Source of the DNA: Tubiluchus corallicola
Lineage: Eukaryota > Animalia > Priapulida
Reading direction: 5' to 3'
NCBI GenBank assembly: GCA_030141605.1
Contig: JAQGDQ010000267.1
Location: 186,001-250,000, forward strand
Length of the DNA stretch: 64,000 nucleotides
The position numbers and the translations under genes were made by a program. This document shows positions 1 to 64,000 of the stretch, in pieces (positions within the stretch are counted from its first letter, which is position 1; the number at the start of each line of letters is the position of its first letter). The notes beneath the pieces were generated by a model, which made no database searches, had not been told where the DNA came from, and worked only from the letters and a program-made list of their open reading frames with translations.

Positions 1-148
1 TCCAGTTGGTTATTTTTTTGGTAGCACAGAATCACAATGAACCTATTATGATGTGGTAAAATTTATCAATGTGAACTTTGTTGTAAAACATGAACATAAG
101 ACAATCCATATGTGCTTGCACAAGCGCTATATGAAATTGAGTTTTCAC

Positions 149-308
149 CTTTCATATCCTAAACGGCTAGCCGACTTTTGAATATCTTGGCTTTCTTTGT
201 CAGAAGAACTGTAGACTATGATTTTATCAGTTTTTTTAGGTTTTCGTCTCTCAAATATGTATCTAAAGTTCCCTGGATTCATCTGAAGAGCCAGAACAAA
301 CATGGGTG
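149..308 (-). CDS. Rhodanese-like gene, exon carrying the active-site loop (IIVYSSSDKES)
   Basis: Acceptor ctcttgcag, donor gtgaaa, 160 nt open frame in phase with the preceding exon. Confidence 0.8.
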
Positions 309-2062
309 CTGCAAGAGAATGGCATTAATAAATAAACAACTTTTTAAAGATGTGAACATTAAGATGTGATCTTTTTAATTGTTTTTAAATCAAGAGATTT
401 ATTAGTTGGATATAAGCTCATTTCTTATACCAAATCAAAGTTTTATCAATGAGTTAATATGAGTGCATGAATTATCTCTGCTACTTCTTCTATTGTTTTC
501 TTTGAATAATAAAGATGATAAGAATAATTTCTCATGATGTACGTCAGTGATATTGTATACTCTCATTCTGTTGTGCACTCTCGATTCTTGAGTTATGCGA
601 AAGATTTGGAAAATTGTACTTGGCATTTGCTACCTGAAACTCGTCAAGACCAAGCAGGTTACGAACATTCCGATTACTAGAGTAACCTGTTGCACTAACA
701 TGGAAAAAAGTTGGTGCACTTCAGCTGTCTTAATAACTATAAGACATTTTTATTATTATTGCTTAAGGAAATGCAACAACCGCATATACATAAAATGAAA
801 AGACACTATCATTAATGCGTACAACAATACATATTAAAAACATTGAAAACAGTATTTCATATACACTTCAGTTACTGAGTGGATCTTTCTCCAAAATGGG
901 TCTCGGTTGCCAACTAAAGGTCTCAAATGATAAACATGTTTTAACATCCTGGATTCCACGTTAAAATATGTATATGATGTTGCATACAAAATTATATTAC
1001 CATTGTTAAGTGAAAGTTGCAAGGAAAGTTGAAATATCGTTGTATAAGCATAGTCAAATTTTGATGTTGGACTGAAAGACGCTATTCAATAAACCAAATC
1101 TAATTGAAACAATGTCGTATGATGAAATATATGCTGTCACTTCAGGAAAGATGATCACAACAAAAATAAAAAATTCTCAAAACAAAGAAGCAGTCAACTT
1201 AGTTTTCAACAATAAACCTTGAGATCTTTTTTAGATCCATTAAAGCATAAAAAACTCATGATGGGACTTTCTTGCCTTAGCAAGTGCATAATTAGAAGAA
1301 CACTGCATTTTCAAAGTTTTGGTATTCCTATTCTTCAGTTACAGTCTAATGGAGTAGTACTTTATGGCTGAGCTAAGTAATTGTGATTAAAATTTGCAGT
1401 CAACTCTTTCTTTATCCTGTTGTCCACTTGTCCTAATTACTGGAGATTTCTTTAGCGAAACATTTTAGTGTTTAATAAGAGCTGAAAACACCCATGTAGC
1501 AACTAGACTAAGTTCTAATTCTTCCAGTCACAAATGTGCAAGCAAGTGAAAGATAGCACTGAGTGGAACCTACCTGGAATGTTTATGGCAGTCTGGATCA
1601 TTCCAGATTTATGCACTTCAACTGGTGGTCTCAAATCAATGACGTAAACAAGTTTATTTACTATCTGCTGGTCCAAGTCCGCATGGAAAATATCTTAACA
1701 AAAACAACAAGCAAACAACTATTCAACTGGAAATTTATTTAAAATCAATCATTTTTTATTCAGAAAATTAAATTGAAATAAAATTCATCGAGGTACTGCT
1801 TGTGGCTTGGCAGCTAGTTTAGCTCATTGACTCGGTTTTCTCTTTTCACGTAGGAGAGTGTAGTCATGAAGACACGTAAAGGTTTGCTCTTTCACTAGTG
1901 CTAAAAAGCGTGTAAATTTATATCTGTAATGAATAGGTAATAATTTGGAAATAAAAAGTTTTGGCAAAAATTATCTTTCAGAAGCGTTCTACAGAAACAT
2001 TACTATTTCGTGGTTCAGAGATTTAGGGCCTTCACGAACGCACACTATCCGTACTTACCCAT
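149..2062 (-). CDS. Single-domain rhodanese/thiosulfate sulfurtransferase-like protein (TSTD1/TSTD3/Hsp67Bb-like), 3'-partial; coding exons 2062-2059, 1693-1574, 308-149; continues off the window
   Basis: Phase-compatible GT-AG exons splice to MDIFHADLDQQIVNKLVYVIDLRPPVEVHKSGMIQTAINIPAPMFVLALQMNPGNFRYIFERRKPKKTDKIIVYSSSDKESQDIQKSASRLGYE. This matches the rhodanese pattern (IDxR...E...GxIxxAINIP...KP....IIVY[C]...LGY). The start exon assignment is less certain. Confidence 0.8.
1574..1693 (-). CDS. Rhodanese-like gene, internal exon (IFHADLDQQIVNKLVYVIDLRPPVEVHKSGMIQTAINIP)
   Basis: Acceptor ttgttaag, donor gtaggt, 120 nt, phase 1-1; contains the IDLR and GMIQTAINIP motifs. Confidence 0.8.
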
Positions 2063-5000
2063 CCTGGCCGCCACACATTGTCAAGCTTTCTAGCCTAGAA
2101 GAAAATTCATTTTTTTAGAAATGTTTAAGTGAAATGATAAAAATTGATCAGGTTTGACACATTTATTATTATTGAGATGTGCTATATCTATTCTGAGTGC
2201 TTCATAGTCATCATTGCTGTTGTTGTCGATGTCATGTATGTATTTATTCAATGACATCTAAAAATTCAGTATAATTCTGAATTGAAAGTAAGTCATTCTG
2301 CAAAACACTTAGATCGTCACTGTCGTTGTCGTTAGCATTATCTTTATAATTATCATTGTAGTCGTCCTCTTCACTGCCTGTTATTGTAATCATAAATACA
2401 GTTTCTAATGTTCAAAGAAGAAAATAGTAAATAAGAAGAAATTTATTTAGGGCTGGACGAGGTGCAGATGTTTACAAAATCATTCTAACTACTAATTCAC
2501 TTTTGCTTTTCATCTATCTCTGTGCGTCTCCTGATTGGGGTATGAAAACCTGAAACTTGCTAATTCTTTATTGACATTCTAATCATAAATGTAAATTTGT
2601 ATCATTCTCAAAACACGCAAAACAAAAAAACATCAAAAGAAACATGGTTGACATGCCACTAACGGCCCAGCCACTTTGTGTCTAAAGCACGTTTACAGTA
2701 AAGACCAGTCGTGCATTAGTCGCAGAATTATCAAGAGCTTATCGTATGCGTGCAAAATAAAGTTAGTTTCATTACAAACCTCCAGGCCTTCTCAGATCTG
2801 CCATCACCCGATTTGTACTTTTCAGATGACGGAATCACGTTGCATTGACAACGGGCGAGTAGCTTGCAGTCCAGGCAACAGAAGCGTAATTTGTTGTCAT
2901 GGTAATAAAAATTTTCTAATTGATGTCTCGCATTGTCTTTGCGCGTGCCTAATAGCAGTTACATGATGAAATTTGTCATCTTGGACAAGTACCGTATTTG
3001 TATATTGGCTGAGCGGTCATGCTCCGTTTTTTGCGACTGAATTTAAGTAACGTTGTACCTGGTAAACAAACATGTGGGTGACCACAAAATATCTCGGGCG
3101 ATTTTTATCTGCCACCTTATTTGCGTCTATTTACTTTTCACTGTTTTATTACCTTTTGGTGAGGATATTTAATTTGTATGTCTAAACATTTGTATGGCTA
3201 AGTCTGTCTAATGTGGCGTGTCTAAACTTGCTTGTTCGATTATCGTCTTGAATTACTATGTTGATACAGAACTATGTTCCCACCCTGCCATAATCGTTAA
3301 CATAATAAGATCGTTAACAGAATAACAGGTTAACAGCATGGTTTGCAATTGAGTACTGACTACTGACATATTTTACCCAACCTTGTGTATAATGGATTGT
3401 TTCTCTCTCACCTCCTCCTTTTTTTCTCCTTCTTCTTTCTCTCTCTCAGCGTCTTTTCATTTTCCTTATTTTTTTATTCTTTTGTTTCTTTTTTATTTTT
3501 TCCGTAGTTGCATTTTTTCTAATGTAAAAAACAGCGTCGAAGTGCCAAGAAGTTGTAGCGTGTTAGAATGAGAATGATTGTAAAAGAATCAGTAAATCTC
3601 GTACGCCCCCGCTTCACTTGTTCATCTCTGTCCTCCTTCGTATATCTGTAATGCAGGTGCGCACGTTTTCAAGGTGTTACTTCTTGCACACTTAGTAATT
3701 AATTTGTCCGTGTCGTCTAAATGAGCTGCATGCCGCTCTAACACGGTGTTGGGCAACTAAACATCATAAAACACTCGTTTCACTGGAGGCAGTGGAGTTT
3801 TCGCCAGTAATGATGGAGTTTTTGGCAGTTTTTCTTAACACTGTATTCAGACAGTGTGTGATGGACTGTCTGCAATGAGATTTTAATCAACCCTTGGAGG
3901 GGTAAGTTCCTGATTCTCTTTTTTTGCTGCATTTGTTATTTCTCTTCTTTGTAAGTACCCGAATTCACTCTTTTTCTTTTTTATTTGTGTGTGTTTATTT
4001 TTTGTTTGCACTTATTGCTTCTTTCTTCATTTGCCCTCCTTTTTTCCCTTTTTTCATCACCTGCTTTCCCTTTTCTTTTCTCATACGCCTTCTTGTCTAT
4101 TTGTGCACTTTTCTTTTCTGCTTACCCTTTTTTCAATTCTTCTTTCTCATTTTTGTTGCTTTTCTGTTTTTCGGCTTCCTTCCCTGGCAGTCCATACACA
4201 CCGTCAATCTTGTTTTCTCTCAACTTACTTTCTGACGTGATTATCACGTTGTGGGCTTATCTTAAGATCAGGTCGAATAGCTAAGGAGTAGGAGAAATAA
4301 GTCTGACACAAAGCGAAATAGTTTTTAGACGTTACAGTAGTGAAAGGAGTGAGTAATGTATAACATGCAATAGCGAAAAACACATATGAAGTTTTAAAAT
4401 TGAAGGGTAGGCGTATTACGATTTTAATGTCGTCACAAAGCTTGCTTTGCTTATTGGGCCATTCACTTTTTGGCGGTTCTGAAGGTGACGCGCTGAAGCC
4501 TATCAGGTACGGCTTGAGGCTGGAATTCAATCTTTCTTCTCTGTGCTTGGTTATTAATTTAACTAGCTATCGAATGAGAGTACAACTTCATGGGGATCAA
4601 CAAAATTGAATGGAAATGATCTGTGTTATAATAATTACGTATCAAGTTAATTCTGAAAACTTGCAAAATGATAAAGAACTCTCCTGTGTCCATTCTTAAC
4701 CAGAAAAGTCAGAAATGCGCGTATGCCCACTTAGTCTCATAAACTGTGATATTCAGCAGATTCGCCATTTTTACAAGCTAATGTTGCGATAACATTTCAT
4801 CCCAGGTCGCCTTGCTTGTTAGAACATATAAGCTAGGTTATTTTTTGCAGTTTCGTTAGTGAAATTTAAGCCATTTGGAAATCAGTTTATTTTCAAAGCT
4901 GCCGGCATGTTTTTACAAATTTTCTGGGTGTGCGCACCTTCTCTGCGTGTTTATAAAACGTCTTGCTTGTTTTTTTAAGTTTTTAATAACACTTTTTATG

Positions 5001-7361
5001 TTTTGATTGATCGTTTTTGAAATTGGAAGCTGGGTATGTGTACAAGGGAGGAAAAACTGAAGAGAGAACAGACGCACACGGAAAAAGAAAGGGTACTTAA
5101 GAGACAGTTGAAATAAAGGCTATAATAATATAACAATAATTTTTATTTACAGTCGGCTTTTGGATGAACAATTAACATAAGCTCAAACAGCCGACAGAAA
5201 ATAACAAATCTACAATTATATAACAGAGATTATTATTACCCCACTTTTACCCTAAATGCCGGTGCCATTTTTAAAGTCTTTGGCGCCGTATTGAACTCAC
5301 GACCCAGACGGAAAATGAACTCGTTAGAACTAGAATAAACTGTCTGATTTATAAGGGCTGTAAACAAGAAAAGAAGGAACAAATGAAAAAAGTAGGTTTA
5401 TGTTTTAAAGTCGTTTAGATAAATTATGTTTTTTCCGTAATAACCATGCTGCCATGTCTAAACTCTTAAATGGTTACATAATTATACATAATAATAAATT
5501 ATTCTACAGCAACAGCCTAAATCAAGATGAGCGCGTGTGGCGAATATTTAATTATGATTTATAATGTATTGAAATTAGGGATTCCACTTTTGTAACTGAA
5601 TATTTTTTGCATATGTAGAGGAACCGGACGTTATAGCCTCTGCTAAAATCGCCTGAATAACGCGTGGGTGGTGGCCACCGTGTCCAGCTCACGGCTTAAA
5701 ATCTCGCTTCATTTACCTGGTTTAAAAGCGGCAGTATAATCCAATTAGAAGCATACGAAATTAAATCAATTAACAAAGGTGAATAGTTAATTTATTTATG
5801 CTAATCTCGACAAACGAATGACCGCTGGAAATAGCCACCCAGGTGTTCAAAGCAGGGCGTTTTTGGAAAACTCCTAAACAGGAAGTTGCCCTTTCTTTGC
5901 TTTTCTGTGGCGTATAGAAAGCTGCTCAAGAAACAAGATGGTTATTACTGTTATAAACCCATTCTAACAATTATTTGCAAATCAGGCGTCATGTCTTATT
6001 TTTGTGTTAAATTTTGTCCTTCACTCTCAAATAGGCGATGACTTTACTAATTAGGCATATATGATTATTTTTAGTAGGTTTTTTCATTTTTGAAAGTTTA
6101 TTGTACTTCAGTTAGAGTGGTATTTTTATAATAGCAGCTGAGCGAATCATTACGAATGCAACTGTTTTGGAAATAGTTTTAATTTTACTTTGCATTTATA
6201 AACTATGCTCATTTGGCGTTGTATCGGTTCAGTTTGTGACTATCTAGGGTAGTCACAGGGTTATTAAGTTTAAGGTGTTCTTTGTTTAGGCCAAAGATCA
6301 CTAGGCCTACATAAAAACGGTGGACCATTCAAGTCACTCACTGCCCCTGTCGAAATTTTCAAGCCGCAAAACTGCAGACACCGATTTATTTTCACTCGTC
6401 TTAGCCCTTTAGCGCTAACTTTTGACATTTGATTCATTTTCAGCTTCCTGTCCCTTGATAAGTTAAGTAACCGTACGTAATCCACGCTCATTCATAGAGC
6501 TCGTCTTGTCACCAAGGGCAACGGGTTGCTCCGGTCGGAAAAATGTCCACTTAAACAAATTTAACGACAGTAATTCGTTGATGGATAATGTCGGCCATTT
6601 AGTCAGTTTCGTATTTACAGAGTTGTTAATGTGTAAACTGTTGCTCTTTTCTTCACAATGCTCTTCGCTTTCCTGTGGTCAGTGAGCAGATTGTACCTAC
6701 TCATTGTGCAGAGAGAGAAAAAAATCACGAAAAATTTATTTTGTCAAGGAAATTCCGCGACTCGAAAATCTTGAGAATGGGAACTATTCCCGCGCATAAA
6801 TCAAGAGACCGTGACGTCACGCGTGCTAACAACGACCCCTGGTGGGCAAACAAGGAAACCTTTTCATTAAAAGAAAATGGCCAGGCTCTCCAGTTACTGT
6901 TTTGACTTGCAGCACATGAATTATTGTGTTAAAATTCTGCTACTGTTTGCAAGTGCTGTGCACATACATCTTTGTCATCTTTTTTGTAGCCTAGCCTTAT
7001 ATCAACGTGAAAACATAAATTGTAAATAAATTTTTCAAAACCTGTCCATTTTTTCACATTGGTCTTTTGTAGCTTTTCGTTCAACAGTGTTCAACAACGT
7101 TACAATGTTCATTTAAGCGAATCTTCTCGTTTCGCTTTTTGCTTCTCCCGTTTCGCTGTCTGATTGTCCTTCTGTCCATCTGCTCTGCTATACTGCGTCT
7201 ACCTTTCTCTGTGTTTCTGCCCCATTAACTTCTTGTGTCTCTGGAACTTACCTATACTATTTCCCTTCCTTTCTCTTTCTGTGCTTCAGCTCTGCGTGCC
7301 TCCTTCTTTGTCTCTTTCCCCTTCTCCCTCGCACGTCTCTCCTCCTCTCCCGCTATCTCTT

Positions 7362-7362
<1 letters not shown>

Positions 7363-7400
<38 letters not shown>
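7363..7400. repeat. (CT)n microsatellite within a pyrimidine-rich tract
   Basis: Direct inspection. Confidence 0.9.
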
Positions 7401-7403
<3 letters not shown>

Positions 7404-7592
7404 GATATTGCGCCCAGTCCGAACCAAACGGTTTTTTATTGAACTTTCTATCAGACATTAGTCAAATTCTAGACACGCCGCATATGATTGATTCGATCCA
7501 AATTGCAATTTCATCGCTGTTCTTTATTTTCATTATAATTGGTACATGCGCTGTATTGTTACTAATGCATTTGGCTATGCTAATGGTGTCGC

Positions 7593-7971
7593 CAGGGCCG
7601 GATTATCCTATAGGTTAGTATAGGTTGCAGCCTAGTGCCCTCAGCTTGGGACCCCCGAGGTTTGGTAATATTTGGTAAAAAAAATCTATTTTTTTCACTA
7701 CAGTTGTGTTGAAATACATGCTAATTTGGTTGCAATAAATAGTAAAATAGTAGTATTTCTTACAGAGCAGTTTTATTGACAAACGAAAGATACATATTCT
7801 AGCTTATTTTAAAAATTTGTGATAAGTTTACTTCAAGCGCTGTAAAAGTCCTCAAAATATATTACGAGTAAAACATATTCAAGACGGGTGGGGGTGAGTT
7901 ACATGGTGGCTCCGAGGGGCCTAATAATTTCATTAGTGTAGGGGCCCCGAAAGGTCGTAATCCGGCCTTTG
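7593..7971. mobile_element. Non-autonomous hAT-type DNA transposon (MITE), about 380 bp
   Basis: TIRs CAGGGCCGGATTA ... TAATCCGGCCTTTG, flanked by a near-perfect 8-bp TSD (GGTGTCGC / GTTGTCGC). An 8-bp TSD is typical of hAT elements. Confidence 0.75.
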
Positions 7972-8931
7972 GTTGTCGCTGTTTTTTGGCAATGTTTGTT
8001 GATGGTTGCTCTTTCATGAGGCAGACACTGCATGATAATTATTGGCTATTACTTGAGCTCTGGTAGGTGTTACTAAATCTTGATGAAACATAATCAAGAA
8101 TACTGTGGCTTTTGTAACTTCTGCTCCAGTAAATTGTGATACCAGGTAACTGTAAAAAATAACGCAAAAAAGAACGCATTACATCAAATTATTGCAGGAG
8201 AGTTTTGGTGTAGTTTAAATTTTTATTAAACTAATATATGCAGGTTGAACACAAAAAAGTAAGCAATTTTTAAAGTGGCATAGAGCCGAGAATTTTTATC
8301 CAATTTCTTTTATGAATTTAACAGGATAAACTAGAAAATTTTGACACCTTGCTAATTCTTATTGAGAGTCCAAAAAACAAACATTTTATGTCTGATATTT
8401 TCATCAAGCCATAAAATGTAGATATTAATGCGATTGATTGTATTGGCAGTAAATGTATTGATCAGTTCGAACGCAACCGAGAGTTAGTACCAGGAAAAAA
8501 ATAGGACAGTTTCTTAATGCAAAAGAAAAGAAAACTTAGACGGCAAATTATTTTTGTGTGTTTTAGGAAGCTTGGTTTTTTTATTTAGACTGCATTACAA
8601 TCTCAGATTTTTTTCATTTTTTATTTAAAAGTGGGTATTATTCTTAACACATGCATCTACTTTCATGGCAAAAGTTTATTCGAATGCGAAGAGAAATAAA
8701 TTCATAATGAACTGAATTCCTTAAAAGGGACTACTTTTTTGTGTTCACCGTTATGATTATGAAGTAATTTACCAAATGTTCTCTTTGAGAGTAAACTTGG
8801 TAGACCATAGACCAAAGTGAGACCAGTAAATAGAGCAAAAGAAAGAATGGGTGGTAAAAGGGAGGGGGTGGGGAGGAAACACGGTAAGGATGGAAAAAAA
8901 CAAGTGAGAGAAACAGAAACAGAAACAGACA

Positions 8932-9198
<267 letters not shown>

Positions 9199-12100
9199 GG
9201 AATCATATTTCGATCAAGGTTGCTCATTAACATTTTTGCTTGGTCAAATCAATTACATCTTCCTTTTCGTCTCAGCTGTCAATCAAACATTTAACTTGAA
9301 AGGAGAAACATTCAGATTTCATTAATGCTTAGTCAACAGACGCCAGACACAGCAAACACATGAATATGAAACAGTTGCTGCCAGCTTTTCAGCTTCTCTC
9401 GGTGATCTATGACAACATCATGATCTATGGTTTCATATCTATGACTTTGATCGCCGTAATGATTGCTAACGCACACACTCTTTCAGTACCCTAATTATAG
9501 TGCGTATTTGTCACAGCGCAAAGTGTGGTTGGCTGATGCGTTTTTCATATGTAAAAGCATGCATATTGTCAAAATCATAGGTTCTAGATTGACAAAGGTT
9601 CAGTAGACATTCGAATACACCGACTATACCGTATGACCGTTTGTATCAAGTAGAACATGACGAACCTTTACTTATTTTAGCTTAGTTTAACTTGACTATA
9701 GATGTTGATGACTAGATTATAATGTTGGTGAATGTGTTATGACGTTGGTGGTGACGTCGACGAGCATTTACAGGCAGAAGATAAAATTGCGTGCAAGTTG
9801 CTTCGCTTTAGAAAGCTAGTTTATCTTAAGCAAAATGTAAAATATTTTTTATTGTTTCGTTGCAGCCTCGTTTTATTGGCAATGACGCCCATTGATACCC
9901 TGCAAAATGAGCATCCTGATTTTCAATTTTGCATTTTTTATGATTGGCTGTAAATAAAGCCAATACAGTACATTAAAGGGGAACTATTTAAAATGAATTT
10001 CCAATTGGTCACAGGTCGTAACCGAAGTTAAACTACGCCGTGATCAGAGAATGGTTTGCGAGACCTAAATTCAATATTCACTCTGGACAGTTTCGTTCAC
10101 CGTACTGATTCTGTCTGTTTACTTCAATGAGGAAAACTGTATCTATGTGAATGTGACTAAAACAGTTTTACCAGCTGACTATCTCATCTCTTACATCCAG
10201 TTTGTACCCAGTGAAAGTCAAGTCAGTGTACGACAGACCTGTGTGTGAATTTTGGCTGCACTAACAATGTTATGTACACGTTCTTATCTTCACGTCCAGC
10301 ATGCCAATGTAACCTCTTTTATTTTCTCCTCTTTCGTTAGCTTTTACTTTTCGAAAATAATTATGCACAACCTTTTTTATTCTTTCGCGATACTATTTCT
10401 TCCGTTACAGTTAAAAACGATTAAGCATTATACTAAGGTATGAACATTTTTTCAAAGCACTCTGTATTTGTTACGTATCATATCAATAGCATATCGACAC
10501 TCTTGTTAATCTTTTCATGCGCGTAAAAACGACAAAACTTTTCTCTACTGATAAAACGTCGAAAAGGAGAAGTAAAGAAATCGGCATTTCCCCACGATAA
10601 AAAGAGAAGAAACGGATTTCCCTGCAGGCTACTTGACACCTGTGATCCGAATTTAGAGTAAAATGTTAACCGGATATTGGGCTCTCTTGATGAATCTTGA
10701 TGCGAATTGGGAGGGACAGAAACTGGGCGGATAAAGAAAATTCGAAATTAAGCGCATGTAAAAAAAGAAGGTAATGAAATTAATGTAGATTGACAGCTGC
10801 ATCTTATTGTGTGGGACCACTAAAACAGTTATAATATTTAGTTACGAGGACGCTAAATTGTAACTAGTCCAAGCAATATAGGGGCACCAATATGGGCTAG
10901 TATTACTCCTATTGGTGGACGTGTTGAGACTGAGGTTTTTAACGTCTGAAATTATGGCAAGAGAGGAGATTAGGAAACAAAGTTAGAAAGAGAGAGGGTG
11001 GCCGACGGAAAGAGAGGGAGAATAAGAGAGAATGGGGAAGGAAGGAGAGAGAGAGAGAGAGAGAGTGGCTAAGATGGAGAAAATGGCGAGGGGAATGAGA
11101 GCGAGGCTAAGTTATCAGTAGTTTAAAAAGATTGCATCGTGAACGCGAATAGATGTATTTTGTATCTAAGATCGCTTGAAAAAACTGGGTCTTGGTGACT
11201 TTGATCAAGGTTCTCTGAAGGTAATAAAGCCGAGGTGCATATGCTGAATTTCAAGGCCTGTCTGCGTAGGAGGACGTTTTAGTAAATTCAAGTTTATGAA
11301 TTGGCTGTATGGTGTATGCATTTCTGAAGCCACTTCCGATGCTTCTTCGGTATTCTGCCGTTACACTGAAAAGCTAAATTTAAATTGAAAGATCATACAG
11401 TTATTGCAACGTTGGAGTTTTTTACGATTATAAATTTTGTCCTGAAAAACGGTGACTTTTTGCAGTTTGAATAGAATGTAAAAAGGAGTACAAAATTGAT
11501 TGCAATTATGCTATTTATATTGTGCATATATATGTAGCCACAAACAAGCCGTCTTGCATTCGAAGTGAGTGGATGCATATGTGGGTTGGAATTACTTCAA
11601 GCGTTTTTCCGCATATCATGTGTGGACACAAAAATTTGGTGCACGCGAAGCCGCTTTAATTTAAAAAAATATTAAAAAATTCTCATTGCATTGGTATAAA
11701 ACTTTTTTCCATGAAAATAGATGCATATACTTACGAAATCTATGAAATAGATACATATTATGAGTTTAAGATAAGAAATGGAGAATTCGGGATTTTAACG
11801 TGGCTTTAGATAAAAATGTTCAGCTTTTCTAAAGTAACAAGAACTGTCATGTATCCCTTTTGCTTTTGAAAACTTTCGTTTTTATTTACACTAAACAACT
11901 GTTCAAGACGTTTCCTGACACTTCACTTATTTTTCTCAACTGGAGTCAGAACTGATTGATAACTTTATTTATTTGTTCTTGGGAAAGTTCTTCCAATTTC
12001 AACGATAACTTGCTTAAAATGATGCAAACTTTTTATTTTTATTTTTTCACAATGTTGTATCAATTCTGTAGTGATTATATAAACGTTTTGTCTTCTTTTG

Positions 12101-13589
12101 TAAACGGTATGGTCTATATTTATTTTTTTATTTAAAAACTTGGAAAACTAAAAAATGACTAAATGAATAAAATAAAATTAACGTGTCCATTAAGAAATAC
12201 CATCATACTAATGTCTACTTTTCTTCTTCAATTTATGGGCTCATTTTGGGCGCTGTTCAAAATCGAGATCTTTGGCTTGTTAATTTGTCTGTCTTTTTTC
12301 ATACCTGTTCCATTTTTAATACTTTACCCTAAATTCCTGTTTCGAATTCTTTCCCATTCATCAAAACTTGACCATAGATTTTTCCCAAATGATTTCACCA
12401 GCTTTCTGGATTCTCACAAATTCTTTCGGGCTTACACTCTCGTAAGCAGCTAAAACCGAAACTGCCGCGAGCTAAGCAAAGTGGTTGGCTAAATGCTAGG
12501 GCTGCGTAATTGTAAAGGGTGTTTGCAAAAAAAAATCCAGTATTCACGTAGCGAAAATGTCCTAATGCGTGAAATTGTGCCTTTTGATGGAAGTTACAGC
12601 TATTTAATTCCAAAAGCTAGTTTGGTAGATAACGGCGTTAGGTTTTAGTAGAAATATCGTTTTAGTTTCGTCAGATTAGTGTTCTCGTTTTTTACGTCTG
12701 CCCCCTAGCGGAGCTTGTGCTCAAGTACGACTGTTTAGCAAGTCAGTTTCAGTTTGTGTATTAGTATTACCGCGTTTAGTTGCACGTTTGCTGCTTTCCT
12801 GAGAGCGTTGATTGCAAGTTGATAACTTTTCTGTTAACGCGTTTATTTATATTGTTTGTTGTTTATTTATCAGCAGTTGTTTTTGTGGCGATTGCATTGA
12901 AATGTTGTGCGCATTACTGAGTTCTTCGGATTAAATTGTCTCAATAAGAGGTAGGCCTATGTTAAGTTGCAGGTTAATCTAAAAGCTGCAAGTTTGGGTG
13001 AGTCTGACTCTGTGTAAAGACGTTTCCACACAAACATTTTTTTGGTTCTCTGTTTTTTAGTAAGGTGTACAGGTACCATTTTAGTACTTGTACAAGATTT
13101 TCGTGCTTTCTTTAAAAACCAGTCTTATTATTTCGTTTCGTTTCTTTTTTATTCATCACCTTTTATTAGTTATTCTTTACCTATTTATTTACTTACCTGT
13201 TTTATGTGGACATTTACCTGTTTTATATGAACGTCAAATGGTTTTACAGTTTTTAGATATTTTAAGTACAGATCCATTGAAAATTGTACGTAAATGATAC
13301 TTCGTATAGGCACTTTCAGTAATAAAACTATGTTCACATATTAGGCTCACTTGGTTTAACTATGTTGTTTATTGTTTGTATCTGACTTTATGTTTTCACT
13401 AATCCCTGGACCAAAAACATAACAAGTTCGTCATGGGTGGTAATTGTATTTTGAAGCGTTTTTACTCCGACTTTTGCTCGCCCCGACTAAAATTATTTAT
13501 AATACACGTCGTGTATAATTTTACTTGCTCGTAGTAAACAATTTGGAGAATTCTCCCGACTCACTGGGCCGTGAATTTGCGGAGTTTTA

Positions 13590-13700
13590 ACTAAATACTG
13601 TCTCAGTTAATGAAAACACAGCCGATACTAAATACTGGCCCAGTTAATGAAGACAACCGATACGAAATACTGGCCCAGTTAGTGAAGACACAACCAATAT
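13590..13700. repeat. Three imperfect tandem copies of a roughly 36-bp unit (AAATACTGGCCCAGTTAATGAAGAC..CCGATAC)
   Basis: Direct inspection. Confidence 0.8.
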
Positions 13701-15107
13701 TCATGAAATGTTTAAAGTTTAAAATAGACAATTGGTAATTGGCATATAAAGTCGGGTTGGCAAAACATAAGAAAACACAAGGACACTGAGATTGGACCTA
13801 CAGTACTATTTAATGATAAACATATGCAATCTCTGTAAGCTCTGTGCGTACTATCTGTTTAAGTACATGCTGTATACAAATATTAGGTGAATCCATTGTG
13901 CTTTAATGGCGTGAAAAACTTTATGTAGGTGCCCACATTCCCGCGAATGCCTCAGAATTGTAGGATCCTCTAACGCACAGTTATTGAAGTGCTACAGAAG
14001 TTTGAATTGCGAGAATATAGATCTATAATAAAGTAAAATCAAAAAGAGAAAAAAGTGTGTATAATATCTTTATTCGTAGTAAATTTGTACTCTTTGGGTT
14101 AGTTAGCAGTTAGTTAAGTTAAACAGATAACAACGTAAACACTATTTGCATACACATACATATACACACGAAGTAGTAACGGTTAATGCAAGGAATTCCA
14201 CGCAATGTTTACTTGTAGGTACTAAATAATGGCTAAATAGCTTATGATTATTTTCAATTGTTCACTATTTAGACCTACGTCATATATACACTCCATGATC
14301 ATATTTAACGTACACTATGTTCTCTTGCGTCAAATTACCAATGTGAAATGGGTGTTGTATTCTTTTGTATTATACCTTTATAGTATTACGTGCTGTACAT
14401 AACAGGCACGCACGCACGCACGCATGCACTGTAAGCGGGGGTGTGACATGACTTATGTCAAAAAGTACATTATAATAATAAAACTTGATCTGGTGTTTAA
14501 ATTTCAAGTAACTTAATCAAACCTTGTAGAGTTTGGTAATTCTCAGATTGTGAATAAAAAATAACTACTGATTAACATTGATCTGTGACAGAACTTTCTT
14601 AAATACATTTTAACAAAGCTAGCACTGGGTGGACCCGAAGTAATAAAACGGAAACTAGTTCTCGTGTAATAGGTTTTTACTGTACTATGATCGTCAATTG
14701 CGGGACTGTTGCAGATGATACGTATGCCAATTTTAACTGTTAAAGATTAAAATTAACTTCAATTTTAAAATTAGAATTTTAACTACTTCTTGCCACGCGC
14801 GCGAGTTGAGCGCCAAAGTTTGACCAATGGTCGCCCATTAACGCCGCAAACGCTTTTAAGTAGCCTTTATTTTCGGTAAGTGCTCGAGCAAATATTCAAT
14901 ATTTAACATTTTGGCCATATTGAGTAGAAATTAGCATTTAAGTGGTCTTTGTTAATGTTTGACCACTTTCGTACTTCGGGCTTGTAAAAGTAAATGAGGA
15001 TTTGTCGTTGTTCAGAAAACAGCTTCACGTCTTATACGAGATGCCATTTTTGAAAATACGTTGATTTATCTGACGTACCTGAATGTTTTGTAATGTTGAA
15101 TATCTAA

Positions 15108-15350
15108 TTTCTCTCTTCTGCCCTCTTTCTCTCTCCCACTATTTCTCGCTAGCTCTTTCTCTCGCCCTGTGTCTTTACGTCTCGCTCTTACATCTCTCTA
15201 ACTCTCTACCTCTCTTCTCTCTATCTCTCTTCTCTCTCTCTCCCTCTTTCTGTCTCCCTCTCTTTTTCTCTCTTTTATCTCAGTCTCTTTCTTTCTCCAC
15301 TTTCCTCCCCCTCTCACTCCCCTCCCCTCTCACCTCCCTTGCCCTCTTAC
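15108..15350. repeat. Degenerate CT-rich low-complexity tract
   Basis: Direct inspection. Confidence 0.8.
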
Positions 15351-18300
15351 AGCCTATATTTTTTATTTACTTAAGTTTCTAGTACATAATCAACCACTGT
15401 GAAATCTTAAATGCGTTTGTGCCTTGCAGTGACAAGCATTCCATTACTGCCACTAAAATCCATGTCATGTAACTTGCACAGACCAATTTTACAAGTGCTT
15501 TCACCCAACATGGCCTTAAGTTATGCGTGTATGGTAATTACCAGTTCTGTTGACATGTCCAAGAATTTTTTTCAATATTGCGTAGCTGTAGCCGTTTGGC
15601 GGTCAATGTTTGTGGTTTGAACTTCAAATTTCAAAGGATCAAATTTCCAAATATTCGCTGTATCGATATAAATTGTTTTGGAAGTTGGGACGGTAGGGTG
15701 GTGATTATTGGCAATGTTGTTCCATTTAGAATTACTTCTGCAGATAAAACCAATGCATGATTTTATTTATTGGACACCAAAAATTGCCATGCTGAAAAAA
15801 TTGATGTAGCATAGCAGTTTTCAGTTTTGTTCTCGATGTCGACTAATTTGAAAAATGTAAAATTTGGATACAACTAACATTAGTGTTGGTTTTAGTCGAA
15901 AGTAATTTCATAACCTGGATATGCTACTGGAACCATAATAGAATAAAGTGTGCCTGATATTTGGATCTTTAAATCAAACTGGCAACATGTTGAGGTTTCC
16001 TAAATTGTATAGTGTGCAGTGTGTTTTGGCTCAAGGTCTGCCTGATTTATTTTGAGTCTTAAAACTATTTAGAATCAAATTTACAGTGTACAATCTTGAG
16101 ACTATAGTTTGAGGGAAATTGATTGGGAAGTCTCAAGTTTTGCAGTTGTTGGATTAAAGTGAGGAATATGGAGACTGTTTTGTTCATAGTGTACATGTTT
16201 TGAGGTTTTTTGTTGATTTGAAGGCTATTTAAAAGAATATTGCTCGCATTCTTAAGATTTGGACACACGACTGTGTGCTGTCTGACTGTCAGCAATAGTT
16301 TGAGTAACACTATATTATGTGGTGGCTACCATTATTTATTTGTGGCAGTGTACGAAAGTCATACACGGATCATCCCCCAGGCTTTTCCTAGTATTGACCC
16401 TCTTAACCCACGCTTATCCACGCTGCAGTTCAGTATAGTAATCACTGGTCAACCTTGATTACTTGACTGGACGTTGGGCAGCTTGGAGGTATGTGTTAAT
16501 AATACAAGTGCCTGGATACCCGAATAGGCTCAGGTCGTTGTGCTGATAATGCCTTGATTTCGCGCCCTGAACAATGGCAGGTTCAAAGTTAATCTACTTT
16601 GCTGTTAAAGCTAATTAGCCACTGTAGGTGCGCTGATTAGATACAGGTGTACTAATGGGCGTGGTGCAGTGTTACGTCATTACGTCACCTGGTGGTATCA
16701 CCACACGCTGTATCTAGTGCTGTAGTAGTGTAGGTGTTTTAAGGGGTTAAATAGTAATTACAGTATTTCAAACCAAACGCCGGGTTATTTTACCGAAGTG
16801 ATGGCTCTCAGCACATTGTGTCTGGGTAGAATTATTGTTCCATGCAAGTTTGCAAGCTCTTGTCAGTTGTATTTTACAATTGGAGCACATATTTTCTGTT
16901 TTTTAATATTTTTCTTTCTTATGTGGACTCGGTTCAAAATTATTTTCCAGTTTGATAGACGATACACATACAATTCCAAAGTTTCCATTTCTTAGTTTCA
17001 AAACTATACAGCTATGTTGCATTGTTGCTGACAACTTGCTGTGTTTGAGTATCCATTCAATGACTGTGAATTAAAGAGTACTCGTCAAAAGGCCGGATGA
17101 CTCGCGCCGTATAGCTTTTACTGAAAACTATTTATCGCTGTAATTTCCTAAACAATTGCCACTCGTTACTAATGGCGCGCAATTTCTGATGCAAATTACG
17201 CTTAGCATCTAGCCTACAAAAGAGAAACTGGCCTGGGACCTAGCTGTAAGTTGTTCATTAGGGACGGATTTCCAGCCACCCTGCCGGGAAGAATGCGTCT
17301 TCTTCACGCGAGAAGAACGTATCAGGAAAGGCAGAAGTAGTGGTCTTGCTTTGTTTACGCACGCCACATTTAGTTATATAGCGTTTCTAGCTTTACATTT
17401 AAATGGGCGAGCTGCAATTTTAACTTAAAGTAGACGTGTGCAAAAATGACTTACTGATAGAGTAAGTAATGAATACACAGAGATGGAGCCAAACAATGTT
17501 GCCCCGGCTACCTTTTATATTGTGAGCCCGTGTTTTAAGTAAATTTCAGTCATTTAAGTAAATTTGTCACACTGTTTGGTGAAGTAAGGCATCCCCTACA
17601 TTTTGTTGTTAGTGATAAATACAGTAGTTTCTAGCATCCCAAGATACATGTGTTGAACTGATTATCACAAATACCCTTAATTTCAGCACATTTTATGTAC
17701 AGCTACGAAGAAAGACGCCATATATGTATATACCCGCCCCTTTACCACCCAAAGTTTGCTTTCCTGAACTTTGCTTTAATGGAAACTACAAGACGAAATT
17801 GTGTTTCTGATTTATAATATATTACGTTTGCAGAGAAGATGTAAAAGTGTGATAACCATTTTCTCAAGGCTAGGGATTCTATAACTGGGGTCTCGAGTCT
17901 TCTTAATCAGATCATTGTTCCAGGTCCTGCAGAAGGGTATTGAACCTTTACAACGTCTTTCATGGAAATCCCTGAAATCTCTTTACCGTGATTAGCAGTG
18001 TACGAATCGTATGATGCTGATCATTGATTAAATGACAAATTGAATTGATGGTCTTGGTCGGAAATTGATAACAATGACCTCAGCTTGACCGCTACATCCA
18101 TTAACAATATTAATCGAGTAGGAAACATTGCCAAAATCAGTTCTGCACACATACATTTTTCGTTAAGTACTGTTTGTTGACATAGTAAAATATAGTTTCG
18201 TTTTGGTTTATTTAAAAAACGGAAAATTAACTCAAAAGCTCTAAAGGAGCATCATTAAATTGTTTCGACTCATGAGATTGATACGCTTAGAGGAAATGTG

Positions 18301-18434
18301 AATGCAGTTTGTCTCAGTCTGTTTAGTTACCTCTTTAGATAATGTAGAGACAACCTGTACTGTAGTTCCTATATTGTAAAACTTCAGTTAATGGTGAAGC
18401 TTAATTTTCTCCTAGGATGTGATGTAAAGGAAAG

Positions 18435-19223
18435 ATGACTCTGTCTTTGTGGTGTTGGTACCTGTCAGTGACTGTGATAGTCTTCAGCATTCCTTCTTGC
18501 TTAACTTCAAACTTGAAGCAGCTGACACTTGGTGGCAATTCTGGAAAATTTCACCGAGTCGTGGTTCACCCGGAAACTGGCGTTGTCTATGTGGGTGCAA
18601 CAAATGCCATCTATCAGTTGACTTCCAGTTTAAGTCCTCTTGAAAAGACAAGATCTGGCCCAGTAATGGACGATATACGATGCCCTCCTGTTCCGCTGCC
18701 GTGTGAGGACCATAATAGGACGTTGCAAGACAATGAAATAAAAATTTTAGAAATAGACCCAATCACAAAAGTTTTATTGCAGTGTGGCAGTGTCAGTCAA
18801 GGCATATGCTCATTACACGACTTGTCAAATGTGTCCCACGTCCATTCTCTGCCCAGCAATCTTTTGACCAATTACGTCGCTGGCAAAGGATCAGCTGTGG
18901 CATTTTTTGCTCCAGCATCTTATTCTTCCACCGGTCAAGTTCTGTACAGTGCTGCTGCATTTGATGGTCGACCGGAAGTGTACACCCCACCCACCGTTTC
19001 CAGTCGAAAGTTGTCCATAGATGGGGGAAAGTATAGTTTTGACTACGCGAAGGACACTCCAACAGTGAAAAGTTTTTTAGATATTCGGACAAAGTATCGC
19101 GAGAAATACCAGATCCAATACTTGTATGGTTTTAGCCACGAGGGTTTCAGCTATTTCCTTCAGATTCAGAGAATCAACATCACTTCTGACATTTATGAAA
19201 GTAGACTTGCCCGCATTTGCCAA
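18435..19223 (+). CDS. MET: MET-like coding exon 1 (signal peptide plus N-terminal Sema); exon starts at 18416, so an upstream non-coding exon is implied
   Basis: Acceptor ttttctcctag ends at 18415; donor gtaagt at 19224; [12 protein letters not shown] and SRLARICQ Sema motifs. Confidence 0.92.
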
Positions 19224-22200
19224 GTAAGTTGTTCATTAATTACTTGTCCATTGTTTAGTTTTCGTTGATTTGCTGATCTTAATTTCATACAAATTGTATT
19301 ATTGTTCGCAGTTTCAAAGACTAATTTTGTCCATTGTGCCCACGTCGTTGTTCTGCATGTCTAGAAGACTGCGACAAACTGATATTTCACCAATCAGAAA
19401 TTGGTGTGAGTAATTTGTTACTTTTTATTAAAAGCAATCTGGTTTTGTTTTTATCTGTTTTTTGAATTTAGTTGTGCTTGTGGAACATCTTTACTGTTTT
19501 AAAACTAATATCCAGGCAGTATTTTTTTTTATTTATTTGTTTGAAAATAAATTTTCAATTCCACTTTTATATTGTGATATTGTTTACTTTGTTATTTCAA
19601 ATTTTTGCAGGATGATCAGTATTACTTCTCCTACACGGAGGTGCCACTGGAATGCAATCACATTGGGATTGACTATCAGATTGCACAGTCGGCATATTTC
19701 GACAACGAGGACGACAATGCTATGTTGACCATTGCTTTTGGGAAGAGCAACAAGGGATCATCCACGCCTGTACCTGAACATGGGACTGCTGTGTGTGTCT
19801 ACACGATGAGCGATATTAGAGAGAAATTTCGCGTAGCAGCGCAAAATTGTTACATGGGGCAGGGGACGTTAATGCAGTGGTTTCTAGGGACAGTTGTGCG
19901 TTGTAACAAGGCTGGGGTAAGTACTTGGTTTTTTAATTGCTGTTACTTTCTGTAATACTGCATATTATTTCTTTTCAAGCTGTAATTTGTTGTCGTCTGT
20001 GGAATATTAATTCTCATAAATTATTATCTGGTCAAATGTTAGGATTTACTGCTATTACATTTTCTATTTTTGCAATTTTGTCAACTAAGTTTCAATATTA
20101 AATACACTGTACTTCAAATCGTGAATTATCATCAAGTTTCTTAACCATTGGCAACTTTTTGCAGTGCTTAGAAATGCACACGATTTAGGCAGTGATGCAA
20201 AAACGATATACTGAATTTTTATCCCTTTTTACTATATATGCCCGATTATTCATGTTATAACAAGGATTATGGCTCTGCAACATTGGATTGTTGGCTAAAA
20301 GTTGTTGGCTAATCAAATTAATGGCATTTAATATTCTCTCTGAATCTCACAGTGAATTTATAAGCATTAACCTCATCTCCGGTGCTATAAACTAAAAACT
20401 GAAAGTTTCCTCACCCTCTTTTGCTGGAAACCTTGTAATGTCTGCACACATAATTTTAGAGTGAAATCTTTCTATTGTACTTTTCTTTTTTCCACTTTTA
20501 TGTAATAAATTAGATGTTTTTTAATTTCTATAGAATATACGGATAGATGACGATTTTTGTGGAGGCGGGTTAAACAATGCCATCGAAGGCTTAGAAATGA
20601 TCTCTGCCTTGCCCATGGCTGTGCTCAATGAAACTATCACAGCACTGGCCACTGCTAGACAAGGTGGCACCTTTGTAGGCTTTCTTGGAACGTCATCTGG
20701 CGAGGTATTGAAGGTAAGTAGGTTGTGGCTTTTACTTTGTTTTGATGATTGCATTATTATTATTATGCATAATTGTAGAACCAACACAGTATAATTGTAG
20801 CTTTACTTGTAAGCAAAGGTAAGTAATTTAAGTTACACAAAATACTGCCCATACAAAAAGGACAACATAGAACAGTTCATCTTAGCCAAACATCTTCGAT
20901 AGAGTATTTGTACTACATGTTTTTTTATTACATAGATTTTGCATTATGTTTTCTTTAGCAGTTTTTTTTAAAAACATGTAAATTAAAACAGATATTCTTT
21001 TGTATGGATTACAGCCCCTGTGTTTGTTGTAAGGTTCAATAAATCTAGCTGTTTTGTCTTACAAAAAGAACATCCAAAATCTTTTACTAAATGGAATTGT
21101 TTTATCTAGCTATTTTTTGCCTAAATTAAGGTTATTGTTTAGGTAATTTGCAGGTAATCCTTTCAACAAAATTTTCTAGGTATAAGCTTTTAAGGATTAA
21201 TTTACGTGTTTTTAGGCAGCCAAATTTGTATTTTTCAAAAATGTTATTAAATGCAGTACTCTTAGACAACTATATTCGTAATTCATAAAGAGTATTTATT
21301 AATTCGTTGTTTAATCTTCTCTTTTTCCATTAGCAGTTAACTTTGCTAGGCCTATTATATTTTTTACAAATGAATACTTAAAGTTTGAAGTCCGAAAAGC
21401 AGCAAAATGAGAGGTTTAGACTAACTACTGAGCTGTTGATTTTGGTTTGATTTCAAATTCCTTTCCTGGATGAGTTTACTTGAATCCTAGTTACTCCGCA
21501 GATTATATTACCCAGCCTTATGTGATCTAGAATATCCTGTGTGCATGGCTCACATTTTCTGTGTTACTGGATATAAAGTTTGCTCTCCTGAGCTTGCTAA
21601 CCGAAAAGGAATTTTTTTGGGATTTTGCATAGTGATCCCAAGTGTTAGTGATCCCAAATAAATTTAGTAGCAGAGAATTAACCATAAAAGTGCATTCTTG
21701 TGAGGGCTGACATGAAAGCTTGAATAGTTTGTCTCTAATATTAACAGTTTCTGTATTACTGGTTGCCATCTTGAATAATAAACGAAGTACTTTTAACTAG
21801 AATTGGATTAAAGATCTTTTATTTTCACAAGTTCGTGAAATGCTCACATTTTTTGAGATTTTTGTTGGTGTTTAATTAATGGAAAATTGAAGTCTATTCA
21901 GACTTTTGTGATTACTTTTGTAGTTTCTAGGATACAGAGACTCGTAACAAGCTGACCGGTTCACCATTTCTTTAGATTGTATCTTTGAGACGTTGTCACT
22001 TGCTGATTGTATGACATCCTGTGACACCACAAAACGTTTTGCAAAATGTATACTCCTGACGAACAAATCTGTATTTTAATTTCTTGGTTAATGCACTGGT
22101 TAAGTAATTTGACTTTCATGTGTATTTGAGCGTTGATAACAGTTGAGTTGAATGCATACGGACGTCGTAAACGAGACTTGTCTATCATTATGTTAAATTG

Positions 22201-25200
22201 AAATTGGCAATTTAAAAATACGAAATTATTAATTTTGTACCACTACTATAAGCCTGAATACGCTTTTTGTTACTATAAAACTTTTAAAATAGTTCAATAT
22301 CCTAAATTCTTGTTTATCTAACTGCTCTTTATCTTTATGGCACTCAACATTTTCTTCAAATTATTAGCAATAAAAATTAATTGCGATCATTTAGCCCGCA
22401 TCCTGGGCTATTTTACTTCAAAACGGATTTCAGAGCTGTTTAAATTGGTGTCATTGTCCTGGGCAAATGCAAAATAGTTCATCTGGTGGAATTTTTTCCA
22501 AGATTTTTTCGCCAGATAAGTGCCAATTATGGACAATGTGAACAATAGCTTGTTTTACTTTCCACTTAGTCAGGAATGCAAATCTATTGCAGGGGTAGAA
22601 AAACGTGTTTAACTTCAGACAAATTGGATTTTAGTGTTGATTGCTTGAGCTGTAATATGAAGTGGTTAATCTCTTATTAATGGAATGCCGTGGGAATATG
22701 ACTGGGCAGAGGGCTTGGGGGTCTAACAAGACGATAGCTTTTCACCTCGGTCAGTTGGTCAACACGTTTGGGGCAGTGATAGCCTTATAGGTTTTACATT
22801 GCGCCCAGGGCTTGTCAGGAATTTTTTATGGGGAATTAACTGAAATATTAGGAGAACAAAAAGAGGGGAGGGAGAGAGTGAGTCAGTTTGTGTGTATTTT
22901 AGATAGATGGATGGATTGATGGACAGACAGATGGACGGACAGTCAGACAAATAGAAAGATAGAATGATAGGTATACGGCAGACACGCGGGCAGATAGAGA
23001 TGTTATTTGAATGGAAATTGAATATTACATGTGTGGTGTAAAAGTATCCAGTCTAACGCTGGCTTGGGTACTGCTTTCATGTACATGTAATGGGATCTGT
23101 GAGTTATTTTCCACGATTCTGTACTGTGGAGAGAGTTTTTAATCGCTCGAGTAATTCATAAAATCTTGGAATTTACGCATTCCAGTGGGATCAGTTTGTT
23201 GACACCAGGGTGCAATAAGAGAGCCGTTTCCAGTAGCTCTGAAAGAAATCTTAATAAACTTGGGTGATCTTGCAAGACCGTACACTAGCCGAAAACTCGT
23301 TTCACGTTCAAGTACTTGCTAATGGCTGTTTTGGAAGTCCAAGTTATTTGCCTGACCTACACATAGGTCTCACGAATACCTCGAACCCTGTGAAGAGTTA
23401 CTGATTCATAAAGCAAACACGTGAAAATATCTCTGCAATCTCTAATGATAGAGCGAGAATTATTGTTTGTTCAAAGTTTGTTCAGAGGTACCGTCGTTGC
23501 TTCTTCATATGGATTTTTAGACCGAGTATTTTGGCTGCTTTAATTTTTTGCTGATTTCGGCAGCGTTTATGTTTTACGCCACGGAAATTCTGACGCGTGA
23601 CGCAGCACACCGGAAATAGTTACGAAGTTGTGACATCAGCTGTGTCCGCTCACCACTTATTACTAATAGTTTATGTGGAGTAATGGACTATTTATAGTGG
23701 TTTATTAGTGAGGGAGAAATACGAAAGAGAGGGGGGGAGGGCGAAGAAAAGAGAGTTTAGAAAGAAGAGGGAGTTAGAGAGAAACAGCGTGTAGAGAGTA
23801 GTACAGTAGCACAGAAAACTTAATGGTAGTTGATGGGATGGTGAGGGGGAGAGAGAAAGAAAGAGTCGACTTGTATTAAAAGACTACTGGATAATTGTAG
23901 TAATTGTAAATTCGGTTGGACAACAAATTTTGATGAACTTCTGTGCAACACAGTGTCAATGATATATCATAGAGTTTACATTGCCCTTTGTGTTGTAAAA
24001 TAGACAATCTTATTGCACTGTAGAATTATATTTGCTTACTCACAGGTGTGTGTGTGTGTCATCAGTACATACGCAGTGATATCCTGTGCATGCCTAGATC
24101 TATTTACAAATGCTGAATTTAGCAAAAATTGCATTACACGTATCCTGAATTCCTCGTATTTGAGATCCCCAAATGCTCTATATATGTGCACTATGTTTCG
24201 TATTGCCAAGGATATTTAAAGAACAAGGCTTTATTTTGTGAAGCAGATAGTTAAAAATCCAAAAACTTCCAACGTTCTGCTGTATTTCAGACTAAGAAAA
24301 TTTAAAATACAAAGCTTTGCTGTTTGAAAAACTCTAAACTCCAAAAAGCTTGCTACATCATTTCGGTACATTTGAGCAGTTTTAAAGGTTTGTGAGTGAT
24401 GACTACCATAAATATGTTTTGCACTGCTTTTAAGGTCCTCGATGCTACCTTCTACATGCGTTTGGCTGAGTTATGAAGTCATTTGAAAATCACTTCAATG
24501 TATTTTTGTGTAGTTCCCATGCAGCATTTATTACTGAATTTTATATTTAAATTTCATAAAATCTGCAGTGTGCATTTCACGTAATTCTAAACACTATTGT
24601 ATCTTCTAAGTGTATTTTAATGTGCGAGGTTTGGGCCATTGTCCGGCATACAAAGCCTTGCTACCTGGGTGCGCCGTGCTCTGAAGGAATTCCCCCGGGG
24701 TCTTGCTTAAACTAAATTGATTTATTCTGTCAACAACAATTTGTGCATTACGCAGACAGTGATACGGCCATCTTAAACTGCAGGGGAGGCAGCATTAGAG
24801 AGGCTATGACCACTGTGAAAAAAAAAATGAAAGCACAGACGCCGAAGTTCAAAATACATATAGTTGCGATTGACGTCTTACGCATAACACTTTCGTGTGA
24901 GAAAACATTAAAAACATTGCATATAACATGTATTTCATGATGGGGTTCCCTTTAGCATTTCCTAGTTAACAATAAAGCAATTTACTTTAACTACGAGAAG
25001 TATTCCTTTTTAATTTCTGGAGCGCAAAAGGAATATATTTATCACTCGGGTACAGGGTGTTTCGTAAGGAACAGTGCAGTTAAAATCTTATGGGTTATGG
25101 GTGGCTGCTTCAAATTTCACAAAGATAAAAGGACCATGAATTTCTTTAGGTTAATTCGAGATAACTGTTGTTTCAGTGTTTTATAATTTTAATTTTATTT

Positions 25201-28200
25201 AAATCGGAATTTAGTGAAATACAGGTTTGATTGTCTTAGTGCCCTTTAAATGTTCCAGACAACCTACCATTAAATTGTTACGATTACCTAAAAGCTTGAT
25301 TTCTGGCCCAACTACCTGTCCTCTCCCTTTTTAAGACATGATGAGTTAGACGTGACCATTATTCATTCTGTAAAGCGAATCGTCCATTTTAGATTTTGTT
25401 GATTTTCACTGTTTGTTGAAGCGTCTCATTTGCAAAGCTCGCTGGCACTATAAAAACAAAATTTCACTCGTCCAGACCTTGTAACGTTCATGCTGTTGTT
25501 GTACTTAATGTTAGCAAACAAGGTCCTCGTGTAGACGCTCCATGGTAATTGACCCTAAAGCCTCGTTTACACCAGTGATCGTAGGAAAGCCCGGCAGTTT
25601 TGATTCGGAATTGAGTGTAACGACTGTTATTGCATTTATACTTTATTTATGTAGCAAGACTAGTACTGATGGTAGGCGGAGAGGTGAGCGAGCAATATGG
25701 TAGAGTGTCATATGGCAACACTGTGTTAGGTTGTGATGTTTTGCAATACTAGGGTTTGTAGGTGGATGAGTGACAGCCGAAAATACTGCCCCGGGTGGCT
25801 TTCGTTGTTGTACTGCTTCTTGCAATGTCTCTCTTCGAGGAAGCATGCACACTTGCATAGTTGTATGCGCATTCAAATGTGATTAAGATACTTCTTTTAG
25901 TGTGATGCCTCATTTTAAAAGATTAGGTACCCTTAAAAATAAGCTAAGTTTCGGTTCTACCTCAACCGCTTACACTAAGTATGTGCATCAAAAAGTGCTG
26001 TTTATTATAGTGTAGAATGCTAAGAAGCAGAGCAAGAATTGTTCAGTGCAGTGCTTAATGAATCACTGTGTTTGGGTTAAGCGCGCTGAACTAGTGATGT
26101 TCGCATGCGCATTCAATGGAGCCGTTACCGGAGATTAGATATTTCAGTTAAAAAGATCAAAAATTTTCTAACAATCACTACCTGGCTTAGCAACGGGATT
26201 ATGTGAGATGCAATTTAGCGTTGGCCGCCCTGTATAATTGCTGGTTCGGCTACTTGTGCAAAGATGCAGAAAAGAGTTACTAGCCCGTGTAGAGTGGACT
26301 TAAGTAGGCAATAGTGTGGTTGATTTAACTCAAGGTTGGGGGTCTTTGGGAAAACCGCTTTTACACTTATTGTATATGGCCCCTGGGGTATTGTTTACCA
26401 TTTTAGATGCGGGAATATCGGTGCTTTTTCAAGTTTCCCAGGGGTTTTGTGAAGGAATTGCCTGATTTCACGTTATTTGCCGGGAATTCCTCGACTGTTT
26501 GTTATCCCGACTAGGTACCATTCTGGTAGAGCGAGCAGGATTTCTGGAATGTTCGCTAGATTTGACAGCCTGTAAAATATAATATAAATCTTGTTGGGTT
26601 CGTGTTTTTTGGCCAAGTGTTTTGCATTTTTTGTAGTTTTTTATTCTTTTTCTAAACTTAAGCTGAAAGTTATTGTTCTTGGCAGCGTTGTTTGTTCTAT
26701 GAACTATGAACTATGAACTATGAATTTTATTCCACACATCAAAATACATTATTATATACATAAATAAACAATAAATAAAATAATTTGAGTAGTGTGAGGT
26801 GAGTGTACGACCATACGGTCATTAACACACTCACCTTACTTAAATGAAAAAATTAATAAAGTTATGCGTGCTTTTTTAGATGACTCAATGAAAAAGGAAA
26901 CATTAGAAAAACATAATATGTAATTACGATTTTGATATGAATATAGAAACAATTTTGAAATAAAGTAAATGATGTAATAATAGTATGAAAACATAAGGAC
27001 AACATAATATGGAATTACGATTTTGATTTGAATATTGAAATAATTTTGAAATAAAGTAAATGATGTAATAATAGCAAGGAAACATAAAAAAACATAATAT
27101 GGAATTACGATTTTGATACGAATATTGAAATAATTTTGAAATAAAGCAAATGATATAATAATAGTTCCTCAAAGTCACATTGGTTTTGTGGTCAATGTCG
27201 AATAGGATTAATCAAACTGAAAATGGAGAACCAAACTGAAAGAGTCTGACCCCATCAACTCTTGAATGCCATCTGTATCAACTTCTGTTTCATTCAAGAA
27301 TTGGTCTTCAGAGTCATCAGTGTGAGAAGAACAGTGACAATACGAGGAACTTGAATTCTCGGACACGATGACCTTCACATTACTGCCAGGCTAGTTTGCT
27401 TATCTTATGGTATAGCTTGTCATTTGTGAAAATATGTCTGTAGACTCATAACAAAAATTTCATCTTTAAAAATGTTTCTTTGAAAAGACTTCCACGCCCT
27501 CTGTATTTTGACCAGTGTGATTAATCGCCTATTTATTTTTCACAGATGTCTATATAGTCATACCGTGGGACGCATTGAAAACTTCTTTTATTACTGGGTA
27601 TGATTTAACCCTTGCCTGGATAAACTGTAATCGTATATGAAATCGCTTCCAAAAAAATCTTGTTCAACTCCTTTAGCGTAAAATAGGCGGCACGTTTTCA
27701 TTTAAATGAGCCTGGTTTAAGTTCAGCAGATGGTCATAGATACGTACGATTTGGAGAGACGTGATCATAGATGAATTATCAGTGATGACTATCAATTATG
27801 TTATTATTAATTAACACGTTTTACTAAGGTAGTTTGGGTATTTTTCCAACTTGCAATCATTATTCTTTGATTGCTGAAAATGAGAATTCTTGAGATTTTG
27901 AAAAACTGGTTTAAGACGTCTTGCAGGTCGTTCTTGTTCGTTCTCATTTTTCTTGATCACCTGAATGCGCTGAAAAATCAAAATAACATTACCTCTTTAC
28001 CTGGTTTTCTAAATGCATTAGAAATACTTGCTGTTTAGTCGAGCGAAAAATCAATACTTTAGCTAAAGAATGTTAATAACAGTGGGACGGCACACTTCCT
28101 GGTCGCATTCCTGGACACAACCGAAGACTGGCGAAATTAATAGTTTAACTTAAGTACTTTGTAATTACAGATAGTTAAATAGAAGAATTTAGCTACGAAG

Positions 28201-30392
28201 ACAGTCTTTTGCTTGGTTAACTTGAATATTCGTTAAGTTTTATATAATCCTTAAAAATAGGCTGTTTCGAAGTTTTCGACATTATTCTGAGATTGGTACT
28301 GAAAACTAGTTAGATATGCTTATCTATAAACAGTTATTTTACGATGAACAGTTACTGCTTTAGTTTCGTTTTTGTTCACAAGAAGGGAAGCACGTGGGCT
28401 TAGAGAATGCTCAAGTTTGTCTATATTATATAACTAAGTTAATTATATGACAATATTTTAAATTTTCCAGTCTGCCGGATTGTGGCATGTGTTGGACTTG
28501 CTAAAGGTCTAAAATAAAACAATAAATACGAAAAAGCTGCAAGAAATACGATCTATTATGAGATAAAAAAGGACCAACAAGAAAATAAATAAAAATGATT
28601 TTATTTTGAGACGTGCAGCCCATAATAAAAAGAATAACTTATTAAGAAAAGGCGTGCAAGAAAATAACTACAAATATTTTTTTCATTTTGAGATGTGTTT
28701 AAATACTCTGATAAAAAATAAGAAAATCCAACGAGAAAATAACTAAAAAGTGCGTTTTATATTTTGCTAAGATATCGACATTGAACGATGATCATTTTAA
28801 CTGAATGATTTTAGTGTTTACTAGTAGCTCTGATAATGCCTGATCAAGATTTTGGTTTTAGTTAACAGTTATTACCTGGATAAAATGGAGTCTAATAAGG
28901 AACGGGAAACGCTGATGCTTTGTAAGGCAGTCGTTTAACGGCGGTGTACGGTGAAAGTTTTATTTCGTGAAAGTCAGTTGTAACAGTGTCTAAGGTCATT
29001 TAATTTAGTCAGCTCTTTTTACTTGATCAATTTGAACTTTTGAGAAGAATTTGAACTTGACAAAAGAATTTGTTCTAGTTGGAATGTTCAGTTGTTTAGT
29101 GGAATGCTCTATTGTTTAACATCCAGGGTTGCACATGCAAGCCTACTGGCTAGTTTAATGACCAGAAAATAGACAACCTCCATTTCGCTTAGGAATGCGC
29201 CAGCCCCTGAGCGCCAATTTATTTTCTTATTAAATGACAATTTTATTTTACTGGTGGCACGTTGTTTGCTGTTGGCAAGAATTTTAAGCACACAAACTTG
29301 TTCAAAGTTATGTAGTGTTAATGAAAGCTATATAGTTAAACGAAGATTTCCCATATTTCATTGTGTTGCATGTGTGATGACTTGGTTGTTTTTTCTTTGA
29401 GTAAGATTGGACCCTGCTTTTTTTCATGATTGCTAGTTGTCGGTATATTTTATACCTACAGCAATTTACCTTAATCAGCGTGTTCTTAATCAATGTGGAC
29501 ATTACCAAACAGCAATCACTGAATCTACTGTACAATGTATTTCAATTGACAAATGTTTTTCGATGTGCTAAAACTTGTAGCCCAACTATAGGTACCTGGA
29601 ATCAAAATTTACCCCTATACCACTATACACCTGTTCGACGTGCAATTATGAGTTGTTTACAAGGTTAACTCCTATCCCTCGCTTAGTTTTTTGTATTTTC
29701 TCAGCAGGACATGCGTTGAACAGGTGAAATAATGAGTAAAAATACAAGCGAAAGAGTTAACCGACTGCGCGGGGTAGCGTTTATGTGGTTAAACGTTTAT
29801 GATTGATGATGCAGTTTTAGTATTTAAGCCCCCAGGCTGGATTATTGCTAAAGAATTATAATCTTTGTCACATTTGGAATTCGTTCGGCGGGGTAGGAAT
29901 GTTGGTGGGATCTGAAATCACGCGGAGGTGTGTTCGTTTTTTACTCAACGTTAGTGCAAGGGCCCGCCCGAGAATGACTTAAAAAGTACTTCAGTTGTAA
30001 CGAGTGGTATTAACGCTTGTGCATAATTTTTTATCGGGTATAAATAACTGGAAAACTAAATCAACGTTAAATAGGAGTATTGAAATATAACTTCATTATT
30101 GCTTGAACGTGGAATTTTGCATAATAACATCTTGAATGGTGTTTAGGATCTGTAATGGGAACTCTTACATCATGCGTTACCGTGTTAGTTTGCCATTGTT
30201 GGTTTAATATGAAGATGTCTACTTTTTCCGAGCTTCTCAGTTTACGAGCTTTGATACTCGTACTCCTTCTTAGGTATTCCTCTTCGCATTCTGTATTTAG
30301 GTGTCGGATCTCTCTCTCTCTCTCTCTTTCTCTCTCTCCCTCCCTCCCCCTCCCTCCCCCCTCCCTCCCTCCCTCCCTCCCTTCCTCCCCCT

Positions 30393-30429
<37 letters not shown>

Positions 30430-31207
30430 CTCTCTCTCTCTCTCTCTCTCCGTCTCTCTCTCTCCGTCTCTCTCTCTGTCCGTCTCTCTCCCTCTCTCTG
30501 TCTCTCTCTGCTCCTGCTACTTTCGTTAACCCAATGGAATAATTCATGACAAACCCTAGGTGCAATGTATTACTCATAAAAATATTTATGGATTTTGTTA
30601 CCTCCTTTGTCGACGAGTTTTCACGCTCTGTCGCTTTCAAGGGCGAGCTGCCTGGCAAGAGTTAAACTTTGAAGTTTAGCGAAGGTGCTCCTCAAATTTG
30701 AAAACTGTCAGCCAGGTATGAGCTAATTAAAATGGTTCCAGCACATCTTTGATGTTTTATTGTTCCGGTTTTTAGGGTTTCATTGTTTCGGTTCTTTTCT
30801 TATCTCGGATGGGGTGATGTTGTCTCTCTTTTATTGCCTTATTGACTCAAGACTGTCTGTGATAATAAATAAAAAATAGATATAGCGACTGCTGTCAGCT
30901 CGTATTTTACTGATCTAATCATTTTTTTATTACTCATGCAGCATGTGTCAGTCATCCAGACAGTCAGTCAATCAACCAGGTCAAAATCGAAACGTGTTTT
31001 ATTCCAAATTTTGTCTTATTTCGTATTACGGTTTGTTTTCTCGTTTAATTTTCATTTTTCGTTCTTGCTTTCATTAGTAATGATGAGGAAAGTTGATTTT
31101 CTGTAGGGTTGATTCAGTAGAGTGATCTTGAATCCCTTTCGTGAATACATTTTCTTCTCTTTTTGCCCCCATCTTTCATTCTCTCTCTCCTTTCTCTCTC
31201 TCCCCCC

Positions 31208-31238
<31 letters not shown>

Positions 31239-34200
31239 GTTTTGTCATCCTCCACCCTTAAGAATTCCATCTATTCTTGGGAGTTTACCCGTCAGTAGGT
31301 CTATCTACTTAGCAAAGCAAACATACATCTCTTAATGAGGTGACACATTCCGCGGGTCCTTAGACAAGTTTCTTTGCTTTTTGAAAGTGGAATGACCAAC
31401 TAACTTGCCTCGTTTCAAATCCAAGGAATTTTATCACCTGGGGGTAGATTGGTCTTAATTATTGTTACAATGAGGGTGCAAAGTTTTTATGCGCCATGTT
31501 TTCTCATAATGACTTAATACAATTCATAATCTTGGATAAAAAGCTGAAAACTTAAAAAAAATAATTTGCGTGATACTGTATTTCTGTTTATCTCGTTAGC
31601 GATTTTACAATTTTAGTGCAATTAGAGTGGTTATCTTTTACTGATTATGATTGCGCAGACTGTTGTAATACTTAGGCCCCGCGCAGGTATGGAGTTTTTG
31701 GTTGTGCAATTAAAAATTGCAAAATCTGTAAATTGTTTCGAGAATCAAGATGCAGGTGATTTTGCATATTATGCCACAACAAAGTGTACTGTACACAATA
31801 CTAGTGTCGCCCTCTATAAGAAATATTTAACTAATACAATAGCTACTGTAACTTTAGAGATGTTTTATGCGACGGCACGCGTTAAGCCTGCATATTGCAG
31901 CAGTTTACTTGGTTTTTCGACATCATAAAAACATTTTTGACAGGTTTTGTACATTGCCCTGGTAACAGTAGTTAGTTATGCAAATCATGGTTGGCATTTT
32001 CTGACGAAAATTACCACGGATTAGGTGTATTTTGTCCAGGAATTATCCGTCTTAATCTTCAGATTATCCTTCTTAATCTTTTTAAAAGTTGTTGTTCCTC
32101 GGTAATTGCACATCTTTTATCTCATTGGCTTGCAATTCAAACTTACACTAGTTTTCTTATTATTTTGAATGATTTTTCATACGCGTGATCACTATGACTT
32201 TGTGTTACAAATGTACTTTCTTTTATTTGTTATTGCACAAAATATGCAATGCCGTTCATTTATTTTTTCTCCGGTTTGATAGCTGTGGTTAATTGGGTTC
32301 GATTCCAACTGGGCATTAACTGCACTACAGCCTGCACTTTATTTTGTCCAAATTGCAAGTTCTGCAAGTAGACACTATATTTAACGGTAAAATGTGCAAG
32401 GCATTTCCCTTGACCATATATTTTGAAACATTTTATTTTATAAGCACATTAATTACACGTGTATATATTGACACGGCGCCCAGAAAATTGATCTGGTCTC
32501 TAATTCAGCCTAATTACCTAATTGCGTTTTTTGCTGTGGAATCCACCTAACATAACAACAGCAAAGTCGTTCCTAATATGAAGTATTTTTCTGTATCATC
32601 TAATGCTTTAGTTTGGGATTGTTTAGCTGGTTTAATTTGTGTGGATTACAAAGTGACAGCCTATAAAATCTTATTGTGATCGGAAGACCTCTATGTTCCC
32701 TTCATATAATTCATTTGTAGGTAGGGTACTAAGTCATTGCATCCAGGTGTGGGCCCTTACTTTTCGTGTGCCAGATGGTTTCATTGGAATAAAATTGTAA
32801 ACTAAACTTGATAATGGGCGAGGTAAGTAGCTGCGTGAACCTGGTATATGCTTGCCTACGAAAAAATGGTCTGTAGTTAGTAAATGGATTGGCGACCAAT
32901 TCGTTGCATTGAGTGATCGGAAAATAGTTTCTTAGCGATTTCATCCGTTTAGCGTTTAGTTACCGGCTATTTCTGTTGATTCTCTAGTAAATGGATTGGT
33001 ATCCAATTCGTTGTGATAAGTGATCGGAAAATAGTTTTTTAGCGATTTCATCCGTTTACCGTTTAGTTTCCGGCTATTTCTGTTGATTCTATTAAATCGA
33101 TTAATCTTGATAACAAACAGGTTCCTGTCTGGCCACATTCACCTACATTAACTTGGTCCTGAGACGTTTGGTGTTTGAGAGTGTCGAACTGGATACAGGA
33201 TGATAAAAATAATCAAACACTTTAATTGACGTAGCTATTGTGTAAAGAATAAGTGCCCTTGGGTAGCTTTCCGTACTCCTGCTTAGTCAAAGCTTTCATG
33301 CCTCCTGGAATATTTTTTCTCATCTTCTTGGACTGTTTGCTCTTCTTAAGCGGCTCTGGGAACATCACCCTGATGGCTGGTTTACGTTTGAGAGGTCTTC
33401 TCTTATGCTAATTTCGCCCCAATAAAGGAAAGTCAAGGAGAGGTACTTTGTGTGAGGTGGATGAAATGCATTTAGGGTGGTAATTATTGCACTTGTCTTT
33501 AGAAGTCGGCATGAACAGCCCAAAATTTATCTTCATGTTCCTTTGCAAAGACAGAAATGAGGAATATTGATGTTACGAAAGTTTGTAATAAAAAATTTTG
33601 GAATTTGGTTTCACGCAATGTTGTGCTATACTCGTTTTCTGTATTTTTATGTTATGCCGACTTTTTCGTTCATATGACAAGGTAACTATATGTCTGTCTA
33701 GCTGCATATATATGTATATTCTATTTTATTACAGTGTACTATACGCTTTGCTGTCATACTGAGCAAAATATGTGAAAAATTACGCTAAAATTTTTATAGC
33801 TGATTACTTTAAGCCAAAAACATTTGTTAAAACATACATAGGCATATGTGGCAGGCAGATAGTTAATTTACACTGATTCAAATGTAAGTAATATTGTATA
33901 TAATCCGTGCACAATGGAATTTATAAATTAACTATATTGTTGTGCATTGTTTGGCTCACTCGCCAGGTTCTGCTACATTTTAAGCTGTCTTTGGCCTCGA
34001 TTCTGGTGCGCTTACTTTTTGTGTTCGAAACGAGTAAGCATAGTTCTTCGAGTGGTAATAACATTAAAATTCATGTGTACAGTCATTTATTCAGTTATTT
34101 GTTAGCGACAAAAACGTGAACTAGTTTTATAAAAAGGCTTTGCGTACTCATGTTCGAATGCGACATAGCGTGAAGTGGGCTTGGTTGGGTTTATTACAAG

Positions 34201-34743
34201 ATTTAAGCAAGTTTTAATGGATGAAGCTTAACATCAGTCAGTTTAATTTTTATATCCGCCCACAATTTTGTTTATGATTAATACAACCCTATTATAACAG
34301 TACTGGGTGGGAGGAAGGTCGCCTAATAGTTATAAATATGTTTTTGTGCGTCACCCCGCCAAATAATAAACAACTTCCGGTGGTGCTGTGGCGCTGCGAT
34401 CGGCTTTATTTTTTATAAAACATTTCCGACAGCATTTTTTGCTTATTCAAAGAATGATTTTTGTGTTAATGAAGGTAGCCTGGTTTTTCTCACTGAATCT
34501 AGTGTAAATGTGTTTTAAATTGCGCACATCTGGGTGGGGGTTTATTTATGGGTGTGCGGGGGCGGGAGCAGCGCATGAATGGGATTCCTGAGCCGGACCG
34601 CCGCAAAGAGAAATGCATATTCGTTAGATATGTCCATTTTTATTCTAAATGGAGTGCTGCGTGTCGTACTCTAACTGTGCGTTTAATTGGCTCTCGATGA
34701 TAGGAAAAAGCAGGCGTGTCAACGTCCCTTGACTTATTTTACA

Positions 34744-34821
<78 letters not shown>

Positions 34822-37800
34822 CTCTCTCTCTCTCTCTCCCTCTCTCTCTCTCTCCCCCCCTCTCTCTCTCTCGTCTTTCTCTCTTTCCCGTGCTCTCTCA
34901 CTCATTCTTCTTTGTGTCCTTCTTTCTCGTCCCACATTTTTGTTTTCTCCCTTTCTTGTATTTATGAAGAATCTTCTACTCGCGCATGCTAGTGTAATGC
35001 TGAATTTAGAAGTCCACAGAGTGAAGTTCACTGAGTGAAGAATATCACTTATTTGTATTTGTATACGCCTCCATGATTATTTGCTCACGTTGCCAAATAT
35101 GAAAGCAACTTTAATTATTTGTTCACTGACTTGTTGATGACTTACTGGATAGTGTGCACACGTCTAAATGTCCTTATCTACGTATAAATTCACTTAATTT
35201 TTAATTTTATTTTCACTTATGAGATTTGATCCCACATTTTACCGTCTGTTCTAATGATATTGTGCACTTGACCTGCTGTGTCCACTTGCCACTTGTCGTA
35301 AGTTCATGTACTCGGAGAGTGTTATTTTGTTCTTTTATGCCATGCAAATCCGGCATGACAGATTCAGCAAATTCTAACCAAAAGAATCGTCCCTCTTTTT
35401 CCACTTTTGTCACCTGGGCCAATAGAATATTTATGTCGTCACTGACTTTGGAGGTTTTATTCTTTTATGTTATTTTTGCTTGTTTATCTCGTACCTCGTT
35501 GAGGCAGGATGTATATGCATCCAAATAATTCGAATTTTTCTGTGTTGTCTGTATCTAGATTCAGAGAGTTATTCTTAATTATGAGCTAGGTTTCGGTCGC
35601 GCCGCAGCCATTATAAACAGGCTTTGAGTGCCGAATACTAGCTTGCAGTTGCCTATCACGTTACTGTATTTCAAAAAACGTTACTGTGTCAAATTCCAGA
35701 TAGTTTTTCTTTAATAGATTAAGTCCAGTGCGCCAGGTATGAGCTGTACAACCTCTAATCCTGTCCATTCAAAGCGTACAATAACACAGTTTAGTTTAAT
35801 GCGGATTATCTGAGCTTGATCCTCTAACAGCTTGACAAAATCAACGGTCTGAATGACTGCCTGCCTGTTGCAATTTGTCAGCTGGAATTTGGAAGGGAGG
35901 GCGCGCGCATGTGTGTGCGTAGCGGGCTGTGAGAATAAGTGGAATATTGAGGATAGCTTGTTGTAAAATTTACCGTCTTGTCACCAAACCGACGTTATGT
36001 AGCTTCTTAGGTCAATTTGAAAATATTGTCCGTTTTTTGCTCCTTTTCCTTTCTCTTTTTGTCTCCCCACACTCTGTCTCTTTCTCTTTATCCTCTCGCT
36101 CTCATCCACTACTTCCCTCTCTCCCTTTTTCTCTTTTCAAGCCCTATCATATCCTTTCCTTCCCCAATTTCCTTCATAAGCTTCTTCTAATGTCACATTT
36201 TAAGAATTCCGTGTTCAAAAGACGCCATATTTTAGTTTCAAGAGGGTTTTCGTCTTGAGTGCTTGAAACTGGAAGACTTCCTGTTCGGGGCTTGGCTTGA
36301 AGTGTATGATGATTGTAATAGATTTTCTTCATCATTCTAGAAATGGTTGTGCTTTATCTGTGACAGTAATGGCTGTTGTAAGAGTTTCCTTAGCCTTCGG
36401 CTTGTGACTGTTTACTTTTCTGTTAAAAACGTTTAAGCTTTTAGCTCCTTTATTATTTAATCTCAGTTTAGATGTAATGTGAATAAAACACATGCCGTCC
36501 AGTGTTTTTTGTTTATCAGGTTCAAATTAAGTCGATCACTGATAAAAAGTTTGGGAGAATTCAACGCACACAAAATTTGGTCTGACAGACTTAAAATATC
36601 TTTGATATTCTAATTTATTAAGATTTGGTTTTCTTTGTTGACTAGACTCTTTTCTATCTTTACACTTTAGAGCATTTTTGCTCAAGAAAAAGAGTTCGTT
36701 TGCATTTAAACTGTGGTTTTCTGTAAGGGGGATAAATTAAAGTAATTTTGTTTTTAATTTAATTTAGGTGTTTCTGGATGACTATAAGGAAGGCCAGCCT
36801 GCTATTTTGCGTTATGATATTGGAACTGGACATCAGATAGAACCAAGTCTTGCCAGAGATCCGACTGGCAGTCACCTTTACCTGTTGTCTAATGATAAGG
36901 TATCATTTTATAATCACTTAAAGATGTTTCCATAAGATACTGCCTGTAAAATATTGATTTTTTTATGATTGATCATGTATAATAGTTATACATATACATA
37001 TAATGCTTACACTTTTTTTTGAAATTTTGCAATTTTTTAAGTTTTTTGAAATTTTACAACTATAAAGCTGTGGTTTCAGTTCTGTTACTGTTTTATGTCA
37101 GGTTTGCTACATTTGCATAATTTGGGTTTTTTTTCATAATTGAACACTTTAAATCACAGGGGTTTCAATAACTTTATGCCTATTTTTGTACTTGTTTTGC
37201 TCCTAATTACAAATTTCCTGTTTCCTGTTGTGCATTCTATACAAAATTGATTCAGTGTATTTGTTTTCCGTTTTATTAGATTTATGTTGTGATAGTTACA
37301 ATTTATTCATTTCAAGTTGTAAAACTTTTGGGTGCTTTTTGCCTTCGAGGTGGAAAACTTCAAATAGGTGCTAAATTAATTACACACACAGTAATTTGCA
37401 TAAGTCTAAATTTCCTATATTTATTAAATTTCTCATGTTTTACCTTGCAGGTGGTGAAGTTTCCTATGTTCACGTGTGAGTTCTACACGGATTGTTCGAG
37501 ATGTGTGACCACGCCGGATCCACTTGGTTGTGGATGGTGTGGAGACCATTGTTCACGAGAGAAACAATGCCAGACCAACGTGTGGACCAGAAGCTGCCCT
37601 CCTATAATTAATTCGGTATGCATTAGCAAATACCTTAGGGAGTATGAACTTGCGATAAACTGGAAGTGAACAAATTTTCATTAATTTCCATTTCAGGCAA
37701 TATATGTCATAAGGTGCTTTGTAATTTCAACTGGATAATCTACTCTTGCTAAAATCTACATATTTCAAACAGTTGCAATCACCTTGCTGTTCTTAATACT

Positions 37801-40800
37801 GTGTGTTGTGTCTTTCACTTTACCTTATGCAACTATTAATATTTTCTTGTTAAATATTTTTTTACTTATTTGGCACAAAAAGCAGTGTATCCACTGGCAT
37901 AAGAGTTTCTTCTTTGGTTTAATGAAAATGACTTTAAGTTGTAACAATATCGATCAGCATCTAAATGCTCCCTAAGGAGCTGCACTGAGTTAACATGGAG
38001 ACTAAGTGATCTGATGTGGTTCAAAAGCTTTCCTCTTAGATGCTGAGTGTTTTATCTAGGTTTATAGTACCGATAGCCGCTGTGCTCACATTTATTTCCC
38101 TCTTGTATCATTATTTATCTTCTGATACCGTTCAGCAGTATATTATGTTACTGCGTATGGTAAATTATGAAAAATTACTTTTATATCCATACCGTGCAAG
38201 TAGAAAATAATCATCACATATGTGCAGTAAATCAGTAGTGACGTCATATTATGAGCGAAATGCTGCACAGTTTTTTCAAAGTTATAGTTGATTCTAAAAC
38301 TGTCTGTTTACACAGATTTGTTGATTTTGTCATGGTTTGTGTAAACAGATGCTGCACATTAATTTCTGAATCATGGGGAACTAAAATCTAAAAATGGCTC
38401 GGCTAATGCCACATGCTGGTAGTTTAGCTTCTCGAGGACTCGCTGACTATGGGTTCGATTCTAGGAAGAAAATGTTTAGGAAGTGGCAGCGTTTGTATTT
38501 GCTGCTTAGCACTTGAAATATGAAAGTTAGTTTAATTTGTGATGGAATTGACTAGTCATACTGCTACAGGTCTTGTTAGAAAGTTTTGATTATGACCCAT
38601 TCCTGTTAATGATGCAGGCTTCATTGTACAGCTTTAATGCCTGTTACAATTCGTTACCCTTTTGCTTGCGATGCACAGAAGCTTTCTTTGTCCTGAATTA
38701 CTTGTCCGGTTAAAGAATTGTATGGTTATTGTAAAAATCAAATATTACATTAAAATATTACTTTAGTCTAAAGTGATGGAACGTCCTTGGTAATACTTGT
38801 GTTGTCCACATCTTGGAACTTGATTCATAATGTACGACGACTGCATGAATGTTCACTCTTTGTTAAACTGTTTACTTGTGCCAAATTAAAACCAGTGAGA
38901 CACGAAATTCGTAGACCGTTCCCCGTGTATAAATTTGCCTTTTGCCAATTTTGCTGAAACTGCAGTTTTTGAGTTTGCATGGCTGTAATTATTTTATTAT
39001 TTATTTTTTATTGCACGTTATTATTTGTTTGTTGCCAGAAATTGTATAAACTGTTTTGAAAGTGAACTCAAATTTCTCCATTTTTTCTTTGGTTTATTAG
39101 GATTTCAGTTATAATCCCATATCTTCTCCTTATCTAGGTGTTTCCGCTTTCTGGTCCTGTTCAGGGTGGCACGCTTCTTGAGATCCAAGGGAACAACTTT
39201 GGTTCATCGGATGCTGGTCTCATCTCAGTAGAGCTCTCAACATCAGCGTGCATTGTCAACAAATGGAATATGACTGTGTATGTATAATACAATTTGTTTA
39301 CTACTGAATTATTACAAAAGTTTTTTTTGGAAAAAAGTTGACATAATAAAAGTGTTTGCCATTTTGTCTAGCTTCTTCTTTCTAAGAAGAAAACTAGAAA
39401 CCTCAGAGCTAGGAAATGCATATATTCTAGATCATAGGTGAAAACTGTGAGGGCAACGTGGACTTTTGTGATCGTCGTCATCATCGTTGTCATTGCCATG
39501 GTCATTATCATCATCATCATCATTGTTTAAAATTAGTCTGCTAAAGTGATTAGATGACATGCCTTGTTGTACATTTTTTGTTGGATAAACTTACAGCATA
39601 AATAGCAGACTACTATACATACGTTGTTACACATAACTTTATTCTTGAGCACTCAGTTTTTTTATCTTCAGAATCTGGTGTCGTACGAGCAAGTCAGAGG
39701 TGGAACTCAGTACAAGGGTTGCCGTCGAAGTCCATGACAAAACACTCAAATCTGCCCACTATCGGATTAGCGGTGTTGCCACATCAGATCACCTATTCCG
39801 CTATGCAGTAAGTTACTGAAACTTCCTGTTTATCATTACTAGTCTTGAACTCAAGACTGTGTGGTTGCAGTCCTAAATCTAAACCACTCAGCTATCCAAC
39901 CCAACCCAGCACTAATCTCATTTTCAATTATCTTTGCAGCCAATTGACTAACAAATTTAATCTGGTGCTAAAGTTTCAAATTACTCAAGAAGAGATTTTT
40001 TAGTCCGCATTTGAAGTTTTTACGTCATTTTTTCTACTCCCATCCAAAGCAGAAGTGCATAATATCCCTGTGTGGCATGTTGGTGTAAATTAAAATCAGT
40101 AATGCTTATGCCCCCTAAAAGCTTGTGTTATTTGATGCCCTTAAAGCCTCATGAATCCGGAGACATGCCAAGCAAATTGTCATTTACTTCCTGTTGTTAT
40201 TGCTAGTAATGTTTGATAAGTTTTAAATAGTACTGAGGGACTTTTGAAACACCAAATGTTGTGGTGGGTGAAGAATTATAAGTTATATTAATATGTCTGA
40301 TGAACCTGATCTCATTTTCATCCAAAAGTCGTCGTGTCGAAATGTGATATGGTCTTCTAATCTAACCTGAAATCTGGTGGTCTTATCGCATTGACTTTGA
40401 CTTATGTGTTTTTATTTTGTTCTGGCCTTGAGTAATCTAGTCCTACATTTTGTGGTCCACTTTTAGATTTATAAACCTTTTCAGAATTGTTTGTTTAGAT
40501 TTGTCTAAACTACTACATGTCTAAATTCGTGTGCTTTGAATTTAAAGTTTCTGGTTCAGTTGCAATCTTGTTTTGTCTGTTATTTATAGCAGTAAAAGTA
40601 TCCGCTTAACAGTTCATTCTAGTTGCACAAAGTTTGTTTATTTTACGCAAGCCGTTTATTTATAGATGCATTAACTAACTGCAAACATTCATCAGTTTAC
40701 GATTTACGAGCAAGTAAACTCCGGATCTGTGCATCGGCTCTCACTTTGTATCATTCATTTTTACAGATTCCGGAGATGACGGCATTTAGTCCGCTGCAGG

Positions 40801-43800
40801 GGCCTTTGTCCGGTGAAACAAACATCACAATTGTTGGTGAAAACTTGGACATCGGTCGGACACATTTTGTGAAGATTGCGGGGAGTGACTGCTCCATCTA
40901 CCGGTGAATAAATAACTTATGCAAAGGGAACAGCTTCTAGGAATTGACATGTTTTTATTTACAGTAGTGAGGAGCGTTTTAATTTACAGCCACTATCAAG
41001 TTAAAAAAATTCCTTTGTAGTATAAAGTAAGAGTTACAAAGCTGTAAGATGTAAAATGTTGTCTTGATAGTGCTTGCAAACAGAAACATTTGTCTCTACA
41101 GTTTTAGAACAATTTACAAAAACATTGTTACATTGTGTTACCATCTGCAGATGGTAGCATTGTAAATTCTTCTAAAATTGTAGGGATAACTGTTTCTGTT
41201 TGCAAGCACTATTAAGACAACATTACAACATTTTACCTCTTTTTCAGCTTTGTAACCTTTACTTTACACTACAAATAGTAAAGTGTTCAACAAGAATCAT
41301 CGAAAATTGAACTTGATACTGTAATATAACCATTTTGCACCTAATTGTTTTATTTTGTCCTAAGATACCTGCAAGTACCTGAAATTTTAGCCTTTAGTAA
41401 TTGGACAAAACCACCGAATGACTAAAATTGAGAATAGGGGGAGAGTGTGTGAAATGCAGAGCATTGACTTGCAGCACAGATTTATTAGACCACATTTACG
41501 AAACTGTATCTGAATAAAAAGTGCACGACTGTGGCTTAATTTTTTGTAATAATTTATTCATTTTAAGTAAACTTTGCTTGAACATTACCTTTATACAGGC
41601 TCTCAAGTACAATGGTGCAGTGCAGTACCAGTAAGAAGGCAGTGCCCAAAGCAAGTTTATTGAGAATGGCAATAGATGGGGCTGTGTTGCTATCTGAGCA
41701 GAAGTTCAAGTATATGGAGGATCCAGTGATTGGGGAAATCAGTCCAAAAACTAGTTTTGTCAAGTACGTTCACCCTCTTATATATACATGTTATATATAT
41801 AATATATTATATGTTATATATTATATATTTTCTGCCTGGTGAAATGGTTTTCCTAAAGAAAGTATCATGGAACGTGACAGCTGTACAATAACTTGTTGCG
41901 ATGTTTGTCATAAGAATTTTTGCCTTTTTAGTTTTTTTTAATACATTCTTATTATTTGTTCTAGTTTTTATGTACTGCTGTAGTGTTGTAATTTTTCTAT
42001 AGACTGCAATTTATTTTTTTATTTCAGGGGAGGAGTGCCTATCACTGTTACAGGGTCTCGTCTCAATGTTGTTGCAGATCCGCGAATGAAAATGAAGGTT
42101 GGACGTTTCACGTTTATATCGGTATGTGGCAGTTTATTCAACTTTGACGTGGTTTTATATAAATTTAAGTCTGTACTTAAGTGACGCAATGATGTAGCGA
42201 TGCAGTAAGGTGCTTGAAAAAATTCTTATATGTTTTTGCTGCAATAGCAAACATGACTTAAATTATTGTAGTTATTACAAGTGCTGCTTATAGCACATGA
42301 GTGATTGTGCAAATTATTTTTTCTGTATTAATTGCAGTCATTTTAGTTCAGCACTTTAGTATATTGATCCAGTTCATGATGACATCTAGTTGACCTTGGA
42401 AAATTTATTTATTTATGTTTTATGAACATTCTGTGTTGTATAAAAATGTTGTATAAAGTATAAAGTTGTGAAACTTTCTTTCAAAACTGTGGATTGTATA
42501 AAATCTACATGAATTCTATTTGAACTCCAAATATCAGTGAAAGTTTTTTCTGGCATTTGTGAACTGGTAGTCCTCGTCTTACGACCAAATTCCACTTAAT
42601 TAATTAATTATGCAAAATCAACTATAACTCAATATTTTTATAGTTTTTAAACAAATTAACTTTAAGTCGCTATCTATTGCGACAAATTCATCGTAGCCAT
42701 TGCCATACTTACTGTACATATACATACAATGTCGCGTATGTAGGGATGCACTGCTTGAATGTACGGGTCCAACTTGCATCCAGTTCATCTTGTGACAACT
42801 TCGCCTGAACCGACTGTGGTCGTCGATGAATATTTGTAATAGAGAATTGCAGTAACAGTTATTGAGGAGTTTAGTATGAACTAACTGAGAGATGTCTAAG
42901 AGAATCAAATTTTCTTTTTTTTTCATTTAACATCTTGTCCTTTTAGTCATGCACACCAAACATCAATGGATCAGAGATGGTCTGCCCTGCTCCAGACATC
43001 ACTGACGTCTCAGTGATTGCAACTCGGGACCTTCCCTTCCAGACATACATGTTCTTCATCATGGACGGAGTGGCCGACAATTTCTCCATCGAGGCTTCAT
43101 CCGCACGCTGGTTCCTGTACTATCCTAACCCAGATTTCTTTCCATTCCCAGATGGACACAAGGAGGTCAGTCTCATCTCTAATGATGGGAACATGCAGCT
43201 GGAGGTATTGTGTTTTGTGAAGTTTTCTCGTCTTGTGCCGATACGTCTGTTTAGCTTAAAAACTTGTTTTTTATCTTTTAACATTTGAATTGTTTTATTA
43301 GAGCTTTAGCAGCATTCACGCAATTTTTATTATTCATGACTTTTATGTATTTATAAGTATTGTTCGTACTTACATTTTTGCTCAGCTCAAATTTATTATT
43401 TTGTCAAAAGAACTATTTATCTATTGTACACTCTGTGTAACCTCTTAAACCAATCCCGAAAATGCGTTTTCTTTGCTGTGCCATGATCTGGTGATCGATC
43501 TATAAACGCTGGTTGTTTTTTTACAATTATCATAATTATTTTTCCATTTCAGGGTAACAATCTTGACCTTGGTTATGAGATGGACCAGCTGCATATAACC
43601 ATTGGTGAACTGGGAGAGTGTAACGTCACCAAAGTTATGGAAAAAGTCGTATACTGCATGCCACCTGTATTAGGCGGAGTGAATCCGAGTGATACATTTC
43701 ATGTGCAGGTAATCAGCTGTTTGGATGATAATGTGTAATAAACAAAATAGAATCAAAAGTTACCACTCAAGTTATTTGATTAGTGTTTCTAATACGTCAC

Positions 43801-46800
43801 GGAGTGTTTAGAACAAGACACATTAATTTCACTAACAAACATGATTTAGTATTTTAAATGGGAATTGTAACACTCACTGATTAGTTTGTTTATTTCAAGT
43901 GGATGTAGATTTCATAAATGCTGTTCAATGAAATGTGTGAAAGCATTTCTTGACTGTTCGTACATCCTATGTGTACAAAAGAAGTTTCACTAGGTAGACG
44001 TTTTGTATTACACTTGAGTGATTAAAATTTTGTTGCTATGAAGCAAGACTAAGTAATTAAACAATTTGTAAATGTGCATCGTGCAAGTCTTCTGATATGT
44101 TAATTGGAAGCTGTCTAAGTAATTTTCTGTTTTCTGAACAAGATCTGTTTAGCTATTTCCACTATTTTTATTCGCACGCTACTTAGAATTGCTTACAGCT
44201 AATTTTAAGTTTAGGTAGCACCTTCATTTAAAATACTTGTGCCGAGATTGACCCACCTTCACATTAGAATATCTGTAGGTTTGTAAATTAATTACGTGAT
44301 TCACGAACATGATGTTTGTCACTGGTATTTTGTTTTCAAGTCATAATGATTGGTTAATCTGTTAAGTTGTAGAAAAATTCGGCGAGGTCTTTGTTTTGCA
44401 GCTTACTGTTTATAGTTCACAACTATGCAAAATATTTCCAGGTGAAGGTTGGTAATCTGGTGTTCCTCGATCTTGGTACCATCTCATTTCTGAAGGTGGA
44501 GCAGCTGCGTGCATCTGGTCATGGTGCTGACGGTGGGTCCTGGGCTTGGATAATGGTAAGTGCAGTTTCCGAAATGGCTGTGACCTGTAAATGACTTTTG
44601 CATTCCAGTTCCTGGACTTTCTGTGCTATTCATTTTCATAATCATTAAACAGTGTGTCCTCAGGACATTCATTTGTGGATTTTCCTTGCTGCATTTTATT
44701 CCACATTATGTTAGCCATCTATTATAACATTTAAACAGATGGTATGGCTTCCATAAAAAATGAAATTAGATAAATCTTGAAACAAGACGTAAGCAGAATT
44801 CAAGTTTACAAAACACACTTCTTTGTTGTACTTAATATTATTTTTGCTTTTATATATTCTCAGCAGAAACATATTTACTCTGCCTTTTCTTGCTAGAACT
44901 GTGAAGTATTGTCATTCGATCGTTTTCCATTAACCTATCGATCCTTTTTGCCATTAATAAAGAACTAACACTGGTGCAGATCTCTTATGAATGAAATAAT
45001 GATTTTATTATACAGTCTTTTAAAGTACAGTTAGCCATTACAATATATGTGCAAGAAAGAAAAGACTTAAATCAGGGTTTTCGAGTTACCAAAATCTTGA
45101 TGTACTTTGTGAATTGTCGAGACGCCATTGGCCAATCGTCTGCATGACGTGCTCCACATCTCGTGATTCTAGCAAACATGTGCACAAATAGCATGCTGAC
45201 CCAGATGCTTGGTACCTGTGGTCCACCTGGTGAAATTTCTCTTGTATGAAGCCTTGCAGCGATTGCCTCATGTTTTTGCCGTCTGTGGTGCTGTAATCGG
45301 TAAAGAACTCATCTGATTGGTCACTCAACAACAGCTTCTCCAGTGTGTCCATTTTGTTGAGGACAAGCACCAGTTTAGCCTCTCCTAACCACTTTGTATA
45401 AGAGATCTCCTGGTAGAAGGCCAATGTTTCTTCAAATCTGTTGATGTATTCTGGGTTGCGAGGGTTTTGGTTGAAGCAGCTAGCATCTGCGAGGAAGATC
45501 ACTGCCAGAGCTTTCTCGAAATAATGAATGAACTTCCTCCAGTTTGTCTCCTGGTTGCCAATGACGACCAACCTCATTTTTAGTCCATTTTCGATGAAGT
45601 TGAACTCGTGGACTCCTAGAGAGAGGTCATGCTCGGATTTCAGGATGTCCTCGTCGGTTGGTACATAGCTTTCACTATGACCCACTAATCCGCTGACACG
45701 CTTCCAGAAGTAAGCCTCACTTTCATTGAATTTCGACATGTCTTCTTTTGAAGACCTTGGCAGTTCATTCCACAGCGTGACCAAATGACTCAGCAGTTTT
45801 TGCTCGTTATCGAACCTCGCTGGCATCTCGTAGCCGTCGTGGTTTCGTTGTCGTGTCGACACATACAGATGATTCACGGTTGGCGCGAGTGGTTTTGAAT
45901 CAAACTGCTTTCCCATCTCTTTCTTTAATGCAGTGTAGATGGTGCTGCATATACTAAACAGGTATTCTCGTCTCTGCTCTGTTTTCTGCTTGTATTGGTA
46001 GAGAATTTTGGCTTGCTTTAGTAGTGTTGCTTTACCTGACTCTGGTAGTCCAACTACGAGGATGTCCCACTACAAATAAATAAAAATGTTTTAACCAAAA
46101 TAGTTTTGTTTTGTGTATAAAATCAATGTTGTGTATAGCAAAATAAAATAATGTATACTTGCCCCTGGAAAGAGAAATCAAATTCACTGTAGATTCAATA
46201 CATAGAATCATGTATTGTAGCATTTTGTATATAGAATTAACAAGACAAAACATTAACAACACATAAAGGTATTGAGATATTATCATAATATAGGTACATT
46301 AAGATATGTTAAGAAATTCTCTATCCAGGTTTGTGATGCATCTCAGCACAAATGTACATGTCAAATGTTCGACTCCCACCTTGGTTGATCTTCAATATGT
46401 TCTTTAATATGACACCATATATTAAAGCACATTCACTACTGCTTTATGCCTAAAAGCAAACCTGGGTTCCTAACCATTCTTACGCATTTTGAACACTTTT
46501 GTTGCTAGCAGACATGACACGATCATAAAAATACATACTCTTTGCTCTGGAGGACTTCTGGTTGGCGACTTTGGGTTTTTGCTTTTATCCATGTCTTCCA
46601 CTTCTTAGTCTACATCTGCACTCCAAATTAACTGTTTCACTTTGTCATGTTATTTTGTCTGACGAAGAATCACTAAATGTAGCAAAGCACTGTGTAAATA
46701 ACCTGGCAAATTTATGATGTCTATACAAAACTGCTTTTCTCGTCGTGTTAGACTACCTAGTATTTTGTGCTTAGAATAGAGACAGGATGGATGTATAATG

Positions 46801-49800
46801 TAGTTGTATCTTCAGAACCTAAGAGCAGGAAGTTGGTCTCTCATTTCTACAGGGACACTTCCACTTTCACTTCCTGATTAGCCCAGTCACTTCAATAAGC
46901 TGTGCACATTCGTAAATAAAGTATCATTTAACTGACAAATTGTATACTTATGAAAAAAAGTGTTCTATATCTTAATAAAAACTACTTGTTATATTGCTTG
47001 TTTAACAATTTAGGCATTTAAAGATGTATCCTCATTAAAATTATGTAAAGGTAATTTGAAAAGTCGCTTTTAATGATTTTCTTTAATTTAATTTTTCACA
47101 GTTTGCTATAAACTTTCTCCTGAAATCTGAGGTGCATCTCAAGTTAAATGCTGTCAACTACCTCGTGTCTGTATAATGCAAAACTGTTATAGTACAGTAT
47201 GTACGCTGTTTTGTATGCAGGTGCCAAAAATAAAACCATATGTTTTGCATAATGTACTATAAAAAAGTGTTTGCAATACCTGTGCTGCCATGTAGAAAAT
47301 TTAGTTTTGATTTCATAGACACAGTGCATTAATAAATGATACATACTTTTGCCCAGCATCATAGGTTGATGATTAAACTCTGTTTGTCTTCATTCTAAAA
47401 TAATTTATTTTGTGGACATCTTATTTGATATATAACCTCAATTTGCCTATAATTAGGTCAAGTTAACAAAGGTGGCAGTACAGATGTGCAGGTTTGAAAA
47501 ATACATCTAATTTGACAGTAAAAATTCTATTAATTTTCATCATTTTTACCTTTTTCTAGGCGGCCCTGGTGGTTATCGTGATTGTTGCTTTACTTGGTGT
47601 GATGCTTTACATGAAGAAAAAGCACAAAGGTCCATTTCACCGGCCACCGATCAACCAGCCCAATGTCCGGTACACCACTGCATCCAGAATGGCGGATCAG
47701 GAGTATCAATTGGCCAACACGTCCCGTCAGTATTTACGAAATGGTACGCACTTTTCATATTCAATCAGCTGATGTAATACTGATCTTTTGTGCGAATAAC
47801 CACTAAACTTGTATCGAAAAATGTAATAATTAACGAAAAGTTTGTCATAACCGTCTGTATGAAATATAAAATGAGGAAAATGGTTAGAAAAGACATTAAT
47901 GTCATGAATATTAATGCATATCTGTTGATGGGTAAATTCTGTTCTTCACTTTCTCCGGATCGTAACATACACCAGACTCAGATATTTCTGTTGAGTATGC
48001 TGTGGTATTAGTGCTGTCGGTTGACCTTTTCTTCTTTTTCGCAGTCTACGATTCGGTACCCGAACAACGTCGTGATGCACAAGGTGCTTGTAGCGCAGAG
48101 TCAGATGAGGAGATGTGGCTCCTTCTACAGGATCAAAATATAGTGATTGATCGGCAGTTTCTGAAACTTGACTATGTCATTGGTCAAGGTAAGCTTACTG
48201 TTTACATACTTTAAGGCGACTACTTAAATACATGAACTGCATAAATGAGAATAAAAAGTGAGCTGGTATAGCTTAGTGGCAGAGTATGTTCACAATTTTG
48301 CACATTCAAAAAATTTATCGGCAGTTTTTCAAGTTCTTCATTTTTTGGTTACTCGTTTGTGATGTAAGCTTATAAGCAGATTTGTTTCGCCGTGAAGTCG
48401 TTTTGTTCTCGTGGTAGTTGTTCATGTAACAAGTCTTTAGCCAATTTGTTTATATTGTGACATCACAATAGAATAACTTCACTTTTCAAATTTTTGCTAT
48501 AAAATCAATTCTGCTACAACACTAAATGGTGTTCTGAACGGCATTAATGAAATGGATCCATGGTAACCATAAGTGTCATTCTAAACAACATATCCAGGCA
48601 GTTGGACAGAAAAAACTAAATAAGCGAGTAATCCTATTCTTTGCATATCAGAGTAGTTTTCTGGTCAACAAACCGAAAAGCTTATTAATACTTTTGACTA
48701 TTATTACACTATGAGATCATTGTTGACAAATATTAATCAGTTTATCTTGATTGTTTTTACAGGACATTTTGGCTGTGTTTATCGAGGATTGCTCTTGGAT
48801 AAAGCAGAAGAGCAGAGAGAAGTGGCTGTGAAGACGTTAAATAGTGAGTTTTGCACACTGTATATATGTCATTTTATAATGCCTTTCTTCAAGAGCACTT
48901 AGTTATTATTTACTGTCACATTGACTATGTGAGACATGAATGGTTTATAATCAGTATGTACTGCGCAAGGGATGGTATGTATGCGAAAAATGTCTAGTTT
49001 CTGATCAGTGATTTTCTCAATGGCAACTATTTATCTATTGTAAAATATTACGAGATTAATTTCTTCCGGCTCTTCTACAATCCTGATATTTTTGTCCTAA
49101 CTCCTGATATTATTTTCAGATCCCATGTCAGATGTAGATGATTCTGTTACGGCATTCCTCCGCGAGGGTCTAATGATGAAGGATTTCCGGCATGAAAACG
49201 TCCTTACCCTTATCGGTGTCTGTGTACCTCAAGAAAATGAGGGACCGATGGTCGTTCTGCCGTTTATGAAGCACGGTGACCTACTGTCTTATCTTCGGCA
49301 TTCAGACAATGTAAGTAGAATCAGTTTTTTGTACCAGTTTTTTCCTTTAGTAAGTGAAAAGAATTGAAGTTGAAATGAGTTCATTTGGGTGTGAAAACAT
49401 TTTAAAATATGAAGGATGTTACAAAGACCCACTAGAGTGCTGACTTTTGCCAACAAGTGCAAAATCTTCCAGTTGCCATTGCTGCACTCGAGTTTAACAA
49501 ACTTTTCACTGTCTCACACCCTTCTTTTGTGGTTTCGTGGAAATTCTTTAGTTTCTGGATAATCTTAACAAGCAAACAATTGGCAACGAAAGCATAACTT
49601 TCTTGATGGTACAATTCAAGCACAATGAAAATTGCACGAATATTGAAACACTTGGCATCATTGTGACAGCTAAAGTTTTAATATAATTGTACTGTAGTAA
49701 GCTGTTAAAAGAAGATTTACGATAGTCTGTGATAACAGTATATTTGATTTTTTACTTACTAGGGTTTAATCTAACTCTGTGAAATCTGTGTACATGTGCC

Positions 49801-51554
49801 TTTTCTTGCAGAATCCCACAGTACGAGATTTGCTAACGTTTGCTATTCAAATTGGGGCTGGCATGGCATATCTAGCCGATCTCAAGTTCGTACATCGAGA
49901 TCTAGCTGCCAGAAACTGCATGTAAGTTTAAGTAAGGTTTAATAAAACTACTACGCAATTAAGAGAAAGAAAAAATGAAAATTATATGGTAAAGATCAGT
50001 ACGATCAAAAATCAATATGGCAGCAGTCGTCCAAAAAAATTTGTCATTTTTTTGTCTTATACAATACAAGAATAATTTGTGTAATAAATGCCTCATTTTG
50101 GTTCACAGTGAAAAATATAAATTGTAGAGTTGAAGATTACAATTACTAAAAAGTGAACAAAATTTTAACTTTGTTATGTTTCTGTTTCTGTAGAAAACTC
50201 CCAATGCTATAATTTAATATTTCAAAATTTTTTATCTGCATTAGCTGATTTAAAGCCGGTACCCAGCTTGCTGTGAGTTTTTGCTGTGCTGTAAAGCAGA
50301 TTTTTATTTTAGGTTGGATGAACATCTCGTTGTTAAGGTAGCAGATTTTGGTCTGTCACGGGACATCTACGAACGTGACTACTATAGTGCCAAGGACAAG
50401 AATGCCAAGCTACCCGTTAAGTGGATGGCCATAGAGAGTCTGGAGAAGGGAACTTACAATTCAAAAACTGACGTGGTGTGTATGACCTCTTACTTTCAAA
50501 TTATGTTTTCACAGTCAAAAACTGATTTATTCAAATATTTAGTTCTGGTTTATCATTTTAAATCTGTAAAAAAAGTATTATAGTGCTGTAACCTGTTCTA
50601 AATCAGTATTTAGCTCTTTGTGCTTCGGAAGCGATACTTCATTATCCGCATTAAAATTTTGCCAAAGTTGGGATTTGCTTATCCGTGTTTTTGCATAACT
50701 GTTATTTGTGTACATACACAGTTTGGAGTAAGCAGACTATTCACATACTCAGTGTAATGTGGGACTAGATGAACACCACGTGAATTGAATTGCTTAGCAG
50801 ATTTGCACAATTTGAATTTAGTTGAGATGGTTGGAATTTTAAGCATGTTACTCTAAACATGTGTTACTATAATTGCTGTGTTGAATTGGTCTCCATTTAC
50901 AAAATGTGAACGTTTGTAGGTGTTATATTTGAATATTTCATGCTGTACTTGTAATTGTTATTGATTTTCCTGATTTATATTTTATCATAGTGGTCATACG
51001 GCGTGGTACTTTGGGAGTTGATGACACGTGGAGTTTGTCCGTATCCTGATGTCGATAACTGGGACATTTTGGCCTACCTAAAATGCGGTCGTCGAATGCC
51101 AAAGCCGAATGATTACTGTCCATCTATAGTGTGAGTATTCGAAAAGAATTTCTGAGAATGGTGGCATTTGGGACAAAGACATTGTTGAACCTTATTCTGT
51201 AGGATTTTCTTTGTTTCTTGAAGTTAACAAGGATTGTGTTTTGAGACTGTGTTCTGTTTTAGCTATAGTACGTTTCGTGATTTTACTTACTATTTTCTGG
51301 TAGGTATATTGTAATGTTCTTCTTACACTTCCATTTCTTTTAGGTACAACATAATGTTGCGATGCTGGTCTGTTAACGCTAATGATCGTCCATCGTTCCA
51401 CGACATGGTGGCTGAAATTGAATCATTTCTAGAGCGTGCCGGTCATCAACAACGACCCGACCCGTCCTCTGTACAGTACATTAACATACAGCAGACAGAG
51501 TCATCTGGTGGCAGCTTGGAGCGACCAGATGATGAGGCAAGCACACCTGTGTAA
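18435..51554 (+). CDS. MET: MET/RON-family (hepatocyte growth factor receptor-like) receptor tyrosine kinase; 21 coding exons, 3996 nt, about 1331 aa
   Basis: Signal peptide, Sema domain, PSI ([15 protein letters not shown]), four IPT/TIG repeats, TM, and kinase with [48 protein letters not shown] and [14 protein letters not shown]. All exons join in frame at GT-AG sites. Confidence 0.95.
19611..19916 (+). CDS. MET: MET-like coding exon 2 (Sema)
   Basis: ttgcag / gtaagt; [15 protein letters not shown]...[14 protein letters not shown]. Confidence 0.92.
20534..20713 (+). CDS. MET: MET-like coding exon 3 (Sema)
   Basis: ctatag / gtaagt; [10 protein letters not shown]...[11 protein letters not shown]. 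Confidence 0.9.
26697..26840 (-). mobile_element. Probable 3' end of a non-LTR retrotransposon (stem-loop, AATAAA, (TTCATAG)n tail)
   Basis: Nested inverted repeat AGGTGAGTGT..GACC ATAC GGTC..ACACTCACCT. On the minus strand it is followed by AATAAA and 3-4 copies of a 7-nt repeat, a layout typical of CR1/L2-group LINE tails. Confidence 0.5.
26905..27163. repeat. Three tandem copies of a roughly 90-bp AT-rich unit
   Basis: ACATAATATG(G/T)AATTACGATTTTGAT recurs at 26911, 27002 and 27092. Confidence 0.9.
30308..30510. repeat. Compound (CT)n/(CCCT)n microsatellite
   Basis: Direct inspection. Confidence 0.9.
32878..33090. repeat. Tandem duplication of a 107-bp unit (2 copies)
   Basis: TAGTAAATGGATTGG...TATTTCTGTTGATTCT starts at 32878 and at 32985. 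Confidence 0.9.
34746..34905. repeat. (CT)n microsatellite
   Basis: Direct inspection. Confidence 0.9.
36768..36899 (+). CDS. MET: MET-like coding exon 4 (end of Sema)
   Basis: tttag / gtatca; [19 protein letters not shown]...HLYLLSNDK; phase 0-0. Confidence 0.88.
37451..37615 (+). CDS. MET: MET-like coding exon 5 (PSI domain)
   Basis: ttgcag / gtatgc; cysteine pattern of a PSI domain. Confidence 0.92.
39138..39277 (+). CDS. MET: MET-like coding exon 6 (IPT1)
   Basis: [22 protein letters not shown]; tctag / gtatgt. Confidence 0.9.
39672..39807 (+). CDS. MET: MET-like coding exon 7 (IPT1)
   Basis: IWCRTSKS...HLFRYA; ttcag / gtaagt; phase-compatible. Confidence 0.88.
40767..40903 (+). CDS. 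MET: MET-like coding exon 8 (IPT2)
   Basis: [24 protein letters not shown]; ttacag / gtgaat. Confidence 0.9.
41014..41275. repeat. Large imperfect inverted repeat (fold-back/MITE-like) in a MET intron
   Basis: The arm TGTTGTCTTGATAGTGCTTGCAAACAGAAACA pairs with TGTTTCTGTTTGCAAGCACTATTAAGACAACA; central palindrome ACCATCTGCAGATGGT. Confidence 0.85.
41599..41763 (+). CDS. MET: MET-like coding exon 9 (IPT2/3)
   Basis: VQCSTS...[19 protein letters not shown]; atacag / gtacgt. Confidence 0.9.
42028..42121 (+). CDS. MET: MET-like coding exon 10 (IPT3)
   Basis: [20 protein letters not shown]; ttcag / gtatgt. Confidence 0.9.
42947..43204 (+). CDS. MET: MET-like coding exon 11 (IPT3/4)
   Basis: MVCPAP...FIMDGV...FLYYPNPDF; tttag / gtattg. 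Confidence 0.9.
43553..43708 (+). CDS. MET: MET-like coding exon 12 (IPT4)
   Basis: GNNLDLG...[12 protein letters not shown]...VYCMPP; ttcag / gtaatc. Confidence 0.9.
44442..44555 (+). CDS. MET: MET-like coding exon 13 (end of IPT4, start of TM)
   Basis: [16 protein letters not shown]...SWAWIM; tccag / gtaagt. Confidence 0.88.
45004..45009 (-). promoter_or_regulatory. Candidate polyadenylation signal of the nested G-alpha-like gene
   Basis: AATAAA on the minus strand about 77 nt after the stop codon. Confidence 0.45.
45086..46592 (-). CDS. Divergent heterotrimeric G-protein alpha subunit-like protein (probable pseudo-GTPase), nested antisense in the MET intron; exons 46592-46539 and 46069-45086; about 345 aa
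   Basis: Exon 1 [18 protein letters not shown] (donor gtatgt) joins in phase 0 to exon 2 (acceptor tttgtag): [23 protein letters not shown]...YVPTDEDIL...[14 protein letters not shown]...NRFEETL...LVLNKMD...TC. The G-alpha motifs occur in the correct order and spacing. Confidence 0.88.
47560..47743 (+). CDS. MET: MET-like coding exon 14 (TM plus juxtamembrane)
   Basis: [18 protein letters not shown] followed by the KKKHK stop-transfer; ttctag / gtacgc. Confidence 0.9.
48045..48188 (+). CDS. MET: MET-like coding exon 15 (juxtamembrane to kinase start)
   Basis: ...[10 protein letters not shown]; tcgcag / gtaagc. Confidence 0.9.
48763..48843 (+). CDS. MET: MET-like coding exon 16 (kinase Gly loop, VAVK)
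   Basis: HFGCVYRG...VAVKTLN; tacag / gtgagt. Confidence 0.93.
49120..49310 (+). CDS. MET: MET-like coding exon 17 (kinase)
   Basis: [23 protein letters not shown]...PFMKHGDL; ttcag / gtaagt. Confidence 0.93.
49812..49921 (+). CDS. MET: MET-like coding exon 18 (catalytic loop)
   Basis: NPTVRDLL...[11 protein letters not shown]; ttgcag / gtaagt. Confidence 0.95.
50313..50475 (+). CDS. MET: MET-like coding exon 19 (activation loop)
   Basis: [19 protein letters not shown]...[11 protein letters not shown]...KTDV. Confidence 0.95.
50991..51130 (+). CDS. MET: MET-like coding exon 20
   Basis: [21 protein letters not shown]...; catag / gtgagt. Confidence 0.93.
51344..51554 (+). CDS. MET: MET-like coding exon 21 (kinase end and C-terminal docking tail)
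   Basis: YNIMLRCW...RPSF...VQYINIQQ...STPV*. Confidence 0.92.
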
Positions 51555-53988
51555 CTTGTGACTTAAATGTGTCAATTTGACTACTCGGTGCAGACTTGTA
51601 CGAATACCGGTGAAGTGCCTCAAATTTTTTATCTGACAACAATTGCTCACTGCATTGGCATGGTGCTATTACAATTGCTTGAGAATATTTCTAGATTTTG
51701 TTCCTATCTGTCTTCGTCACACTCAATTTTTTTTATGTAAGGTAAACCTTTTTTGGCAGTGGTTGCCATCACATTAATCGTAACCACTTGCCAACGTCAC
51801 AATGAAAGGCATTGCTTCTTCCCATGTGCGTGTATCTGAACCTGAACACATTAGTGCCTATATATTGTCATAGTGACTGAAAGTTGTATAAATTTTTGTA
51901 TTTGAAATTGTGAAATACCTGCAGTGCCAGCTGCTTAAGATTCTGGCAAAAGTTGTGCGAATTTGGAGTAGTTACTAGTTTAGTTAATGGTGCTATAATC
52001 AAGCAACTGCCTCGCGTTGCCTTATGTGCCAGTATCCGCTTTTGTGTGCCAGTAAGGATTTCCCATCTTGCCACTAGATCGTTGTGATCTCACTGATGCA
52101 GATTGTTTGGTGAAGAACCTCATTCATAAGGAACATTGGTTGCATCATTAATTGTTGAACTAAGGAAACATATTTTGTAAATTTTGCCGTTGTTTGTAAA
52201 AAGTGGTAGGTACTTTCTAGTTGCGTATATGTAATTCGTGTGCAATGTTGCACATGTTATTCAGATGTATTATACATGACTATTGTATATTTTTGATACA
52301 TGTGAATGATGCTACTGGTGGTCGTTTTTAGTGATTTAAAAATCTGTGTTTTAAACTCTGCCAGTTGTATAGCAGGTATGGATCCTGCTGAATGTAGTGC
52401 CTATGTTTTTATTATCAATTTCTTTTACTACTTTTTCACATGACAGTTACCATAACTTGTGCCTATCTCTTGTAATTTCTTATTCATTTGGGTATTTTTA
52501 GTATTATTTTTTTATTTCTTCTGACTGTTAGCACTACAATTTGTAGGCTATCAGCATTTCAAAATGAAATTATTGTTATTATACAATATGTAGTGAGAAG
52601 CATGTATGTGTATTGCTAAAAATACACAAGTCGCTAGGTATATGGTCCTCAATGAAATTTTACTTTTGGTTTTGGACAACCTGTTGTCTCTTATAGTTTT
52701 AATGATTTTACTACTGTTCTGTTTAGACTTTTAAATTAGTTTTATACACAGGTGTCAACATCAAGTTTTTGAGTATTAGTTGTATCAAGCTGCACACATT
52801 TTGCCGAGGCAGTATTTTGTTATTTCTTTATCTATTGATGTATTCAAATTTAAATTCATAGAAGTTAAAATTGCCACTAAACTTGAAATCTAGTGGCGCT
52901 TTTGAGTGTGTTTTCAGACCTAATAATATAATTAATTTTGTACATAGTGCGAAAATATATGTATAAAGAACTTAATGGGCATGTAATTTATGATTATATT
53001 TAACCAAAGTAATTTAAATGAAGTAGTTGAGGCTAAGTTTGTAAGCCATTAAGGCAGAGTGCCAAAGGCAGTTAGTTTTTACTTTTGAGAGAAACTACTC
53101 CATGATTCTCATTGTTTCTTTCAACATTACAATGTTGCAACATCATTGATACACCAGATGAAGTTTTTGTTGGCAGTTTTTATTATTTTTATAAAGTACT
53201 TTTATGGATAGATAGAGGTTTTGGTGGAAAACCATGTCCACCCCTAATGTTGCAGTTGCAAATTGAACATTTTGTATATTGTTTTTATGTTAATGATCGC
53301 ATTTGCGAGTTTGAGAGTCAAAGTCAGATCAGACTCCACTGTATTTATAATCATGCTGAAGGTAGATTTTGCACAAAGTTTGTTGTAAAGACTTGCCTTG
53401 TTTATTAATTTTCTAGCTTAGAAGCATTTTATGACATCTGCCTAGTGGCAGTCGAGGTGATATTATAAGATCAAAATCTGTTTTTGTTGTAAACTTTTAT
53501 ACTCTTTTTTTGTACAAATGATAAGAGAAATAAACAGTAAGTTTTGTTTGTATATGATTTTGCTAGTTTGTTAATCACACTTGGCACATTTGAAAAAAAT
53601 CTCTGGTCCACATAGAGACTGTTTTCAAGAAATTGCAGTGAACGAGCTTGGGATGAAGCATTAGCTGTATACACTGATAATAATAACAGAATTTTGCCCT
53701 AATGAAATAAGCACCTACAGAATTATATATGCAACTATAGAATTACATGTTCAGTCTGTCTGTCTGTCACTATTTTTCTTGACAATGTCTATGACTATGA
53801 GTATGTGAACAGTGGGTGGAATACTAGTCAAAGTCAAAGCCCATTTTTTGAGTAAATCGGCACACTTGAATTTTTTTTACAATTTTTAAAGTATTTAGGG
53901 ATAAACTGTAAAATGAAATCATGCACATGGCACGAGCAGTCAGTCATGACGGAAAAATCCTTTTAAGCTTTGCTGGCGATTTAGCTTA

Positions 53989-54531
53989 CAGTAAATTTGA
54001 AATGATGCAGCTTTGCTCAGGAAGTGCATGGATCATGGATATAAAAATTTAACTTAGCAAAGTACAACCGGGCCGAAAAAACGTTGAGTTAGGCGATATT
54101 GACCATTTTCCAGCACAGAAGCTTTAAACCCCTCCTCCAGACGGCGAGGTAAATAGAACGCAGAAAGTCAGCCCTTCCATTCAAAATGACAAGATTTGAT
54201 GACAATGACATAAAGAATAAATTAACATGATTTTTTTATGTTACAAAAGGACACATAAAAAATGTTACATAAGGACACATGACACGTACACAATACGGAA
54301 TAACTAATCCCAGAGAAAATAATCGGATGGCGTGACTTGTAAGACAGAATTTTCCCGGAAGACGATACTGTTTTTGAGTCGTACGAAACATTTTATTTTT
54401 GAGGGTATAAAATACATTTTTGAGTTGAGCGAAGTAAATTACATATATTTTGATTAAATGGACCATAATTTTTTATTTCAGTTAGGCAAAAATTTGAATT
54501 ATGCGCTTTTGAGTTACGCGGAGTTTACTTG
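53989..54531. mobile_element. Possible degenerate Tc1/mariner (pogo-like) MITE
   Basis: TA|CAGTAAA... at the left end and ...GAGTTTACTTG|TA at the right end; internal TTGAGTT(A/G) subterminal motifs. Confidence 0.3.
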
Positions 54532-55061
54532 TATAAACATCAAATAATATAGAAGTAATTCAAGAAGAATAACTTTTCTGTTTCAACAATGACATAGCAC
54601 TGGGCAGAATTCGGAACACGACACTTGAATGTAAACAGGCCAAAAAAAGAAAAATGAAGTGGTACTGTATACATTTGTCATTATTGTTGAATTTGGGTAA
54701 AAGTACTTTGCTGTACCTACAAACAACATAAAATTAACAATACGATATTACGTTCTACAATAAAGACTTGATAATACAGTATCTACAAATGTATTTCTTA
54801 CAGAAATGCAATGAGTAGTATATATACAAGTTCTACTGACACAGTTTACACTAATTATTTATGAATTTAAATTGACGCATCTTTGTAATTTCAGAGTAAT
54901 TTATTATTAACACATGCTATGTTCACTATGTTGCATTAAGTGTTACATAAAGCAAAGCAGGATTTAAAAAAAAACTACAAATACTTATTAAACAGTCATT
55001 TACAAAGGTTGAAGTGCTACTGATAATGTACAAAAAATATAAACAAACAGAATGGAAAACA

Positions 55062-58000
55062 TCAGACTCCCGCTCTCATTGGTGGAGAGATAAGAATGAC
55101 GCCGTCACCTCGCACAAACAACATTGGTATAGTTCTCTTTGTTTGCTGCAGAAATAAAATACAAATTACCATGGTAACAAACAGACAAATACAAACATAT
55201 ACAGATGAAACACCCTGCACAGTCAATCACATCTAATTCAAAATTATAATTGCTTACAAAAGATAAGCTCTCAAATGTCAATTAGTGAACAAGCAGCATT
55301 TACAAAAAACTAGATAGGAGACTGACTAGCAAAAATGTTACGTCAACAGTAAACGAAAACTAGAAAACAGTCCAAAGTAATGGACTGAATGGAGAAATGG
55401 AATGGAGGGAACAAACAAAAATAGAGAAATCAACAAATGCCTAATAATTAAATAGCACACAATTAATTAAATTTTGATAGCAAACTTCAGCTGATTCAGA
55501 TTCAGCATTGCTGAATTTGGTTAGCCAGCTATGAAGGAAAAACTTTGGACAGCGTTAACTATTGGTGACCTAGTGGTTAGGACATCTGCAATGCAAGCAG
55601 AAGGTTCTTGGTTTAATACTAGGATGCATCCCAATTTTTCCACATTTTCTGTCTTCCAAGGTTGGTATATCAAAATTTAATTAACTGCGGGTTTATAACT
55701 TTATCAATAGTAATTCTATTAATCTTGACATTAAGGATTCACTTAACCGGTTAATTATCAGTTAACCGTTAACCGGTACAGGTTAACCAGTTAATCAGTT
55801 CTAGGTAACATAGGAGGCCCTCTGTAAGTTGCAGACTAGATAGCTGGAGAACCAAATAAACAAGAAATTTACAAAGCAAACATATCAAGTGAAACTTTAG
55901 AGGAATATGTCAAATAAGAGCGAAACTTTTACACACAGAAACCCTGCAGAAAGCTGAAAAACCAACGATTAATTGGATTCTACAAGGCAGCCCTGACAGT
56001 GACAGAGCATGTTAGAGAATGATAAAGATCGGTTAACCGGTTACTTTTCATTAACCGGTTAACCTGTCCCAGTTCTGGTTATAACAATTAACAAATATCT
56101 AACCGCAACACTGACCTATTATTTCCATAATCAGGTGGAAAGGTCACTGATGTAAATGAATCTTAATAGATTTGATGACAGTATTGGTCATTTACAAAAA
56201 CGTGTAGCTCCACCCCTTGTTTACAAAGACTTGATACAGAATAGCATTAACAAATTTTTGTGATATTAGCATCAGCTATTTTCTAGAAACCCTCCATGAA
56301 CAAAGTAGGTAAACAAATACGTGAAATGGCACATTATACTCTGTTGGTCATTCACCAGCAAAGGGGTATAAGAGCATAACAAGTTATATTCCATACATGT
56401 AAACCATCTAAATACCTTATAAACTTCTTCATATGTTTCTTCATCAATTTCTACCATTGTTACTGTTTCTTCCACATCTCCTAAAATCATGTTTAAGTGT
56501 TGGTCGTAAGCCTGCATAAAGAAAGATAACAAAAAGAAATGTTTAAATAGTGTTCACGCAACTTTTAGTATAAATTTCACTAACCACTTACACGCTTGCC
56601 ACGCCTGTTCATATGCAGTGAGCACATACCTGTTCACACGCATCTCATATGACATTCATATGTCTGTTGCCGCAGCAAGTTTACAAGTGTGTAACATGTG
56701 GGTTGAACTGCTGGTTATAATTATTATAATAACATTGTAACTTGTTATTACACTATCAGTTTTGTAATAATTCTGCAATCACTCAAAACAAGGTCATGTG
56801 ACCGAAAATAGATTTGCTTGTCTACTGTGCATTATTACAAAACAAAAGTATGCACACAAAAAATCTCCAATTCGTCAAAACAATGTCACGTAATCAGTCA
56901 ATATGAAAGTGAAGTTCAAGCTCAAATAAAGGTGTAACAATGATCTGTCCGTTGCAGCATTTTTATTTGGAATTTCTAGTGGTGTATAGTAAAACAAATA
57001 AAGTCCAGTTTTTTTGGACAAGAGTGCATTTATGACCCCTTGGAGTGTTCACCATCACTACTATTCACTTGTCCTGCAATCATGAATAAGTGCTAACAGC
57101 ATCTTTAGTACTTTCAAATGATAACATACTGGGCAAAAAAAAATGAAATTAATAATAAATCTCCAAAAAAAACATTTCATATTAATACTGTGCTTCTGTA
57201 AAGCACTATATAATTGTATCTAAAGTAAATACATTACATGTAAACGGCCTCGTAGTTCTCTGTCACTTCTCATTTTCACATAGATTCTCTCATCAAGACT
57301 AAGCCTCACTAGATCCAAGGGTTCCTCTACAGCATTAACTGGTGCAGTCTACAAAATGCAAACACACAGGTTCAATCAGGTTTTGTAATTTGCATAATAA
57401 ATGTAGTTCAAATAATTACTACATTATGTAGATAATAACTAATTAGACTTTTAGCTTGCTGATTTTTTTTTAACATTTTGTTTATACACGAGGAAAAACC
57501 AAAAGGTTGGAGCATTTGTTCAGACATCATGAGCCAGATGAGCTCTTTTGTATTGTACTTTGTTTTACAGCATGTGGTCTATATTGATGTTAATGCATTC
57601 AATTAAATGTTGTTCAATTTTGTTAATTTCTTTCATAACAGAAAGTTTTCTAGAAAACAGAAAAACATTTCAGTGCATGTAAGAGCAAACTATAAGCAAA
57701 TATACAGTACATAATTTCTCTAGATTTACTAAAAATTCAGGAAGGGTCAAGAACATTCTCTTCACAGTTCATAAGGTGAATAGATATTAATGTGCATGCA
57801 AGATAAAACAAAGCTACCATTATTTCTGTAAAACCAATGGTATATGTCAGACTTCACAATAAAATCTAATTAAACCTATTTTATCTAGTATAAATAAATT
57901 ATGATATGATAATTTTTTGCCGATTGCATTTATAATGGATGAGATACAGCATGTCAGATGATTTCATAATCATTTAAGGTAACCACTTTCAGTTATACGA

Positions 58001-58696
58001 ATACAAATGTCTATCACATGCTACATAATATTAATTATTAAACAAATGAGGTAAACCATGAGTCAGGAAATCATGTTAATGAGTATGATTTCAGATGTAT
58101 GATTAGTGAAAGCCGAGGCAAGGCAGAAAGAGAGAAAGGATGATAGAGGTATAGAGAGAGCGAGAGATTTGATTTGATTTACTTTTTTATTTAAAACTTT
58201 CGCTTTTGTTCAACAGTAAAAGCTATTTACAATGAGAGAGAGAGAGAGAGAGAGAGAAATTTAGTGGCTGTTTGTGACAATTAGGTACAGCCATTTCCAT
58301 ACTAAGTCATTTGAAACAAGTTTAGATAGCATTGCGTAAAGTTTGAAAAACCAATCAGAACATTTGTAGTATACTGCAGTATATTATCAATGAGATAAAT
58401 AATGGGTTTTTTGGTGAATCATTGGTGCACACTATTATGGCGATGCACTACTGTTTCACCAGGTGGTGCAAACACTTTAAATTATTAAGACAATGGTTTT
58501 TCAATCACATAAGTCTTCAAATAAGTGTATGCCAGGTAATATAAGTTTATATGGAAAGTTCCATGGGATATATCTTAAAATTCCCTTTTCATCCTCTTTA
58601 AAAAAATGTCAGGTAGCACCAGTGTGTATGAAGCTAATTGAAAGTCTACACACAATGCAATGCAAAGAAATTCACCTGTTCAATTTCGTCAGCCAT
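55062..58696 (-). CDS. LSM3: U6 snRNA-associated Sm-like protein LSm3; exons 58696-58676, 57348-57238, 56511-56416, 55145-55062; 103 aa
   Basis: Splices to [103 protein letters not shown], very close to animal LSm3. All introns are phase 0 GT-AG; AATAAA at 54905-54900. Confidence 0.97.
55557..55631 (+). pseudogene. Degenerate tRNA-like sequence (tRNA pseudogene or SINE head; TGC anticodon) in an LSM3 intron
   Basis: A-box-like GACCTAGTGGTTAGGA, anticodon arm TCTGC-AATGCAA-GCAGA, decayed T arm CTTGG-TTTAATA-CTAGG; acceptor stem not intact. Confidence 0.5.
55740..56113. mobile_element. Probable hAT-like non-autonomous element relic with clustered (GG)TTAACC(GG) palindromic motifs
   Basis: Many TTAACCGGTTAA/GGTTAACC motifs near both ends; right end ...AACCGCAACACTG (reverse complement CAGTGTTGCGG). 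Confidence 0.4.
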
Positions 58697-59525
58697 GTTG
58701 GACTTTTGCGTCTTCTTCTTACTATAGTTTGATCAAGCTTATGCTAGTCGATGTGACACTCCAGTTTAAGTTATTCAAACCCTTCTACTGTCCTTGCTGC
58801 CGAGGATCCTGACCTCTAAAAATGACAGAATCATCAGCTAGTTAGGTTACAATAATCTTAGTGCAGTTTATAAGGTTGCAAACTTGTTAGTGAGTTGGCG
58901 GAGCTGCACGCCTAGCCTTAACACCAAAAGTCAAAAAATATAGGGGTTGCCACGACAGGAGCTATACCATACCACTGAAAACCAAACAACCAATTTCACT
59001 GAAATACCACGACTGAAGCCAATGTCTCGTCTAACGATGTGGGAAATCTTTGATTGGCATGGCTGAATCACGAGTAGTTTTCATTGCACATGCGTGTTCC
59101 GTCAGTTTTCTGACTGCCATTAATAATTATCTAAACATCTTGGCACTACTTTAATAGGGTCAAATGTTTATCCAGTATACCTGTTTGTTGTTTATTTACT
59201 GATCACTAATTTATGAACAATAATCTTGAAATTAATTTTACTTCTGCTTTTAAATAATTGTCGGAATATCCATGCTACTCGATTTAAATCCCGATCATCA
59301 TTTCTCCTCTCATTTGAAGTAAAGACCAGAAGCACATCATCTATTAGCATCAAACACACTTCTGAACATATATATCCGCGCCTATCGATAGTAGTACCGT
59401 AAAATAGTTTTTCAAGGCCAGTATATTATAACAAAGTTTAAGTAAATGCTACATATGTATTTATAAGGGATTAAACACCATAGGAGTATTTACGTTCAAG
59501 TCCAAGGGAAATTACAATTACATTC

Positions 59526-60309
59526 GAAAACTGTTACAAACTTTGCTGCAATTGTAATCTAGTCTAGTAATCAATGTCACCGTTTTCTGCAATCAATTAT
59601 ATTTGAAAACTGTTATAAACTTTGCTGCAATTGTAATCTAGTCTAGTAATCAATGTCACCGTTTTCTGCAATCAATTATATTTGAAAACTGTTACAAACT
59701 TTGCTGCAATTGTAATCTAGTCTAGTAATCAATGTCATCATTTTCTACAATCAATTACATTGGAAAACTGTTACAAACTCTGCTGCAATTATAATCTAGT
59801 CTAGTAATCAATGTCATCATTTTCTACAATCAATTACATTGGAAAACTGTTACAAACTCTGCTGCAATTGTAATCTAGTCTAGTAATCAATGTCACCGTT
59901 TTCTGCAATCAATTACGTTTGAAAACTGTTACAAACTTTGCTGCAATTGTAATCTAGTCTAGTAATCAATGTCACCATTTTCTGCAATCAATTACATTGG
60001 AAAACTGTTACAAACTCTGCTGCAATTATAATCTAGTCTAGTAATCAATGTCATCATTTTCTACAATCAATTACATTGGAAAACTGTTACAAACTCTGCT
60101 GCAATTGTAATCTAGTCTAGTAATCAATGTCACCGTTTTCTGCAATCAATTACGTTTGAAAACTGTTACAAACTTTGCTGCAATTGTAATCTAGTCTAGT
60201 AATCAATGTCACCATTTTCTGCAATCAATTACATTGGAAAACTGTTACAAACTCTGCTGCAATTATAATCTAGTCTAGTAATCAATGTCATCATTTTCTG
60301 CAATCAATT
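59526..60309. repeat. Minisatellite, about 10 copies of a 79-bp unit
   Basis: GAAAACTGTTA recurs at 59526, 59605, 59684, 59763 and onward to 60237, with no unique spacers. Confidence 0.97.
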
Positions 60310-61379
60310 CTTATAGATTAATCTGTGCTTTAAATTAAATTTACGCCAACACAATGGCTTTTTATCGAAATGTGAATGAAAGAATTTAAACTCGCTCAAA
60401 TAAAGTGGATGCAGCCATTTTTGCACGCGCTAGCCCATAATAGTTTCAGGGCAACAAATGCAAAAGCAACTCTGTGAAAATTTTTCTCAAAAGAGGGAAA
60501 TTTACTTTGCCGCTTCTCTGCAGAATAGAGTGATGCGCCTTGCCGTGCATTGAGGTGCGATGTACCATGAGGCCATACACAGTAAGGTAGTACACATTGA
60601 GGTGGCACATCGTACTGCAATACAAGGCAACACAGTGCACGGGGAGGCGGCAGAAGGGCAACTGTCCCAAATGCATGTATATATGTTCAAAAAAAGTTAT
60701 CAGAGCACAGTATATGAAGAAAGATAATTCACTTTCATTGTGGTTTTAACTGATTTAGTAATTTTCATTTTTATTTATAACTTCCAACAGCAACTAACTA
60801 ACAAGCCATTAAGCGTATGTGAATTAAAATGGAAAGTTTGTGGATCAAGAATGGATTGCATATTTGAAGCAATGTAGTGGCACAATTGTGGACAACTGCT
60901 AATAGCATAGTGCAGATTTCAGGAAGAATTGTTTGCTACGGATCGAGAAAGAACAGATCCACTTATCCTTGACTCCACACAGTATGCCATGAGGCGCAAC
61001 ATAGTGAGACAGTGCATGGGCCACGGCACATAGCGAGTTGGTACATGCTACGGCAGTATATATGTGGGGTTTCTGGCAGGCAGTGCTCAGAGAAGTAGAG
61101 GATTTTTCAATGTTCTGGAAAAATGTTAAACTCGCCTTACCATTTAGAAAAAGGATTCGGTATTAAAAATGCAAAAAGCGCCTCGTATAAACAGTAAAGT
61201 CACTTTAAAATCAGGATCATCTCATGCTTGGGCACTCCTATTTTGAAAGCCCATTCTTCCATTAATGACACCGTTCAAGAAATGCAGTGAGCTGCATGTT
61301 AATTTTCATCACAGTAAAATCAAGTTTTCACAAAAGTTACATAGCTACTTTTGCGATCCTTTCGTATGAACAGTAGGTA

Positions 61380-61861
61380 AGCTGCAATGAAATTTGAATT
61401 AGTTCAAGCAATGCGCGCTTACGAAAAATCACCAAGTCGACCAGTTACATCTAAGTTAGCAAATAAAATTAAAAGTCAGCTACCACCGCGCCTGGAAATT
61501 TCTACATTCAGCGGCTGTTTTTTGCAAATTTCTTTGATAGCTGCATTGAAATTTGAATTAGTTCAAACAATACGCGCTTACGAAAAATCACCAAGTCGAC
61601 CAGGTACATCTAAGTTAGCAAATAAAATTAAAAGTCAGCTACCACCGCGCCTGGAAATTTCTACATTCAGCGGCTGTTTTTTGCAAATTTCTTTGTTAGC
61701 TGCATTGAAATTTGAATTAGTTCAAGCAATACGCGCTTACGAAAAATCACCAAGTCGACCAGTTACATCTAAGTTAGCAAATAAAACTAAAGTAAAAGTC
61801 AGCTACCACCGCGCCTGGAAATTTCTACATTCAGCGGTTGTTCTTTGCAAATTTCTTTGTT
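61380..61861. repeat. Three tandem copies of a 159-bp unit
   Basis: AGCTGCA(A/T)TGAAATTTGAATTAGTTC recurs at 61380, 61539 and 61698. Confidence 0.95.
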
Positions 61862-64000
61862 ATATTTTTATAAGTTTAACTGATAACAGTGAAATCAACA
61901 AAATATGCTAACTGCCTTGTCCTTTCCTTTAACAGATGATACGATGCGAATACGTAAACAGGCTATAATAACCATTTTAATGCTATGGTAAAAAAGTTAC
62001 GGTTAGAAATTCTAAAAAAACTTATTTATTTAAAAGTGAACAATAAATTAAACTTACTTATCTTCTTCCCAAGTTCTGTCAGTAACGTTTTATTGATTTT
62101 AAAGAAAAATGTGTAAAAAACATCGAAAGCGCACCAGCATTTTACACAAAAACCAAAACAGCACAAGCCGAAATCTTTTTAACTGTCTAGCAGGATGCCA
62201 GGTTGTTCGCATTTGTTTCAGACGCTGCAGTATGCGTGACGAGTCTGCTGACACGTAGTTTTTGCTAATAATACTTTTAGTATTTAAGTCCTTACCCACT
62301 CACTAGGCTCTGTGTATTTTTAAATCTTAATATAATTTGTTTATCGCTCAAAAATTTATGTAATGCGAAAGACTACAACCATTAAAACAATAAAATAAGA
62401 TGAACCCTAAAATAATTATAGCCCATTATGAAAACAATAGGCTTCACTGCACAAGCTCCCATAATTAGCAAATTACTTAAATAATACTAAAGTTCCTTTT
62501 TTCACTTATAGGCCTACAGGCGAGAATACCTGACTGATATGTGTCATGATGTGTGTTCAGCAGCTACGGTAAATGTGACACTGCACCTGGTCAGTAAGTA
62601 TATGGGTGACTGTTTGCTTGTGGCCATTTTCCGTTTGCCACTGAGCGTTCAGGTACTGATATCTTTAAAGGAAATGCTCATTTGAACGTGGCTATAACAT
62701 ATCAATGCCAGTGCAGAGTCTCATCTTAGAAGATTATCTAAACAAATAATGAACTTGGTACCACAGCAATTACTTACATTGAGTACCTTTCTCCACTCAC
62801 AGAGGGATGAACCGCATCAAAAACAATCTGGCTAGTAATCCACTTCATATATTCACACCATGCAGCATTTGGAAAAACTGACACTATAGCAGAAATTAAG
62901 AAACAACATATAAGTTACAGACTGATATGACATCACCACAGAAGTGGAAAGCTTGAATCGACCACAGATATCTTTTTAAGCATTATATACTTTACACTGG
63001 TCATGTAGGGAAAAACATACCTATGTCTCAACCTCATTTCCTATGACATCATGTTACACATGTACACAACTAAAACAATCAGTTGGTTACTACAAGCAAA
63101 ATAACCCTGTAGTGCCGTTGTAACAACAAATATACACTGTGAAAAGGCATCATAGTACAATATGTCAGTAGATGATGTCATATCCTTGGAAACCATGTTG
63201 ATGATTGATCTTCCTGCTATGGCAGAGGTCTTTCCAATGCACACAAATACTTGAATTTCCCAATTTTTAGTTAAATGTTACTTATATCGTTATGCAAGCT
63301 AACCTAGTGAAGAAACTGTTTGAACTACTTTTAAATTTTTGTTCATTTCCTCTATAACATCAACTTTTGTTTTTGCACATTGGATAATTAAATCAAGCAG
63401 GTGTTCATTTTCAAAAATTTCTAAAACAAAGCTCTACTAAACATGTTAAAACAATGAACAGTGGTGATAATGAGAACAACAAGGTTTAATGACAATGGCA
63501 ACAGACAATTCACAACAAACTAGTAAGTGCACAATTTGATGAAACAAAAAAATTATAATTGATGCTCATCAATCTAAAGTTTTAATGGCAGAAATCTAGC
63601 ACAGTTAAAAAAACCATGGCTCATTTATTGGGTGAAAATTAAAAATTAAAAAGATTGACTGAAAAATAATTATCAAGTAACGTCGTACCAGGTTCATGTA
63701 TGGTATTTTACCTGCCACTGTTATATTGGAGAGTATAGATATACCCCTATATTGATAATAGCCATAAACATTATAACAGCTAGAACTACTACAACTTCTT
63801 TTTGAATTATATATAAAGAATTAGTTGGGTTTAATCATCAATACTAAATTTCTTAAGCATCCACATAGCCCTAGCAGCTCACAACAAGTACAAAAAAGAA
63901 ACTATGTAATAAACATACATCAGCACTCTGTAGGAATGGTAAAAATTCAAGTTTTAGACAAAATATGAGCCACTTAACATACATTTTATCTCAGATACAA

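Follow-up and report, generated by a model that had tools for sequence, protein, structure and literature searches.

A conserved, lineage-restricted and putatively switch-dead G-alpha encoded antisense within a MET/RON-like receptor gene of Tubiluchus corallicola

The 64,000-nucleotide stretch of T. corallicola DNA analysed in this work (the window) carries a real and intact G-alpha gene, which lies antisense to an intact MET/RON-like receptor tyrosine kinase gene and wholly within one of its introns (Table 1). From comparison with its relatives, the encoded protein appears to be a conserved, lineage-restricted and switch-dead G-alpha. We propose, with moderate confidence, that it would be locked in the GDP state, its switch II/alpha3 surface serving as a permanent binding site, as a natural counterpart of dominant-negative mutants.

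Structure of the antisense gene and its surroundings

The initial annotation had described a complete, stop-free gene of 345 amino acids with its own start exon, a GT-AG intron and a polyadenylation signal, and both the coordinates and the frame were reproduced. Joined, the two exons form an open frame of 345 aa, with an in-frame TAA five codons 5' of the ATG. When the host intron was base-shuffled 200 times and the longest stop-free frame scored, the longest frame reached 153 codons (mean 92), against the 327 observed in G-alpha exon 2. In the profile comparison that the annotation had recommended, this exon matched Pfam PF00503 at 162.5 bits (cut-off 48.8, E 1.9e-47), and the nearest solved structures by sequence were those of Gi1 and Gq (E about 3e-23). 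No second G-alpha was detected in the 64-kb window at E below 0.01. Two coding differences were listed for the gene in run X1, one silent and one non-synonymous, and no coding indel was listed for the part covered by this run.

Table 1 Positions of the antisense G-alpha gene, its motifs and its host gene in the window.
Feature	Position	Strand	Remarks
MET/RON-like receptor tyrosine kinase gene	18432..51554	+	last 11 exons (42947-51554) assembled into a single open frame; the more 5' exons placed only through tblastn matches
Host intron bearing the G-alpha gene	44556..47559	+	~3 kb; follows the last exon of the extracellular part and precedes the transmembrane exon
G-alpha exon 1	46539..46592	-	54 nt, 18 codons; Pro/Ser-rich, without Gly2 and without Cys; occupies the position of the N-terminal helix
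G-alpha intron	46070..46538	-	469 nt, GT-AG, phase 0; junction joined in proteins from contigs of 1078 and 1299 nt
G-alpha exon 2	45086..46069	-	327 codons and stop; entire Ras-like and helical domains, intron-free
G1/P-loop	46025..46051	-	G42P in 4/4; Gly-Lys and Thr kept; position 47 Ala (window), Ser (P0002), Ser (P0004), Asp (P0003)
Switch I	45611..45649	-	Arg178 to Glu in 4/4; Thr181 to Ser in 3/4 and Leu in 1/4 (alignment-dependent, one-residue insertion)
G3/switch II	45518..45565	-	D200V, G203N, R208W; Q204 kept; 18/21 shared with P0003 (54% identity) across Gi1 199-219
Alpha3 helix and alpha3-beta5 loop	45386..45442	-	E245 and W258 kept; L249F; 18/21 shared with P0003 (54% identity) across Gi1 242-262
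G4 NKxD	45347..45358	-	intact in 4/4
G5	45173..45181	-	Cys kept; A326 to Leu or Met in 4/4
Candidate polyadenylation signal AATAAA	45004..45009	-	starts at 45009

A structure model, built on a 108-row alignment composed mostly of canonical G-alphas and thus biased towards their fold, was predicted with pLDDT 88.3 and pTM 0.87 and consisted of a Ras-like domain with an inserted helical domain. It matched G-alpha structures with Z 22.8-24.4 over about 290 aligned residues (rmsd 4.2-5.5), and the GDP-state and GTP-state matches were tied within 1 Z unit, the model not telling the two states apart. An earlier model from the four-sequence alignment was poor (pLDDT 57.5) and was set aside.

The host receptor contained Pfam matches to Sema, PSI and kinase domains. 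Its best named relatives, from a set of 17 matches, were proteins annotated as HGF or MSP receptors and came from chelicerates, a myriapod, molluscs and a tunicate. The kinase was at most 70% identical to any of the 17, and its placement in the tree was weak and outside the mollusc group. The gene has a large first Sema exon, an intron of ~16.5 kb (about 20720-37360) without a tblastn match, and no close named relative. Contigs of run X2 (presumed to be RNA, with ~10% divergence) skip four introns of this MET gene; none of these spliced contigs lies over the G-alpha, an observation that is neutral for its expression.

Two short intronic stretches of the window (42600-42790 and 48460-48750) stood at 10-20x the surrounding depth in the assembly of run X1, where loose ends were numerous, and probably derive from a dispersed repeat or from a small mobile element. 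An exon on the minus strand (56275-56553) with a sub-threshold LSM-domain match (E 0.00037; 20.6 bits, cut-off 23.4), which we take to resemble LSm3, probably belongs to an adjacent gene that converges on the MET-like one. Two tandem arrays were also found, at 59515-60309 (79 nt x 10.1, 94% matches) and at 61380-61859 (159 nt x 3.0, 95% matches), the second being open as a 176-codon repeat ORF without a Pfam match above cut-off. Eighty-three other window ORFs of at least 62 aa gave nothing against Pfam beyond one sub-threshold match.

Relatives, conservation and origin

Three orthologues of the G-alpha were recovered, P0004, P0002 and P0003 (95, 92 and 54% identity), all unnamed proteins from unannotated Logan assemblies. 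P0002 and P0003 were the two matches among the 975 candidates of a word-indexed search, and P0004 was added from the cluster of P0002. P0002 and P0004 are 345 aa each, open with homologues of the exon-1 peptide, as was also seen with tblastn, and have this peptide already joined to exon 2. Since the 1038-nt frame plus the 469-nt intron exceed the contigs of 1078 and 1299 nt that encode them, these contigs are most likely spliced transcripts, and the joined peptides support the predicted splice. P0003 starts with 32 residues of unrelated sequence that stop at this exon junction, which looks like read-through of an intron at the same place. PF00503 scores were 164.7 bits for P0002 and 144.1 bits for P0003.

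HMMER, run exhaustively over 1.84 billion representatives, returned 3392 proteins at E <=0.001, among which P0002 was the sole protein below 1e-30; the remaining 149 of the best 150 matches had 24-38% identity. The alignment of the four sequences, used as a search profile, added no new members, a metagenome scan yielded one G-alpha (L001, 28%) among the matches listed, and only general clusters of G-alphas came from the ESM Atlas. The distribution is narrow, comprising four sequences of which three are at least 92% alike. The searches also turned up an unrelated G-alpha of 334 aa (P0071) with the same Ser-to-Ala change in G1 and with both the Asp and the Gln of G3 lost, an independent degenerate G-alpha. 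Several long representatives (P0005, P0017, P0034, P0133, P0055, P0089 and P0153) contain two or three tandem G-alpha stretches or are joined to ENTH, RVT_1 or PigL_N, and may be gene-calling fusions. A G-beta sequence was present in none of 12 long matches.

Conservation within the clade is uneven. Between the window protein and P0003, 18 of 21 positions are identical in switch II (Gi1 199-219) and 18 of 21 in alpha3 (242-262), with 42/115 in the helical domain and 9/25 in alpha5; the corresponding counts for Gi versus Gq are 18/21, 9/21, 48/114 and 12/25. Only 7 of the 21 switch II positions of the clade match Gi1, and this region was therefore rewired and then held. In a core of 43 residues, whose boundaries were chosen after the alignment had been viewed, 41 are identical to P0003 versus 130/284 elsewhere, and the differences of the close orthologues that fall in this core number 0/25 and 1/17. 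Frames are open in all four clade sequences, down to 54% identity. The initial annotation had argued for a selected degenerate G-alpha rather than a decaying pseudogene and had named frame disruption in relatives as contrary evidence; no disruption was found in the four sequences, and the argument is upheld by the intact frames of the 95, 92 and 54% orthologues, by the uneven conservation and by the common loss of switch residues.

In the phylogeny the four sequences formed a clade with 100% support, grouped with no G-alpha class, on a very long stem of 1.9 substitutions per site (FastTree, 127 rows) or about 4.5 (mixture model, 33 selected rows); divergence within the clade was about 1.2 substitutions per site. 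The class anchors of the tree, recognised by characteristic motifs, were Gi, Gq/11 and Gs, with none identified for Go, G12 or Gv. The four sequences, as placed by this tree, are a long-stemmed orphan clade of a narrow lineage joined to none of Gi, Gq/11 and Gs, for which the term undescribed G-alpha class, used in the initial annotation, is an overstatement.

The sole intron of the gene sits upstream of beta1, and at least four exon borders that Gi, Gq, Gv and Gs genes are described as having in common, in the cited part of PMC5896119, are absent from it. An intron-free stretch of 327 codons, set against these common borders, suggests that the gene arose as a retrocopy whose first exon is new: a copy would have landed in the MET intron and then gained its 5' exon.

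Residues kept and lost, and the proposed function

For the analysis of individual residues, numbered as in Gi1, the four clade members were aligned with 123 of the 149 other HMMER matches, 26 having been dropped by length. Changes common to all four were G42P, R178E, D200V, G203N, R208W and A326L/M, while G45, K46, T48, Q204, E245, NKxD and C325 were kept. The canonical residue is present in 122 of the 123 other G-alphas at D200, in 121 at G203, in 121 at R208 and in 116 at R178, and Ala occupies position 326 in 115/120. Over ten core residues, 94 of the 123 had no change, 23 had one, four had two, two had three and none had four or more; the clade members have 4-5 of the ten changed, a count that falls from four to three in P0002 and P0004 if Ser at 181 is counted as kept. 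We also compared residue sets that were drawn up after the alignment had been seen and whose roles in Gi1 numbering are those we presume. The guanine/beta-phosphate set was identical in all four sequences at 7/8 positions and the activation set had 0/7 positions kept by all four; the G-beta-contact set was identical at 9/16 and similar or identical at 12/16, with positions 182, 183, 207 and 214 changed.

All five motifs reported in the initial annotation read in the window as described there. The loss of the catalytic Arg of switch I (Glu at 178), the loss of Asp and Gly from G3 with its Gln kept, the replacement of the Ala in the TCA of G5 (Leu in the window) and the intact NKxD hold for all four sequences. 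The Ser-to-Ala change in G1 is present in the window but does not characterise the family, P0002 and P0004 having Ser and P0003 Asp; with Ser kept in two of three orthologues, it does not serve as evidence of Mg2+ loss. Ala47 may be a polymorphism; one mismatch lies somewhere in the run X1 contig that spans its codon. The case for Mg2+ loss rests mainly on D200V, because position 47 is Ala in the window only and Thr181 is replaced by Ser in three sequences. The changes most informative for mechanism had been overlooked, namely G42P, G203N together with R208W, A326L/M, and the lost N-terminal helix and lipidation motifs. The first Gly of G1 is residue 25, compared to a median of 41 (3/101 matches at 25 or less), giving an N-terminus ~16 residues shorter, and the N-terminal exon has neither Gly2 nor a Cys, one of which is present in 94/104 full-length matches. 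The N-terminal helix and the lipidation motifs are missing.

The N-terminal helix is the second G-beta contact in canonical trimers, and switch II and alpha3 form the effector groove of canonical G-alphas. In the cited part of bioRxiv 2020.11.15.383679, G203, R208 and E245 are described as an activation triad that locks the GTP state, and the R208S mutant as binding G-beta-gamma equally in both states. The G42R mutant is described, in the cited part of PMC3285607, as unable to reach the active shape and as favouring G-beta-gamma and GoLoco whatever the nucleotide state, and G203A/A326S is deposited, by its entry title, as a dominant-negative heterotrimer (PDB 5TDH). With all four of these mutant positions (42, 203, 208 and 326) changed and the guanine pocket kept, we infer a GDP-state-locked protein. 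A guanine nucleotide, most likely GDP, would be bound via the kept Gly-Lys, Thr48, NKxD and Cys325, and no GTP-driven switching would occur, the residues that sense gamma-phosphate and Mg2+ being replaced. Through its switch II/alpha3 face the protein would constitutively bind an off-state partner, either G-beta-gamma or a motif of the GoLoco/GBA type, and this binding would buffer normal G-protein signalling or divert it. Without an N-terminal helix or lipid anchor, the protein would reach membranes only through that partner. It would behave as a fixed off-state adaptor or decoy and not as a molecular switch.

The main objection to this off-state reading is the absent N-terminal helix, which makes G-beta-gamma less probable as the partner; partners of the GoLoco or GBA type would remain, as would a fixed on-like shape. 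Four G-beta-contact positions are changed, and many of those kept are also structural. G42P differs from the studied G42R, and the comparison comprises only four sequences, three of them at least 92% alike. Mg2+ binding may persist, given Ser47 in 2/4 and a possible Ser stand-in for Thr181 in 3/4. Q204 is kept. A326L/M may leave too little room in the guanine pocket for any nucleotide to bind; in the cited part of PMC10862895, A366S is described as weakening GTPgammaS affinity. An extended form of the off-state reading, which we consider doubtful, would make the gene a natural animal dominant-negative: a retrocopy at the MET locus co-regulated with the receptor, GDP-shaped, holding G-beta-gamma or a GBA/GoLoco adaptor and gating G-protein signalling wherever MET is expressed, without GPCR or nucleotide exchange.

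The same surface could instead be frozen in an on-like form, a possibility that we deem unlikely though worth serious thought. A putative packing of Trp208 against Phe249 of alpha3 would replace the Arg208-Glu245 latch, keep switch II ordered and present the effector groove at all times, nucleotide or not. R208W and L249F both occur in 4/4, switch II and alpha3 are the most conserved surface (in the region picked after viewing the alignment, as above), loss of Arg178 activates canonical G-alphas, and the absence of the N-terminal helix suits a protein no longer associated with G-beta-gamma. G203N, D200V and G42P, however, all oppose the canonical active shape, and the tie between GDP- and GTP-state matches lends the on-like form no structural preference. 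Rather improbable, in our view, is a nucleotide-free scaffold like plant XLG2, in which NKxD and the P-loop Lys would be structural leftovers. XLG2 is described as having very low GTP affinity and as working without GTP (cited part of PMC8584482), and A326L/M and G42P alter the pocket; yet 7/8 guanine/beta-phosphate positions have stayed identical over the roughly 1.2 substitutions per site within the clade, and XLGs are described, in the same part of that source, as losing whole motifs, unlike the clade.

The kept Q204, K46 and NKxD, with Ser47 in 2/4, would also suit an atypical GTPase that still cycles, either slowly or with a GAP supplying the Arg in trans, but D200, G203 and R208, canonical in 121-122 of the 123 other G-alphas, are changed in all four members of the clade. 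This reading and functional coupling to the host MET together strike us as very unlikely. Such coupling follows up the link to RTK signalling suggested in the initial annotation, for which nothing was found beyond the nested position beside the transmembrane exon; nested genes are common and nesting implies no functional link, and the location inside the MET gene is probably incidental. A decaying retro-pseudogene, its frame open by chance or recent origin, would account for the intron-free body, a stem as long as about 4.5 substitutions per site and the non-synonymous member of the two differences listed in run X1. Against it stand the open frames of four sequences down to 54% identity, the uneven conservation, the sparing of the core by close-orthologue differences (0/25 and 1/17), the proteins with the exon junction joined and the lack of coding indels in the part covered by run X1, and we regard it as extremely improbable. 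The GDP-locked protein with a fixed binding face is the reading we retain.

Comparison with known G-alpha proteins

The protein shares with the canonical animal G-alphas Gi1, Gq and Gs the fold with its helical domain, the P-loop Lys, Q204, NKxD and 24-33% identity over near-full-length matches, but lacks their Arg178, Asp200, Gly203, Arg208, Gly42, Ala326, N-terminal helix and lipidation motif, has an unrelated C-terminal tail and is encoded by an intron-free gene body. The engineered Gi1 mutants G203A/A326S, R208S and G42R are changed at the same positions and, as far as the sources cited above describe them, stay off-shaped or on G-beta-gamma. The clade differs from them in that its substitutions arose naturally, are stacked in one protein, introduce other residues and accompany the loss of the N-terminal helix.

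A divergent holozoan G-alpha family that includes Nematostella and Lottia (de Mendoza et al. 2014, PMC3971589) resembles the clade in being an unclassified animal G-alpha branch, a likeness drawn from the description in the cited part, which gives no motif detail. No annotated mollusc or cnidarian protein emerged as a close relative in the word-indexed and profile searches, and identity with this family is unlikely. The planarian 'G-alpha-like' genes, considered as a further candidate, are truncated transcripts according to the cited part of PMC10078920 and are not this protein. GNAZ, preGNA12 and the intronless preGNAI of tunicates, which the cited part of PMC5896119 traces to retrotransposition with later intron gain, are retro-derived, as this gene appears to be, but a loss of switch residues is not described there. 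A full-text literature search, with most subscription journals outside its coverage, returned no described animal G-alpha in which the activation triad had been lost under selection.

The switch residues of animal G-alphas are almost invariant. If the reading favoured here is true, animals, like plants with their XLGs, evolved a pseudo-G-alpha, in which dominant-negative positions were stacked naturally while the switch II/alpha3 face stayed near-constant, and the protein would offer a clean test of what a G-alpha does without switching, its reach being limited by the narrow distribution over four sequences. Plant XLGs are the closest parallel in kind: in the cited part of PMC8584482 they are described as containing a G-alpha domain with degenerate nucleotide motifs that works independently of nucleotide exchange. 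They are plant-specific and carry a long N-terminal extension, whereas the protein described here is of animal origin, 345 aa long, shortened at its N-terminus and has kept its guanine pocket. Degenerate G-alphas therefore have a known precedent in the XLGs, and what would be new is an animal, apparently switch-dead form with a conserved and rewired switch II/alpha3 face.
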